Source of the DNA: Terriglobia bacterium
Lineage (GTDB): Bacteria > Acidobacteriota > Terriglobia > 20CM-2-55-15
DNA length: 64,000 nt
NCBI GenBank assembly: GCA_965218585.1
Contig: CBDCLE010000024.1
Coordinates: 96,001-160,000 of the forward strand
Direction: 5' to 3'
Positions 1 to 64,000 of this stretch are shown here, piece after piece; positions within the stretch are counted from its first letter, which is position 1, and the number at the start of each line of letters is the position of its first letter. Below the pieces are notes generated by a model. It was not told the origin of the DNA. It searched no databases and was given only the letters and a program-made list of their open reading frames with translations. The position numbers and the translations under genes were made by a program.

Positions 1-324
1 CGAGACCACCTAACAACTTCTGGCCGTCGATTGCGAGTAGTGGAGAAGGCACGATAAAGCCGTCTTTTGTGGCTTCAAATGGGTCAACTTCTCCCCACTC
101 TTCCACAAGCCATTCACGCAGTTGCTTCAAGTGATGCGGCCGAGAAGTGGAACTAACGATAGAAAACATTTGCCTGGATTCTAGAGCACATAACTAGAAT
201 TGCCCCGAGCTCGTTAACAACACTCGCCGGACGTTCCAAAGATAGGCCCTCTGACAACTCTGCAGGGTGTACACTGCCACGACCGGTCATTCGTTGCCCC
301 AACATTCGAGTTTCCGAGGAGGTT

Positions 325-885
325 TTGGCTATGCGCAGCAGCATCAAAATGGTTTGCCTTTTGGTAGTTCTCACCGTCATGTGTGGTCAGAGTCTTGGAC
401 AGTCCAACGCGATGGACGTGGTCGAGCGTGCCGCCGAGGCGCTCGGAGGCCGGGACCGGATTCTGTCTGTCGGGACTTTGAAAATCGAAGGCTACGGTCA
501 ACAGGCCGGGCAGAACGGAGGGGGGAATCCTTCGGCGTCACCCGATGCGCCTCAGGTGTGGAACAACATTCAGGCCTACGAAAAGACGATCGATGTAAAC
601 AACGAAAGGATGCGTGTCCGCTGGCGGCGCCAGGCCTTCCAGCAGACTGCGACGCTCAGCCGCGGCTTGGGCAACATCGTGCTGACCAATGTTCTGGACG
701 GGAATATTGCCTATAGCGTGAGCGAGGACGGAGAAACCCAGCGCAGCAATGGTGCAGATAGTTTGAGAATCGAAATGCTGACCCACCCGGTTGTTCTGGT
801 CCGCAAGGCGTTGGACTCCGCAACCCAGGTCAACAACCTGCGCGAGCGATTCGTCGATACAACTAAGGTGTTACCTTCCCAGTGA
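325..885 (+). pseudogene. Truncated secreted protein (N-terminal part resembling acidobacterial MBL-fold-associated proteins)
   Basis: GGAGG SD, signal peptide, 'VVERAAEALGG' motif; sensible sequence ends near 845 where it abuts an oppositely oriented gene fragment. Confidence 0.5.
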
Positions 886-1286
886 CCAACCGAATATCCC
901 AGCGGCGTTGGTAGAAAATTCTCAGTGCTGTCTGGTGTGTTCATCTGAATCCGACGAACTCCGTCCCACTCTTCCATCCGGATAACGATGATGTCGTCAC
1001 TTTCTTGTGCTAGCTCTATCGGATAAGGGGACGCCATAGCATCGACCATGCCAGGTGCTATACACCGCAACCTTGGATCATCGCTGGACGCATCCCACGC
1101 GATACTGGCGGCCTCTGCCGTCTCGGTACGCGCTACGGTCCATTGCTGAGGCTCGGAGTTACTCCAGACTCGAAAGATCCCATCGGCGTCTTCTTCAGCA
1201 GCTCTCACGCTGGCAAGTTCCAATGGATTTCGGTCCTCGAAATCGATGGTTTCATTTGACCAGCGGGCCGTTACGTTTCCTCCCAT
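848..1286 (-). pseudogene. Internal fragment of a secreted protein of the family usually paired with DUF6152
   Basis: Motifs DDPRLRCIAPG and GYSVGHWEGNTLVVST, shared with ORFs 2146-2952 and 39403-40200; no signal peptide or normal C-terminus. Confidence 0.55.
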
Positions 1287-1305
1287 TAGTACTTCTCTTC
1301 CATCC

Positions 1306-1528
1306 GGCTGGGACCCGGACCGTCATGTTGCGCCGGGGATGGACAGAGGACATGATCAAAGTGGGGACCCAGGTGAGGATTAACGGCAATCCCGCTCGGG
1401 ACGGGTCGAATCTTATACATAGCCTGGAAATTATCCTTCAGGATGGCACTAGTCTGGACGGCGAGGACGTGGATCCACGGGCCAACGCTGACCGGTTTCG
1501 GAGGCGAATCCAAGGGAACCCTGACTGA
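1306..1528 (+). pseudogene. C-terminal fragment of DUF6152-family protein
   Basis: MLRRGWTEDMIKVGTQVRINGNPARDGS...IILQDG parallels the C-half of 26850-27257; 5' half absent. Confidence 0.55.
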
Positions 1529-1722
1529 CACAGGTCCGGAATGTACGCTAATTGGCCGCCTGCAGCCCGGAAGCGTGCGTGGGCTGGGGAAGGCGAACAC
1601 TCCCCTCGGGTCATAAACATTCATCCCCATCAACCCGACCAACTGCTTCACGTCCAATCGAAGCGCAGAAAACAACCGAGTGCCGTCACTGGACCACATC
1701 GGCCAAGGCTGTTTTTAAGGGA

Positions 1723-2133
1723 TCACTGACCCGACGTCAGGGTCAGCTTCGATGCAGGGCATTGTAATCCTTGATACATCGCACGCGCCGCAGGATTTCT
1801 CGCCGGACAGCCGACAGCTGTAATGGTTCGTCCCTCTTCCCAGCCCGGCTCATCGGTCATCTGATTACGGTTGCCACCGTACACGGTCCAGACCACTTTC
1901 TCGCCGCTCGGTTCTGTGACTTCAACCCGCATATAGGAGTGCGGGTTGACCAACCTCAACTCTATCACTGTCCCCGATATCTCAAACTGCTCCTCCACGA
2001 GATAGAACGCCGTGGTTGAATGGTGCGCGTGCACCGGAATTGTCAGGATCAGGACGAGACCCGCTAATACGACTGAAATAACTACTTTCATTTTTCTAAA
2101 CCTCCTTGGCATGTTCTCAATTCCTCTCGTCAA
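1723..2133 (-). CDS. DUF6152-family secreted protein
   Basis: Signal peptide ending AHHS, NPH motif, G.PAR motif. Confidence 0.7.
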   Translation of the reverse strand: MTRGIENMPRRFRKMKVVISVVLAGLVLILTIPVHAHHSTTAFYLVEEQFEISGTVIELRLVNPHSYMRVEVTEPSGEKVVWTVYGGNRNQMTDEPGWEEGRTITAVGCPARNPAARAMYQGLQCPASKLTLTSGQ

Positions 2134-2145
2134 AAGCGCCTCCGC

Positions 2146-2952
2146 CTATTCATCCGGATATTTCGGCAGAATCACCTGCAGCGGAAAGGCGGCGGACACC
2201 AGGTCGCAGTCAGTGATCCAGGTGATCTCCTGATCCGTCCGTTCGTATTCGAGGGTTTCTGTATAGGGCCGCGTCAGAAACACAGGATCCTCGACGGTCA
2301 GCACCATTCTCAGACGGTTGGGCTCGATGAGCGAATAACGCTCGGTGACACGCTTGGCCCACGAAGAGGGAACCTGCAACTGATAGTCCAGTCCATTGGG
2401 ATCAAACGTGAAGTTTGCCGTCTGAACGATGAAATCATTCCCTTCGTACCGGCCGACCGCATGTCCGTAGTAAGCGACATCGCCCGGCGGTGGTAACGGA
2501 CGGCCGTCTGTCCAAATGGTCCGGTCGATCGTAGACGCATTGCTCGCCTCAGACTCCCAAATGACGCGGTCCCCTCGCTGCACGATCCGTATGGGGTTGT
2601 TCCACCCAATCGTGCTGGGAATGGACTCGGGAACACAATAGAACTTGCCTTCAAGCGGCTCGTCATAAAATGTCCGCCACGCCCGGGTCCTCGCGTTGAT
2701 GTGATCGGACCAGTCAAACCTGCAGCCGAAACGAGGCAACTGTTGCTCGTCCTCTGGGATTACGAAGGAAGGACCGCACTCCGGCGGATTGGATCGGCTC
2801 ACCCGATCCCAGGTCCCGCTGATATCCGGTAAGTCGCCAATTTCTGCCGGCGACTGGGCCGCGAGATTCGTCGTACCGGATGTCAGAACGACTATTAGGA
2901 AACAGATCGCCAAGGTTCCCTTCCACACCGCGGGGTTCGATTCATTCAACAT
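2146..2952 (-). CDS. Secreted hypothetical protein (DUF6152 partner family)
   Basis: Signal peptide, PDISGTW, YYGHAVGRYEGN, TVEDPVFLTRP; directly upstream of the DUF6152 gene. Confidence 0.75.
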   Translation of the reverse strand: MLNESNPAVWKGTLAICFLIVVLTSGTTNLAAQSPAEIGDLPDISGTWDRVSRSNPPECGPSFVIPEDEQQLPRFGCRFDWSDHINARTRAWRTFYDEPLEGKFYCVPESIPSTIGWNNPIRIVQRGDRVIWESEASNASTIDRTIWTDGRPLPPPGDVAYYGHAVGRYEGNDFIVQTANFTFDPNGLDYQLQVPSSWAKRVTERYSLIEPNRLRMVLTVEDPVFLTRPYTETLEYERTDQEITWITDCDLVSAAFPLQVILPKYPDE

Positions 2953-3062
2953 TATCTTGCTTTACCTCCGTTATAAAAACTCCTGTCAATCCATTCTTAT
3001 CTTTGAGCTTCAGACATGGCCGTACCAGTTCTGAACGAAGCGCGCCGCGCCCACCTCGGCGA

Positions 3063-4481
3063 CTACTGCGAACCGACCTTACCTCGGCCCGCCTCCCGCA
3101 GCCGTTCCGAGTCGTAGCCGACGCCGCCCTTGAACACGGTTACGACGTTGTAGATGTCGCTGGGCGTCTCGATCGGGTTCCCCCGTATGACCACGAGGTC
3201 CGCGAGCTTACCCGGCGCGATCGAGCCGAGCCGCTCGTCCTCGCCCAGGATGCGCGCGCCGTTGAGTGTGACGATCTGGACGGCCCGTTCCGGATCGAAG
3301 CCGGCTTCGAGCAGCAGCTCGTAGTTGCGCAAGTTGCCGAGACCTGGGAGGAAGCCCGTGCCCCAAGGGTCCGATCCGGCTCCCAACAATCCGCCGGCGG
3401 CGACGAACGCGCGCTCCCACTCCATCATCTTTTGGAAGAGTCGCCCGGGGACGGTGAAGTCACTTTCCGACAGGGCGGCGTGGTTCTCCTCAACCTCGCT
3501 GCGCACCTCGGGATCGAGTAACTCGAGTCCGCGGGGGTCGAGCTGCGCCCGGCCTGGAACGAACGTCTCGTACACGCCGAGCGTGGATACCACCGCCGAC
3601 CCGCCGGCGACGATCTCACGGATACTCTGTCCGACCGCGGCGTCATGCACATCGATGTCGGCTTGGATGCTCATGTTCTCGGGCGGGCACACGTCCGGTT
3701 GCTTATTCGGGACGTAGTCGCTGTTGGTGATGAAGCCGTGCTGCAGCGCGTCCAACCCGAGCGCGGCGGCCTCGGTGAATGTCACCGAGCACAGGTGCCC
3801 GGTCACACGAAGCCCGCGAGCGTGTGCCTCGTCGATCCCAGCGGCCAGCATCTCGCGAGAGACATTGCCCTGGAACTTGAACCAGGTCGCACCCTCGGTT
3901 CCCCAATACGCGATGACGCGCCGCACCTCCTCCGGCGTGGTCACGAGGCGGGCCCTGGACGCGCGCCACGGGCCGCCGTTCAGGTACGGGCCGGTGATGC
4001 GGAACCGCGGTCCGGGCAGTGCGCCAGCGTCAACGGCGCGCTTGAGGTTCAACTCTTCGTAGGGGAACATGCTACCCCCCGTCATCGCCGTGGTCACACC
4101 GAACGCGAGGTAGAGCAAAGGCCCGCTGGTGCTCATCTGGGTCATCTGCCGCACGCCGCCGAAATAAGTGTGCTCGTGAAGGCCGACGAGTCCGGGCAGC
4201 AGCGTATGATTCGTGAGATCCAGGACCTCGGCGCCCTCCGGAATCGGCGTGCTGGCGGCGGGGCCCACCGCATCGATGCGGTCACCGCGCACGATCGCCG
4301 TGTGATCGTCCAGCGCTGGACTGCCTGTGCCGTCTACCAGTCGCACATGGGTCAGCGCTACGACCGGCGCGTCGACTGACACAAACGGAGCGACGCCTGC
4401 GGGGAGCGGGGGCTCCTGCGCGACCAGGGGCGCGGTCGCTAGCAGCAATACAGCGATCTGTACCTGTGCAAACCGTGTCAT
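3063..4481 (-). CDS. Secreted metal-dependent amidohydrolase
   Basis: LLPGLVGLHEH metal motif, GSD, LGSIAPGKLADLVV; ATG at 4481 with GGAG SD; visibly GC-richer than its neighbours. Confidence 0.9.
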   Translation of the reverse strand: MTRFAQVQIAVLLLATAPLVAQEPPLPAGVAPFVSVDAPVVALTHVRLVDGTGSPALDDHTAIVRGDRIDAVGPAASTPIPEGAEVLDLTNHTLLPGLVGLHEHTYFGGVRQMTQMSTSGPLLYLAFGVTTAMTGGSMFPYEELNLKRAVDAGALPGPRFRITGPYLNGGPWRASRARLVTTPEEVRRVIAYWGTEGATWFKFQGNVSREMLAAGIDEAHARGLRVTGHLCSVTFTEAAALGLDALQHGFITNSDYVPNKQPDVCPPENMSIQADIDVHDAAVGQSIREIVAGGSAVVSTLGVYETFVPGRAQLDPRGLELLDPEVRSEVEENHAALSESDFTVPGRLFQKMMEWERAFVAAGGLLGAGSDPWGTGFLPGLGNLRNYELLLEAGFDPERAVQIVTLNGARILGEDERLGSIAPGKLADLVVIRGNPIETPSDIYNVVTVFKGGVGYDSERLREAGRGKVGSQ

Positions 4482-4522
4482 CGTGGGGCTCCTACCTTGA
4501 TGTTGGCCGAACTCTGAAGCGA

Positions 4523-4600
4523 ACGCCACACCTCTCCCATTCCACCCCTACCGATGGCGGACAGGATCGTGTAGTGGCCTAGCTGAGTGGCAGATTCCAT
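4523..4600 (-). pseudogene. 5' remnant (head) of Hanks-type Ser/Thr kinase gene
   Basis: Translates MESATQLGHYTILSAIGRGGMGEVWR (Gly-rich loop GxGGMGEV). Confidence 0.85.
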
Positions 4601-4613
4601 TGTTTTAGAAGCG

Positions 4614-4640
4614 TTGTGCGGTCATAGACCGCACCTACAG
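4614..4640 (-). repeat. GTAG-type REP palindrome
   Basis: ttgtgcggtc-ata-gaccgcac-ctacag; same family as the pair at 44184-44243. Confidence 0.75.
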
Positions 4641-4641
4641 A

Positions 4642-4684
4642 AAAACTCGGTAAAGAATACTAAGAGAGGGAGTTAGGTGCTATC
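4642..4684 (-). promoter_or_regulatory. Conserved sigma70-like promoter of the kinase unit
   Basis: AGTATTCTTTACCGAGTTTT is identical to 24489-24508 and 19/20 to 57808-57827; -10 TATTCT. Confidence 0.6.
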
Positions 4685-4690
4685 AAATTC

Positions 4691-4725
4691 TCAAGTCTCG
4701 AGAAACGACATTGTTCGGACGTTGA
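4691..4725. repeat. 35-bp variant of the dif/lox-like site, inverted relative to the 53-60 kb copies
   Basis: tcaagtctcgagaa-acgaca-ttgttcggacgttga; arms match the reverse complement of the 34-bp consensus. Confidence 0.7.
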
Positions 4726-5222
4726 AAAACCCCAGTAATTTGCACATTGCTTGTCCACCGGTCGGGAAACGATGGTGATGACAGACGATTGTTGCCAGGA
4801 GGTCCATCCTCCAGATTGTTGTCCGATCACCGTGTCACTTGGGAAGGAGCTCGGAGAAAGCCGACCACCCGAGCAAGAATATTCGCTCACGGCATGAACC
4901 GCGCCGAGGCTCTGTTTTGTAACGCTCTGTCGGTAAAGCTGTCCAACATTCGGCGAGTCGTGTGTTTTAGATTTTTGGCAAAACGACAATCTGATTTCTC
5001 CCAGACCCAGCAACCTCTAACTCGCTCCAGCGACACTCAGTTGACATAGCTCTCAGGTCACTTCCTGTGGCCCGAGCGAAACGCCGGTTCGCTTTCCTGA
5101 AAAATAGGGTGTAAGAAATGCCCCGTTCGGATCACTCATAAACGAAACGGAAAATGGGTTACCTGCAAGGCAGAGACACTCTGATCTAAAACATCAACGG
5201 CAAAAAAAGGAGAACTATTGCC

Positions 5223-5546
5223 ATGAAACGAATTTTCACAGTTTTTGCGACTCTGAGTCTGTTTGCTTTTCTCGGTGCAACTTCGCTTGATGCATCGATC
5301 TGGTTTGGCACTCGGTCGGTTCAACTAGACATCCCTGTCGATTTTCACATTGGCGATCAAGCGTTTCCGGCCGGTCAGTACAAACTGGACCGAGTACAGG
5401 GCGAACCCAGATTGGTCCAGATCTGGAGCGCTGACGGCAAGCGCAGTGCGTTCGCTTTCGTAACACCCGCTTCAGACGCAAAAGGAACACATGTCGTTTT
5501 CAGTTACAACGGTGAATCATACGACCTGTCGTCTTACGCCCGATAG
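5223..5546 (+). CDS. Small secreted hypothetical protein
   Basis: AAGGAG SD, signal peptide, IPVDFHIGDQAFPAGQY motif. Confidence 0.75.
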   Translation: MKRIFTVFATLSLFAFLGATSLDASIWFGTRSVQLDIPVDFHIGDQAFPAGQYKLDRVQGEPRLVQIWSADGKRSAFAFVTPASDAKGTHVVFSYNGESYDLSSYAR

Positions 5547-5806
5547 TTGACCGCTCCGACATGTTTACTTTGCGGGCTCCGAAGGAACCTCCTGGAATTG
5601 GCAGTTCCATGGTGCTCCGGCGGATCTCGTGAAGTATCCGTGCCCTACCTCCTGTGCACAGACAAAAGGTAGGTCTTACAAGTCACTGACAAGCTCACTG
5701 ACTTGGCGATACGGAATTTCGCAGATCACCATCTCTTCCTCCCTCAGAAAATCCTTGTGATGAGATTCAGTACGGGTTCCCGGCTGACGCCGGAGTTCCC
5801 GAGTCT

Positions 5807-6850
5807 TCAAGCAGCCCAAGGAAGTAGCACGATGTTGCCGGCAACTTCGTTAGCGGCGATCACGCGGTGGGCTTCAGAAGCTTGGCTCAGATGGAGAACA
5901 CGGTCGAGTACCGGCCCGATCCGCCCTTCGCGAACCCGTTCCAGTCCCCATTTAAGATCTTTCAGGTCACTGGCCATGGAGCCCACCAGTCGTTTCTGGC
6001 TGAAGAACAGGCTGCGGATATCGAATCGGACCTTGGGGCCGGCGGCGAAACCGAACGCCACGATCGTTCCCAGGGGTTTTGCAGCTTCGATGCTCTTGGC
6101 CAAGACCTCGCCACCCAGATTGTCGATAACCACGTCTGCACCCCGACCGTCGGTCCAGTCCTGGATCTTCTTGCCGAGATCCTCGCCTCGTGTGTTGATG
6201 ACGAGGTCGGCGCCGAGCGAACGGGCAAGATCACCTTTTGCGTCGCTGCGCACAGTTGTTGCAACCTCTGCGCCCAGCGCTTTGGCGACCTGAATCTGCA
6301 TGCTGCCGGAACCGGATGCGCCGGCCTGAACCAGCACCTTGTCGCCCGTCTGGACGCCCCCCACCTCTCTGCCCCCCCGAACAGCAGTGGCGAGTGCGAC
6401 TGGAAGCGTTGCCACTTCTTCAGGCCGCAAGCCGGTCCGGTCCTTGATGAGCCATCGTGCGGGGATTTCGAAATACTGGGCATACGTGCCCGGAATGGCT
6501 AAACCTGGAAGCGCAAAACTGGATGCCGTGGCTGCCGGACTGACGTCATACTCTTCCACCTTCTGCGGATAACCGGGGGCCGGGATGACTCGTTCGCCGA
6601 CCGTGAAACCCTGGACGCCCTCTCCCAGTTCGGCTACCTCACCAGCGGCCTCGGAACCCAGGATGTGGGGGAATGGGAGTTCGGGCGCGATCGAACCTTC
6701 TCGAATGTAATGGTCCAAGCGCTGGATGCCTGCGGCGAGCACTTTGATCAGGACATGTCCTGGTCTCGGTTGCGGCGTCTGGATGTCTTCGTACTTCAAT
6801 ACGGTGGGGTCACCGAACTTGTGAATTACTGCTGCTTTCATTTTGGTCAC
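5807..6850 (-). CDS. MDR-family (zinc-binding ADH / quinone oxidoreductase-like) oxidoreductase
   Basis: MKAAVIHKFG, PHILGSEAAGEV, VLVQAGASGSG nucleotide-binding loop. Confidence 0.9.
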   Translation of the reverse strand: MTKMKAAVIHKFGDPTVLKYEDIQTPQPRPGHVLIKVLAAGIQRLDHYIREGSIAPELPFPHILGSEAAGEVAELGEGVQGFTVGERVIPAPGYPQKVEEYDVSPAATASSFALPGLAIPGTYAQYFEIPARWLIKDRTGLRPEEVATLPVALATAVRGGREVGGVQTGDKVLVQAGASGSGSMQIQVAKALGAEVATTVRSDAKGDLARSLGADLVINTRGEDLGKKIQDWTDGRGADVVIDNLGGEVLAKSIEAAKPLGTIVAFGFAAGPKVRFDIRSLFFSQKRLVGSMASDLKDLKWGLERVREGRIGPVLDRVLHLSQASEAHRVIAANEVAGNIVLLPWAA

Positions 6851-6952
6851 CTCGTTTAGTTGGGTTTCTGTCTCTTAGTGTTGTGATACCCGAAGGCGGC
6901 TAACTGCCTGCTCGGTGCGATTTGTTTTTCTTTCATACATTGCCTTGGTAAA

Positions 6953-7078
6953 GGCAACACGAGGACCATTTGCACTTCCTCAGTAACTGACTGATTTCAT
7001 TTGAATACCTAGCCTTGATGACCAACGATAAATCGTGATTCAACGAAATAGTAGGTGGACAAAACACGACATATCGTG
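6953..7078 (-). promoter_or_regulatory. sigma54 promoter + IHF site + two upstream activator palindromes
   Basis: TGGTCCTCGTGTTGC (GG-N10-GC) at 6954-6968; AATCAGTCAGTTA (WATCARNNNNTTR) at 6984-6996; aacgataaatcgtg 7024-7037 and cacgacatatcgtg 7065-7078. Confidence 0.7.
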
Positions 7079-7103
7079 ATATCAGCGCCGTTGAGGTGCT
7101 TCC

Positions 7104-7536
7104 ATGCGAGAGGGCGCACTGACACCCGACTTGATCAATGAGTTGACCCAGTACCGTCGCATTCTCAACAACATTCCAGCCGAGATCGGCGTATTCGACC
7201 CTGAGGGACGATTCCTGTTCAACACGCCGTCAGGAATCCGCAACCCTTCCGTTCGGGAGTGGGTGCTGGGGAAGACGCATCATGATTGGTGCCGGGAGCG
7301 CAACCACCCCATCGGGATTGCGGACAAGCGGCAGGCGATGATCGAGCACTGCGTTAATGAGAAGGAAACACAGACCAACGAGGAGGTGTGGACGGACAAG
7401 AACGGACGGGAGCTATTTTATGTGCGCACGTTCAGTCCGGTCGTTGACGAGCAAGGCAACGTAACGCACGTGCTGGGATATGGGCAGGAGATCACGGAAT
7501 TGAAGAAGGCCGAGGATGAACTCCGCAAGGCGCTAG
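7104..7536 (+). pseudogene. PAS-domain regulator (probably sigma54 activator) truncated by IS1380
   Basis: PAS/PAC signature ending GYGQEITELKKAEDELRKAL, cut at CTAG by the IS. Confidence 0.75.
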
Positions 7537-9149
7537 CCCGCATGTTTCACCAGTCCGGCGATCAGGGGGATTTGGGCAGTAAGAATCGGATTCGGGAGGA
7601 TCTGGGTTCGAATTGGGCATGTGTGGCGTGACTCGGCGGTGTCGACAAGCGGGAGTTGCTGCGTTTTCGGGTTCAGAAGAGGGTGACGAAACGCACTGAG
7701 ACAAACCTCGGCGGAGCCGAAAAGAGCGAGTCGATTTTGGCGCAGGGGATCGGGTCGGTTCTCAGCAGCGCAGAGGAAGCGCCTGCAGGTTTCGATGGAC
7801 GAGGGCAAAGACCTCGGCGTAGGGATAGGCTTCCGACATGGAGATCCAGATGTTGCGAACCGTCAGACGGACTTGAGCTCCGATCTTGAGGAGCTTCAAG
7901 CGGATCGTCTGGCACTGAGCGCGGGCCAGATCGGTATTCTTCAGTCCCAGACGGCGTAACGCGTGCAGGAGCATGTAGGCGGCCGAGGACAGATAGAGCC
8001 GGAGTTGATTGGCGCGCATGGTTGCCGCGCTGGTCCGGTCGGCGAATAGATCCAACTGCTGTTCCTTGATGCGATTTTCCATGTCGCCCCGCGCACAGTA
8101 AAAGTCTTCATAGAGGGCGCGGGCGTCCAGGCGTTCCGGCGACAGTGAGGTCACAACGAATCGAGGATTGGCGCCTTTCTCCAGGAACTCGGCCTTGCCG
8201 ATGACGCGTCGGGTGCAGGTCCAGCTCTTCCGAGTGCGATACCGGAAATCGTTAAACACCCGCGCCGGTTTCCCGGTGTCGTTAAACTCGGCTTCGGCCT
8301 GACTCATCGATTCAGCGATCTCGCGCTTGAGCCGATCGTTCTTGGCCAGACCCACCACGTAATCGACCTGGTGGGCCTCGCACCAACTCAGCAATTCATC
8401 CCGGCAAAAGCCCGAGTCGGCCCGGATGATAATCGACACCTCCGGCCAGCTCTGCCGGATCTGGCCGATGATGCGGTTCAATTCCTCGACGGCGCCGTCC
8501 GCACCGTCGACATTGGAGCACCGCAACCGGGCGCATAGCAGATGCTCTCCCGAAAAGATGTAGAGCGGCAGATAACAGTAGTTGCCGTAGTAGCCGTGAA
8601 AGAACCGTCCTTCCTGATGGCCATGGATCGGATCATCGGTCGCATCCAGGTCCAGAACAATCTCCTCGGGCGCCGATCCGTGAGCCGCCACAAATGCATC
8701 CACCATCCAGCGGTCGATCTTGTCCGGGTCCATGGCCATCTTCTTGTACCGCTCCTTCCCATCGACTTGCTCCCCGGTCAGTTCCAACCGGTTCAGCGTA
8801 CACTTGCCCGCCAACGCTTTTCCCCGGTCTCGGGCCTGCCGCCGCTTCTCCCCCAGTGGATCGGCCTTATCCACCGCCACGGCCAGCATCGGATCGGTCC
8901 GCAGTTGGTCATGATCGTTCAGATCCTCGTAGCCCAGACAGAGTCCGTAGACGCGCTGCCCCAATAACTCGCTCACCGTGTGTTCGATCAACCTCGCGTC
9001 CCGGTAATCCCTGAAACACTCGGCCAGTCCGGCGATCAGACCCGTTCGCTTTTCCACTTCCCTCAACAGCAGAACCCCAGCGTCGGAGGTGATCTTTCCG
9101 CCGTCAAAACGCGCCTTCACTTTTCGTTGAAGAAGTCCGTGAAATTCGA
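7537..9149 (-). mobile_element. IS1380-family element, 5'-truncated
   Basis: Near-identical to the full copies; transposase ORF 7762-9120; left end replaced by an IS256 end at 9150. Confidence 0.95.
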
Positions 9150-9275
9150 GAGGTCATTACAAAAGGTGTGTAAAAGTCATCAGGCGGCGGCCTTCGATTT
9201 CATCACGACTCTGATGCCGTCAGCGAATTGCTGACCATCATAGACCTCTTGTAAGAGTTCGGATCCTTTTAAGTG
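9150..9275 (-). mobile_element. Right-end fragment of IS256 type A
   Basis: Begins gaggtcattacaaaaggtgtgtaaaag, as at the ends of the full copies. Confidence 0.9.
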
Positions 9276-11646
9276 CCTTCTCGGCGTCTGCCTGTGTCTG
9301 AGCCCGCCAGATCGCGTGCAAAGCCTGTTTCGCCTTCGCCTGGGCCGACTTCGGGAGCCCGTTCAGTACGTTCATGGTCTTGTGCATCCAGCAACGTTGG
9401 TGACGTGTCTCGGGATAGATTTCCTCCAGTGCGGCCCAGAATCCCATCGCACCGTCTCCGATGGCCAACTTCGGGATATTCATCCCACGCGACTTCAGCT
9501 TTAACAAGACCTCGCGCCAACTCTGTGTCGATTCCCGGACACCGTCTTCGATTGCCAGAAAACGTTTCTCTCCGCGTTGATTCGCGCCGATCACCACCAG
9601 TGCGCACAACTTGGTTTCTTCGGCCCGCAGTCCGCTGTAGATACCGTCGGCCCAGACATAGACCCAGCGATCGGCATCCAATCGCTCCTCGCATCCCCGG
9701 CGGTACTGCTCGGCCCAGACCTGTTTCAACCGCGATACCGTGCTCGCCGACAGGCCCTGCGCCTGGGGTCCGACAAGAACTTTTAGAGCGTCACCCATCT
9801 CGCCGCTGGAGACGCCTTTCAAATACAACCACGGCACCGCTGCTTCCAGCGATTTCGTTTTCCGAATGTAGGGAGGTACCAGGGCCGACCGGAACGTTAC
9901 CGGGTCGCCAGTCTTCGCTCGGACTTTCGGGATCTGGACCGTTACCGGCCCCAAACCGGTCTGCAGTTCACGTTCAGGCAGATAACCGTTGCGCACCACC
10001 CCGGCGTTGCCCGTCTCGGTTCTCCGATCGCCGTGGTGGGATAGCAGTTCCGCCAATTCGGTTTCCACCGCGCGTTGGATCAGTTGCTGAGCTCCAAGAG
10101 GTCGTTCCAATCGGTGTGTAAAAAGAGAAGGCGGTGTACGCTTTCGGTGAATTCGAAACCGTAAGCAATCCCGGCAGCAATCGGGAGAAAGGTACACCAC
10201 CCATGAAGAAGAAGAACATACCGGCATCAGTGGCGTCAACGAACGCGTATGAAGGTTTGGAGGACTGGGCGCGATCCCGGGTCCAAGTCTGGCTACAGGA
10301 GCTGCTCGAGGACGAAGTCACTCAATTTCTGGGTCGGGAAAAGTCGGAGCGGAGTCCGAATCGACGAGGATACCGGAACGGTCACGGGAAACCGCGACGC
10401 TTCGCAATGATGAACGGTACGATGGAGGTTCGACGACCTCGGGTTCGAAACACCGCCGAGCGGTTCGAGAGTCAGATCCTGCCGTATTTTCGACGGAAAT
10501 CGAAACAGCTGGGCGAGCTACTTCCCGATCTCTACCTCCACGGTCTGGCCACAGGGGACTTCGAGCAGGCCATGCGCGGACTGCTTGGCGCTGGCGCTCC
10601 GTTGTCGCGAGCATCGATCCAACGACTGAAATCGACCTGGCAGTTGGAGTATGACGAGTGGGTCCAGCAGGACCTGTCCGGCCTCGAGGTCGTGTACCAG
10701 TGGGCAGACGGCTTGTACGTGAAAGCGGGGATCGCGAAAGAGCGAGCGGCATTGCTGGTGATCATCGGAGCCTTGTCAGACGGGCGCAAAGTGGTGTTGG
10801 CCTGTGAGAGCGGGCAGCGGAAAAACAAGGAGTCCTGGAGCCGCATTCTGCGCAATCTCCAGAGACGGGGCCTGAAGCTGGGACGGCTGACTGTCGCGGA
10901 CGGTCACCTGGGCATCTGGTCCGCGCTGGCCGAGCAACAGCCCCAGGGCCAGGAACAACGCTGCTGGAACCACAAGTCGATCAACGTGGTCGATCATCTG
11001 CCGAAGACCGAGCAGCCCGCGGCCAGACAGCTGCTTCATGGGATGGCCTTCGCGAACTCCCGCGCGGCCTGCGAACGAAAGCGGGATCAGTTCGTCCGCC
11101 GATATGAGAAGAACTATCCCAAAGCGGGTGAGACGCTGTTGCGGGACTGGGACCGGATGATTACTTTCTATGAGTTCCCGAAACAACACTGGGTGCATCT
11201 GAGAACAACCAACATCGTCGAGTCGCCCTTCGACATGGTTCGCCTCCGCACCAACGCCGCTCGCCGATTCAAGCGTGTCGAGAATGCAACGGCAATGATC
11301 TGGAAGCTACTACGTGTCGCTGAGAAGGCTTGGCGACACTTAAAAGGATCCGAACTCTTACAAGAGGTCTATGATGGTCAGCAATTCGCTGACGGCATCA
11401 GAGTCGTGATGAAATCGAAGGCCGCCGCCTGATGACTTTTACACACCTTTTGTAATGACCTCAGCTCCAACTCGTAGTAGCTCTGTTATCGGATCCTCAA
11501 TCGTCTCTCGACCCTCCGGTCCATTCACGTTACTCTTGCTCATAGTGGCGTATCTCCCTTGGTTGCTTTGAAGTCTGGTAAACAACAAATCAACCAGATA
11601 CGCCGCTCTTCCTCAATCCCTTAAACACCAGATTCGGTTATAACTC
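9276..11646 (-). mobile_element. IS256 type B, 3'-deleted and interrupted by IS256 type A
   Basis: Reverse-complement identity to 19308-20693; left IR ends at 11646. Confidence 0.9.
10098..11462 (+). mobile_element. IS256 type A (1365 bp), transposase 10134-11432
   Basis: Terminal IRs gaggtc...gacctc, 8-bp TSD agctccaa, Mutator-type DDE motifs (ADG, QRCWNHK, RTTNIVES). Confidence 0.95.
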
Positions 11647-11765
11647 CCTCTTCTCCATAACCTGCCCCAAGCACCTCGGACACTGACCCAACCGATCCTT
11701 CTTCCCCGCTCTGAACAGGGCGGATACAATCCGTGCTACAGCCAACGAAGGAGAGGGGGAAGACT

Positions 11766-11960
11766 ATGCGCAATGTAGCGATAGCAGCAATCGGCGTTTC
11801 GGTATTGGCCTTTTTGCTAGCTGTAATCTTCGGTCTGGTCGGTGGTGCACCGATGGGTGTTACTCCAGAGGGATTTTCGCGGACATGCTCGAATCTCGCA
11901 CTCATCGCCATTGCATTAGGTGTGTGGTTTAAAGAGAGCAGCGTGAACGCCTCTGAGTAA
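11766..11960 (+). CDS. Small membrane protein
   Basis: GGAGAGGGGG SD, two hydrophobic segments. Confidence 0.65.
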   Translation: MRNVAIAAIGVSVLAFLLAVIFGLVGGAPMGVTPEGFSRTCSNLALIAIALGVWFKESSVNASE

Positions 11961-11983
11961 AGCGCGGTATGCGGGGGTTTGAG

Positions 11984-12343
11984 CTACCTGTCTGGTGGTA
12001 ATACGCGACCCGTCCCCGGCACTTGGCCAGCAGTCTTGGCGGTGTCCTTGCCACTCTCAGCCAGGGCTTCGTTCTGCTTGCGAATTTCTTCCCTCAGGGC
12101 GTCCAGCTTGTCGTCAGTCATCTTCGCAAGGTCCCGCCGAAACATGTCTTTCCAACTATCCGCGCCGTCACCATCGAGGAACGCTTGCTCTACCTTGAGA
12201 CGTTCCTTCTGAAGTGTGACAAGTCGAGTCAAGCGATAGGCGATCACTAGGAGTGTTGCGGCTATTGGAATGGCGACGATCAGAATGACAATGGTGAGTG
12301 TGTCCACGGTGGATGGATTATCCACTGCGTTGTTGCTGGACAA
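11984..12343 (-). CDS. Hypothetical membrane-anchored protein
   Basis: N-terminal TM helix followed by a coiled region; start codon uncertain. Confidence 0.5.
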   Translation of the reverse strand: MSSNNAVDNPSTVDTLTIVILIVAIPIAATLLVIAYRLTRLVTLQKERLKVEQAFLDGDGADSWKDMFRRDLAKMTDDKLDALREEIRKQNEALAESGKDTAKTAGQVPGTGRVLPPDR

Positions 12344-12366
12344 GAAAGGAAAAGTGTCGGCTCGTG

Positions 12367-12570
12367 TCAGCGAGGTGGCTGCTCGCCGATCAGGCCCCTT
12401 TGCTCGGCTAATGTGGGATAGGTGCGCAGCAGCATGCGGATCAGGGCGCTTCGGCTGTCAAGGCCTCGTTCGGCGACCAGGGCTTCGAGCCTGGCAAAGT
12501 CGGCGGGTGACAACCAGCATTGGAGCAGCTTCGAGGCCTTGCGACTGTCGGGTTTTTTGGGACGGGCCAC
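12367..12570 (-). CDS. Small ribbon-helix-helix-like DNA-binding protein
   Basis: MARPKK...LSPADFARLEAL...SRSALIR; TATAAT 6 nt before the GTG start. Confidence 0.6.
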   Translation of the reverse strand: MARPKKPDSRKASKLLQCWLSPADFARLEALVAERGLDSRSALIRMLLRTYPTLAEQRGLIGEQPPR

Positions 12571-12703
12571 GTCGCTATTATACCTTTCATAGCGCTGTCA
12601 TGCCGGTAGTTCCCACGCTGGTTAGTTGCTGCGGTGAAAGGGAATATCTGGTTAAGACGACACTCTATCTAGGCCATTTGTAACGCTTGAGGGTGAGTAA
12701 GAC

Positions 12704-13393
12704 ATGGGTAAGCTTGGAGACGAAGCCCCTGGAGTCGATCAGGAGATGTTTGACAATGCGATTTTCGTTGTCAACCTCGTCTGGTTTACGGACACCGCGA
12801 AGAGCCCCCATCCTGAGTATCGGCTGTACCATGGCAAGAGTCCGTTATCTCTCCCGCCAAGTGAAGATGCCCATGTTCTAACGGCGCGTAAAGCTCTCAG
12901 GGTGTTAGTCAAGGCCGGTTGTGACGAGCAGCTGTTGCTCGCCGGAGTAGTCCTTATCGCCTGCCCTCACCGTTTATGGGATGAATGGAGAGCCGTCTTT
13001 GAACCTCCAGATCCCGACCGATTAGAACGTGATTTGAAGGAAGTATCGAAGACAGTACGTCGAGCCAATACCGCTCTGACGAATGCTGACATCCTTCACG
13101 GAGTCGAAGATCCTTTAGAGGGTTATTTCTACAAGCATTACAACCGTCTGTGGCGGACCATAGAAGAATACGCCGAACGGATTCCCCCGGTGCTTCGGGC
13201 GATAAAGAAATCCCGCCGAGCTAACTTCGAGCGAAACCAAGCCCTTCGCATGGTGGCCGATCACATCGAGAGCCTCACAGGTAAGCGTTATTGGAAAGAG
13301 TTGGCATCTCTTGCCGCAGCATTTGGCAGTGATGTGGATGTAGATGCCCTAAAACAGCTCTATCACGACAGCAAGCGGTTCTCTGCAGAGTAG
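12704..13393 (+). CDS. Hypothetical protein of the integrative element
   Basis: 229-aa ORF; no recognisable motif. Confidence 0.55.
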   Translation: MGKLGDEAPGVDQEMFDNAIFVVNLVWFTDTAKSPHPEYRLYHGKSPLSLPPSEDAHVLTARKALRVLVKAGCDEQLLLAGVVLIACPHRLWDEWRAVFEPPDPDRLERDLKEVSKTVRRANTALTNADILHGVEDPLEGYFYKHYNRLWRTIEEYAERIPPVLRAIKKSRRANFERNQALRMVADHIESLTGKRYWKELASLAAAFGSDVDVDALKQLYHDSKRFSAE

Positions 13394-13512
13394 TTGCACG
13401 CCTTCACTCCTTGTAAGAAGAAACCTCCAAGAAAACAGAACTGATCTTACTGCTACCTCAGCTCCGCATCTGTACGCTCGTGGTTGAACCTAAAGACGAC
13501 GAGAGACCTCAG

Positions 13513-13706
13513 ATGAATAAAACAACCGTGGCCTCCTCTCCACGATACGCAACCACCGACTTACCCCTCGCTGCATTCCTCAGCGCCCTGGGCCATCAAC
13601 TGATCGCAGTTCGCAGCGACCGTGGCCGGGGTGTCTTCGTGTTCGAGGACAGCCCTGAGCTTCAGGACGCCACACTGAACTGGAGCAACGACGAACCTGT
13701 GCGAAT
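13513..13706 (+). pseudogene. DUF5659-like small protein truncated by an IS
   Basis: YATTDLPLAAFL...GRGVFVFEDSPEL motif; interrupted at the TGT IS end near 13707. Confidence 0.55.
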
Positions 13707-15275
13707 TGTCCAACGTCAATCAGAATTCCTTCTCGCATTGACTCATTGAAAATGTTACCGAACTGAGGGTTGTTGCCTCATTAGAAATGTTACCCAACTC
13801 TATGAGAACGGAGGTGGGAAGTGAGGACACACATGACTGTTGCGGCAAGGCGAGAATTAGCTCTACGAACGGCGGTTCGCTACAAGAATGCGGCGCGACC
13901 GGAGAAGAAGCGAATCCTGGATGAGTTCCTTGAATCGACCGGGTTCCATCGGAAGCACGCGACACGGCTTCTGAACGACATTCTGAGGGGCGAACGGCCC
14001 CGACGGCAACCGCGCGGCCGGGTCCGTCGATACGGCCCCGCGGTGCAGGCCGCCCTGATCGCGGCCTGGCGCACAGTCAATGATGTCTGTGGCAAACGGC
14101 TCGTTCCGTTTCTGCCGGAGCTGATCCCGACCATGGAGCGTCACGGGCATCTGTCATTGTCTGATAAAACGCGGGCGGATCTGCTTGAGCTGAGCGCCGC
14201 CACGGCTGATCGGATCTTCCGTCAATTCCGATTCGATCATCGACCGCACGGCAAGACCACCACCAAGTCCGGACAGTTACTCAAACACCGCGTTCCGATT
14301 CGCACATTCGCCGACTGGGCGGACACGCGGCCGGGATTCATGGAAGCGGACTTGGTTGCACACTGCGGCGGGAACTCGGAAGGCCCTTTCCTCCACACCC
14401 TGGTACTGACCGACGTGGCGACCGGCTGGACCGAATGTCTGGCGTTGCTACGGCGTACGGAGGCGGACATTCTGCAGGCGCTCACGACGGCACGGCAGAT
14501 CCTTCCGTTTCAGCTTGTCGGCCTGGACACGGATAACGGTTCCGAGTTCATGAACTACGGACTCCTCGCCTACTGCGAGCGTGAAACGATTCAATTCACC
14601 CGAGGCCGGGCGCGCCGGAAGAACGACCAGTGCTTCGTCGAACAGAAGAACGGCTCGATCGTCCGCCAATTGGTCGGCTACGACCGCTACGAAGGCTCAC
14701 TGGCATACAGGCAGCTTGCCGAGCTCTACCGAGTGGTCCGGCTCTACGTGAACTTCTTCCAGCCGTCCATGAAGCTCACGACGAAGACTCGCGATGGATC
14801 CCGGGTGACGAAACGCTACGATATCGCGCAAACACCCTATCAACGGCTCTCGAATTCGGATGCGCTCGACCCGGAGGTTCGCGTTCGCCTTGCTGCGATT
14901 TATGAACGTTCGGATCCGGTCGATCTCCTACGACAGCTTGAGAAACTCCAGGATGCATTCTGGAGACATGCGAAGGAACTGGCCTCTCCCACGCTAACGG
15001 ACGACATCGTGCGCGCCGCCCTTGTGTCCCCGAACTGCGACGCAGATGCAGACCGAGCCCCGATTGAGGCGGAACTCCCCGATCCCGGCTTCGAGCAACG
15101 AATCACGCGTCGGTATCGCAAAACACGGAAACAACCTGTGCCCCACACCTGGCGTACTCGCCCGGACCCGTTCGACGGCGTCTGGGAGGAGATGCGGTCA
15201 TGGCTTGAATCCGATCCCGGGCGAACATCAAAGTCGCTGTTGCTTGAGCTTCAGCAGCGGCGCCCGGGGCGGTTC
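13707..15275 (+). mobile_element. DDE (rve integrase-core) transposase element, family uncertain, right end missing; ORF 13821-15359
   Basis: PGFMEADLVAHCG, TDVATGWTE, DTDNGSEF, KNDQCFVEQKN; TGT end with subterminal repeats at 13742-13764 and 13777-13799. Confidence 0.8.
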
Positions 15276-15553
15276 AGGCTTTTGGTTGCCCAACCAATGA
15301 CGCAGGTTACGCCCATGCCCTTGAACAGTGTGTTGGCAGTTCCTGCGCGGTCCACGTGACGAAGGGCGGAGCCTGCCAACTCGACAACGGCAAGTGGTCG
15401 AACTACGACGCTGTGGACTTCGATGATCGACTTTCGATCACCGTGTTCAAGGACGGTGGAGCTATCTTGCGTGGTCGGAATGCCAGTAATCGACAAACTA
15501 AGGAGGTTTGGGCCCACGATAAGGTGACGCGGTGGTCACGTTGGGAAGGCTAG

Positions 15554-17145
15554 ATGATGAACCATGCAGACGGGTTGCTTAAGGTAGCTGAAGTTGCCGA
15601 CCGAGGTCATTACAAAAGGTGTGTAAAAGTCATCAGGCGGCGGCCTTCGATTTCATCACGACTCTGATGCCGTCAGCGAATTGCTGACCATCATAGACCT
15701 CTTGTAAGAGTTCGGATCCTTTTAAGTGTCGCCAAGCCTTCTCAGCGACACGTAGTAGCTTCCAGATCATTGCCGTTGCATTCTCGACACGCTTGAATCG
15801 GCGAGCGGCGTTGGTGCGGAGGCGAACCATGTCGAAGGGCGACTCGACGATGTTGGTCGTTCTCAGATGCACCCAGTGTTGTTTCGGGAACTCATAGAAA
15901 GTAATCATCCGGTCCCAGTCCCGCAACAGCGTCTCACCCGCTTTGGGATAGTTCTTCTCATATCGGCGGACGAACTGATCCCGCTTTCGTTCGCAGGCCG
16001 CGCGGGAGTTCGCGAAGGCCATTCCATGAAGCAGCTGTCTGGCCGCGGGCTGCTCGGTCTTCGGCAGATGATCGACCACGTTGATCGACTTGTGGTTCCA
16101 GCAGCGTTGTTCCTGGCCCTGGGGCTGTTGCTCGGCCAGCGCGGACCAGATGCCCAGGTGACCGTCCGCGACAGTCAGCCGTCCCAGCTTCAGGCCCCGT
16201 CTCTGGAGATTGCGCAGAATGCGGCTCCAGGACTCCTTGCTTTCCCGCTGCCCGCTCTCACAGGCCAACAGCACTTTGCGCCCGTCTGACAAGGCTCCGA
16301 TGATCACCAGCAATGCCGCTCGCTCTTTCGCGATCCCCGCTTTCACGTACAAGCCGTCTGCCCACTGGTACACGACCTCGAGGCCGGACAGGTCCTGCTG
16401 GACCCACTCGTCATACTCCAACTGCCAGGTCGATTTCAGTCGTTGGATCGATGCTCGCGACAACGGAGCGCCAGCGCCAAGCAGTCCGCGCATGGCCTGC
16501 TCGAAGTCCCCTGTGGCCAGACCGTGGAGGTAGAGATCGGGAAGTAGCTCGCCCAGCTGTTTCGATTTCCGTCGAAAATACGGCAGGATCTGACTCTCGA
16601 ACCGCTCGGCGGTGTTTCGAACCCGAGGTCGTCGAACCTCCATCGTACCGTTCATCATTGCGAAGCGTCGCGGTTTCCCGTGACCGTTCCGGTATCCTCG
16701 TCGATTCGGACTCCGCTCCGACTTTTCCCGACCCAGAAACTGCGTGACTTCGTCCTCGAGCAGCTCCTGTAGCCAGACTTGGACCCGGGATCGCGCCCAG
16801 TCCTCCAAACCTTCATACGCGTTCGTTGACGCCACTGATGCCGGTATGTTCTTCTTCTTCATGGGTGGTGTACCTTTCTCCCGATTGCTGCCGGGATTGC
16901 TTAGGGTTTCGGATTCACCGAAAGCGTACACCGCCTTCTCTTTTTACACACCGATTGGAACGACCTCTGCCGACCGACTCCGCGTTCCAAGGAGCTGGGT
17001 CTACAGCCACGCAGATGACCTAGGGGCTTACCGACTGGGCAAGTATCTGCGTTTCTCGTGGACGCGAGTTATCGAGCGGCTCGAACAGGCGGATTCGTTG
17101 GGTTCGCAAACCAACGACCGATTGCAAGGCATTGATAATGAGTGA
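15554..17145 (+). pseudogene. Excisionase-like HTH_17 protein split by IS256
   Basis: Removing the IS and one TSD gives MMNHADGLLKVAEVADRLRVPRSWVY...AYRLGKYLRF... Confidence 0.85.
15603..16967 (-). mobile_element. IS256 type A, transposase 15633-16931
   Basis: 1365 bp, 8-bp TSD tgccgacc. Confidence 0.95.
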
Positions 17146-17283
17146 CTTCAAAAGCGTGGGGAACAATAAAGGAACAGTTTCCGCTCAAAGGAGTCGTGGC
17201 AGTGCCGACGTAACCGTGATGGTGAGCGTGTGTGTCGGGGATTATGACTTTGTGGTGCTAGATCGTGGCTGTAGGCTAGCCAG

Positions 17284-18102
17284 ATGGGGCAGTTCGAAAG
17301 ACCAAACCGATGGACCTACGCTAAAAAACGCACCAATAAGAAATACTCGCTCATGGAGGCTCTCGTGTCGGCGGGTATCTTTGGCATAGCCGCCTGGGGC
17401 GTATTGACGTTGTTCGGGCCTGATGACCTTCCTGAGATCCCTATAGGTGTCGCTACTGCCGTTGTCGGTTGCATCTTGACGTACATATTTCACTTGTTGG
17501 TGATCTTCGTGCGTGCGCCGCGTTTGATCGCGGAAGAAGCTGAAGGGTACTACCGGAACGAAACAGCTTTGTTGGATTCGGAGGTGCGGACTCTACAGCA
17601 GAAAGTAAGCGCCCTTGAAGCTGATATCCCAGTGGTTCTTCTCGAATGTCCGAGTGGATACTTGTCCCCTCAAGCCGAGCCTACACTCCGGACAACAAAG
17701 GGAAGTGTCTTAAACGTGCAGATACGGGATATATCAATTCCGAAGGAAGGCTGCAAGCTGATGTTTGAGAAGGTCCTGGAGGTGAATGAGACCGCGGTCT
17801 CCATCGATGTTTATCTGTATTCTGAAACTTCCTCCTCTGCCGAAAAAGTGCGCTCAATAGAGGCTGCGATCAAGGCGCTGATTGAAGACAAGGACGATTT
17901 TGACTTCATCGAATTGATGGCCATCATCGACTACGACGTTCCAGGTTTTGATACCAAGGTTATGACTGAACTCGGCTTGAAATTCACACGTATCGGAAGC
18001 AGCCTGAAAGCCGATGTCGAGTGGCAACAGACGAAACCCTTGGTGTGGCTCGAAGAGTTCGTACAGCCAGCACAGCAGCCTCCACCTGACCAGAAAGCGT
18101 GA
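17284..18102 (+). CDS. Hypothetical membrane protein (2 TM + coiled coil + soluble domain)
   Basis: 272-aa ORF with two hydrophobic helices. Confidence 0.65.
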   Translation: MGQFERPNRWTYAKKRTNKKYSLMEALVSAGIFGIAAWGVLTLFGPDDLPEIPIGVATAVVGCILTYIFHLLVIFVRAPRLIAEEAEGYYRNETALLDSEVRTLQQKVSALEADIPVVLLECPSGYLSPQAEPTLRTTKGSVLNVQIRDISIPKEGCKLMFEKVLEVNETAVSIDVYLYSETSSSAEKVRSIEAAIKALIEDKDDFDFIELMAIIDYDVPGFDTKVMTELGLKFTRIGSSLKADVEWQQTKPLVWLEEFVQPAQQPPPDQKA

Positions 18103-18145
18103 AAACCAGTTGTCCCTAGCTGTTAACGTATATACAATAATGCTG

Positions 18146-18346
18146 ATGGCACGACCTCCTAAACCAGAGCATCTGAGACGAAGCAAGATGCTGCCAATCC
18201 GCTTCACAGTGGCCGAGTATCAGGCGCTGGAAAGTGGAGCGAAGCGGCTCGACGTTACCGTGTCGGATGTTTTGCGTGAAGGGGCTGTGCTGTTCATGAA
18301 GACGAAAAGCAAAGGCGGGTCACGAAAAAAGGAGAAAAGCTTATGA
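18146..18346 (+). CDS. Small RHH/MobC-like DNA-binding protein coupled to the integrase
   Basis: MARPPKP...IRFTVAEYQALE...TVSDVLR; ATGA overlap with the integrase start; TTGTCC-17-TACAAT promoter. Confidence 0.65.
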   Translation: MARPPKPEHLRRSKMLPIRFTVAEYQALESGAKRLDVTVSDVLREGAVLFMKTKSKGGSRKKEKSL

Positions 18347-19307
18347 CCCGTCAATCTGACCAAAAAGGTTGGGTGTCGGATGCCATCCGAACGAAGCGTG
18401 GCGTTGCTTACAAGATTCGCTGGCGCATTCGGGCGGCTGAAGGCAAGTGGAAGCATAAATCCGAGACACTTTACGGCTTGTCTGGAAAGAAGGAAGCCCG
18501 TAGGGAACTGCGAAAGCGCCTCGACGATTCATCGCCGGGGACGCCCCTTTCTGAGATCGCCCTGCGGGAATTCATGGATGAGCAATGGCGGCCTTACCTC
18601 GACAGAAAGAGAATGAAGGCCTCGACGATTCACGGCTACGAATGCATCCTCAACAAACACATCTTGCCCGTGCTTGGAGATCATCAACTTCAACAGATAT
18701 CGCCAGTGCACGTTGAGGAGTTCGTCCAATCAGTCGAGGCTGGGATGTCCCCACGGACCCTGAGAAACGTTCTGATGGTGTTATCTGGAATGTTCTCTCT
18801 AGCGGTAGATAAGGATCTGATCCAGAGGTCGCCGATTCGCGACAGTCACAAGCCTGACGTTCCAGAGTTTGAGAAGGAAGCTTGGACCGCCGAGCAGGTG
18901 AAGACGATCATCGACAACGTTCCTGAGAACTATCGAACCCTGTTCGTGACCGTTGCCTTTTCAGGTGTAAGGCTGGGTGAGTTACTGGCTCTACAGTGGC
19001 GTCACGTTAACTTTGAAGAACGGACGCTTCAGATTGATCAGAGCTTGTGGCACGGCCAGATTGTTCCACCAAAAACTCGGGAAAGTAAGAGGACGATTCC
19101 GTTTGGTGATGCTCTCGCGTCAAGTCTGAACGGACACCTAAGGAACTCTGCGTTCATCGGTCAACAGGACTTTGTTTTCTGCAAGGCAGACGGTTCAACA
19201 CTGAATCCCGATGTGCTGCGGAAGGACGTTCTGTATCCGACACTGGATCGGGCCGGTATTAGGCGTAGTTCTCGTGCTTCTGGATTTCATGCTTTCAGAC
19301 ACTCAGC
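18343..19307 (+). pseudogene. Tyrosine recombinase/phage-type integrase, C-terminus removed by IS256
   Basis: SAM-like domain, SGVRLGELLALQW, PKT, FHAFRHSA then the IS; catalytic Tyr region absent. Confidence 0.9.
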
Positions 19308-20693
19308 GAGTTATAACCGAATCTGGTGTTTAAGGGATTGAGGAAGAGCGGCGTATCTGGTTGATTTGTTGTTTACCAGACTTCAAAGCAACCAAGGGAG
19401 ATACGCCACTATGAGCAAGAGTAACGTGAATGGACCGGAGGGTCGAGAGACGATTGAGGATCCGATAACAGAGCTACTACGAGTTGGAGCTCAGCAACTG
19501 ATCCAACGCGCGGTGGAAACCGAATTGGCGGAACTGCTATCCCACCACGGCGATCGGAGAACCGAGACGGGCAACGCCGGGGTGGTGCGCAACGGTTATC
19601 TGCCTGAACGTGAACTGCAGACCGGTTTGGGGCCGGTAACGGTCCAGATCCCGAAAGTCCGAGCGAAGACTGGCGACCCGGTAACGTTCCGGTCGGCCCT
19701 GGTACCTCCCTACATTCGGAAAACGAAATCGCTGGAAGCAGCGGTGCCGTGGTTGTATTTGAAAGGCGTCTCCAGCGGCGAGATGGGTGACGCTCTAAAA
19801 GTTCTTGTCGGACCCCAGGCGCAGGGCCTGTCGGCGAGCACGGTATCGCGGTTGAAACAGGTCTGGGCCGAGCAGTACCGCCGGGGATGCGAGGAGCGAT
19901 TGGATGCCGATCGCTGGGTCTATGTCTGGGCCGACGGTATCTACAGCGGACTGCGGGCCGAAGAAACCAAGTTGTGCGCACTGGTGGTGATCGGCGCGAA
20001 TCAACGCGGAGAGAAACGTTTTCTGGCAATCGAAGACGGTGTCCGGGAATCGACACAGAGTTGGCGCGAGGTCTTGTTAAAGCTGAAGTCGCGTGGGATG
20101 AATATCCCGAAGTTGGCCATCGGAGACGGTGCGATGGGATTCTGGGCCGCACTGGAGGAAATCTATCCCGAGACACGTCACCAACGTTGCTGGATGCACA
20201 AGACCATGAACGTACTGAACGGGCTCCCGAAGTCGGCCCAGGCGAAGGCGAAACAGGCTTTGCACGCGATCTGGCGGGCTCAGACACAGGCAGACGCCGA
20301 GAAGGCATTCGATCTGTTCATTGAAACCTATGAGCCGAAGTATCCGAAAGCCACTCGCTGCCTCCAGAAAGACAAAGAAGAACTGCTGGCCTTCTTCAAC
20401 TTCCCGGCCAAGCACTGGCAGAGCATCCGAACGACCAATCCCATTGAGTCGACCTTTGCTACCATTCGCCACCGAACCAAGCGATCCAGGGGTTGCCTGA
20501 CGCGGGTTGGCATGCTGCACATGATGTTCAAACTGGGACAGTGCGCTCAGAAGAACTGGCGACGATTACGAGGATTCGATGATCTGCCCAAGGTGATTAC
20601 TGGAGTGAAATTCAACGATGGAATCGAAGTGACCCACGTCGATCAGGCCGCCGCTTGAGTCAATCGGCAAAACACCACTTTTGACAATAACTC
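19308..20693 (+). mobile_element. IS256 type B, transposase 19411-20658
   Basis: IRs gagttat...ataactc; WADG, GDG, QRCWMHK, RTTNPIES; no TSD. Confidence 0.95.
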
Positions 20694-21393
20694 AGTGCCG
20701 GATGCCCAATGTCATAGGTGAGCCACTGATGGTGTCGCGCCTTGCGGGCTCCGCGCTCTGTCTTCGGGTTCAGTTGCTCAAGCTCCTCACGGACGCCAGG
20801 GGCCAGCCGGTCCCACACTATATCGTTTGTGTAGATTCCCACTACCTGTGGCCGATTGATTTTCATGCCTTGCCATTCCCAACCGCGAAGTCTGAAAATC
20901 TTCTTGTAGAACACGTCAGGGAATCGCTTGGCCCATTTTGCCTGCTCAGCCAAAAGATACTTATCGAGGATCTCTTGCAGGGCCCGACGGTCCCTGATCT
21001 CTTGGTAGCCAGTCGCTTCATCAATAAGGGCGGCGATTCCGACATGAGCAAGACCACGAATCAAAAGGTGCGCCTGGACCGCAACATGGAGTTGGTTCTT
21101 TGTAAGAACCCCGGCTTCTTCGGCGTCTATGAAGACGTTGCATACTGCGGGCAATAATTTGTCGGCGTACCCATAGGCCGAACCACCTTTTAACCTGTTG
21201 AATTCTATCTGACTCGACGTCACGCTTAACTTGCCTGGAATGAACGGGCTTAGGTTCTTTGCCGTCAGGAATGCGGGCATGTTGACGTCAGCGTCATAAT
21301 ACTTTCGCCCCTTAGCCTGTCTCGCCCTCCCCAGGGCCCTCATAAATCCGCTCTGAGTTATCAATCTCCGGCCGTCTTCCAGCACAGCGCATT
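20694..21393 (-). pseudogene. P63C-domain (phage-associated) protein, truncated at both ends
   Basis: CAVLEDGRR, VGIAALIDEATGYQ, W.KRFPD.FY, TNDIV..RLAPG, HHQWLT. Confidence 0.75.
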
Positions 21394-21662
21394 GTTGGAA
21401 CCACAAGGCGATGAACGTGGTTGACCATTTACCGAAGACCGAGCAGCCGGCCGGCAGACAACTCCTGCACGGGATGGCCTTCGCCGACTCCCGGGCTCAG
21501 TGTGAACGCAAGCGGGATCAGTTCATCCGGCGGTATCACAAGAACTATCCCAAAGCGGGTGAGACGCTGCTGCGGGACTGGGACCGGATGACCACCTTCT
21601 ACGACTTTCCAAAGGAGCACTGGACGCATCTGAGAACGACCAACATCGTCGAGTCGCCCTAG
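21393..21662 (+). mobile_element. Internal fragment of a diverged IS256 type A relative
   Basis: CWNHK..RTTNIVESP, similar but not identical to the type A transposase. Confidence 0.85.
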
Positions 21663-21990
21663 TTCACTTGGCTGTACAACCGGCTATACAGAGAAGTGCC
21701 CTTCACGAAAGCTGCGATTCAGCAACCTGAGATAACGTGACCGGAATTTCTCTCGGCGATATTCTTTGCAGTATAGAAAGAGCAAGGGCGGGTGTGCGAA
21801 GGGCCAATACCCCCACCCGCCACTTTGCCCATGACTTTGCCCGTGCCGAACGGCCACGACCCAAACTCAACCAACTCCAGCCTAAGTACAGTCAACTTCA
21901 GCATCCGTAGAGGACTACCTGCTGCGCTATAATGTATTCTTGTGGTTATAGATACGCGGATAACCTGTGAAGAGAGAACCCACAACCCTG

Positions 21991-22036
21991 GGATTGTGGC
22001 TCCAGTGGTCGTGGGTTCAAGGCCCATCGCTCACCC
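21991..22036 (+). tRNA. 3' half of tRNA-His(GTG) (att-site duplication, not a complete gene)
   Basis: ggaTTGTGGCtccag-tggtc-gtgggTTCAAGgcccat-cgctcaccc: anticodon loop, T-arm and acceptor 3' strand; no D-arm upstream. Confidence 0.75.
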
Positions 22037-22043
22037 TTCCCAC

Positions 22044-24317
22044 ATGCACAATCTAAGAAGTCGCAGCGCTGCTTTGTTGATGGCCCTTCTGTTCGTGCAA
22101 GTCGCTTCGCTCGCTCAGGGTTCGGTATCGGATACCCTCAACATCCCGCGCTTGAATCGACCTCCGGAACTTGCCGAGTTCCTCGACATGCGTCCGCCCG
22201 CAGATCTTGCCCGGCAAATGGCGATGGTGTCGGATTTCATTCAACGCGAGCCAAGTGATGGAGAACCTGCCACTCAGCCGACGGAGGTCTACGTTGGCTA
22301 CGACGATGTGAACCTCTATGCGGTGTTTCTGGCCTTTGACAGCGACCCGGACGGCATTCGCGCCCGTATGAGTCCCCGGGAAGATACGGGCAGCGACGAC
22401 TGGGTCCACATCGTCCTGGATACGTTCAACGATCAACGGAACGGGTACATGTTTGGCGCATCACCGTTGGGCATTCAGTGGGACGCGCTGTGGACAGAAG
22501 GCCAGGGATCGGACGCTGCGTTCGATACCGTCTACGATTCTCAAGGTGCGCTGACCGATGAAGGATACGTTGTATCGATCGCCATTCCCTTTAAGAGCCT
22601 GCGGTTTTCGGCGGACGAGGTACAGACCTGGGGGCTGCTGTTCGGACGCAGCATTCCGCGCCTGAACGAGCAGTCCTACTGGCCGCAGTATTCCAGCCGT
22701 GTAGAAGGCCGCCTGAATCAGGCGGCCAGGGTCGACGGTCTTGAAGACGTCTCCTCTGGCCGCAATATCCAGTTGCTACCCTTTTTCGGATTTCGTTCTT
22801 TTCGGGCGATCGACCGGCGAGATCCGTCGCAGCCGTTCTTTTCTACGGACCGGGCGGCGACAGATGCGGGACTGGACGCAAAGTTCGTTATCCAGGACAG
22901 TCTGGTCGCTGATATCGCTGTCAACCCGGACTTCAGCCAGGTGGAGTCAGACGAACCACAGGTCACCGCCAATGAGCGCTTTGAAGTCTTCTTTCCGGAG
23001 AAACGCCCGTTCTTCCTCGAAAACGCCAGCTTTTTTCAGACGCCGATCAACCTGGTCTTCACGCGCCGCATTGCAGACCCTCAGTTCGGTGCGAGGCTCA
23101 CCGGTAAGGCGGGACCCTATTCGATCGGAGCGCTGGTGACCGATGACGAATCGCCGGGAAAGCGCGTGGCTACCGATCACCCCCAGTCCGGCAAGCGAGC
23201 GCGCTTCAGTATCGTTCGCCTCAACAGGGATATCCTGGATCAATCCAGTATCGGGATGATCTTCACCGAGCGCCGTTTCGATTCGACTTTTAACCGGGTC
23301 GGTGGCGTGGATACCCGCCTAAAGCTGAACGAAAACTGGGTGGCCGAGCTCCAGGCCGTCACGAGCACGACCCAGTTTGCCGACGGGTCCCGACGGTCCG
23401 GTCCTGCATACGAAGTGCTTTTGAATCGAAGCGGCCGTCAGTTCAATCTCAACGCCCTCTATTCGGACAGAAGCGCGGGCTTTGTCACCGAGGCCGGATT
23501 CAACCCGCGAGGGGATATCCGAACCGCCCAGATCGGTGGGTCGTACTCGTTCCGGCCGGAAGGGCGTTATTGGATCTCGACCACGCCCGGTATTACGCTG
23601 ATTCACACCATGGATCGGGAAGGGAAACGGCTGGAACAACTCTACACACCCGGAATCGATTGGGAGTTTGTAGGTCAGACGTTCGTGAGTGTTTATTACA
23701 AACCGGAGCGCCTGAGGCTGCGACCTTCCGAAGCGGCTGTTATCCAGGATCGTGAATTCACGCGTGGTGTTTTCGGTTTTAACTTCAGCACCAGTCTCGT
23801 TTCCGAGTTCGAAATCGACGGGGCCTACGAAAAGGGAGGAGCGGTCAATTTCAGACCGGTTGCCGGACAGGAGGCATCGATGGAGAATCGGTCCTGGACT
23901 AACGTGGGCGTCACGTTGAAACCGGGACGCCAGCTGAGCATTTCGAACCGCTATCTGTTCACGAAACTCGGGGACCGCGAAAGCGATGCGACGATTTTCA
24001 ATGATCACATCATCCGTTCCCGCTGGAACTGGCAGTTTACGCGTGAGTTGTCGGTCCGTGTCATCCTGCAATACGAAGCGTTGCTGGCCAACTCGGAATT
24101 CACGAGTCTCGACACCCGAAAAAACTTCAACACCGACTTTCTGTTCGTGTACCAGCTCAACGCCTGGACCGCCCTGTATGCCGGTTACAACAGTAATCTA
24201 CAGAACATCGACATCGTCCCAACCGCAACAGGTTCTGAAATCATCCGAACGCCGAATGATTTGATCAACGATTCCCACCAGTTGTTCGCCAAGTTCTCCT
24301 ACCTGATCCGCTTCTAA
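22044..24317 (+). CDS. CBM9-like/DUF5916 secreted or outer-membrane protein
   Basis: AIPFKSLRF, NPDFSQVESD, FFPEKRPFFLE, C-terminal KFSYLIRF. Confidence 0.85.
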   Translation: MHNLRSRSAALLMALLFVQVASLAQGSVSDTLNIPRLNRPPELAEFLDMRPPADLARQMAMVSDFIQREPSDGEPATQPTEVYVGYDDVNLYAVFLAFDSDPDGIRARMSPREDTGSDDWVHIVLDTFNDQRNGYMFGASPLGIQWDALWTEGQGSDAAFDTVYDSQGALTDEGYVVSIAIPFKSLRFSADEVQTWGLLFGRSIPRLNEQSYWPQYSSRVEGRLNQAARVDGLEDVSSGRNIQLLPFFGFRSFRAIDRRDPSQPFFSTDRAATDAGLDAKFVIQDSLVADIAVNPDFSQVESDEPQVTANERFEVFFPEKRPFFLENASFFQTPINLVFTRRIADPQFGARLTGKAGPYSIGALVTDDESPGKRVATDHPQSGKRARFSIVRLNRDILDQSSIGMIFTERRFDSTFNRVGGVDTRLKLNENWVAELQAVTSTTQFADGSRRSGPAYEVLLNRSGRQFNLNALYSDRSAGFVTEAGFNPRGDIRTAQIGGSYSFRPEGRYWISTTPGITLIHTMDREGKRLEQLYTPGIDWEFVGQTFVSVYYKPERLRLRPSEAAVIQDREFTRGVFGFNFSTSLVSEFEIDGAYEKGGAVNFRPVAGQEASMENRSWTNVGVTLKPGRQLSISNRYLFTKLGDRESDATIFNDHIIRSRWNWQFTRELSVRVILQYEALLANSEFTSLDTRKNFNTDFLFVYQLNAWTALYAGYNSNLQNIDIVPTATGSEIIRTPNDLINDSHQLFAKFSYLIRF

Positions 24318-24424
24318 CGCACGAGTCTGACCGCAGGTGCAACCTATGAAACTGTAGCCCGTTGGAAACTACACCGACAGCAGTTCGTGCGAGTCCAGAC
24401 AGTCCGCTCAAAACAAAAGGTTTT

Positions 24425-24566
24425 CTGGCTGCTGACAACACCGTGTGCCGGGGATCTGAGACTTTGTTTGCGTCTAACCCCCTGCCCGAGTATTCTTTAC
24501 CGAGTTTTCATGATCCGTTTCGAGATCGTTAATAATCGTTAATAGATGATGGCATCGCGCACTCAG
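24425..24566 (+). promoter_or_regulatory. Degenerate site + kinase-unit promoter + degenerate kinase head
   Basis: Aligns with the reverse complement of 4583-4725: tgagactttgtttgcgtctaacc vs tgagaatttgatagcacctaact; TTGCGT-17-TATTCT; atggcatcgcgcactcag vs atggaatctgccactcag. Confidence 0.6.
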
Positions 24567-24620
24567 ATGCCGGCGACCCTAGACAGCCGTAACGTTCCCG
24601 ACCGAGAGAAGGAGAAGAAG

Positions 24621-26666
24621 ATGAATGGAAACCCGACACGCCTTCGGCGACGGCCCGAGCTTTGTATCGTTCTGGCGGTGGTCGTTCTGTTGGCCATACC
24701 GACACTGGGCTTAACGCAGGAGCGTGGCAATCCGTTTGGGGAGTGGCGCTTTCAGAGTGCGGACGCCTGGGGTACCCGCTTCTCGCCCGTTGACCAGATC
24801 AACGGAGAGAACTTTGAGGACCTCGAAGTAGCGTGGATCTTCCGTGGGGACAATTTCGGTCCCACACCGGAGATCACCTCTCGCTCGACCCCAACCTACA
24901 TCGACGGAGTCCTTTATACAGTCGTCGGAAAACGACGTACGGTCGTGGCGATGGATCCGGCCACCGGAGAAACGCTCTGGACTTTCCGCGAACCCAGCAC
25001 AACGCGGTGGGAGCGATCCATGCGGGCCGGCTACGGGAAGGGAGTCGCTTACGGAGAATTGGACGGCCGTGGGGTGATTTACATCACTACGCCTGCCTTC
25101 TTCCTCCACGCGATCGACGCAAAGACGGGTGAGCATCTGGAGAACTGGGGCACCCAGGTCCCGCTGGACGGCTTTCCCGAGACCGGAGTCGTGGACTTGC
25201 TCGGAGACCTCCTGCCGGGTTGGGGGCCCTACGAGGATTACGGCCGCCCCTACGATCCGGACTACGGGATCCCGGAGGAGCTGGGATACATCACCAACTC
25301 GTCGCCCCCGATCGTCGTGAACGGCGTCGTGGTGGTAGGGAGTTCCGCTGAGCAGGGCTACAACCAGACCCGTATCGAAAACGTTCCGAACGACATCCTG
25401 GCTTATGACGCCCAGACCGGGGAGCACCTGTGGAAGTTCAACGTGATCCCCCGGCCCGGCGAGTTCGGGAACGAGACCTGGTTGAACGATGCCTGGTCGT
25501 ACACAGGAGACGTCTCCTCGTGGGCCCCGCTGTCCGCCGATGAAGAACTCGGCATTGTCTACATCCCGACCAATCCGCCCACCGTCGACTACTTCGGCGG
25601 ATTCCGCCCCGGCGAAAACTTGTTCGGTACCAGCGTCATCGCTCTGGACGTCCAGACCGGAGAGCGCGTGTGGCACTTCCAGACGGTTCACAACGATCAG
25701 TGGAACTACGACCTTCCGAATGTGCCGATGCTTGTGGACATCACCGTGGACGGGGAAGAAATCCCGGCGGTGATTCAGACCACCAAACAAGGGATGATCT
25801 TTACGTTCAACAGGGAAACCGGCGAACCAGTGTGGCCGATCGAAGAGCGCGCGGTGCCCCAGACGGTGGTCCCTGGTAACTGGACTTCGCCCACCCAACC
25901 CTTCCCGACCAGGCCGGAGCCATTCGAGCCGCTCGGGCTTTCCGAGGACCGCCTGATCGACTTCACTCCCGAGCTCAAGGAAGAAGCTCTGGGAATCATG
26001 AGCGAATTCCAGATCGGCGGCCCGTACTCGCCAAGGGTTCACGTGGGTTATGACGGGCTGGCAAATGTCACCTGCACAGGCGGGCTGAACATCACACATC
26101 CGGCCGCGATGGATCCAACGACAGGAATCATGTACGTGTCGCACGGGCCGAATTGCAATGGGGGCAGGGTGGCGCCCGGCGTCGAAATGGACGTCCCCGA
26201 CGTCCGTTCCACCACCGGAACGACAATCGCCGAGTGGGTGGCCGGTCCGGGTCTGGGCTTCTCGGGTCCCGAAGATCTTCCAATCTTCAAGGATCCGTAC
26301 AACAGGGCCTCGGCTTACGACATGAACACGGGCGAGCGGCTCTACTGGGTTCCTATCGGGGAGCCGACGGATGCGATGAAGAACAATGCGGCCCTCGAAG
26401 GAGTGGACCTGTCGGGCGCCGGCGGCGGCAGCCGGGCTATCCTGATGGTCACGGGCAGCCTGCTCCTCACTGCCGAGGTCATGGGCGACGGGCCGGTCCT
26501 CAACGCCCGGGACAAGAGGACCGGTGAGCTGCTCGGAACAGTCGAGCTTCCGACGCGCGCACAGTACGGCATGATGACCTACCTGCACGAGGGCAAACAG
26601 TACATAGCTGTCCAGATTGGCGGTCGGGATTATCCGAGCTCACTGGTGGTGCTCCGACTGCCGTAA
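24621..26666 (+). CDS. PQQ-binding beta-propeller protein (quinoprotein glucose dehydrogenase-like)
   Basis: RFSPVDQIN..N..DLEVAW, WHFQTVHNDQWNYD, PTQPFP, MTYLHEGKQYI; AAGGAG SD. Confidence 0.9.
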   Translation: MNGNPTRLRRRPELCIVLAVVVLLAIPTLGLTQERGNPFGEWRFQSADAWGTRFSPVDQINGENFEDLEVAWIFRGDNFGPTPEITSRSTPTYIDGVLYTVVGKRRTVVAMDPATGETLWTFREPSTTRWERSMRAGYGKGVAYGELDGRGVIYITTPAFFLHAIDAKTGEHLENWGTQVPLDGFPETGVVDLLGDLLPGWGPYEDYGRPYDPDYGIPEELGYITNSSPPIVVNGVVVVGSSAEQGYNQTRIENVPNDILAYDAQTGEHLWKFNVIPRPGEFGNETWLNDAWSYTGDVSSWAPLSADEELGIVYIPTNPPTVDYFGGFRPGENLFGTSVIALDVQTGERVWHFQTVHNDQWNYDLPNVPMLVDITVDGEEIPAVIQTTKQGMIFTFNRETGEPVWPIEERAVPQTVVPGNWTSPTQPFPTRPEPFEPLGLSEDRLIDFTPELKEEALGIMSEFQIGGPYSPRVHVGYDGLANVTCTGGLNITHPAAMDPTTGIMYVSHGPNCNGGRVAPGVEMDVPDVRSTTGTTIAEWVAGPGLGFSGPEDLPIFKDPYNRASAYDMNTGERLYWVPIGEPTDAMKNNAALEGVDLSGAGGGSRAILMVTGSLLLTAEVMGDGPVLNARDKRTGELLGTVELPTRAQYGMMTYLHEGKQYIAVQIGGRDYPSSLVVLRLP

Positions 26667-26684
26667 CCAAGCCGATGACTCTAA

Positions 26685-26712
26685 GCCTGCCCTGGTGTAG
26701 ACCGGGGCAGGC
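26685..26712 (+). terminator. GC-rich hairpin after the PQQ gene
   Basis: gcctgccctggt-gtag-accggggcaggc; weak U-tract. Confidence 0.45.
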
Positions 26713-26849
26713 AATCTCTTCCTCAGTTCGGCCACATTTGTTGACCCCGCCTTCCCTTGCGGCTAGTCTTGACCCAGAAACCCGTCAAGACCCGTTGGAG
26801 TCCAACTATTCTTGTGCTCGGAAGCTGCTGCGGGCTGAAGGAGAACGCA

Positions 26850-27257
26850 ATGTTGAAATGGACTATCAGTGCTTTCTTGGTCGTGTTCGCTCTGTTCCTC
26901 TCTGTAACTCCAGCTCTACCTCATCATTCGTTTGCAGCCATATTCGATAAGGAACAACCGTTCACCGTGACTGGGTTGCTCAATAGGGTGGAATGGAAAA
27001 ATCCACACATGTTCTTCCACGTGGACGTTACAGGAGAAGATGGACAGGTTGTGACGTGGGCATTTGAAGGTTATCCACCAACCATGATGATTCGGCAGGG
27101 ATGGTCACGCGATTCGGTGAACCCTGGGGACAGGGTGACGGTAACAGGATGGCGAGCACACAGGGGATCGCGACCCGTGGCTGGAGGAAATCGGATGACC
27201 TTACCTGACGGGCGCATCCTGCCCATAGGTGCCAGTTCCGAAGCAGAAAACCGCTAG
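26850..27257 (+). CDS. DUF6152-family secreted protein
   Basis: HHSFAAIFD, EWKNPH; its TAG stop is the CTAG target of IS1380. Confidence 0.8.
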   Translation: MLKWTISAFLVVFALFLSVTPALPHHSFAAIFDKEQPFTVTGLLNRVEWKNPHMFFHVDVTGEDGQVVTWAFEGYPPTMMIRQGWSRDSVNPGDRVTVTGWRAHRGSRPVAGGNRMTLPDGRILPIGASSEAENR

Positions 27258-28994
27258 CCCGCATGTTTCACCAGTCCGGCGATCAGGGGGATTTGGGCAG
27301 TAAGAATCGGATTCGGGAGGATCTGGGTTCGAATTGGGCATGTGTGGCGTGACTCGGCGGTGTCGACAAGCGGGAGTTGCTGCGTTTTCGGGTTCAGAAG
27401 AGGGTGACGAAACGCACTGAGACAAACCTCGGCGGAGCCGAAAAGAGCGAGTCGATTTTGGCGCAGGGGATCGGGTCGGTTCTCAGCAGCGCAGAGGAAG
27501 CGCCTGCAGGTTTCGATGGACGAGGGCAAAGACCTCGGCGTAGGGATAGGCTTCCGACATGGAGATCCAGATGTTGCGAACCGTCAGACGGACTTGAGCT
27601 CCGATCTTGAGGAGCTTCAAGCGGATCGTCTGGCACTGAGCGCGGGCCAGATCGGTATTCTTCAGTCCCAGACGGCGTAACGCGTGCAGGAGCATGTAGG
27701 CGGCCGAGGACAGATAGAGCCGGAGTTGATTGGCGCGCATGGTTGCCGCGCTGGTCCGGTCGGCGAATAGATCCAACTGCTGTTCCTTGATGCGATTTTC
27801 CATGTCGCCCCGCGCACAGTAAAAGTCTTCATAGAGGGCGCGGGCGTCCAGGCGTTCCGGCGACAGTGAGGTCACAACGAATCGAGGATTGGCGCCTTTC
27901 TCCAGGAACTCGGCCTTGCCGATGACGCGTCGGGTGCAGGTCCAGCTCTTCCGAGTGCGATACCGGAAATCGTTAAACACCCGCGCCGGTTTCCCGGTGT
28001 CGTTAAACTCGGCTTCGGCCTGACTCATCGATTCAGCGATCTCGCGCTTGAGCCGATCGTTCTTGGCCAGACCCACCACGTAATCGACCTGGTGGGCCTC
28101 GCACCAACTCAGCAATTCATCCCGGCAAAAGCCCGAGTCGGCCCGGATGATAATCGACACCTCCGGCCAGCTCTGCCGGATCTGGCCGATGATGCGGTTC
28201 AATTCCTCGACGGCGCCGTCCGCACCGTCGACATTGGAGCACCGCAACCGGGCGCATAGCAGATGCTCTCCCGAAAAGATGTAGAGCGGCAGATAACAGT
28301 AGTTGCCGTAGTAGCCGTGAAAGAACCGTCCTTCCTGATGGCCATGGATCGGATCATCGGTCGCATCCAGGTCCAGAACAATCTCCTCGGGCGCCGATCC
28401 GTGAGCCGCCACAAATGCATCCACCATCCAGCGGTCGATCTTGTCCGGGTCCATGGCAATCTTCTTGTACCGCTCCTTCCCATCGACTTGCTCCCCGGTC
28501 AGTTCCAACCGGTTCAGCGTACACTTGCCCGCCAACGCTTTTCCCCGGTCTCGGGCCTGCCGCCGCTTCTCCCCCAGTGGATCGGCCTTATCCACCGCCA
28601 CGGCCAGCATCGGATCGGTCCGCAGTTGGTCATGATCGTTCAGATCCTCGTAGCCCAGACAGAGTCCGTAGACGCGCTGCCCCAATAACTCGCTCACCGT
28701 GTGTTCGATCAACCTCGCGTCCCGGTAATCCCTGAAACACTCGGCCAGTCCGGCGATCAGACCCGTTCGCTTTTCCACTTCCCTCAACAGCAGAACCCCA
28801 GCGTCGGAGATGATCTTTCCGCCGTCAAAACGCGCCTTCACTTTTCGTTGAAGAAGTCCGTGAAATTCGAACGTCGTTTGGTTACACTCTGTTCTCATAA
28901 GGGCCGTCTCCGTTTGGCTTGTTAAACGTTTATTTCAAAACGCTTTATGCCAGACAGGGCGGCCTTTTCTGGTCCTATTGGTGAAATATGCGGG
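27258..28994 (-). mobile_element. IS1380-family element (1737 bp), transposase 27483-28898
   Basis: IRs cccgcat.tttcacc, CTAG duplication; DLDATDDP, RADSGF, RGDMENRIKE. Confidence 0.97.
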
Positions 28995-29132
28995 CTAGGT
29001 CGAATTTGATCGGGTTGGCAACCAACTTCTTGAGAACCCATAGTCGATACGATATCTTCGCCGCCTGAAGACCTCTGCGTCTCAGCGTTGAAAACCAACT
29101 GTCGGTTAGATATGGCGTGCGAGCGTAGGATG

Positions 29133-30050
29133 CTATTTGGAGTCAATCACGAGTTCGGGTTCGGAGATGATCACCCGGGTATGGGGTGGAACCGAACGGA
29201 TCAGCCAGACGTTACCGCCGATGACTGAGCCCTTCCCGATGACCGTGTCCCCACCCAGAATGGTCGCGCCGGCGTAAATCACCACGTCGTCTTCGATGGT
29301 GGGGTGTCGCTTCTTTCCCCTCACGATCTGGCCTTCTTCGTCCTTGGCAAAGCTCAACGCGCCGATCGTGACACCCTGGTATATCTTTACCCTGTCGCCG
29401 ATCAGCGTAGTCTCGCCAATGACGACTCCCGTTCCGTGGTCGATAAAGAATCCCCTTCCAAGAGTTGCGCCTGGATGAATATCGATGCCGGTTCGCGAAT
29501 GCGCGTGTTCAGTCATGATACGGGGAAGCAAGGGGACACCGATCCGGGTGAGTTCGTGTGCGATGCGGTAGACGCTGATCGCATAGATCGCCGGATAGGC
29601 GACGATGACTTCATCTGTGCTCTTTGCTGCGGGGTCGCCATCGTAACCCGCCTGAACGTCTTCAGAGAGCTGTCGGCGCAGGCCCGGAATCCTTTGGAGA
29701 AGGTCCAGTGACTGGTCCTCGGCAATGGAATAGCAGTGCGTGCAGACATCCCCTGAAAGTTCGCATTCCGGCCGCACGCTGCGGTAAACCTCTTCTGTCA
29801 ACCTGGCGTAGATCGAATCGAGCAGCGCCTCGACGTGCTCGTCGATATTCGATTCTTCGACGTGTTTTTGACGGTGGTATCCCGGATAAATCACTTCTAG
29901 GAGGTCGTCGAGAATCTGGATGATCGCAGCTTTGTCGGGAAGCGGGACGATGTCCAGGTGTTGAAGTTTGGGTTCTAGCCTCCCGTAGGTGTCCAGAACG
30001 GCCCGCGCAATATCGCGAACCTCGCCGCGCTTCTTGAGATGTTCGCTCAT
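29133..30050 (-). CDS. cysE: Serine O-acetyltransferase
   Basis: DGDPAA, TGIDIHPGA, FFIDHGTGVVIGET, KRHPTI. Confidence 0.92.
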   Translation of the reverse strand: MSEHLKKRGEVRDIARAVLDTYGRLEPKLQHLDIVPLPDKAAIIQILDDLLEVIYPGYHRQKHVEESNIDEHVEALLDSIYARLTEEVYRSVRPECELSGDVCTHCYSIAEDQSLDLLQRIPGLRRQLSEDVQAGYDGDPAAKSTDEVIVAYPAIYAISVYRIAHELTRIGVPLLPRIMTEHAHSRTGIDIHPGATLGRGFFIDHGTGVVIGETTLIGDRVKIYQGVTIGALSFAKDEEGQIVRGKKRHPTIEDDVVIYAGATILGGDTVIGKGSVIGGNVWLIRSVPPHTRVIISEPELVIDSK

Positions 30051-30080
30051 GATTCTGACGCTCGAGGGCTGATTGCCGAC

Positions 30081-31271
30081 TCAGGGCTTCCAGTTCTCGA
30101 GCGCGTTCTTGACGTTTGCCATGAACTGGTCCGCGACCACTCCGTCGATGATTCGATGGTCGAACGACAGCACAATGTAGGCCCGCGGCCTTACCGCTAT
30201 TGCGTCATCGACGACCACGGGGCGACGTTCGATGCTGCCGACTTCCAGTATAGCAACCTGAGGTTGGTTGATGATGGCGATTCCAAACAGGCCTCCGAGG
30301 TTCCCCGGGTTGGTAACTGTGAATGTTCCGCCGCCCACTTCGTCGGGGAGGAGTTTCTTGGTGCGGGCCCGTTCTCCAAAGTCGGAGACTGCGCGGGCCA
30401 CATCGAGCAGATTCAGTTCGTCAGCCTTTCGGATGACCGGTACGATCAGGCCGTCATCGAGAGCGACAGCTACGCCTACGCTGATGGTCTTCTTGTAGAC
30501 GACACTGTTACCGTCGACGATCGAGTTGATTACGGGAAATTTCCGAAGAGCCCGTGCGGCTGCATGAATGAAGAACGGCGTAATTGTCAACTTGACGCCC
30601 GCACGTTCAAACTCCGCTTTGAGGGCTGTCCGTGCACTGAGGATCGCGGAGCAATCCACCTCAAATACTGTCGCCGCATGGGCCGAGGTGCGTTTGCTTG
30701 CGGTCATATGTTCCGCAATGGACTTCCGCATCGCGGTCATCGGTACGCGTTCGCCCGTTTCTTCCGTTCCAGCTGATTTTTCTTCTACGCGCTGTTCCAT
30801 AAAGCTCTGGATGTCCCGCTTTGTAATGCGGCCGCCTTCTCCGGTCCCCTTGCCTTCCAGCTCGCCCAGATCGATGCCATGCTCCCGCGCCATTCGGCGG
30901 ACCATCGGAGATGATGGAGTCACTGCACCTTCCTGAGGTTTGGAAGCTTGGGCAGATGCAGGTTTCGGTTCGTCAGGCTTTTCGGTCCTGGGTTTCCCTG
31001 ACTCGGTGGACGAGGAGACCTCATCACTTCCCGAGCCCGCAATTACCGCGACGATCGTGTTTATTTCGACCGTCTCACCTTCCTCAATGAGGATTTCTTT
31101 AAGCGTTCCCGCGGCGGGAGAGGGAATCTCGGAGTCGATCTTGTCGGTCGAAATTTCGAAAAGCGGTTCGTCGCGCTGGATCGTGTCGCCGGCTTCCTTA
31201 AGCCACTTTGTAATGGTGCCTTCAAAGATGCTTTCGCCCATCTGGGGCATGATCACGTTAGTTTCTGGCAT
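30081..31271 (-). CDS. 2-oxoacid dehydrogenase E2 (dihydrolipoamide acyltransferase)
   Basis: Lipoyl domain EISTDKID, E3-binding GTGEGGRITKRD, catalytic SFDHRIIDG. Confidence 0.93.
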   Translation of the reverse strand: MPETNVIMPQMGESIFEGTITKWLKEAGDTIQRDEPLFEISTDKIDSEIPSPAAGTLKEILIEEGETVEINTIVAVIAGSGSDEVSSSTESGKPRTEKPDEPKPASAQASKPQEGAVTPSSPMVRRMAREHGIDLGELEGKGTGEGGRITKRDIQSFMEQRVEEKSAGTEETGERVPMTAMRKSIAEHMTASKRTSAHAATVFEVDCSAILSARTALKAEFERAGVKLTITPFFIHAAARALRKFPVINSIVDGNSVVYKKTISVGVAVALDDGLIVPVIRKADELNLLDVARAVSDFGERARTKKLLPDEVGGGTFTVTNPGNLGGLFGIAIINQPQVAILEVGSIERRPVVVDDAIAVRPRAYIVLSFDHRIIDGVVADQFMANVKNALENWKP

Positions 31272-31301
31272 GAAATCCAGGTCCTCTTACCTTTTAGGAG
31301 T

Positions 31302-32273
31302 TCAGTACGCGTTCAGTTCTCGAGCGACCCGAACTACGTCGGACACTTTTGGCAGGAAGAACTCTTCCAGAGGCGGACTGTAGGGTACGGGAGTATCGGG
31401 TGCTGTGATCCGGCGGATAGGTCCATCCAGATGGTCAAAGGCCTCTTCAGAGATTGCGGCGGCGAGTTCACCGGAAAACCCACCCGTTTTCGTGTCCTCG
31501 TGGAGCAGGATAACTTTATTCGTTCTCTTAACGGATTCCAGTACCGTGCCTCGATCGTAAGGGAGCAGGGAACGCAGATCCACAACCTCGACGTCGATGC
31601 CTTCCTTTTCCAGTTCCTTGGCGGCATCCAGTGCCACGAAAACCATGGCGCCGTAGGTGATCACCGAAACATCCGACCCGGTGCGACGCACGGCTGCTTT
31701 TCCGATTGGAACGGTGTAGTCTTCCTCGGGCAATTCCTCCTTGATCCGTCGATACAGGAACTTGTGCTCGAAGAAAATGACGGGATCGGGATCGCGAATG
31801 GCCGCTTTCATCAGCCCCTTTGCATCGTACGCCGTTGCCGGACAGACGACTTTAAGGCCCGGAGTATGCACGAAGTACATTTCCGGGTTCTGGGAGTGGA
31901 ACGGGCCGCCGTGAACGCCACCTCCGCTAGGTCCGCGTACGACAATAGGAACGCCCGCGCCCCAACGGTAGCGGCATTTCGCCGCGAAATTCGTGATCTG
32001 ATCGAACGCGCATGAGATGAAGTCTGCGAACTGCATTTCAGCGACCGGGCGCATGCCCATCATTGCCGCTCCGATCGCAGCCCCGACGATCGCCGATTCG
32101 GATATCGGCGTATCGATGACCCTGTCTTCGCCAAACTCCTCCAGCATTCCGGCGGTCACCTTGAAGGCTCCGCCGTACACACCCACGTCCTCACCCAGAA
32201 CGAAGACGGTCTCGTCCCGGGTCATTTCTTCCCAGATGCCTTCCTTGATTGCTTCAACGTAGGTTGTTGGCAC
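31302..32273 (-). CDS. 2-oxoacid dehydrogenase E1 beta subunit
   Basis: GEDVG..GG.F, DTPISE, EMQFADF, FHSQ. Confidence 0.95.
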   Translation of the reverse strand: MPTTYVEAIKEGIWEEMTRDETVFVLGEDVGVYGGAFKVTAGMLEEFGEDRVIDTPISESAIVGAAIGAAMMGMRPVAEMQFADFISCAFDQITNFAAKCRYRWGAGVPIVVRGPSGGGVHGGPFHSQNPEMYFVHTPGLKVVCPATAYDAKGLMKAAIRDPDPVIFFEHKFLYRRIKEELPEEDYTVPIGKAAVRRTGSDVSVITYGAMVFVALDAAKELEKEGIDVEVVDLRSLLPYDRGTVLESVKRTNKVILLHEDTKTGGFSGELAAAISEEAFDHLDGPIRRITAPDTPVPYSPPLEEFFLPKVSDVVRVARELNAY

Positions 32274-32274
32274 C

Positions 32275-33291
32275 CTATTCCTCGTAGTACACGTCGGTCA
32301 GGCAGTCTTCGGGGTTTGGGTAGGGGTCTTTCTCGGCCAGGGCGACCGCTTCGTCGATTTCGCGGACAACCCTTTCGGAGAGTTTCTGAATGGCAGATTC
32401 GTCCAGTACTCCCTGCTCGGTCAGGGAAGTTTCGAATCGCTGAATCGGGTCCCGCTTTTCCCAGTCCTCGAAAAGCTTGGGTGGTACGTAGCTGGCGTTG
32501 TCATGCGCTGAATGTCCCGTCATGCGGAAACTCTTGCACTCAACCAGGCTGGGTCCTTCGCCTTTGCGGGCCAGCTCGATCGCCCCTCGAACGGCATCCC
32601 GGACAGCGACAACATCGTTTCCGTCGACGATCTCTCCCGGCATACCGTAGGCGCTGGCCCGATCGGCGACGTGTTCCACGGCCATCTGGCGATCCAACGG
32701 TGTCGAATAGGCGTACTGGTTATTGTTGCAGACGAATACGACGGGGCACTTCATGACCGTCGCCATGTTGACGCCTTCATGCCAGTCTCCTCGACTGGTG
32801 GCGCCATCGCCGAAGAAACACACGACCACCTGATTCATTTTCCGGATCTTGAATGACAGTCCAATCCCAGTTGCCACGGGCACGCTGTCGCCGAGCATGC
32901 TCACGAAAGCGATCAGGTTGCGGTCGAGCGAGCCCATGTGCATGTTGCCGTCCTTGCCCCGGGTTGGCCCGGTCTTCCGGCCCATGTACTGGGCTAGGAC
33001 TTCTCGTGCCGTCATCCCTCGCATTAGAAAGGCTGCCATGTCCCTGTGAGAGACGCTCACGACGTCGTCGTCCGCCAGATCGATGCAGGAACCGACGGTA
33101 ATGGCCTCCTGGCCACGGCCCACATATACCCCACCCACGATCTTGCCCTGACGATAGAGCTTTCTCTCGATTCGGTCCTCGAGCTCACGGGTCAGCTTCA
33201 TGTAATAGAGCATGTCGGTGAGCGGGTTGGAGGCTGATAGGCGGGAAGGCGAGGACTCTCCGACGGCCGATTGAGATTTGGTGGTTTTCAC
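32275..33291 (-). CDS. 2-oxoacid dehydrogenase E1 alpha subunit
   Basis: GQEA, TPP motif FGDGA...NNQYAYST, RMTGHSAHD. Confidence 0.95.
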   Translation of the reverse strand: MKTTKSQSAVGESSPSRLSASNPLTDMLYYMKLTRELEDRIERKLYRQGKIVGGVYVGRGQEAITVGSCIDLADDDVVSVSHRDMAAFLMRGMTAREVLAQYMGRKTGPTRGKDGNMHMGSLDRNLIAFVSMLGDSVPVATGIGLSFKIRKMNQVVVCFFGDGATSRGDWHEGVNMATVMKCPVVFVCNNNQYAYSTPLDRQMAVEHVADRASAYGMPGEIVDGNDVVAVRDAVRGAIELARKGEGPSLVECKSFRMTGHSAHDNASYVPPKLFEDWEKRDPIQRFETSLTEQGVLDESAIQKLSERVVREIDEAVALAEKDPYPNPEDCLTDVYYEE

Positions 33292-33462
33292 GGTTATACC
33301 CGCTCTCTCGAAATGGCTTCTGGGTCGGCGATCAAGGGGTCAAGATATCCTATAAAAGGGATACTTTTCAAGCCTCGCCGGACCCCTTAAAAGGTTGACA
33401 AATCGACTTTTCACATCCGCAACTATCTGGAAATGAACGCACTCGGCCCATTCCTGGAGGCC

Positions 33463-33921
33463 TCATCGCCGAGGGTCCTGCCCACCATACCGTTCCAGTA
33501 ATTCCAGGTTGAAAGGTGCATGTTCGGGATTTGGATCAAAGCCTCGGTAAATCGTGTGGCACGCGTAACAGACCGTCACTTCACCGACCAGGAGATAAAT
33601 GACCGCGTCCACCAGTGCCGTCCCTGCCAGTGCCAGCATCGCATAAAAGGCATTTGATAAGGCGAACAGGACAATGCTGGCTGCGACACCCAACACAACG
33701 ATGAATATACCGAGTGCCCGATTGAAATCCTTTTGGATGTATAGGTTATCGTGGCCACAGACAGCGCAGGCATCAACCTTCCTGCCCGCTGTGAGCGACT
33801 CGCTGGGTCGGAGGGTCGGGTCCTGACCACATTCAGGACACTTGAATTCCCTCGCTTGGGCAGGCGGCGTCTCCAGTTCCCGCTCACACCTAGAGCATTT
33901 GAAATGTATAATTTGACCCAT
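33463..33921 (-). CDS. Zn-ribbon membrane hypothetical protein
   Basis: Four CxxC pairs, QKDFNR, two TM helices; AAGAAGGA SD before ATG 33921. Confidence 0.75.
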   Translation of the reverse strand: MGQIIHFKCSRCERELETPPAQAREFKCPECGQDPTLRPSESLTAGRKVDACAVCGHDNLYIQKDFNRALGIFIVVLGVAASIVLFALSNAFYAMLALAGTALVDAVIYLLVGEVTVCYACHTIYRGFDPNPEHAPFNLELLERYGGQDPRR

Positions 33922-34762
33922 GCGAATCCTTCTTGGCGCAGCGATTATATCGCTCCTTTTCCATTCGGTGGGGGTGGCCCAGTCACTGGCGGACCTGGCG
34001 AGGCAGGAAAGGGCTCGACGCGAGAGTTCGACAGTTGAGAGCACCGTTTACACGACTGAGGGGCTTCTGGCCCAGTACGCTCAACCGATCGATCCCGAAT
34101 TGCTCGGCGCACTGGAGGGTTTGCGGGACAGCCTGCTTCAATTTGGGGCGGACGTGGCGGAGCCGACGGCTGGTTTGCTCGACGTTGGTACCGGATTGGC
34201 CGGCGGCTTGGTCGAAATGTTGGAAGCCTTCGAGGCGGGCTCGCTGGACGAGATTGAACGTTTGGAAGTCGAGCTTGACGATCCCTCCCTTTCGGGAGAA
34301 GAAAGAGCCGCACTCGAAGAAGAGCTGTCCGAGGCCCAACGCGTCCTCGCTGAAGTGCGCGCCGAACTGGTTCGGGCTCGACTCCAATCGGGTGAACTGC
34401 AGGCCGCCGAGCAGGAGTTTGAAGAGGTTCAACAGGAAATCGAGGCCGCCGGTTTCACGCCTTCGGCGGAAAACGGATCCGTACCAGCCGATGATCCAGC
34501 GGCGGCACTGATTGCATGGCAGACCGCCGTTGCCGAGCAGAGAGCGCTCGTTCAGGATCTGGAAGACAACGAAGTCCGGCAGTCGCTGGAAATCGGCCGC
34601 CTGAGGGGGCTTGTGACCGCACCGACGGGATCCCAGCAGGTGCGAAATCAGGCTCAGGTAGAGCTCGCTCTTGCTGAAAGTCAGCTGACCGATATTCGAG
34701 CAGCGCTGGATGAAACCCGGATCGAACTTGAGCGCCTGGAGGCGGATAGCCCGGAACAATAA
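33920..34762 (+). CDS. Secreted acidic coiled-coil protein
   Basis: Signal peptide + AQSLADLARQERARR motif. Confidence 0.75.
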   Translation: MRILLGAAIISLLFHSVGVAQSLADLARQERARRESSTVESTVYTTEGLLAQYAQPIDPELLGALEGLRDSLLQFGADVAEPTAGLLDVGTGLAGGLVEMLEAFEAGSLDEIERLEVELDDPSLSGEERAALEEELSEAQRVLAEVRAELVRARLQSGELQAAEQEFEEVQQEIEAAGFTPSAENGSVPADDPAAALIAWQTAVAEQRALVQDLEDNEVRQSLEIGRLRGLVTAPTGSQQVRNQAQVELALAESQLTDIRAALDETRIELERLEADSPEQ

Positions 34763-34907
34763 TCTCCTTTCGACGCCCAAGGATGTTCTCAACAGATCAA
34801 TCAAATACACTGCAGGATCGAACCGTCCCCTCCGTCCCTCCGGTGAAGAAAGTGCGACAGACGTCTTGAAGAACGGTCCCATCGGAGAATCGTCGAACGT
34901 TGGCAGG

Positions 34908-36395
34908 ATGCCCCTGATCGAGATGCGGGGCATCTCGAAGACCTTTCCTGGTGTGCACGCGCTCGACGACGTTTCCCTTGCCGTCAACGCCGGCGAAGTT
35001 CATATGCTGCTCGGGCAGAACGGTGCCGGCAAATCGACGCTGATCAAAGTTCTGTGCGGGGCGTATCCTCCCGACGCCGGCGAGTTCCTGATCGAGGGCC
35101 AGCCCGTCCGTATCCGTTCTGCCTCCGATGCCCGTCGGCTCGGCATTGCGGTGATCTTTCAGGAATTCTCGCTTGTTCCATACCTCAATATCGCCCAGAA
35201 CATCTTTCTGGGAAGGGAGTTTCAGGGACGGTTTCCGGGCCTTGTCGATCAACGCCGGCTGCATTCTGAGGCAGAGACCCTGCTCGACGCTCTGGGTATG
35301 AAACTCGACACGCGGATGAAGGCTGCCCAGTTGGGTGTGGCACAGCAGCAGATGGTCGAGATCGCCAAGGCGCTGTCCCAGAACGCCCGGATCCTGGTGA
35401 TGGACGAGCCCACTGCAGCGATTTCCGGTCACGAGATCGAGCGGTTGTTCGAACGTATCGAAAAGCTAAAGCAAGATGGCATTGCGATTATTTACATCTC
35501 TCACCGGTTGAGCGAGGTCTTTGCGATCGGAGACAAGATCACCGTGCTCCGCGATGGCCGCAATGTCGCGTCGCCCGAACCTGGAGAGACGAACATGGAA
35601 GAGTTGGTGCGCCTGATGGTGGGCCGTGAAGTTGATCCGATGAGCCGCCGAAGCGCTTCCGACGAGCCCGGCGAGACCGTGCTCGAGGTACTGAACCTCA
35701 AGGCTGTGAACGGCATTCAGGACGCAAACCTCAGTGTCAGGGCGGGTGAGATAGTCGGGCTCGCGGGTCTGGTTGGGGCGGGGAGAAGCGAACTTGCACG
35801 CGCTATTTTCGGTGCCGAGCGAGTTGTCGGTGGTGAAGTGAGGTTGGAAGGCGAGGCCTTAAAGGGTAATCCGGCCGACGCAGTTCGCCGTGGAGTGGGC
35901 CTTGTTCCTGAAAACCGCAAAGAAGAAGGCCTGGCTATGATCCGTTCCGTTCAGGACAACTTGCTGGTTGCGGGCCTGGGCGAACTGTTTCCTAGCCGGT
36001 GGTACGGGTTCAGGAAGGCAGCCCGGGTTGTTGCCGGATTGATCGACCAACTCAAAGTCGTAACACCCTCACCGCGAAGGCTGGCGAAGTTTTTGAGCGG
36101 TGGCAATCAACAGAAAGTGGTCATCGGAAAGTGGCTCAGCCGCAGCACACGGCTTTACATTTTTGACGAGCCCACGCGTGGCATCGATGTGGGTGCAAAG
36201 GCAGAGATTTTCAGCCTCATGGAAAAGCTCGTAGCCAAGGGTTCTGCCGTTCTCATGATCAGCTCTGAGCTTCCCGAGATTGTTTCCCTCTGTGATCGGG
36301 CTTATGTCATGCGCGATAAGAGAATCGTTGGAGAGCTCCGACGCAAGGAATTGACAGAGGAGAACATACTCAAACTGGCGATGCACCATGGGTGA
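34908..36395 (+). CDS. Sugar ABC transporter ATP-binding protein (RbsA-like)
   Basis: GQNGAGKST, DEPT twice, LSGGNQQK. Confidence 0.93.
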   Translation: MPLIEMRGISKTFPGVHALDDVSLAVNAGEVHMLLGQNGAGKSTLIKVLCGAYPPDAGEFLIEGQPVRIRSASDARRLGIAVIFQEFSLVPYLNIAQNIFLGREFQGRFPGLVDQRRLHSEAETLLDALGMKLDTRMKAAQLGVAQQQMVEIAKALSQNARILVMDEPTAAISGHEIERLFERIEKLKQDGIAIIYISHRLSEVFAIGDKITVLRDGRNVASPEPGETNMEELVRLMVGREVDPMSRRSASDEPGETVLEVLNLKAVNGIQDANLSVRAGEIVGLAGLVGAGRSELARAIFGAERVVGGEVRLEGEALKGNPADAVRRGVGLVPENRKEEGLAMIRSVQDNLLVAGLGELFPSRWYGFRKAARVVAGLIDQLKVVTPSPRRLAKFLSGGNQQKVVIGKWLSRSTRLYIFDEPTRGIDVGAKAEIFSLMEKLVAKGSAVLMISSELPEIVSLCDRAYVMRDKRIVGELRRKELTEENILKLAMHHG

Positions 36396-37365
36396 AACCT
36401 CTTCCGTTCGAGTCAACCCCGGCGCGGGCAACTCGGGCCCGATCGCACGCATGGCCGCGATCCCGGGCGTTGCCTACCTTTTGGTTTTGCTGTTTATCGT
36501 CTTTTCTGTCTTCGGCCCCCGCTTCGCTTCTGTTCCGAATCTGATGAACATCGGAACGCAGTCTTCCATCCTTCTGTTGCTGGCGCTGCCCATGACGCTG
36601 ATCATCATGGCTGAAGGGCTCGATCTTTCCGTTGGCGCGGTGCTAGGGTTGGCTGGCATCGTTCTGGCGATGGTGCTCGTAGCGGGATACGGGATTCCGG
36701 TCGCGCTTCTGGCGGCTGTGCTGGTGGGCCTTACCTTCGGAATCGTCAACGGAGTGCTGGTGACCTCTCTGATGATGCCGCCGTTTGTCGTTACTCTGGG
36801 AACGCTGGGCGTCGCTCAGGGCGCAGCGCTGGCGGTGACTGACGGGAGCAGTGTCGTCGGGATTGGTCTGGAATTGCCCATGCTCTACGCCAGCACCTGG
36901 CTGGGTCTCCCTTTTTCAGTGATCGTGGCGGGAGTCGTCTACGTTGTTTTTCATTTTGTCCTCTACCACACACGGTTCGGCACCTATGTTTTCGCAATTG
37001 GCGGGAACAGCGAAGCATTGATGCTTGCCGGCGTGCCCGTAAAGCTGTATCACGTATCGATCTATGCTCTCGGAGGATTGATGGCGGGGTTTGGAGCCCT
37101 CCTTTTGACTGGCCGCATGAATTCGGGACACCCGACGGCGGCTATCGGCATGGAGTTTGACGCGATCGCCGCGGTCGTGGTCGGAGGCACGCGTTTCGAG
37201 CATGGCGACGGTTGGCTGGGAGGAACAGTTCTGGGAGTACTCGCTGTCGGCGTATTGAAGAACGGACTCAACGTTATGGCCGTGCCGTCCTCGTTGCAGG
37301 TTGCCAGCATTGGGTTGCTGGTAATCGTCGCGTTGCTTATCGATTCGATCCGGGGACGATCATGA
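36388..37365 (+). CDS. Sugar ABC transporter permease
   Basis: GLDLSVG, PPFVVTLG, EFDAIAAVVVGG. Confidence 0.92.
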   Translation: MGETSSVRVNPGAGNSGPIARMAAIPGVAYLLVLLFIVFSVFGPRFASVPNLMNIGTQSSILLLLALPMTLIIMAEGLDLSVGAVLGLAGIVLAMVLVAGYGIPVALLAAVLVGLTFGIVNGVLVTSLMMPPFVVTLGTLGVAQGAALAVTDGSSVVGIGLELPMLYASTWLGLPFSVIVAGVVYVVFHFVLYHTRFGTYVFAIGGNSEALMLAGVPVKLYHVSIYALGGLMAGFGALLLTGRMNSGHPTAAIGMEFDAIAAVVVGGTRFEHGDGWLGGTVLGVLAVGVLKNGLNVMAVPSSLQVASIGLLVIVALLIDSIRGRS

Positions 37366-38342
37366 ACCAGACCCACACAGCCGCTGTGCATCAGGTCGGC
37401 CTTTCAGTGCATATTCCTGCGATCGGATACCGATTGCTGGGCGTCCTGGCGCTGGGATTGGTTCTTGCCCTTTCGACCGACGCTTTTCTGACTGCGGCCA
37501 ACCTGCTCAACGTTTTGCGTCAGGCAAGCCTGATTTTCCTGATCGGATCCGGCCTGACGCTGGTCATCGTGACTGCAGGTCTCGATTTGTCGGTAGGTGC
37601 GAACCTCGGGTTGAGTGCATGTCTGGCGGCATCTGCGATTCAGGCGACAGGATCGATCATGCTGGGTATTGCGGCAGGGTTGGCCTGTGGTCTGCTGATC
37701 GGGGTTCTGAACGGGTTCATGGTCACGTTGTTGAGGCTTCCGCCGTTCATTGCGACGTACGGCATGCTTTGGATGGTGTACGGAATCAATTACTGGTACA
37801 TGGCCGGATCGACTATTTACGACTTTCCGCCGGGATTCCGAAACATCGGTAGCGGCTACCTGCTGGGTGTCCCGATCCCTGTCTATCTCATGGGTTTGTG
37901 CATCCTTGTGGGCGGGTTGTTCACACGCTACACTACCTACGGCCACGATGTGTATGCGATCGGAGCCAACCGGGAGGCCGCACGTTTGTCCGGCGTTCCG
38001 GTGCGTTCCCGACTCATGCTCGTGTACACATTAAGTGGTGCGATGGCAGGTCTGAGCGGCATCGTTTACCTGGCGCGGCTCAATTCTGCCGAAGCCGGCA
38101 TGGGCGAATCCCTCCTGCTGCCCGCTATTGCTGCCGTGCTGATCGGCGGTACATCCCTTTTTGGCGGTGTCGGGAGCCTGGTGGGCACGTTTGTTGGTGC
38201 GCTAATCCTGACCCTGGCACTGAACGGTATGAACCTGCTGACGATTGACGCCAACTGGCAGCCTCTCATCACAGGGGTTATCGTGTTGCTGGCAGCATGG
38301 ATCGATGCTTCGAGCCGAAGACGGGCCGAAGCCCGTGCTTAA
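37362..38342 (+). CDS. Sugar ABC transporter permease
   Basis: GLDLSVG, PPFIAT, AIAAVLIGGTSL. Confidence 0.92.
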   Translation: MNQTHTAAVHQVGLSVHIPAIGYRLLGVLALGLVLALSTDAFLTAANLLNVLRQASLIFLIGSGLTLVIVTAGLDLSVGANLGLSACLAASAIQATGSIMLGIAAGLACGLLIGVLNGFMVTLLRLPPFIATYGMLWMVYGINYWYMAGSTIYDFPPGFRNIGSGYLLGVPIPVYLMGLCILVGGLFTRYTTYGHDVYAIGANREAARLSGVPVRSRLMLVYTLSGAMAGLSGIVYLARLNSAEAGMGESLLLPAIAAVLIGGTSLFGGVGSLVGTFVGALILTLALNGMNLLTIDANWQPLITGVIVLLAAWIDASSRRRAEARA

Positions 38343-38382
38343 GACAGCTGATAGCTAAATCGAATAGAAAGAGGAGAAATCC

Positions 38383-39384
38383 ATGAAAGACGCATGGCTC
38401 CAAAAGCTCACGGTCGCAGTCCTCCTCGCTGGAGTTCTGGGTTCGTGCGCTACCGGCGATGAAGGCGCGGATGGTGCGGCTACGGAAGGAAACGAAACCC
38501 TGGCCGTTTTCACGAAAAACCAGATCAATCCGTTCTTTGAGGCCGTACGTGTGGGTGCTGAAAGAGGGGCAGCAGGGATGAACGCCAACGTCGTGCAGTA
38601 CGTGCCCACCAGACCGGACAGCATTCCTGAGCAGATGAGCCAGGTTGAGGACGTTGCCATCAGCAGGCCCGATGCGGTCGTCTTCACTCCGGTCGACTCC
38701 CAGGCGATGGTTCCCGGGGTCTTGATGATGAACGTTGCCGAGATACCGGTGATCAACATCACGGATCCTGTTCTGGGTGGAGATGTCGTTACTTTCATGG
38801 GCTGCGACGAATTCACTCTCGCACTGAGCACCGGACGTTTCATTCTGGAAAGAATGGGCGGGGAGGGGAACGTCATCATCCTCGAGGGCGTGGGTGGTTC
38901 GCTCAACAGCATCAATCGCGTGGGCGGTTTCGTGGCGGCGATCGAAGAGTTCCCGGATGTCACGTTGCTGACTTCGCAACCCGGCAATTTCCAGAGGTTG
39001 CAGGCGCTCCAGGTGATGGAAAACCTCCTTCAGACCTACCCCGAGATCGATGGCGTTCTTGCTGCCAACGACTCCATGGCATTGGGTGCAATCGAGGCTA
39101 TGGATGCCGCCAACAGGGCAGCACTCGTGGTCGGTCTCAACGGCACGAAGGAAGCGGTCGACGCGATAAAGGAAGGAAGTCTACTGGCGTCGGGCGACTG
39201 TGATCCTTTCCTGCATGGCTGCCTTGGTTCAATGGCCGCGGTGAGACATCTGCGCAACCTTCCGGTGCCCGAGGAGTTCCACTTTCCCATTACGGTCATC
39301 GAAGAGGGCAACTACGAACCCTTTGATGTGTTCCTGGAGGACAAGATCTGCCCGGCGTGGGAGAGTATCGTGGGTTCGGAGTAG
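38383..39384 (+). CDS. Sugar ABC transporter substrate-binding lipoprotein
   Basis: Lipobox LGSC, NPFF, AANDSMALGA. Confidence 0.92.
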   Translation: MKDAWLQKLTVAVLLAGVLGSCATGDEGADGAATEGNETLAVFTKNQINPFFEAVRVGAERGAAGMNANVVQYVPTRPDSIPEQMSQVEDVAISRPDAVVFTPVDSQAMVPGVLMMNVAEIPVINITDPVLGGDVVTFMGCDEFTLALSTGRFILERMGGEGNVIILEGVGGSLNSINRVGGFVAAIEEFPDVTLLTSQPGNFQRLQALQVMENLLQTYPEIDGVLAANDSMALGAIEAMDAANRAALVVGLNGTKEAVDAIKEGSLLASGDCDPFLHGCLGSMAAVRHLRNLPVPEEFHFPITVIEEGNYEPFDVFLEDKICPAWESIVGSE

Positions 39385-39402
39385 AGTTTACCGCTGCACC
39401 AG

Positions 39403-40200
39403 TTACTGGTCTTCTGATCCAAAAACTTCCTGGAAGTAGAAGAAATCCTGCGTGTCCACGCAGATGGATTCCCGGATGCGATCATCCGGTGGCCGCCGTC
39501 TCAAGGTTACAGTTCTTATCCAAGGACCGGCCAGAACGTTGGGGTCCTCGACCGTGGCCTCGTACTCGAGCGTGTCGGCATCGCTCAGCCAGTAGCGCTC
39601 CACGACATGCAGGTCTTCGGTGTGAAACGTTCCCAGCGATTGAAGCCACGTTTCATCGTTGAACCCGATCACATCGACAACCAGAGTGTCTCCATCCCAT
39701 TCGCCGACCGAGTCGCCCATGAACGTCGGAAACCAGTCATCAGGGTGATCTCGTCCATCGGTCGGGATTATGCGGAACCTGTGTTCGGCTTCATAAAGGA
39801 TGATGATCTCGTCCGGGATCTGGACGATCCTCAGAGGGTTCGGGCCTCCAGTCTGGCGGGGAAGGCCTCGAGGTATGCAACGCAGGCTCGGGTCGTCTGC
39901 TTCGGTGAATTCCCGAACCCGTTCCAGGGCTTCCGGTGTGTAGGGAAGACCTCCACCCGGATTGGCGATTCTGTTGGCCGAGGTTCTTTCTTCCCTTTCG
40001 AGAGTGAAGTTCGATATGTCGAGCGTATTGGTCTGCCAAATGCCCGAGAGATCGGGCCTGCCGTCACCGGCTCTGGGAATCGGCCCAGCCCCATTGTCGG
40101 CAAGCTCTTGGGGCGCCGCCCAGACGTTGCCCGATGTCGGAAAAAATACGAGAACCGCCCACACTGCAAATATCGCCGTAACAATAGCAAGACGTTTCAT
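39403..40200 (-). CDS. Secreted hypothetical protein (DUF6152 partner family)
   Basis: DGRPDLSGIW, DDPSLRCIPRG, MGDSVGEWDGDTLVVD. Confidence 0.8.
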   Translation of the reverse strand: MKRLAIVTAIFAVWAVLVFFPTSGNVWAAPQELADNGAGPIPRAGDGRPDLSGIWQTNTLDISNFTLEREERTSANRIANPGGGLPYTPEALERVREFTEADDPSLRCIPRGLPRQTGGPNPLRIVQIPDEIIILYEAEHRFRIIPTDGRDHPDDWFPTFMGDSVGEWDGDTLVVDVIGFNDETWLQSLGTFHTEDLHVVERYWLSDADTLEYEATVEDPNVLAGPWIRTVTLRRRPPDDRIRESICVDTQDFFYFQEVFGSEDQ

Positions 40201-40237
40201 TTCACTAACTCCTCGGAATCGTCTGGAAATCTGCTAG

Positions 40238-41974
40238 CCCGCATATTTCACCGATAGGACCAGAAAAGGCCGCCCTGTCTGGCATAAAGCGTTTTGAAAT
40301 AAACGTTTAACAAGCCAAACGGAGACGGCCCTTATGAGAACAGAGTGTAACCAAACGACGTTCGAATTTCACGGACTTCTTCAACGAAAAGTGAAGGCGC
40401 GTTTTGACGGCGGAAAGATCACCTCCGACGCTGGGGTTCTGCTGTTGAGGGAAGTGGAAAAGCGAACGGGTCTGATCGCCGGACTGGCCGAGTGTTTCAG
40501 GGATTACCGGGACGCGAGGTTGATCGAACACACGGTGAGCGAGTTATTGGGGCAGCGCGTCTACGGACTCTGTCTGGGCTACGAGGATCTGAACGATCAT
40601 GACCAACTGCGGACCGATCCGATGCTGGCCGTGGCGGTGGATAAGGCCGATCCACTGGGGGAGAAGCGGCGGCAGGCCCGAGACCGGGGAAAAGCGTTGG
40701 CGGGCAAGTGTACGCTGAACCGGTTGGAACTGACCGGGGAGCAAGTCGATGGGAAGGAGCGGTACAAGAAGATGGCCATGGACCCGGACAAGATCGACCG
40801 CTGGATGGTGGATGCATTTGTGGCGGCTCACGGATCGGCGCCCGAGGAGATTGTTCTGGACCTGGATGCGACCGATGATCCGATCCATGGCCATCAGGAA
40901 GGACGGTTCTTTCACGGCTACTACGGCAACTACTGTTATCTGCCGCTCTACATCTTTTCGGGAGAGCATCTGCTATGCGCCCGGTTGCGGTGCTCCAATG
41001 TCGACGGTGCGGACGGCGCCGTCGAGGAATTGAACCGCATCATCGGCCAGATCCGGCAGAGCTGGCCGGAGGTGTCGATTATCATCCGGGCCGACTCGGG
41101 CTTTTGCCGGGATGAATTGCTGAGTTGGTGCGAGGCCCACCAGGTCGATTACGTGGTGGGTCTGGCCAAGAACGATCGGCTCAAGCGCGAGATCGCTGAA
41201 TCGATGAGTCAGGCCGAAGCCGAGTTTAACGACACCGGGAAACCGGCGCGGGTGTTTAACGATTTCCGGTATCGCACTCGGAAGAGCTGGACCTGCACCC
41301 GACGCGTCATCGGCAAGGCCGAGTTCCTGGAGAAAGGCGCCAATCCTCGATTCGTTGTGACCTCACTGTCGCCGGAACGCCTGGACGCCCGCGCCCTCTA
41401 TGAAGACTTTTACTGTGCGCGGGGCGACATGGAAAATCGCATCAAGGAACAGCAGTTGGATCTATTCGCCGACCGGACCAGCGCGGCAACCATGCGCGCC
41501 AATCAACTCCGGCTCTATCTGTCCTCGGCCGCCTACATGCTCCTGCACGCGTTACGCCGTCTGGGACTGAAGAATACCGATCTGGCCCGCGCTCAGTGCC
41601 AGACGATCCGCTTGAAGCTCCTCAAGATCGGAGCTCAAGTCCGTCTGACGGTTCGCAACATCTGGATCTCCATGTCGGAAGCCTATCCCTACGCCGAGGT
41701 CTTTGCCCTCGTCCATCGAAACCTGCAGGCGCTTCCTCTGCGCTGCTGAGAACCGACCCGATCCCCTGCGCCAAAATCGACTCGCTCTTTTCGGCTCCGC
41801 CGAGGTTTGTCTCAGTGCGTTTCGTCACCCTCTTCTGAACCCGAAAACGCAGCAACTCCCGCTTGTCGACACCGCCGAGTCACGCCACACATGCCCAATT
41901 CGAACCCAGATCCTCCCGAATCCGATTCTTACTGCCCAAATCCCCCTGATCGCCGGACTGGTGAAACATGCGGG
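40238..41974 (+). mobile_element. IS1380-family element, transposase 40334-41749
   Basis: 1737 bp, CTAG duplication. Confidence 0.97.
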
Positions 41975-42042
41975 CTAGCCCGATGTAGGCAGCCGATCCT
42001 TGTCTTTTCTCTGCGTCTCTGCGCCTCTGCGTTCTGTCCCTC

Positions 42043-44116
<2,074 letters not shown>

Positions 44117-44183
44117 ACTGAATAGTTGATAATTGCCTGAATCGACGACAAACACAAGAGGCGTTGCGGTATACGTACGTGAA

Positions 44184-44243
44184 CTGTAGGTGCGGTCTGT
44201 GACCGCACAAATTATTTTGTGCGCTCATAGAGCGCACCTACAG
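44184..44243. repeat. Inverted pair of GTAG-type REPs (REPIN/BIME-like)
   Basis: ctGTAGgtgcggtc-tgt-gaccgcacaa ... ttgtgcgctc-ata-gagcgcacCTACag. Confidence 0.8.
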
Positions 44244-44254
44244 AAGAAGGTTCC

Positions 44255-44293
44255 AAAAAAAAAGGCCCATCGCAGGTTCTGCGATGGGCCTTT
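44255..44293 (-). terminator. Rho-independent terminator after the iscA/erpA gene
   Basis: aaaggcccatcgcag-gtt-ctgcgatgggccttt with a long T-run on the minus strand. Confidence 0.85.
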
Positions 44294-44314
44294 CTGTTAA
44301 CCGGCACTCAGGTT

Positions 44315-44662
44315 CTAGGTACTGAACGACTCTCCACAGCCGCAGGTGCCGGTAGCATTCGGGTTGTTGAACTTGAAACCCGCCCCATGGAGGCCATCGA
44401 CGTAGTCAACTTCCGAGCCTGCCAGCTGGAGCATACTCGCGCGATCGACAAAAATTTTCAGACCGTCGAAATCGAACACTTGATCCGTGTCCTCATTCCA
44501 GGCCTTGTCAAAACCCATTCGGTAGGAAAAACCCGAGCATCCGCCACCGACCACCTGAATTCGCAATCCGGCGTATGTTTCGGGTTGCTCGCCCAGGATT
44601 TCCCTCACCTTATCCTCAGCCTTCTTGGTTATCGTAATCGCCGTGGTCTCTGCTACAGCCAT
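44315..44662 (-). CDS. A-type Fe-S carrier (IscA/ErpA/HesB)
   Basis: GGCSG, FNNPNA, CGCGESF. Confidence 0.93.
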   Translation of the reverse strand: MAVAETTAITITKKAEDKVREILGEQPETYAGLRIQVVGGGCSGFSYRMGFDKAWNEDTDQVFDFDGLKIFVDRASMLQLAGSEVDYVDGLHGAGFKFNNPNATGTCGCGESFST

Positions 44663-44711
44663 TGAACTCCTCCTCTTCCTTTAAGCTCCTTTACGGAGCT
44701 TTTCTTCAAGG

Positions 44712-45236
44712 TCACGTTCGAGAGCGGGAGCCTAATCCGCCCTGGACCCGGTACCCATCACCTGCAACCGTATGATTCTTCTCACGAGGACCATCGAGTT
44801 CTCCCATAATAACACTTTGCCACTCCCCCAAAACGAGGTCGCCATCGGCAACGGGTAACGTAATGTGGGTGCCCAGTACAAGTGTCCGCAGGTGCGAATC
44901 CGCATTATTGCGGTCGCAGTCGGACCATTCGGGATCGTTGTGCCTGTAATACGCTCCGCGACTAACAAGGTTTTCCATGTGCGTCTTAATATCGAACAGC
45001 AGGGCATCCTGCCACTCGTTTATAAAAATAGCACACGTGGTATGCATCGAAGCGATCATCAACTGGCCGGCGTGAATACCGGATGATCTGACAAAGTCTC
45101 GCACTTGCTGGGTGAGATTGTGCAGTTCCATCCGATCCTTGGTGTCGAACTTGATTGTCGTACTGGCGACTGAATATGGCCCTGAAGCAACTTCGATCAT
45201 GGGCTGGCCCAGCGCTTTCGCGGAGACGGAAGCCAT
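44712..45236 (-). CDS. YjbQ/UPF0047 protein, apparent frameshift near the C-terminus
   Basis: HTTCAIFINE, NADSHL, LGEWQ, ELDGPR. Confidence 0.85.
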   Translation of the reverse strand: MASVSAKALGQPMIEVASGPYSVASTTIKFDTKDRMELHNLTQQVRDFVRSSGIHAGQLMIASMHTTCAIFINEWQDALLFDIKTHMENLVSRGAYYRHNDPEWSDCDRNNADSHLRTLVLGTHITLPVADGDLVLGEWQSVIMGELDGPREKNHTVAGDGYRVQGGLGSRSRT

Positions 45237-45533
45237 ATGTGTTTAACCCTTTGTCGTAACGTCCGAGCGGCACACACATCGGTGCGTGTCACTCAGTCTA
45301 CTGATTGGCACAACCTGTTATTATAGCAAATTCGGACCCCTTCCTGTGAGAGCCCAAACAGCTGAAATATCTGGTCCGAAAGGGCTCTTCGTTCGAAAAA
45401 GGGGCCTCCATCATCCACTAGAGCCACGGGGCCGAAGTCTCTTCTCCCACCGCTACCTGTCGGGCCAAGGGTCGTTGACAACATCCCTTCGATTCTGTAA
45501 CAGTGGACTTTCGCGGCCGTTGTCTAGCCGCAA

Positions 45534-46046
45534 GTGCTTCAGGAGACGAATTTGCTTTCTTACCTATTGGTTGCAGTATCGATCTTGATCATAGCCGGTT
45601 TGGTTTATGCCAACCGGAAGCAGGCCCAGGTGACAGGCGGGACGATGGACGAGCCGGATGTCGATTTGACCTACCACCCGCCCGCCATACCTGCAGAACC
45701 TTCTGAGAAGGAGAATCTTGTCGATCTCGTCAGAGATCCCGAGCTTGCCCAAATGAGCACGAAGGATCTCGCCATGGAAGTGCTCAAGGAATGCTACGAC
45801 CCGGAAATACCGTTGAACATCGTGGACCTGGGCCTGATTTACGACGTGGATCTCGGAAAGGACGCACTCAAGATAAAGATGTCACTGACGGCTCCGGGCT
45901 GTCCTTCAGGCGAAGAGATCAAGCTAGACATCTTGTCGAAGCTCAAGGAGGCAGGATTCCCAAATCCCAAGATCGATCTGGTCTGGGATCCTCCGTGGAC
46001 GGCGGAAAGAATTTCTGAAGAAGGCCGAAAAGTCCTCGGAATCTGA
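45534..46046 (+). CDS. DUF59/SufT-like Fe-S assembly factor with N-terminal TM anchor
   Basis: DPEIPLNIVDLGLIY, SLTAPGCP, VWDPPW. Confidence 0.88.
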   Translation: MLQETNLLSYLLVAVSILIIAGLVYANRKQAQVTGGTMDEPDVDLTYHPPAIPAEPSEKENLVDLVRDPELAQMSTKDLAMEVLKECYDPEIPLNIVDLGLIYDVDLGKDALKIKMSLTAPGCPSGEEIKLDILSKLKEAGFPNPKIDLVWDPPWTAERISEEGRKVLGI

Positions 46047-46081
46047 TTTCCATTGGGTACAGACAACTCCGTAGAGAAATC

Positions 46082-46111
46082 AAAAAAGGCGGCCCGAAAG
46101 GGCCGCCTTTT
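46082..46111. terminator. Bidirectional terminator
   Basis: aaaaaaggcggccc-gaaa-gggccgcctttt between convergent genes. Confidence 0.9.
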
Positions 46112-46131
46112 CTTCTACAGATACACTCGAT

Positions 46132-48264
<2,133 letters not shown>

Positions 48265-48516
48265 TGTGCCTCCTAAGCGTGTACGCCTTTCCCGCTGCCT
48301 ACGGGCCTGTCCGGCTCGTCGGGAAGACTTCTCCTCTAGGTCGGGACAACTCAAAAATCAAAGTCCCGGTTAATATAAGTCCCAGTTCTGTGAACCACAG
48401 ACAGTCCGACAGATACACACTGCCAGACTGACATAAGCGCCCGTAGAATAACCCAATTTTCGAGTTCTTCAACACAAATTTAGGGCGAAGTCCTTTTTTC
48501 CGAGTCGTTTGGCCTC

Positions 48517-48900
48517 TCAGGAGCCGGCCTCTTCCGGTGCCCTCGCGATTTCTACCGATACGAAGCGGACTTGATCGGAAAGATCAGGGGGTGATTTCCT
48601 GACGACGACCCGAATAGTTCCACCTCCCAAATCCGCACGCACCCGGCCGGCGATGAGTTCTGCAAACGTCTCGACGAGATGAAATTCCCGGCTGCCGGCC
48701 AGTTCCACGACGAGAGTCACGATTTGGGCGTAATCGATGGTGTCCTTCAGTCGATCGGTCTGGGCAGCCCTGCGAGCATCGATGCTGACTTCCACGTCAA
48801 CCGACAATCGCTGTTTTACCTTACGCTCTTCGGCTGTTACGCCGATCGCAGCCACACATTCGATCTCGGAAACCAAGATCTTGTCGGTTAACGTGCTCAA
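48517..48900 (-). CDS. folB: Dihydroneopterin aldolase
   Basis: IGVTAEER..KQ, DRLKDTIDY, FHLVETFAE, RK motif. Confidence 0.88.
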   Translation of the reverse strand: MSTLTDKILVSEIECVAAIGVTAEERKVKQRLSVDVEVSIDARRAAQTDRLKDTIDYAQIVTLVVELAGSREFHLVETFAELIAGRVRADLGGGTIRVVVRKSPPDLSDQVRFVSVEIARAPEEAGS

Positions 48901-48910
48901 CAAACCGCCC

Positions 48911-49309
48911 TCACAGATCCCCTTCTCCGAGCGGTTCCCGTCCCGCAAAACCGGCTTCTCGATCATGCCAGTACTCGATCACGTCTTCACCGAGACGCCA
49001 GCAGAGGTAAACCACCCGATCCTCTCTGAGACAGGGGAAGTCGCACAGGCCTGTATCAAGGTCCTTGACGAGCACGCCCATGTCGCGCACCTGCCCCATC
49101 ATCAACATCAGATGAGAAACAGACTCGACATACTCCACTCCGTGTGGACTGTAAGCGTCGAACATGGCTTTGTCGCGGATCTTCTGAATTTCCGGGTTCA
49201 GTGACTTGATCGAGTCCCATTCCTCTCGCAGGTCTTCCATCAGCGGGCGCAACTCGGCCAGCATCTCGTTGGCTTCGCTGAGTGTAAAAATGTATTCGGG
49301 TTCTTCCAT
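48911..49309 (-). CDS. DUF2203-like protein
   Basis: FTL.EAN..L, VKDLD.GL.DFP, VYLCW..GE..I.YWH...GF.GR. Confidence 0.8.
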   Translation of the reverse strand: MEEPEYIFTLSEANEMLAELRPLMEDLREEWDSIKSLNPEIQKIRDKAMFDAYSPHGVEYVESVSHLMLMMGQVRDMGVLVKDLDTGLCDFPCLREDRVVYLCWRLGEDVIEYWHDREAGFAGREPLGEGDL

Positions 49310-49334
49310 TAAACCGGACGCTGAACCGGACCGC

Positions 49335-50246
49335 TCAAGCCTCGATGTACTTCTCGGTTTCCAACGCTGCCATGCAACCGGAACCCGCAGCCGTTACGGC
49401 TTGCTTGAAGATCGGATCCTGAACGTCGCCGCAGGCAAAGACGCCGGGAACGCTTGTGCGGCTGGAACCTGGGACTGTGACGACGTAGCCGTTGTCGTCC
49501 AGATCGATCTGGTTTCTGAATATGCTCGTGTTGGGGTTGTGTCCAATGGCAACAAACACTCCGTCCAGGTCTACCTCAGAGGTCGTATCGTCCTTGACGT
49601 TCCGAATCCGGACCCCGGTCACCGCGTCGTCTCCCAGAACATCTTCAACGACTGTACTGTAGAGAACATTAATTTTTTCGTTGCCCAGAGCGTGATCCTG
49701 CATGATCTTCGAAGCACGGAACTCGTCCCGGCGGTGAATGAGCGCAACGTCCGAAGCAAACTTGGTAAGGAAGGTAGATTCTTCCATTGCCGAATCTCCA
49801 CCACCCACAACTGCTATTTTCTTGTCTCGGAAGAAGAACCCGTCACACGTTGCGCACGTTGAAACACCGTGCCCCATCAGCCGACGTTCGTTATCCAGCC
49901 CGATCAACTTCGCCGAGGACCCGGTCGATATGATGATCGTTTTTGCTTCGAACTCCTGCTTGTCCACGAAAACCCGGAAAGGAGTCTCACCAAGTTCGAC
50001 GCGATCCACATAGCCGGTCAGGATCTCTGCACCAAACCTCTGGGCCTGTTTCTTCATGTCTTCCATCAACTGAGGACCCATTACGCCATCGGGAAATCCC
50101 GGGTAGTTGTCGACCATAGTCGTCAGCGTCAGCTGCCCACCCGGTTCGGCGCCTTCGATAAGAATTGGTTTCAGGTCGGCACGGGCAGCGTAAATAGCAG
50201 CTGTCAGGCCCGCAGGTCCGGATCCGATGATGACCACGTTGCGCAT
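49335..50246 (-). CDS. trxB: Thioredoxin reductase
   Basis: IIGSGPAG, CATCDG, VGGGDSA, VFACGD. Confidence 0.96.
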   Translation of the reverse strand: MRNVVIIGSGPAGLTAAIYAARADLKPILIEGAEPGGQLTLTTMVDNYPGFPDGVMGPQLMEDMKKQAQRFGAEILTGYVDRVELGETPFRVFVDKQEFEAKTIIISTGSSAKLIGLDNERRLMGHGVSTCATCDGFFFRDKKIAVVGGGDSAMEESTFLTKFASDVALIHRRDEFRASKIMQDHALGNEKINVLYSTVVEDVLGDDAVTGVRIRNVKDDTTSEVDLDGVFVAIGHNPNTSIFRNQIDLDDNGYVVTVPGSSRTSVPGVFACGDVQDPIFKQAVTAAGSGCMAALETEKYIEA

Positions 50247-50477
50247 GAATTCACCTCGTTCGGTAAGAGAATCTTATAAGGTAGCACATCCCACGGACAG
50301 CTCCCGTAGGGGGCATTACGCAACGGGCATTCGGGGTCAGCCCCGAGCGATCGGCTCAATGGGAGAGGGGTTATTCGGGGTTCGAGAAGGAGCTGAAAGC
50401 TGATGGCTGACTGCATTGTCTCCTAGGCCGTACTCCTCACCAGTCCATGATCGTCTTGTAGTACTATTTGCAGATAC

Positions 50478-50551
<74 letters not shown>

Positions 50552-50601
50552 TTTCGTTTAAGGGGCTCCGGCAGGCCAACTGACTCCTTCCGGCTTTCTA
50601 G

Positions 50602-51411
50602 GATGTGTTAACACTAATGAGCATGAATGTTTTATAATCAGGCATGGAGATCACACAGGAGCAGTATTGTCGCATCGAGCCGGAACTGCCGCGTCAGCGG
50701 GGCAACGTCAGTCTTTCGAACCTGACGGTCTTGAACGCCATTTTGTATGTGGCTGAGCAGGGCTGCAAGTGGCGCGGTCTGCCCAAGCGCTTTGGCAACT
50801 GGCACACCATCTACACCCGGATGAACCGCTGGTCCAAGAACGGGGTGCTCGACGCCGTCTTCGAAAAACTCCAGCGCGAGCAACTGGTGCGCATCCGGGT
50901 GGAAGCCGTTTCGATGGACTCGACCATTGTGAAGGTGCATCCCGACGGCACGGGAGCGTTAAAAAAAACGGTCCGCAAGCGATCGGCAAATCCCGCGGTG
51001 GATGGACCACCAAGATTCATCTGGTTGCCGCGAATGCTCGAACGGCGATAACGTTTGCGCTCTCGCCCGGCCAAGCGCACGACGCCCCGCAGGGCCGCGA
51101 TCTGCTCGCCGGCCTGGGGCCGTTGCCCGCGCCGCTGCCGCTGCTGATGGACCGTGCCTACCAGGACGACCAGACCCGCCAATTGGCTCTGGATTTTGGG
51201 TGGATTCCCGTCGTGCCGCCCAAGCGCAACCGCCTGGAGCCGTGGGAATACGACCGCGTGCTCTACCGCCGCAGGAACGAAGTCGAGAGGCTCTTCCGCC
51301 GACTCAAGGGTTTTCGGCGTATCTTCTCCCGTTTCGATAAACTCGACGTCATGTTCCTCGCCTTCCTTCACTTCGCACTCATCGTCGAGGCACTACATTA
51401 GTGTTAACGCC
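50602..51411 (+). mobile_element. IS5-family (IS427-like) element, split transposase 50644-51051/50769-51401
   Basis: GCKWRGLP..FG.W, DST, DRAY, RRRNEVER; A8 slippery site at 50961; tagtgttaac IRs; CTAG flanks. Confidence 0.92.
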
Positions 51412-51469
51412 CTAGTTTGGGATGATGTCGATCTGGGTGGAAAGAAGAGTGGCGAGCGGAGGCAAACGG

Positions 51470-51754
51470 TCACGGACCGAGCAGGACACCGATGATCGAG
51501 AGCATGATCGCGACCTGAATGCCGACGAGCCAGTTGAACTGGCGGGAGACGTCCTGTCGAAACCGGTCCATCTTCTGATCTAGAACGTTGAAACGCGAAC
51601 TCAGTTCTTCACGAAACCGATCCACTTTCTGGTCCACTGCGTCCACGCGCCCATTCAGCTGAACGAGGAGTGCGCGAATCTCTCCAAATCCTATGGCGTG
51701 CTCTTCCAACTTACCCTCCAGGTAAGCGACTCGTTCTTCTAGTGACGGAGGCAT
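51470..51754 (-). CDS. Small coiled-coil protein with C-terminal TM helix
   Basis: TATAAT + GGAGG upstream; repeated DQKVDRFR/DQKMDRFR. Confidence 0.7.
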   Translation of the reverse strand: MPPSLEERVAYLEGKLEEHAIGFGEIRALLVQLNGRVDAVDQKVDRFREELSSRFNVLDQKMDRFRQDVSRQFNWLVGIQVAIMLSIIGVLLGP

Positions 51755-51810
51755 TGCCGACCTCCCTCAGGATTATATCGCGCCTTGCATCCAGCGTTTG
51801 ACGGGGTCGT

Positions 51811-51849
51811 TTAGGGAATCGGCACGAGACGTTTGAGTTCGGTGAACTA
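51811..51849 (-). pseudogene. 3' remnant (tail) of Ser/Thr kinase-PD40 gene
   Basis: (W>stop)FTELKRLVPIP*. Confidence 0.7.
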
Positions 51850-51896
51850 GGTCCGCCCGGGCGCTCATCCCAGCGCACTCCAGGCCGGGCCCCTGG

Positions 51897-52864
51897 CTAC
51901 CTGCCACCCGGGCCAGGGAGTGCGCCAAGCGTCGCCGAGTCCCAGTGCTCCTGGATCAGTCCGTTTTCGACACGTACCATGTCGAACCAGTACACAGGAT
52001 ACGTCCTGCTCGAATCGTCCGGATCCTGCCACTCCTGTTTGAACATGAAGAACACGTACGGCCCGCTGGCGATGGTAATCTCCGGCCGATCCTTCCATTC
52101 GGGCTCGATTGGTTCGGGCTCGCTAAACCTAGCGAAGAATTGGCCCCTCCTTCCCCTCACCGGGCTTACGTCGATTCTCGCGGCCCAATCAACGAAGGCC
52201 TGTCGCCCGTTCTCGGATCTGGGGTTGTGCTGAATGAAGCCAGGTGCCATCGCCTGCTCGGCGAGTTCCAGATGCCCGTACTGCAGAATGTCCTTGAACA
52301 GAACCGTCGCAATTTCGACGTTGCGCTGCTCTTGCGGCGTCAAGTCGAGCCTGACGGCGCTGTAGTCGATCCATCAGGAGCACCCCCCATCGGAATCTGT
52401 CGCACCTTCTCGGCATAGTCCCAGTGCTCTTGGATCAGTCCGTTCTCCATGCGCAACAAGTCATACGTGTTGTACGTGTACGTTCTCGACGGCTGGGCCG
52501 CGTCCTCAGTCTCCCGCTCGAACACGAGCACCACGAAGTCGCCCTTGGCGAACGAGGTCACCGGGGGGATTGCCAGTTCTGTGGGCATCGGCTCGAGCGG
52601 AGGATCAAGTGCTGAGAAGAACTGCACGAAGCCATCGCGACCGGTCTGCACGTTGATGTTGTGTTGAATGTAGTCCTCGGCCATGTACTGCGGTGCGAGG
52701 TCAAGGTGCCTCGCTTCGAGCACCTCGCGCCACCAGTCGAGCACGAACTGCAACTTCTGCTGCTCATCAGGCGTCATCGTGCTCGTCTGCGCCGGGAGTG
52801 GAGCGCTTGCTGTGATTAACATAACCACGGCGATCGCGACTCGTCCCGTTGTCAACATGCTCAT
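51897..52864 (-). pseudogene. Secreted tandem SnoaL/NTF2-like protein, frameshifted near 52371
   Basis: Two YIQHN/FIQHN...ENGLIQEHWD domains in different frames; restored linker DGIDYSAVRLDLTPQE. Confidence 0.75.
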
Positions 52865-52873
52865 GACTGCAAT

Positions 52874-52933
52874 ACCTCCTTTACCCAGGAGTGAGAGGAA
52901 CTCGTAGTAACGTACTTTGGTGCCGGATTCCAT
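52874..52933 (-). pseudogene. 5' remnant (head) of Ser/Thr kinase gene
   Basis: MESGTKVRYYEFLSLLGKGG; promoter TTGCCA-18-TAGACT at 52975-53004. Confidence 0.8.
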
Positions 52934-53037
52934 GTCTCTAATGAGTCGCCGTGAGGAACGGCAGAAATCGGCTAAGTCTATCGAGGTGGAAGCGTTGTTG
53001 GCAAGGGGACGGTCAACCGCCTCGTTTTGGCGAATTC

Positions 53038-53071
53038 TCAACGTCCGGGAAGACGATTTCTCAGGCCTTGA
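53038..53071. repeat. 34-bp dif/lox-like site
   Basis: tcaacgtccgggaa-gacgat-ttctcaggccttga; kinase tail KERVPTQ* at 53081-53104 on the minus strand. Confidence 0.85.
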
Positions 53072-53135
53072 CTCGGGGAATTATTGAGTCGGCACCCGTT
53101 CCTTAGAGCACGTGTCTAAGTACGCAGGCCCATAG

Positions 53136-54603
53136 TACTACTGTGTTACAAAAGGCCTATTTTATGTTAGCATCCGGTCATGAGCGCCAAATCGAAGGCG
53201 CCAGGCACTCAGGAAAAACGTTTTGCGGCCTATTTGGAACGCCTGGCGTCGGCCGCAGGACACGCCGATCGTCATGAACCGTTGAAGTCGTACTGCACCG
53301 GGTTGTTGCTGCCGATCAAACGTAAGAGTGTGGAGCCGATGGCTGCACGATTGGCTCCGGATAATGTACGCCGAATGCACCAGTCGCTACATCATCTGGT
53401 CGCGGATGCGCCCTGGGACGATGCGGCTCTGTTGGCAGAAGTTCGACAGTACGCGCTGGGGGCGATGGAAGCCAACGGTCCGATTGAAGCCTGGATTGTC
53501 GACGACACCGGATTCGTGAAAAAGGGGACCCACTCGGTGGGTGTGGCCCGGCAATACTGTGGACAGGTCGGCAAACCTGAGAACTGCCGGGTGGCGGTGA
53601 GCCTGTCGGTGGCGACAGCGAAATCCAGCTTGCCGGTGGCATGGCGACTCTACCTCCCCGAGACCTGGGCGAAGGATCCGGAACGTCGAAGCAAAGCCGC
53701 TATTCCCGAAGACGTTCGATTTCAAACTAAACCTCAAATTGCTTTGGAACAAATCCGGCAGGCCGTCGATGACGGCATTGCTCCGACACCGGTTCTGGGC
53801 GATACGGCCTACGGCAACAACTACAAGTTCCGGCACGGCATCACCGAACTCGGACTTAGCTACGTCCTAGGGGTGCAAGGCACCACGACCGTGTGGAAAC
53901 CGGGCCAGGGTCCCTTGCCGCCGAAATCCTTGACCGGCCGCGGACGGACACCGACCCGCATGCAGCGCAACAAGAAACATCAACCGGTTTCGGTCAAGCA
54001 ACTGGCCCTCTCGTTGTCTCCCCAGCGTTGGAAGAACGTCTCCTGGCGCGAAGGCACCTCCGAGACCCTGCGTTCCCGTTTCGCCGCAGTTCGCATTCGT
54101 CCCGCTCATCTGGATCACGAGCGCCACTCGCCGCATCCGAAAGAGTGGTTGTTGGTCGAGTGGCCCAAGACCGCATCCGAACCGATCCGGTACTGGCTCT
54201 CCACTCTTGGGGCCCATACCTCGCTTTCCGATCTGGCCGGTCAGGCCAAACAGCGCTGGATCATCGAACGCGACTATCAGGAACTCAAGCAGGAACTCGG
54301 TCTGGGACACTACGAAGGTCGCGGCTGGCGTGGATTTCACCATCATGGCACCTTATGTATTGCCTCTTATGGGTTCCTGGTCGCCGAGCGGAGCCGTTTT
54401 TCCCCCTCTGCATTTGTCGAGCATGTTGGACTATCCGTCCCCAAACTCCCCAAACACTTCAAACCCCGCGGAACCCCGGATCCGGCCCGAACGACATAAC
54501 CCCTGCTCGATTGCCACGCTTCGCATTCGCATCGCCCGCTTCCTGATTCAGCAGCTTCCTCGTTGTCCGTTCTGTGGACCGCTTCGTTTGTAACACAGTA
54601 GTA
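53136..54603 (+). mobile_element. IS701-family element, transposase 53180-54499
   Basis: Perfect IR tactactgtgttacaaa, ATAG duplication; IVDDTGFVKKG.HSVGV.RQY, RWIIERDYQELKQELG. Confidence 0.95.
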
Positions 54604-54708
54604 ATAGACGATGCATAGAAAGGTGAGCGACATCAGTTATTCTGAGCTGATTGGCTTTACACACAGCTAACCTTAAGATTACTTTTGGCTCGACAAGGAG
54701 GGAAAGAC

Positions 54709-55133
54709 ATGGCGATTACGTTGCCGGAATCTGTGAAGAAAATCCTACAAGAGCAGATCCACGGGCACATTATTACGTTCAATCCGAAGGGAACGCTACA
54801 GGTCACGTTGGTCTGGCTGGATGTCGATGGGAATGATGTGGTTTTCAATACAGCCGAGGGACGGATCAAACCCAGGAATCTCCGTAACACCCGAGCATAG
54901 TTATCAGCGCCCAGGACCCGAACAACCCCCGCTCTTACATGGTGTTCTATGGCAAGGCAACTGTCAGTGAGGCCGGCGCCGACGAACACATCGACAAGCT
55001 CGCGAAGAAGTTCATGGGTGTTGACAAGTACCCGTTTCGCAAGCCAGACGAGACGCGACTGATCGTGCGAACTGCAGTCGACCGGATAGGCGGCCACGAC
55101 GACACGATGACGCCCTGGCAGAGTAGTCACTGA
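54709..55133 (+). pseudogene. PPOX-class (F420-dependent-type) oxidoreductase, frameshifted near 54888
   Basis: VWLDVDG..VVFNTAEGR.K.RNL then IVISAQDP..HIDKLAKKF in another frame; AAGGAGG SD. Confidence 0.8.
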
Positions 55134-55181
55134 GCCACCCCAAGCAGTCTAGACGCCGGCGTTTTAGGCGGAAATGAAACG

Positions 55182-55215
55182 TCAAGGTCCGAGAAGATGA
55201 TTTCTCAGGACTTGA
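55182..55215. repeat. 34-bp dif/lox-like site
   Basis: tcaaggtccgagaa-gatgat-ttctcaggacttga; kinase tail KERVPVP* at 55225-55248 on the minus strand. Confidence 0.85.
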
Positions 55216-55284
55216 CCTCGGAAATCACGGCACGGGCACCCGTTCCTTCGGTGCATCGTTTTGTTAGGCACGTGATGTCTCTTG

Positions 55285-55428
55285 GAGATGAGCGAAGAGA
55301 ACGCTGAAAAGGCGATTTCGCAGTTCAATGGAAAGGAACTGGATGGCCGGGAACTAACAGTGAACGAAGCCCGACCTCAAACCAATCGCAACAGTGGCGG
55401 AGGTGGCCGAGGCGGAGGACGCTACTAG
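55285..55428 (+). pseudogene. 3' half of RRM RNA-binding protein gene
   Basis: EMSEENAEKAISQFNGKELDGRELTVNEARP...GGGGRGGGRY*; RNP2/RNP1 half absent. Confidence 0.8.
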
Positions 55429-55595
55429 GGGTTCCGCCTAGCGAAAGAGGCAGGGGGGCTGCTTGTTCTACGTGCACCCGTCCCTGCCGCTCACGGATCG
55501 AACGACGAAAGCGATAAAACTCGCTTCCAAACTATCTAAAGTCTCTAACGAAGCGTCATTCGCCTGCTAAACCCGATTGACGTTCTGATGTTTCC

Positions 55596-55811
55596 ATGCG
55601 CCTTACGCGATCTTCGAAATCGATCGACAAACGATGGTATCTGAGCGTGGTCTGCCGGAAGTGCCGATCCGCAATATCATTCGGACTGGATCAGTCCGAA
55701 GGTAAAGGCATCTTACCGCCGATCGGGAAACTTGTGCTCACATGCGGTGAATGCGGCCATCATGCCGCCTATGACTCGACGAAGGTCTCCCGTAGCCAGA
55801 AGATGCTTTGA
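55596..55811 (+). CDS. Small CxxC..CxxC putative Zn-binding protein
   Basis: VVCRKC...LTCGECGH. Confidence 0.55.
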   Translation: MRLTRSSKSIDKRWYLSVVCRKCRSAISFGLDQSEGKGILPPIGKLVLTCGECGHHAAYDSTKVSRSQKML

Positions 55812-55872
55812 CGTTGGCTACTCTATTTCTCCCGCTGCCCGACTTGCTTGGCAAGGCAGGATCGTTGGGAGG

Positions 55873-55906
55873 TCAACGTCCGACAAGATGATTTATCAGG
55901 ACCTGA
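55873..55906. repeat. 34-bp dif/lox-like site
   Basis: tcaacgtccgacaa-gatgat-ttatcaggacctga. Confidence 0.85.
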
Positions 55907-55985
55907 GAGTCATTTTTAATGCAGAAGCTGATCCACTTGCCTTTGCAAACTATAAAACGAGGCAGAGAAATGCGCGACGATGTAC

Positions 55986-57704
55986 CTATTGACACACCTC
56001 TTCACTACTTCTCGGAAACCACTCGCCATACGTATCGGCATTGGCACAAGTGATCACGCTGTTGTCTGAGTAGACGATCTTGCCATCCATTATCGTGAGT
56101 ACGGATTTCACATCGCGTAAGTTTCCCAGGTCTTCCATCCCAAAAACATCGTCGGAGAGGACAGCCACATCTGCCAGTTTGCCCTCTTCGATAGACCCCA
56201 GATTTTCCTCATCAAACGAGAACCATGCGTTGTTTATCGTCATCCATCGAATCGCTTCTTCGACGGTCAGAACGTCTTCAAATACTACGGTACCGGTATC
56301 ATCCAGGCCCGTCGTGACGTGATATATCCCGAGCCAAGGGTTAATAATGGCCACGTTGCCACCATCTGATCCCAGGCCAGAATGTACATCGTGTTCGAAC
56401 AAAGCCTTGAAAGGGGGTGGGGCGATGGGCCCTTCGGATGAATACGAGAAGTAAGCCGCGACAGCTCCACCACCGAGAGCTTCGAGCCGGTCCATACTTG
56501 TCGTGGTCAATAGAGGGACATGAGCCAGGTGCCAACGCAGGGCCGTCAGATCTTCGCTTGACGATTCAAAGGCCGTTAAATAACCATCGCTTTCCAACGG
56601 CGACAACGTGTGCTGAAACACAGTTGCGCCGAGACTTGCCGCGAGATTGATCTTAGGGATGTAAGTTTCTTCGTTGACAACGTCCTCTACTGCTGTCGGG
56701 AATCTAACACCCCCACCGTCGATAAATTCGCCGATCGCGTAATTGCGGTACATTGCGTCTCTAGACGTATCGTTGAGGGTGGTGATTTCATTTTCGAGCG
56801 CTTCCAGGCTTGCGCCGCCATATAAACCTCGAACACGCATAACGGCGCCGTTGTCGGCAATCCGCTGAACTTCTGTGCCTCCGTCCGACAGTGACATGGT
56901 CATACCGAGGCTCGCCGCCCAGGCCTGAACACCGAGAACTCCGTCGACTCTATCCTCTTCGGTTTGCTCAGAGCGTAACTGTTGAGCGGCGATGCTGTTA
57001 AAGAAGGCACGGTTGTTCGTGCCCGAGCCAATGTCGACCACACCATCATCGGAAACAGGCAATCCATGAGCGCGGAAGTAATCAATGCCCGTTGAATTGG
57101 TCTGAGTGCCGCCAGTGAATGTGGATTCAAGATAAATCGGATGGTCGAATTGATTCAGCGTCTCAAAGCTTGGTAATGCACCCTCGACAAATTGCCCCGG
57201 GGTAATGGCACCGATTACGGTGACAAAATTGTTCTGTGTACCGACAGTTCCCGCCTCGGGTAGAGGAATATTCTCTACTGTGATCTGTTTCTGCAGGAGG
57301 ACTACCGCCTCATCCCATGATCTTGCGGAATCCATGGCATATACCATGTGCCCCGGCTTGAGGCCGCGTCCGATAACGTGGCTGTGGTTGTCAATGAGCC
57401 CAGGTATTGCCGTACGTCCTGAAAGATCGATTCTGCAATCGCCGTCGACACCAAGTGTCTCTTCATCGCCGTTACTCAAGCCTGCGACGAGATTGTTCTG
57501 TAACCGAACAGACGAGACGACGCTATTGTCGGCATCCATGGTGTGAATCACGCCGTTATAAAGCACTTTTCCGGAGGCTTCGCTGCAAACATCTGCCCAT
57601 CGAACGCCTGCGCCGACGTCCGGGTCGTTACAGGCGCTTGCAGCGAATGAAATAACTACGGCAAAAGCAAACTTGATTGATATTCGGTTGTTTTTCTTGT
57701 TCAC
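55986..57704 (-). CDS. Amidohydrolase_3-type lipoprotein
   Basis: Lipobox ASAC, IPGLIDNHSH, GSD, GSIEEGKLAD.AVL. Confidence 0.88.
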   Translation of the reverse strand: MNKKNNRISIKFAFAVVISFAASACNDPDVGAGVRWADVCSEASGKVLYNGVIHTMDADNSVVSSVRLQNNLVAGLSNGDEETLGVDGDCRIDLSGRTAIPGLIDNHSHVIGRGLKPGHMVYAMDSARSWDEAVVLLQKQITVENIPLPEAGTVGTQNNFVTVIGAITPGQFVEGALPSFETLNQFDHPIYLESTFTGGTQTNSTGIDYFRAHGLPVSDDGVVDIGSGTNNRAFFNSIAAQQLRSEQTEEDRVDGVLGVQAWAASLGMTMSLSDGGTEVQRIADNGAVMRVRGLYGGASLEALENEITTLNDTSRDAMYRNYAIGEFIDGGGVRFPTAVEDVVNEETYIPKINLAASLGATVFQHTLSPLESDGYLTAFESSSEDLTALRWHLAHVPLLTTTSMDRLEALGGGAVAAYFSYSSEGPIAPPPFKALFEHDVHSGLGSDGGNVAIINPWLGIYHVTTGLDDTGTVVFEDVLTVEEAIRWMTINNAWFSFDEENLGSIEEGKLADVAVLSDDVFGMEDLGNLRDVKSVLTIMDGKIVYSDNSVITCANADTYGEWFPRSSEEVCQ

Positions 57705-57729
57705 AATCTCCCCCTATGGTGCTTGCGTT

Positions 57730-57848
57730 TAGGAGGCCCAAGATCTCGTAGTGGCCGAGTTTGGTGCCAGATTCCATCGTTATGGTGTGTCGCTGAAGAA
57801 ACCGTGAAAAACTCGGTAAAGGATACTAAGGGAGGGGTTTGTAAGCAA
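57730..57848 (-). promoter_or_regulatory. Kinase-unit promoter (TTGCTT-17-TATCCT) plus kinase head 57730-57777
   Basis: Head translates MESGTKLGHYEILGLL; promoter matches 4642-4661. Confidence 0.75.
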
Positions 57849-57863
57849 TCAGAAGGTCAACGC

Positions 57864-59228
57864 GAGGTCATTACAAAAGGTGTGTAAAAGTCATCAGGCG
57901 GCGGCCTTCGATTTCATCACGACTCTGATGCCGTCAGCGAATTGCTGACCATCATAGACCTCTTGTAAGAGTTCGGATCCTTTTAAGTGTCGCCAAGCCT
58001 TCTCAGCGACACGTAGTAGCTTCCAGATCATTGCCGTTGCATTCTCGACACGCTTGAATCGGCGAGCGGCGTTGGTGCGGAGGCGAACCATGTCGAAAGG
58101 CGATTCGACGATGTTGGTTGTTCTCAGATGCACCCAGTGTTGTTTCGGGAACTCATAGAAAGTAATCATCCGGTCCCAGTCCCGCAACAGCGTCTCACCC
58201 GCTTTGGGATAGTTCTTCTCATATCGGCGGACGAACTGATCCCGCTTTCGTTCGCAGGCCGCGCGGGAGTTCGCGAAGGCCATCCCATGAAGCAGCTGTC
58301 TGGCCGCGGGCTGCTCGGTCTTCGGCAGATGATCGACCACGTTGATCGACTTGTGGTTCCAGCAGCGTTGTTCCTGGCCCTGGGGCTGTTGCTCGGCCAG
58401 CGCGGACCAGATGCCCAGGTGACCGTCCGCGACAGTCAGCCGTCCCAGCTTCAGGCCCCGTCTCTGGAGATTGCGCAGAATGCGGCTCCAGGACTCCTTG
58501 CTTTCCCGCTGCCCGCTCTCACAGGCCAACACCACTTTGCGCCCGTCTGACAAGGCTCCGATGATCACCAGCAATGCCGCTCGCTCTTTCGCGATCCCCG
58601 CTTTCACGTACAAGCCGTCTGCCCACTGGTACACGACCTCGAGGCCGGACAGGTCCTGCTGGACCCACTCGTCATACTCCAACTGCCAGGTCGATTTCAG
58701 TCGTTGGATCGATGCTCGCGACAACGGAGCGCCAGCGCCAAGCAGTCCGCGCATGGCCTGCTCGAAGTCCCCTGTGGCCAGACCGTGGAGGTAGAGATCG
58801 GGAAGTAGCTCGCCCAGCTGTTTCGATTTCCGTCGAAAATACGGCAGGATCTGACTCTCGAACCGCTCGGCGGTGTTTCGAACCCGAGGTCGTCGAACCT
58901 CCATCGTACCGTTCATCATTGCGAAGCGTCGCGGCTTCCCGTGACCGTTCCGGTATCCTCGTCGATTCGGACTCCGCTCCAACTTTTCCCGACCCAGAAA
59001 TTGAGTGACTTCGTCCTCGAGCAGCTCCTGTAGCCAGACTTGGACCCGGGATCGCGCCCAGTCCTCCAAACCTTCATACGCGTTCGTTGACGCCACTGAT
59101 GCCGGTATGTTCTTCTTCTTCATGGGTGGTGTACCTTTCTCCCGATTGCTGCCGGGATTGCTTACGGTTTCGAATTCACCGAAAGCGTACACCGCCTTCT
59201 CTTTTTACACACCGATTGGAACGACCTC
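57864..59228 (-). mobile_element. IS256 type A, transposase 57894-59192
   Basis: 1365 bp, 8-bp TSD gtcaacgc. Confidence 0.95.
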
Positions 59229-59254
59229 GTCAACGCTCGAATTTAGGCCAATTC

Positions 59255-59288
59255 TCAACGTCCGACAAGATGATTTAACAGGACTTGA
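59255..59288. repeat. 34-bp dif/lox-like site
   Basis: tcaacgtccgacaa-gatgat-ttaacaggacttga; degenerate tail LKELVRLP* at 59298-59324 on the minus strand. Confidence 0.85.
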
Positions 59289-59357
59289 CCGGGAAGCTTA
59301 AGGTAGCCGCACCAGTTCCTTAAGTCGCGTTTGGTACGCGGACACCCGGGCGCGATA

Positions 59358-60179
59358 ATGATGGAAGTGCTGGACCTATCGGAAACGCTCGCTCAGGAGC
59401 TGGAACGCCCGCGGAAGATTTCCGCTCAGGTTGCTCGCCATCTGGTGGCAAATTACGGCATCGCCGACGATGAGACCGGCCCATTTCTCGTCCAGACGCT
59501 GCCTACGCTCGAGGAGGATGAAATCGACCTGATCCTGTCGCCCTTGTTCACGCCGAAGCTCGCCGACCAAGCCGTGTTCGCCGGTCGGCTCGGCAGGCAG
59601 TCGATCCCGTCGGATGAGCTGGTTCGCCTGGTTGTTCAGGTGGTTGCCCGCCCCACAGACGCCAGCCTTGCCGGGATGGACGACCAAAACCATCGGGTCA
59701 GGCTTGGCGAGGTGACCGTGGAGCGTTACGTGTATCGCCTTCGGCTGGAAGCAACGATTCCAGAGGCAACATTTGAGCTCATCCAGCGGCATCCGTCCGG
59801 CGACTACCCACTTTTTCAGGCCGTCGCGCGCCGCGCAACCTGGGAGGGGGACGGCCGGTCCGGAATCCTCAGAGGTTACCTGATGGCAACGGCAGGTATC
59901 GAGGCTTGGGGCGCGGCCGAGGTGCGCTCCCTGCTCGATCTGGTGGACCGCTACAAGCCCATCGACATCGCCGATCTGGTAGCGAAGATTCCCAGATGGC
60001 AGGAAGGATTGCGAAGTGATCTTAGCTTGGCTTCGGGACGAAAGCCGTTTTTCAGCGAAGGGATCGAACACTCTCACGGTGGAGAGCGCGACCATCGTTC
60101 ACCAGAGGGCGCTCTGATCGAGGCGAAGAGGCGGGAACTGAGTTTTCTCGAACGCCTCGAGTTACTTCTAGTGCACTGA
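59358..60179 (+). CDS. Hypothetical protein
   Basis: ORF of about 273 aa filling the interval between two sites. Confidence 0.65.
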   Translation: MMEVLDLSETLAQELERPRKISAQVARHLVANYGIADDETGPFLVQTLPTLEEDEIDLILSPLFTPKLADQAVFAGRLGRQSIPSDELVRLVVQVVARPTDASLAGMDDQNHRVRLGEVTVERYVYRLRLEATIPEATFELIQRHPSGDYPLFQAVARRATWEGDGRSGILRGYLMATAGIEAWGAAEVRSLLDLVDRYKPIDIADLVAKIPRWQEGLRSDLSLASGRKPFFSEGIEHSHGGERDHRSPEGALIEAKRRELSFLERLELLLVH

Positions 60180-60209
60180 TCCGGTAACAGGACTTATCGT
60201 TCCGCGGCG

Positions 60210-60243
60210 TCGAGGTCCGCGAAGATGATTTATCGGGACCTGA
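60210..60243. repeat. 34-bp dif/lox-like site
   Basis: tcgaggtccgcgaa-gatgat-ttatcgggacctga. Confidence 0.85.
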
Positions 60244-60266
60244 GAATCGTTTTCATGGTCATCTAG

Positions 60267-62003
60267 CCCGCATGTTTCACCAGTCCGGCGATCAGGGGGA
60301 TTTGGGCAGTAAGAATCGGATTCGGGAGGATCTGGGTTCGAATTGGGCATGTGTGGCGTGACTCGGCGGTGTCGACAAGCGGGAGTTGCTGCGTTTTCGG
60401 GTTCAGAAGAGGGTGACGAAACGCACTGAGACAAACCTCGGCGGAGCCGAAAAGAGCGAGTCGATTTTGGCGCAGGGGATCGGGTCGGTTCTCAGCAGCG
60501 CAGAGGAAGCGCCTGCAGGTTTCGATGGACGAGGGCAAAGACCTCGGCGTAGGGATAGGCTTCCGACATGGAGATCCAGATGTTGCGAACCGTCAGACGG
60601 ACTTGAGCTCCGATCTTGAGGAGCTTCAAGCGGATCGTCTGGCACTGAGCGCGGGCCAGATCGGTATTCTTCAGTCCCAGACGGCGTAACGCGTGCAGGA
60701 GCATGTAGGCGGCCGAGGACAGATAGAGCCGGAGTTGATTGGCGCGCATGGTTGCCGCGCTGGTCCGGTCGGCGAATAGATCCAACTGCTGTTCCTTGAT
60801 GCGATTTTCCATGTCGCCCCGCGCACAGTAAAAGTCTTCATAGAGGGCGCGGGCGTCCAGGCGTTCCGGCGACAGTGAGGTCACAACGAATCGAGGATTG
60901 GCGCCTTTCTCCAGGAACTCGGCCTTGCCGATGACGCGTCGGGTGCAGGTCCAGCTCTTCCGAGTGCGATACCGGAAATCGTTAAACACCCGCGCCGGTT
61001 TCCCGGTGTCGTTAAACTCGGCTTCGGCCTGACTCATCGATTCAGCGATCTCGCGCTTGAGCCGATCGTTCTTGGCCAGACCCACCACGTAATCGACCTG
61101 GTGGGCCTCGCACCAACTCAGCAATTCATCCCGGCAAAAGCCCGAGTCGGCCCGGATGATAATCGACACCTCCGGCCAGCTCTGCCGGATCTGGCCGATG
61201 ATGCGGTTCAATTCCTCGACGGCGCCGTCCGCACCGTCGACATTGGAGCACCGCAACCGGGCGCATAGCAGATGCTCTCCCGAAAAGATGTAGAGCGGCA
61301 GATAACAGTAGTTGCCGTAGTAGCCGTGAAAGAACCGTCCTTCCTGATGGCCATGGATCGGATCATCGGTCGCATCCAGGTCCAGAACAATCTCCTCGGG
61401 CGCCGATCCGTGAGCCGCCACAAATGCATCCACCATCCAGCGGTCGATCTTGTCCGGGTCCATGGCAATCTTCTTGTACCGCTCCTTCCCATCGACTTGC
61501 TCCCCGGTCAGTTCCAACCGGTTCAGCGTACACTTGCCCGCCAACGCTTTTCCCCGGTCTCGGGCCTGCCGCCGCTTCTCCCCCAGTGGATCGGCCTTAT
61601 CCACCGCCACGGCCAGCATCGGATCGGTCCGCAGTTGGTCATGATCGTTCAGATCCTCGTAGCCCAGACAGAGTCCGTAGACGCGCTGCCCCAATAACTC
61701 GCTCACCGTGTGTTCGATCAACCTCGCGTCCCGGTAATCCCTGAAACACTCGGCCAGTCCGGCGATCAGACCCGTTCGCTTTTCCACTTCCCTCAACAGC
61801 AGAACCCCAGCGTCGGAGGTGATCTTTCCGCCGTCAAAACGCGCCTTCACTTTTCGTTGAAGAAGTCCGTGAAATTCGAACGTCGTTTGGTTACACTCTG
61901 TTCTCATAAGGGCCGTCTCCGTTTGGCTTGTTAAACGTTTATTTCAAAACGCTTTATGCCAGACAGGGCGGCCTTTTCTGGTCCTATCGGTGAAATATGC
62001 GGG
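60267..62003 (-). mobile_element. IS1380-family element, transposase 60492-61907
   Basis: 1737 bp, CTAG duplication that is the stop codon of the kinase tail. Confidence 0.97.
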
Positions 62004-62093
62004 CTAGGGCACCGGCACCCGTTCTTTGAGTTCCTCGAACCAATTGAGGACGATGTTGATTTGTGGGCGCGTCACCTCGGCCGTCTGAGCACT
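62004..62093 (-). pseudogene. 3' remnant (tail) of Ser/Thr kinase-PD40 gene
   Basis: SAQTAEVTRPQINIVLNWFEELKERVPVP*. Confidence 0.85.
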
Positions 62094-62104
62094 GCAGATG
62101 CGTC

Positions 62105-62200
62105 TCAGGCGAGGAAGCTTACGAACATGCTTGCGGCGCGCCCGAAATGGCGGCACTGATCCACCGCGACGACGTATTCGAGCTGTGTGATCGTAGGCAT
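62105..62200 (-). pseudogene. oxyR: 5' fragment of OxyR-like LysR regulator
   Basis: MPTITQLEYVVAVDQCRHFGRAA, divergent from katG; ATAG-N7-CTAT box at 62210-62224. Confidence 0.75.
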
Positions 62201-62241
62201 GCGATGAATATAGGGAATGACTATTGAAGATAGTAAAATAG

Positions 62242-64000
<1,759 letters not shown>

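What the first reader, a model, noticed from the sequence alone, without database searches (positions are those of the whole stretch)
51412..62093. Tandem cassette array built from hollowed-out Ser/Thr kinase units separated by 34-bp sites
Seen: on the minus strand the region repeats the pattern [site]-[promoter]-[kinase head]-[cargo]-[kinase tail]-[site], with some parts missing in individual units. Sites are at 53038, 55182, 55873, 59255 and 60210. Heads are at 52933 and 57777. Tails are at 51811, 53081, 55225, 59298 and 62004, and probably QIDIIPN* at 51412-51435. The tail stop lies exactly 9 bp from the site three times. The site lies 105 bp from the head ATG twice (after removing IS256 plus its TSD). 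With IS elements removed, site-to-site units are about 0.67, 0.69, 2.0 and 0.96 kb and carry unrelated cargo: PPOX, RRM fragment + Zn finger, amidohydrolase, hypothetical. The SnoaL gene sits in a further head-tail shell. Inference: the ancestral unit is site + promoter + kinase-PD40 gene, mobilised as a cassette and stacked like integron cassettes or Acinetobacter pdif modules, with foreign genes replacing the kinase interior. I do not recognise a described system of this kind.
Basis: partly seen in the sequence, partly recalled or inferred. Interest (0 to 1): 0.92.

Follow-up and report, generated by a model that had tools for sequence, protein, structure and literature searches.

The report
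Gene cassettes separated by 34-bp sites
This soil/sediment acidobacterium and two sister species carry dozens of arrays in which single genes are separated by one conserved 34-38-bp DNA site, and the genes appear to be swapped between arrays and species at that site, much like integron cassettes but with a different site and no known enzyme.

Summary
The five sites, the kinase heads and tails, the 9-bp and the 105-bp spacings are all present. The site is not local. A PWM finds 86 copies in this genome and 0 in the reversed genome. A pattern search finds 127, 93 and 10 copies in three congeners and none in a fourth.

- **Orientation:** main-class sites in arrays are always direct repeats, 31 of 31.
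- **Mobility:** cassettes are 92-97% identical between species whose core genes are 68-81% identical. They sit at different loci with different neighbours.
- **Breakpoints:** homology breakpoints fall inside the site in 12 of 14 informative pairs.
- **What it is not:** it is neither attC nor dif. True IntI genes in relatives have no such sites nearby, the site does not fold significantly, and the canonical dif is different. No recombinase was identified.
- **Kinase shell:** this idea is only partly right. A congener has intact tandem kinases without sites, and cargo genes join the sites at different positions.

Recombination at short repeats by the general homologous pathway remains a serious rival.

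The parts
53037..53074 (-). Site copy 1. Class A left arm (GTCAAGGCC), spacer AATCGTCT.
55181..55218 (-). Site copy 2. Class A left arm, spacer AATCATCT.
55872..55909 (-). Site copy 3. TCTCAGG left arm preceded by ...AAAAATGA. No kinase tail.
59254..59291 (-). Site copy 4. Class A left arm.
60209..60246 (-). Site copy 5. Class B context: stop, 16 nt ATGACCATGAAAACGA, then the site.
53081..53104 (-). Kinase tail remnant (KERVPTQ*). Its stop lies 9 nt before the 34-bp site.
55225..55251 (-). Kinase tail remnant (EGTGARAV* frame, KERVPVP-type DNA). Its stop lies 9 nt before the site.
59298..59321 (-). Kinase tail remnant. Its stop lies 9 nt before the site.
62004..62063 (-). Kinase tail PQINIVLNWFEELKERVPVP*. 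An IS1380-family insertion separates it from site copy 5.
51811..51846 (-). Degenerate tail remnant FTELKRLVPIP*. No site follows it.
   Evidence: (D8)
52874..52933 (-). Kinase head (MESGTKVRYYEFLSLLGKGG), fused in frame to a SnoaL-type ORF.
57730..57777 (-). Kinase head (MESGTKLGHYEILGLL). The amidohydrolase block begins at 57715.
52934..53036 (-). Junction between site 1 and head 1. It holds the one promoter-like match (TTGCCA-18-TAGACT, 53004-52975).
   Evidence: consensus match only
55986..57704 (-). Cargo: amidohydrolase, 572 aa. 93-96% identical to a G003 copy and 86% to a second G000 copy (C14).
51897..52870 (-). Cargo: two SnoaL-like genes in tandem.
54685..55133 (+). Cargo on the opposite strand: PNPOx-type gene split into two frames.
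55282..55811 (+). Cargo on the opposite strand: a short RRM-like fragment and a 71-aa Zn-ribbon-like ORF (weak Pfam hit).
59331..60179 (+). Cargo on the opposite strand: 282-aa ORF with no Pfam family.
53180..54499 (+). IS701-family transposase gene, inserted between site 1 and the PNPOx unit.
57856..59228 (-). IS256-family element plus 8-bp duplication (1373 bp), inserted in the promoter junction.
60263..62003 (-). IS1380-family element flanked by CTAG, inserted between tail 62004 and site 5. The limits are inferred.
50598..51416 (+). IS5-type element (97.6% identical to G003 copies) at the tRNA-proximal end of the array.
50478..50551 (+). tRNA-Arg (TCG). The array plus katG lies between it and genes that are close to the tRNA in G004.

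Best explanation
The region is one decayed, IS-ridden member of at least 15 multi-site clusters of gene cassettes in this Terriglobia genome. The units are separated by a conserved double-stranded DNA site of 34-38 bp. The site has two roughly 13-bp imperfect inverted arms (a nearly invariant right arm TCGGACGTTGA and three classes of left arm) around an asymmetric 8-bp centre, AATCATCT. Within an array all main-class sites point the same way.

A cassette runs from the right half of one site, through a promoter-like junction and one or two genes, to the left half of the next site. Most resident cassettes are, or once were, Ser/Thr-kinase-PD40 genes. That is why many units keep a kinase head or tail.

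I infer that cassettes are excised, inserted and exchanged, between arrays and between species, by recombination within the site. The most likely agent is a recombinase acting in trans and not encoded beside the arrays, of the simple lox/FRT/dif logic rather than the folded-attC logic.

Shown: the sites, their direct orientation, the interspecies sharing of cassettes, and the breakpoints in the site. Inferred: the enzyme, the exact crossover point, and excision as circles. A second, non-specific process replaces cassette contents and produces the 'hollowed' look.
For: - **Copy number and spread:** 86 sites in G000 against 0 in the reversed genome. The pattern is found in 6 of 31 related genomes (49, 127, 93, 10, 1 and 1 copies), with reversed-pattern controls at 0.
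- **Orientation:** consecutive main-class sites 10 kb or less apart lie on the same strand in 31 of 31 cases. Median spacing is 1598 bp.
- **Conservation:** 25 or more of 38 positions are over 95% conserved across 132 copies from three species.
- **Second site class:** a class with the same arms but centre AACGATCT or AACGACAT exists.
- **Interspecies sharing:** the M90-peptidase/SEC-C cassette is 97.4% identical to G003 and 91.8% to G001, while the syntenic core genes beside it are 68-81.5% identical. In G000 it lies in a 2.7-kb segment that replaces a 177-aa gene present in all four relatives. The DUF3024 cassette is 94.6% and 92% identical, and another cassette 92.6% and 91.6%, each at unrelated loci.
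- **Three-way comparison:** the G001 site at L067:1049 equals L068:1088 at positions 0-17 and follows L066:506 at positions 18, 25-26 and 31-32. In the DUF3024 cassette the rare final C of the upstream site and the rare TCAGG arm of the downstream site travel with the cassette in three genomes.
- **Change-point analysis:** 12 of 14 informative pairs break within the site (+/- 8 nt), and 12 of 14 intervals include the centre.
- **Half-site:** G003 keeps only the left half-site (...GAAATC|) after the SEC-C cassette.
Against: - **No enzyme found:**
  - None of the 12 tyrosine-recombinase matches in G000 lies in an array.
  - IntI is absent from G000. In G001, G002 and G003 it has no site within the 20-kb stretches fetched around it (roughly 14-22 kb on either side).
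  - Serine recombinases do not track the arrays.
- **Breakpoints away from sites:**
  - A 423-aa amidohydrolase block (96.8% identical, C4 against C9) lies in opposite orientation relative to the sites, with breakpoints 19-220 nt from them.
  - The window's amidohydrolase has the same 5' breakpoint just before its ribosome-binding site in three contexts, but three different 3' junctions.
  - The G001 copy of the SEC-C gene shares only the span from about -70 to the stop.
- **Change points outside the centre:** one of 12 in-site intervals (26-41) excludes the centre, and two D-only pairs change upstream at -47 and -21. The average linkage of right-arm variable positions to the downstream cassette is weak, for example 0.57 against a background of 0.49 at position 25.
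- **C12 insertion:** it is not bounded by a site on its left.
- **Sample size:** the pairs are few and not independent; three come from one cassette family.
- **Alternative cause of the half-site:** IS30-family elements cut the site centre and could have produced it.
Confidence: 0.48

Rival explanations
1. The cassette shuffling is the same, but no dedicated enzyme is involved. The conserved site, together with the tail, promoter and head where present, serves only as portable homology. RecA-type homologous recombination or gene conversion after DNA uptake then swaps whatever lies between two repeats. The site sequence stays uniform through concerted evolution and interspecies exchange.
For: - Change-point estimates are spread over positions 0 to 42 of the site rather than falling on one nucleotide.
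- One interval excludes the centre, and two pairs break in the tail homology upstream.
- Variable positions of the right arm are only weakly linked to the downstream cassette.
- No recombinase was found.
- The C12 segment replaced a resident gene, as expected for a double crossover or illegitimate event, not for insertion at a site.
Against: - Homologous recombination needs no particular sequence. Yet 25 or more of 38 positions are near-invariant in three species, and a second class with conserved arms and a different conserved centre exists.
- 38 bp is close to the lower limit for efficient RecA recombination (recalled).
- 31 of 31 direct orientation is not required by homologous recombination.
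- Where cassettes share only the site, breakpoints must fall there under either model. The breakpoint data therefore do not favour this rival either.
Confidence: 0.3
2. The site is a dispersed intergenic repeat with a non-recombinational role. It could be an operator or insulator between terminator and promoter, or a REP/MITE-like selfish repeat. Under this view it is common in accessory islands, and the apparent cassette boundaries are a by-product.
For: - The site lies between a hairpin-plus-T-run encoded by the kinase tail and a promoter-like junction.
- An inverted second-class site or half-site abuts the -35-like TTGC box at a fixed 26-nt distance from TAGTAT in the heads examined: 8 of 14 complete and 2 interrupted.
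- The site's orientation follows neighbouring crude ORFs in 47 of 71 upstream and 51 of 70 downstream cases.
- IS elements target it as they target REPs (the REP parallel is recalled).
Against: - An operator would travel whole with its promoter. Instead, the left half follows the upstream unit and the right half the downstream unit, and U-only pairs lose similarity by about position 13-21.
- There is no significant hairpin (z from -1.7 to +0.6) and only weak inner-stem covariation (76 observed compatible pairs against about 63 expected, of 132).
- The two Y1 (RAYT-type) genes are not flanked by sites.
- Rfam gives no match.
- The promoter and terminator scans are not above chance.
Confidence: 0.14
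3. The region is a decayed tandem array of duplicated kinase genes with random insertions and deletions. The site is merely part of the old intergenic spacer and was inherited by duplication.
For: - Most kinase copies are pseudogenes or fragments. In G000, 5 of 14 heads and 3 of 18 tails lie in long frames. In sampled G001 and G003 arrays, 2-3 of 16 heads and 1 of 20 tails do.
- Four IS families interrupt the window array.
Against: - G004 has the tandem kinases without the site.
- Kinase interiors are about 70% identical between paralogues, while sites are about 95% identical.
- Many sites flank non-kinase genes with no kinase remnant.
- Cassettes are shared between species at far higher identity than core genes.
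Confidence: 0.05

Closest known systems
Integron cassette arrays (IntI, attI, attC), including CALINs
   Same: - Arrays of mostly single-gene units are separated by one family of imperfect-palindromic sites, all in one orientation.
- Contents differ between close species, and cargo is of the usual small-enzyme kind (SnoaL, amidohydrolase; GNAT- and glyoxalase-like by eye).
- Each site is a hybrid whose two parts belong to the two neighbouring cassettes.
- Many clusters have no integrase beside them.
   Different: - The site is 34-38 bp and conserved in sequence. It is not a 57-141-nt element conserved in folded structure (the size range is recalled).
- It does not fold significantly as a single strand.
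- The inferred crossover is central, not at a terminal G|TT.
- True IntI genes of G001, G002 and G003 have no such site in the 20-kb stretches fetched around them, and G000 has no IntI.
- Units appear to carry their own promoter-like junction.
- No attC covariance model was available, so that test was not run.
Acinetobacter pdif (dif) modules and other Xer-dependent elements
   Same: - Short double-stranded sites with one well conserved arm and one variable arm bound modules that turn up in different contexts.
- No recombinase is encoded by the module.
- Passages read in PMC6449649 describe 28 bp, two 11-bp arms with the XerD arm more conserved, and a 6-bp centre.
   Different: - This genus has one canonical dif per genome (CGCATAATGAGTATTATGTCAAGT in G000). 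The site shares only a GTCAAGT heptamer with it, in a different position.
- The arms and centre are longer.
- The modules here are bounded by direct repeats, whereas dif modules were described as flanked by inverted repeats.
loxP / FRT-type simple tyrosine-recombinase sites
   Same: A 34-bp layout of two roughly 13-bp inverted arms around an asymmetric 8-bp centre that gives the site a direction. A second class with other centre letters resembles heterospecific lox variants. The lox/FRT layout itself is recalled, not taken from a call.
   Different: The arms are offset by single-base bulges. No cognate recombinase is known. The sites occur in natural multi-copy arrays.
REP/BIME repeats and small MITEs such as Correia elements
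   Same: Genus-specific intergenic imperfect palindromes in tens to hundreds of copies. They lie near gene ends and are used as insertion targets by IS elements. The REP and Correia properties are recalled.
   Different: - Strict direct orientation within arrays (31 of 31).
- Confined to accessory clusters.
- No RAYT association.
- No stable hairpin.
- Halves are linked to different neighbours.

Membership tests
Integron (IntI/attC) | An integron integrase gene next to the array, or at least present in the genome | tested here: not met
   With TIGR02249 no match in G000 exceeds the cut-off (best 83.7 bits against 265). G001, G002 and G003 have one each at 440-458 bits. No site was found in the 20-kb stretches fetched around them.
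Integron (IntI/attC) | An attC-type site: a structure-conserved folded strand, a longer element, and a terminal GTT crossover | tested here: not met
   The site is 34-38 bp. DNA folding of 5 copies gives z from -1.7 to +0.6. Inner-stem covariation is weak. Breakpoints are centred in the site in 12 of 14 pairs. No attC covariance model was available.
Integron (IntI/attC) | Cassettes in one orientation, with hybrid sites at the boundaries | tested here: met
   31 of 31 consecutive main-class sites lie on the same strand. Left and right halves follow different neighbours.
Xer-dependent dif modules / IMEX | A 28-bp site (11-6-11) resembling the host's own dif | tested here: not met
   A single canonical dif was found in each of G000, G001, G003 and G004. 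The site has no ATAA/TTAT inner arms and has a longer centre.
Xer-dependent dif modules / IMEX | Modules flanked by sites in inverted orientation | tested here: not met
   Direct orientation in 31 of 31 cases. The inverted-repeat description comes from a passage in PMC6449649.
REP / RAYT (REPtron) | A Y1 transposase gene flanked by the repeats | tested here: not met
   G000 has two Y1_Tnp genes. One has a weak site 2 kb away and the other has none.
REP / RAYT (REPtron) | A stable extragenic hairpin | tested here: inconclusive
   One of 5 copies folds into the expected hairpin (-13.6 kcal/mol, z -1.7). The others do not.
lox/FRT-type simple recombination site | Two inverted arms around a short asymmetric centre | tested here: met
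   Position-wise composition of 132 copies. Centre classes are listed.
lox/FRT-type simple recombination site | A cognate tyrosine recombinase | tested here: inconclusive
   G000 has 12 PF00589 matches, two of them Xer-like, and none lies in an array. No candidate tracks the sites in the five genomes of the genus.
MITE | Terminal inverted repeats plus a target-site duplication, and empty sites in relatives | not tested
   No orthologous filled and empty pair for a single site was found. The arrays are not syntenic between genomes.

The most novel reading that the evidence does not exclude
This is a previously undescribed cassette system working by site-specific recombination.

- **Sites:** lox-like 34-bp double-stranded sites occur in two mutually incompatible centre classes. 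They are spread over many chromosomal arrays.
- **Enzyme:** the sites are served in trans by an unidentified recombinase, independent of the integron integrase that the same genus also carries.
- **Transfer:** complete promoter-plus-gene units move between arrays and between species.
- **Origin of the slots:** the abundant kinase-PD40 genes were the first passengers. Their conserved ends now act as ready-made expression and termination slots for captured genes.
Probability: 0.4. Interest if true: 0.88.

Novelty: new variant of a known kind. Interest (0 to 1): 0.72.

Why it matters
Integrons and dif modules are the only well-known systems that stack single genes behind a short recombination site. 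Both were found in Proteobacteria of clinical interest.

If this site works as proposed, Acidobacteriota, among the commonest soil and sediment bacteria, have a third, independent solution. It would use a much simpler site and cassettes that bring their own expression signals. That would explain how accessory genes spread at 92-97% identity among species whose core genes are only 70-80% identical.

It would also provide:
- a new recombinase-and-site pair to look for;
- a simple marker (the 34-bp site) for mining cassette gene pools from metagenomes.

Even under the homologous-recombination rival, this is a clear case of a short conserved repeat organising gene exchange. It also shows an IS30-family element that has specialised on that repeat.

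Tried and rejected
**Approaches that gave nothing or were ruled out**
- Rfam search of 50000-63000 at E <= 1: only the tRNA and two chance hits, nothing at the sites.
- Classical integron: rejected.
- RAYT/REP: rejected for lack of association.
- Xer/dif: the canonical dif was found and differs from the site.
- Serine recombinases: G001, with the most sites, has only 3, none near arrays.
- The IS91-family element with an upstream Xer/IntI-like recombinase looked promising. Five of 8 copies examined sit 116-306 nt from a site. However, G002 has about 25 copies and only 10 sites, and G000 has none. I take it as another IS that lands in the junction.
- A search for orthologous filled and empty sites among all fetched loci found none. 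The arrays are not syntenic.
- The single sites in another genus (L001, L002) lie beside ordinary genes and an IS91-family element and told nothing about origin.

**Public runs**
Only Logan contigs were available, no raw reads.
- Joints such as 53072->55182, 57828->60216, 57781/57790->55873 and 55238->57742 have sides of 24-35 nt at 90% likeness. They may come from paralogous junctions or other organisms, so I draw nothing from them.
- Parts of the stretch without cover in X1 and X24 are not evidence.
- No habitat is inferred from small shares.

**Other limits**
- The promoter and terminator scan is not above shuffles: 4 against 4.5 and 11 against 10.1.
- Literature: four searches listed nothing on such sites in Acidobacteria. 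I saw only listings and abstract starts, plus passages of PMC6449649. No supplements were consulted.
- No structure, complex or protein-database search was used.

Full report
**What is in the window**

On the minus strand between the tRNA-Arg gene (50478-50551) and katG (from 62266) lie five copies of one conserved sequence. They start at 53037, 55181, 55872, 59254 and 60209. In the gene direction the consensus reads (A/T)(G/T)(G/C)TCAAGTCCTGA(G/T/C)AAATCATCTT(C/G)TCGGAC(G)TTGAG.

The second 105-nt distance appears only after removing an IS256-family element of 1373 bp including an 8-bp duplication.

I add one point. The tail at 62004 belongs to the site at 60209. An IS1380-family element flanked by CTAG was inserted between the stop codon and the 16-nt leader that precedes this type of site (inference).

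The cargo is as claimed: two SnoaL-like genes, a frameshifted PNPOx gene, an amidohydrolase, a small Zn-ribbon-like ORF and an ORF with no family. Three of these units lie on the opposite strand to the sites. Four IS families (IS5-type, IS701, IS256, IS1380) interrupt the array.

**The site is a genome-wide, genus-wide element**

A weight matrix built from the five window copies found 83 places in the genome. A matrix rebuilt from 62 strong copies found 86 places, against 0 in the reversed genome. These group into 25 clusters, 15 of them with two or more sites.

A degenerate pattern was searched in 31 related genomes, with these results:

| Genome | Relation | Copies |
|---|---|---|
| G000 | own | 49 |
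| G001 | same genus | 127 |
| G003 | same genus | 93 |
| G002 | same genus | 10 |
| G004 | same genus | 0 |
| G007, G017 | another genus | 1 each |
| 24 others | related genomes | 0 |

The reversed-pattern control gave 0 everywhere. Record titles place the group in the Terriglobia.

**Anatomy of the site**

Across 132 copies from three species, at least 25 of 38 positions are more than 95% conserved.
- The right arm (TCGGACGTTGA) is almost invariant.
- The left arm comes in three classes: GTCAAGTCCTGA, CTCAACGCCTG and CTCAAGGTAACGA.
- The centre AATCATCT is asymmetric.
- The arms pair only with single-base offsets.
- A second class has the same arms but centre AACGATCT or AACGACAT: 18 of 76 sites in G000.

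This second class usually lies inverted, abutting the promoter-like region of kinase genes. It does so in 8 of 14 heads, and 2 more are interrupted by an IS.

The site does not behave as a hairpin. Folding of five copies as single-stranded DNA gave z-scores from -1.7 to +0.6. The putative inner stem shows little covariation: 76 compatible combinations of 132, against about 63 expected. Rfam has nothing like it. I therefore read it as a double-stranded protein-binding site. Its layout of two roughly 13-bp arms around an 8-bp directional centre recalls lox or FRT sites (recalled).

**Arrays**

In G000, consecutive main-class sites no more than 10 kb apart lie on the same strand in 31 of 31 cases. 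All 17 opposite-strand neighbours involve the second class. Median spacing is 1598 bp, with a range of 438-9033 bp. Crude ORFs next to a site run in the site's direction in 47 of 71 cases upstream and 51 of 70 downstream. Arrays in G001 and G003 look the same.

**Relation to the kinases**

The 889-aa gene in G001 has a site 104 nt upstream of its ATG and another directly after its stop. The 848-aa gene in G000 has one 103 nt upstream. In G000, 11 of 18 tails are followed by a site within 6-17 nt.

Two results limit the 'ancestral kinase unit' idea.
- G004, of the same genus, has tandem intact kinases (885 and 895 aa) with the same head and tail. It has no site in 48 kb of such arrays and no pattern match in the genome. 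Its kinase junctions have a canonical TTGACC-17-TAGTAT box instead.
- Most kinase copies in the site-bearing genomes are ordinary wrecks. In G000 only 5 of 14 heads and 3 of 18 tails lie in long open frames. In sampled G001 and G003 arrays the figures are 2-3 of 16 heads and 1 of 20 tails. Several copies continue as recognisable kinase sequence past an in-frame stop.

Kinase interiors are about 70% identical between paralogues, while the junctions are about 95% identical. The last tail codons encode a GC-rich inverted repeat followed by TGATTTT, which looks like a terminator. The simple scan did not flag it, however.

**Evidence that units move, and where they break**

*The C12 locus.* In G000 contig C12 a 2.7-kb segment reads JmjC gene, site, M90-peptidase/SEC-C gene, site. 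It replaces a 177-aa gene that is present at the syntenic place in G001, G002, G003 and G004.
- The flanking core genes are 68-81.5% identical to the relatives.
- The peptidase unit is 97.4% identical to a copy at an unrelated place in G003 and 91.8% to one inside a G001 array.
- Between G000 and G003, high identity starts in the upstream site. It ends exactly in the centre of the downstream site (...GAAATC|), and G003 has only that left half.

*Other shared cassettes.* Searching two other G000 arrays against G001 and G003 gave many single-cassette matches of 84-95% identity, scattered over those genomes.

For the DUF3024 cassette, the three genomes have three different left halves in the upstream site. 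All three share the right half, with its rare final C, and the rare TCAGG left arm of the downstream site. In G001 this cassette is followed by a cassette that lies in a different array in G000 and on another contig in G003.

The G001 site between them is a clean hybrid. Positions 0-17 equal the G003 site after the first cassette. Positions 18, 25-26 and 31-32 follow the G003 site before the second.

*Pairwise survey.* I examined 173 sites with full flanks. They gave 21 pairs that share only the downstream cassette and 14 that share only the upstream one. Of these, 10 and 4 have gap-free proximal flanks.
- A change-point model places the switch inside the site (+/- 8 nt) in 8 of 10 and 4 of 4.
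- The 95% interval includes the centre in 8 of 10 and 4 of 4.
- The pairs are few. Three belong to one cassette family. The intervals are wide because the site itself is nearly invariant.

**Evidence against a purely site-bounded cassette**

- A 1447-bp block with a 423-aa amidohydrolase is 96.8% identical between arrays on C4 and C9. It lies in opposite orientation relative to the sites, and its ends are 19-220 nt from them.
- The window's amidohydrolase occurs in three contexts: the window, G000 C14 and G003. All three share one 5' end, just before the ribosome-binding site. Upstream of that end lie a kinase head, an IS256 end and an IS, respectively. The three 3' junctions all differ. G003 has a 19-codon tail and a site. 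The window has 40 more native bases and then a site without a tail. C14 has no site.
- The G001 copy of the peptidase gene shares only about -70 to the stop with G000.

Gene contents of a unit are therefore replaced by some other, non-specific process. This is what makes units look like hollowed kinases.

**Who does it**

I found no enzyme.
- G000 has 12 tyrosine-recombinase matches, two of them Xer-like, and none lies in an array.
- Bona fide integron integrases exist in G001, G002 and G003 (440-458 bits against a cut-off of 265) but not in G000 or G004. The 20-kb stretches fetched around them (roughly 14-22 kb on either side) hold no site.
- Serine recombinases do not follow the sites.
- Each genome has one canonical dif that is unlike the site.
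- An IS91-family element with an upstream Xer/IntI-like gene often sits just downstream of a site in G001. Its copy numbers across genomes do not match those of the sites.

Only contigs of public runs were available. They gave no trustworthy circle or deletion junction.

**Verdict**

The arrays are real cassette arrays in the descriptive sense: direct sites, variable content, interspecies sharing and hybrid sites.

| Reading | Weight |
|---|---|
| Dedicated or co-opted site-specific recombinase acting at the centre of a lox-like site | about 0.48 |
| Homologous recombination at the short conserved repeat | about 0.30 |
| Non-recombinational repeat | about 0.14 |
| Simple decay of a tandem kinase array | about 0.05 |

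It is not a member of the integron, dif-module or REP/RAYT families by the features I could test. Four literature searches listed no description of such sites in Acidobacteria (listings only).

Noticed in passing
By eye, its ends follow 7 of 16 left-only half-sites and precede 5 of 15 right-only half-sites in G000. It hits both centre classes. It looks like an IS specialised on this repeat.
   Followed up: partly
window 60263-62003; also G000:C15 near 67746: An IS1380-family element sits between the tail stop and the site leader, flanked by CTAG. The same IS end abuts a site at C15:67746 with 99.7% identical upstream sequence. This suggests a preferred insertion point about 16 nt before the site.
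   Followed up: partly
L027/L040 (G003:C2:3040327-3041268), L028 (G001:C9:714608-715549), L026 (G002:C41:5422451-5423395): True integron integrase genes (440-458 bits) occur in three congeners. In G003 the region past the 3' end of intI holds small genes typical of cassettes (a Fic/DOC-like pair, GNAT-like and glyoxalase-like genes, judged by eye). No attC search was possible.
   Followed up: no
L031:1990-4052, L003, L032, L035, L036: An IS91-family transposase gene (Y2_Tnp plus Zn_Tnp_IS91) is always preceded by a 293-aa Xer/IntI-like tyrosine recombinase gene. There are about 7 copies in G001, about 25 in G002, 2 in G003 and none in G000. Five of 8 copies examined lie 116-306 nt from a site.
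   Followed up: partly
L017:19791, L015:3928, L020, L023 and G000 heads: Many kinase-PD40 genes carry single in-frame stops, for example GEV*RAK and LGR*VAIK, in otherwise continuous kinase sequence. This is seen in three species. It points to family-wide pseudogenisation, or less likely to something that reads through.
   Followed up: no
window 62266-64000 and G000:C1:35512-37192: katG beside the array has a second copy in G000 that is 96.8% identical. It also has two copies each in G002 and G003 at 89-90%, well above the core-gene identity. katG may itself be part of the mobile pool.
   Followed up: no
window 55238 joined to 57742 (contigs of runs X19 and X24): One contig in each of two runs joins a kinase head (about 12 codons) directly to the tail hairpin, an apparently empty shell. 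The side is only 35 nt at 90% likeness, so it may come from another locus or organism.
   Followed up: no
G000:C10:37495-37518 and one place each in G001, G003, G004: There is a single canonical dif site per genome (CGCATAATGAGTATTATGTCAAGT in G000). This is useful for locating the terminus in these assemblies.
   Followed up: no
window 50478-62200 compared with L024 (G004:C18): In G004 the tRNA-Arg and trxB lie about 5 kb from genes that in G000 are about 23 kb away (C24:169699-173594). The array plus katG therefore occupies a variable island next to the tRNA gene. A tyrosine integrase gene lies in the G004 island, and its G000 homologue is split by an IS.
   Followed up: partly

Follow-up and report, generated by a model that had tools for sequence, protein, structure and literature searches.

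Cassette-bounding sites with two spacer classes in Terriglobia and a candidate Xer-like recombinase

The window, a 64,000-nucleotide stretch of a Terriglobia genome (G000, 95.5% complete), contains five copies of a direct 34-base repeat with a 14-6-14 architecture, all on the plus strand. These repeats are class A copies of a cassette-bounding site that occurs in two spacer classes, and they are likely targets of a single Xer-like tyrosine recombinase of the P0001 family. No member of that family was found in this genome, so the enzyme would have to act in trans. The sites divide accessory DNA into gene cassettes, which are found in new combinations in relatives (G001–G004 were compared), and the system works like pdif modules or integrons.

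Site family, spacer classes and orientation

Sites 1–5 lie at positions 53038..53071, 55182..55215, 55873..55906, 59255..59288 and 60210..60243, respectively. The spacer is GACGAT in site 1 and GATGAT in the other four. The five co-oriented copies described in a first-pass annotation of this DNA were confirmed. The common extension of the copies at 55873 and 60210 and a lone right-arm remnant at 60185..60195 (+), with the same 11 bases as in the right arm of site 4, were likewise found as it had described them, and the difference between its "two subtypes" is the DNA beyond the right arm. Dyad symmetry of the sites often reaches about 4 bases further on each side, and the arrangement of two arms around a 6-base central region is that of dif and pdif sites. 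The imperfect inverted arms and the asymmetric spacer, which is conserved genome-wide (GATGAT in 47 of 84 genomic copies), support the annotation's view of a tyrosine-recombinase-type site.

A matrix built on the five copies gave 92 matches above 16 bits in G000 versus 0 and 1 in two shuffles, and the iterated matrix gave 84 matches above 18 bits versus 0 in two shuffles (shuffle maximum 10.4 bits); the five sites of the window are five of at least 84 genomic copies. The pooled set of 392 sites consists of 328 class A (…GAT) and 64 class B (…CGT) sites. Class B spacers differ in their first three bases (TGT, n = 27; GGT, n = 17; GAT, n = 11) and are absent from the five window copies. Neighbouring sites follow a strict orientation rule, missed by the first-pass annotation: among 250 neighbouring pairs less than 6 kb apart, A–A neighbours are direct (171 of 174, three inverted), A–B neighbours are inverted (75 of 75, none direct), and one pair is B–B. 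The median site spacing is 2.0 kb.

Site-rich genomes have 84 to more than 160 chromosomal copies; at least 105 sites were found in G003 (2 contigs) and one in G004. Site matches occurred in 6 of 41 relative genomes, among which XerC/XerD with almost no sites is the rule. The exact site pattern had no matches in genome_contigs and viral_contigs, a looser pattern had six, and in metagenomes 19 short loci were obtained, with no recombinase ORF seen among them. Similarity between neighbouring sites does not exceed that between random sites (3.05 versus 3.09 differences, 131 neighbouring pairs), and four identical neighbours were observed among these pairs versus 4.0 at random. Repeat duplication on insertion, as for terminal inverted repeats of DDE transposons or in a CRISPR-like manner, was ruled out because neighbouring copies are not unusually alike.

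Cassettes and the kinase unit

The founding unit has the order B site, upstream region, Ser/Thr kinase gene, A site, as in the reference unit at C2:547323-550156, where a kinase-PD40 gene is bounded by inverted B and A sites. B sites lie about 190 bases before kinase start codons, and A sites follow kinase stop codons at a distance of about 10 bases; inspection of loci suggests that most cargo points away from B. This placement would suit a transcription-factor operator or terminator of the kinase family with no role in recombination, but we regard that reading as highly improbable, given that homology between loci breaks inside the site, that sites persist next to genes of either orientation, that no site is overlapped by a terminator or promoter call, and that seven of eight folds are no better than shuffles. 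The first-pass annotation had named such a role as one of two outcomes that would count against its own interpretation, the other being a spacer not conserved genome-wide; the sites are not terminator-like and form no stable hairpins. Just as improbable is a non-autonomous cut-and-paste transposon carrying the kinase gene, with A and B as its terminal inverted repeats. The reference unit has the corresponding layout, and interiors swapped for unrelated genes resemble internally deleted elements; however, there is no target duplication outside the B/A pair, A outnumbers B (328:64) and stands in direct arrays, the two ends are dyads in themselves, with class-specific spacers, the sites enclose no transposase family except inserted IS, and neighbouring sites differ by as much (3.05) as random ones (3.09).

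Ahead of site 1, taken like the others as a cassette boundary, the remains of a Ser/Thr kinase gene's upstream region and start (52872..52934, −; 73% over 63 bases versus the B-kinase-A unit of C2) stand before SnoaL-like cargo (SnoaL_2 match), and a short junction of 25 bases (53013..53037, +), of a type that recurs at other A sites, leads from the kinase upstream region to the site. Behind site 1 follow a kinase 3'-tail remnant (53072..53104, −; reading KERVPTQ-stop), an IS701 family transposase as a passenger insertion (53180..54499, +), and, as cargo, a PPOX-like gene broken into two frames (54709..55133, +; weak PNPOx_N match, E 0.005; 75% DNA homologue in G003). Site 2 is followed by a second tail remnant (55216..55252, −; reading KERVPVP-stop; 83% over 71 bases including the site) and a 71-aa cargo ORF with two CxxC motifs (55596..55811, +; weak Zn-ribbon match, E 0.003). 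The cassette between sites 3 and 4 carries an amidohydrolase gene (55986..57704, −; Amidohydro_3), of which a 93–96% copy adjoins an A site in G003 and an 86% paralogue is on C14. A kinase upstream region of promoter type is reused before this gene (57741..57835, −; 86% over 95 bases versus the reference unit), its position suggesting that it may act as a promoter. An IS256 (57864..59228, −), flanked by an 8-base target duplication (57856-57863, 59229-59236), lies in the short junction before site 4, and a further tail remnant (59289..59325, −; 79% over 71 bases including the site) lies behind it. Sites 4 and 5 enclose a 282-aa cargo protein without a Pfam match (59331..60179, +), and an IS1380 is found about 20 bases behind site 5 (60263..62007, −). 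Apart from the five-site finding, the window holds a decayed B-type site with a kinase upstream region (4523..4725, −; 75% over 204 bases versus the reference unit) and a remnant of the B-side upstream region (24457..24508, +; 83% over 52 bases).

In this Terriglobia genus, near-identical cassettes recur between sites with different neighbours. A 1.29-kb cassette, for example, has 99.5% identity at two G001 loci whose neighbours differ on both sides, and direct arrays are made up of cassettes that occur in other contexts.

A candidate recombinase and competing enzymes

The likely enzyme of the sites is the P0001 family, which we treat as a candidate, though it was not found in this genome or G003. 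P0001 is a 316-aa Xer-like tyrosine recombinase of G001, encoded between two B sites (C5:52192-53139); the only B–B pair among the 250 encloses it, and its gene, which diverges from a kinase start, is 92 bases away from one of these sites. Homologues P0002–P0005 are 82% and 71–73% identical. As it lies between two B sites and not between B and A, it could be cargo. Residues R164, K191, H261, R264, H287, and Y296 are present and invariant in 19 homologues. With 7703 of the 8000 scored candidates passing E 1e-60, the family is large; it was found in 28 of 251 class genomes, where annotation goes no further than XerD-like or integrase. The proposal in the first-pass annotation of a single Xer-like recombinase encoded elsewhere is supported by P0001 in G001 and the flank motif of its family; the candidate was not found in the genome in which the repeats were noticed. 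Searches by tblastn and by profile yielded the family in neither the 95.5% complete G000 nor G003 (2 contigs, at least 105 sites), and the sole copy in G002 is broken. None of the 12 PF00589 matches in G000 adjoins a site; no resolvase was seen beside sites at the 6 loci viewed of 8, and there was no PF07508 match.

An independent motif was derived from 101 flanks at 52 homologue loci, all of them in other genomes and none in G001. Its log-likelihood is 287 versus 90 on shuffled flanks, and it is present at 36 of the 52 loci, on both sides at 19. Of 21 registers compared with the repeat, a single one fits (+5.5 bits, versus −16 to −48 for the rest), and in it the spacers coincide; the motif gives 16.6, 8.6, 5.4, 4.6, and 4.9 bits to sites 1–5 of the window, respectively. 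Its scores exceed 0 bits at 302 of the 328 class A sites (mean 6.4, versus −11.3 on the opposite strand) and at 51 of the 64 class B sites, and its column correlations with the sites (0.49 and 0.42) were reached in 0 of 5000 permutations. Family sites upstream of the homologue genes have CGT (n = 15), GAY (n = 8), or other (n = 4) spacers, and those downstream GAY (n = 22), CGT (n = 2), or other (n = 4), an association of spacer class with side (Fisher p 6e-5) in which kin are not independent. The repeat-derived matrix is only 2.3-fold denser near homologue genes (17 in 17.2 kb versus 43 in 101.9 kb far away). The flank motif is loose: repeat sites are only 4 of its top 100 matches in G000 and 22 of the 2042 that reach at least 8 bits (chance expectation 0.25), 34 high-posterior matches arise even from shuffled flanks, coding DNA beside P0001 carries equally strong ones, and most family spacers begin G-S-S, not GAT or TGT. 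A family-consensus pattern matched in none of 133 genomes of family f4, the pattern being too strict to be informative.

That host XerC and XerD recombine the sites as at pdif, with XerC on the left arm, is very unlikely. Their genes are the only intact short tyrosine recombinases of G000, and by direct comparison the left arm matches the XerC-side arm of the chromosomal dif candidate (C10:37522) at 7 of 11 positions. Against this, the right arm agrees with the XerD-side arm in no more than 6 of 11 positions, relatives as a rule possess XerC/XerD yet almost no sites (matches in 6 of 41 genomes), and the motif that suits the repeat gives dif −28 and −23 bits, which bears out the earlier view of a site distinct from dif.

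Integrons have co-oriented arrays of small cassettes, and integrase-less attC clusters are such arrays without the enzyme in cis. The cassettes described here are also small and in co-oriented arrays without the enzyme in cis, and the tyrosine recombinase gene of G001 is, as in integrons, divergent from the site and upstream region. Least probable of all readings, nevertheless, is that the sites are unusual integron attC, recombined as single-stranded hairpins by IntI or by an IntI-like protein from IS91-type elements. In its favour are direct arrays whose cassettes hold one to a few genes (median spacing 2.0 kb) and two integrase-plus-IS91 elements at the spacer/right-arm border of G001 sites. 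Yet AAC and GTT triplets are both present in only 17 of 392 sites, folds are not stable (seven of eight with z −1.0 to +0.8, one −2.85), positions 12 and 23 show no compensation (55 of 187 distinct A cores pair there), the integron integrase loci of G001, G002, and G003 have no site in the 20 kb fetched, and G000 has no integron integrase among its 12 PF00589 matches and no IS91 transposase. Integrase-plus-IS91 elements were rejected as the engine: they are often near G001 sites, but the site-poor G004 has eight matches and G000, as stated, lacks the transposase. Unlike in integrons, the present 34–44-base site has no attC core triplets or stable hairpin, P0001 reaches 61 bits against a cut-off of 265 for integron integrase, and cassettes often bring their own upstream region.

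Exchange within the site and its possible mechanism

Flanks shared over at least 250 bases at 85% identity or more were compared among 358 sites; 35 pairs share only the left flank, 33 only the right, and 7 both, some right-flank-sharing pairs being IS110 copies. Linkage between variant bases exists inside each arm (z up to 22) but hardly across the spacer (z ≤3). In right-flank-sharing pairs, positions 29–31 of the outer right arm remain associated with the flank (2 of 51 mismatches, 10.2 expected if unlinked), which restricts exchange to the central part of the site; linkage to the right flank is lost between positions 24 and 29. Mismatches amount to 15 of 34 at positions 23–24 in 17 right-flank-sharing pairs (15.6 expected unlinked, 1.2 linked) and to 9 of 30 at positions 11–12 in 15 left-flank-sharing pairs (13.4 unlinked, 1.3 linked), and a mixture fit placed a weight of 0.01 on the interval containing the spacer. 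The variant bases thus do not support the plain core-site reaction with exchange in the 6-base spacer that the first-pass annotation had implied, and a fixed crossover in the spacer was rejected because the arm bases adjoining it vary independently of the flank on their side.

The site is a target of IS110 and IS30 elements, which enter it at fixed positions. In the fetched regions, which were picked for their sites, 19 of 22 IS110 left ends are at site position 24|25 or its mirror 10|11. The IS110 element is present in G000, G001, and G003, and related IS copies also occur in G004. Y1 transposases are present in all five genomes. It is unlikely that the sites are relics of a P0001-type system and are shuffled today by site-targeting IS110 copies, through composite movement or copy–copy recombination followed by precise excision, or else through RecA-type recombination spanning the kinase tail and the 40-base repeat. 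IS110 ends at 24|25, where the right flank loses linkage, and is found in genomes lacking or mostly lacking P0001 (G000, G001, G003); several right-flank pairs also differ well into the kinase tail. Exchange only at 10|11 or 24|25 would, however, leave positions 12 and 23 linked, and both are unlinked; uniform homologous exchange would unlink positions 29–31, which remain linked. Furthermore, only 1 of 392 sites resembles a two-left-arm hybrid, related IS copies occur in the one-site G004 too, and conserved arms, conserved spacer classes, and the A/B orientation rule are left unexplained.

Under the favoured reading, a P0001-family enzyme would bind both arms as dimers and recombine like spacers, A with A, so that a segment flanked by direct A sites would be cut out as a circle and integrate again. 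Between unlike spacers, exchange would not go to completion, and inverted A/B pairs would therefore be stable. Two exchanges would mobilise a module lying between inverted A and B sites, which is the route proposed for pdif modules; the gene of the recombinase may be one such module, and A–B linkers of 24, 25, and 114 bases may be empty versions of its slot. Exchange would be centred on the site, with short conversion tracts into the inner arms. Arrays without a resident enzyme would be frozen, like integrase-less attC clusters, and would collect IS.

Cre/loxP-type systems combine a single recombinase with a 34-base dyad, an asymmetric direction-setting spacer, and heterospecific spacers. The present system likewise has one candidate enzyme, a 34-base dyad, an asymmetric spacer that would set direction, and two presumably incompatible spacer classes; it differs in that the spacer has 6 bases, exchange points do not map to it, and the solved structures nearest to P0001 by sequence are XerA (E 5e-20) and XerD (1e-17), with Cre not among 10 matches. 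PMC9455709 and PMC12907356 describe Acinetobacter dif modules bounded by pdif sites and recombined by XerC/XerD. Shared with these are short dyad sites with a 6-base centre, accessory DNA cut into modules seen in several contexts, diverse cargo, and IS at fixed places beside or in sites. The pdif arms have 11 bases and host XerC/XerD act on them, whereas the present sites have arms of 14–18 bases without a XerD arm, a dedicated single recombinase family as candidate, 84 to more than 160 chromosomal copies that are mostly direct repeats of one class, and cargo set between a kinase gene's start and tail. IS1111-type elements target the present sites as they do attC sites (PMC11187229).

Tentatively, the system may be a third bacterial gene-cassette platform besides integrons and pdif, in which a mobile Xer-like recombinase, packed between CGT-class and GAY-class sites, would visit Terriglobia genomes and reshuffle hundreds of double-stranded sites, with exchange extending beyond the 6-base spacer; in this genus the sites would be built into the ends of kinase genes, and the kinase upstream region would be reused to express captured cargo. 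We found no paper on this enzyme–site system in the literature, which was searched with partial coverage. The analysis names a testable enzyme–site pair for a large cassette system of Acidobacteriota, and its natural pairs of probably mutually exclusive spacers would be useful in cassette-exchange engineering.

Distribution, classes and genomic setting of the sites

The five copies that the first-pass annotation had reported in the window, with their spacers, the extension common to sites 3 and 5 (55873 and 60210) and the remnant at 60185–60195, were all present as described on inspection of the sequence. An iterated matrix built from these copies of the 34-base site (14-6-14) recovered 84 sites when run over the genome (4.55 Mb), against zero in each of two shuffled versions. 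The pattern with two or fewer mismatches was present in six of 41 genomes, with 47 matches in the genome holding the window (G000), 117 in G001, 82 in G003, seven in G002, one each in G007 and G017 and none in G004, and a looser pattern matched in 10 of the 35 family genomes; the relatives that have names are Terriglobia.

We pooled 392 sites: the full G000 set (n = 84), sites in the portions retrieved from G001 (n = 161), G003 (n = 105) and G002 (n = 12), eight in five further genomes and 22 on short contigs. Class A comprised 328 sites, 308 of them with a spacer ending in GAT, and class B comprised 64, of which 59 have a spacer ending in CGT; these counts are partly definitional because class was set by the spacer. 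Independently of this definition, loose motif matches placed a Ser/Thr kinase family's upstream region after 60 of the 64 B sites and the last codons of a gene of this family after 169 of the 328 A sites. A complete unit of B site, upstream region, kinase-PD40 gene and inverted A site spans C2:547323-550156. Window sites 1, 2 and 4 (53038, 55182 and 59255) have kept the kinase tail, and the window's SnoaL-like and amidohydrolase genes are both preceded by kinase upstream regions. Of 174 pairs of adjacent A sites, 171 are direct repeats, and every one of the 75 adjacent A–B pairs is inverted; the spacing of close back-to-back A–B pairs (n = 29) is 24 or 25 bases in 18, and five have a 114-base linker in common. 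The window's array runs on to a class A site at C24:160949 and closes with an inverted B site at C24:169447.

A tRNA gene (window 50478-50551) lies ~2.5 kb before site 1, with an IS5-type element after it, and the array may be part of a tRNA-linked island. A phage-type tyrosine integrase (window 18343-19341) is shortened by an IS, and a 73-aa fragment beside a tRNA at C24:175389-175610 may be its lost C-terminal end, in which case the two parts would bracket ~61 kb including the array. An inverted repeat of 27–28 bases at window 4614-4640 and 44184-44243 also occurs after several B sites elsewhere in G000 (C2:111716, C4:47087, C11:78235). Four near-identical IS1380 copies (window 7533-9149, 27254-28998, 40234-41978, 60263-62007) and three of IS256 (10097-11462, 15603-16968, 57864-59228), some of them nested, show a very recent IS expansion.

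Probable exchange at the sites, and elements that target them

Judged from their flanks, the sites are seams in accessory DNA. Among 358 sites compared, 35 pairs were alike in the left flank only and 33 in the right flank only, 10 of the latter being copies of one IS110. A 1.29-kb cassette has 99.5% identity between two G001 loci whose neighbours differ on both sides, and the window amidohydrolase is 93–96% identical to a G003 gene ~115 bases from an A site. Neighbouring sites were not duplicates of one another in site-to-site comparison. Array segments within G001 (C6:24-44 kb; C11:4-8 kb, 55-58 kb) are 99.8–100% identical and rearranged in order.

A rival, less likely source of the exchange pattern is an IS110 element with sub-terminal repeats inserting between bases 24 and 25 or 10 and 11 of the site, where 19 of 22 IS110 ends lie. 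Its extensions of 7 and 3 bases fit the IS1111 rule, and excerpts of PMC11187229 give attC and REP as known targets of IS1111-type elements. IS110 copies with sub-terminal inverted repeats occur in G001 (n = 6), G003 (n = 12) and G000 (C10:2623); some variants insert in the right arm (24/25) and others at the left arm's mirror position (10/11), and the two would form a pair whose guide RNAs have been retargeted in nature. An IS30 family element sits at the dyad centre, splitting the spacer, in at least five A sites of G000 (C13:7122-8373, C11:73047, C14:31929, C18:26707, C24:212833). Two different integrase-plus-IS91-transposase elements occupy the spacer/right-arm border of one A and one B site (L104:2861; L062, G001:C12:570271), and their ends carry what we take to be a resemblance to attC core motifs. 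The sites themselves fold poorly by prediction and are not attC-like.

A crossover in the spacer predicts linkage within arms and little across the spacer, and variant bases of 223 A sites were indeed linked inside each arm but showed little linkage from one side of the spacer to the other. Yet flank-sharing pairs lose the inner arm of that side, with mismatches at positions 23-24 in 15 of 34 comparisons (1.2 expected) and at positions 11-12 in 9 of 30 (1.3 expected), while positions 29-31 remain linked to the flank (2 of 51); this test used 17 and 15 pairs, each site once, and left out broken-arm sites and pairs sharing both flanks. The pairs therefore give no support to a crossover fixed within the spacer. 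The linkage within arms and its loss in the inner arms would be compatible if short conversion tracts formed about a Holliday junction.

Known systems and a candidate recombinase

The sites seem to work similarly to pdif modules as portrayed in excerpts of PMC9455709 and PMC12907356, and resemble integrase-less integron arrays in array form, but they depart from each in defining tests. Simple tyrosine recombinase subgroups are listed in PMC8138268, whose excerpts never name Acidobacteria, and 27 XerD-like integrase genes were counted in Solibacter in PMC3469429, with no sites described in the excerpts; among titles and abstract openings, a literature search found no description of this site system. 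G001, G002 and G003 each have one separate integron-integrase-like locus with small genes downstream (L119, L120, L121; IntI identity was confirmed for the G001 protein alone), and these loci contain none of the sites.

The first-pass annotation had suggested a single Xer-like recombinase encoded elsewhere; in G000 none of 12 tyrosine recombinases lies beside a site. The one back-to-back B–B pair of G001 encloses a 316-aa tyrosine recombinase, P0001 (C5:52192-53139), which scores under the cut-offs for XerC, XerD, XerS and IntI and has its presumed catalytic residues intact. Searches found no member of the P0001 family in G000 or G003, and a 62% homologue in G007 is divergent from a kinase gene and without a site. 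In most homologues (L179–L223), a short inverted repeat just upstream of the start codon has the ribosome-binding sequence in its loop, a possible translation brake.

For a non-circular test, a motif was learned from the 200-base flanks of 52 homologue loci, G001 excluded. It was found at 36 of the 52, a count whose weight is limited by sites common to related loci, and on either side it is oriented outward from the gene, in the only strands searched. It aligns with the repeat in a single register and on a single strand, and reproduces the class split, with CGT upstream of the gene and GAY downstream; it is loose, and of its 2042 matches across G000 just 22 fall on repeat sites, a low precision. 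Plasmid pACIX905 of Granulicella tundricola (NC_015060.1) has four matches >11 bits at gene boundaries in an 8.9-kb stretch surrounding a 59% homologue, and none >11 bits directly upstream of that gene. The predicted chromosomal dif (C10:37522 in G000), with which comparison had been proposed, does not match the motif. We consider it reasonably probable that the sites serve for recombination by an enzyme of the P0001 family, working in trans.
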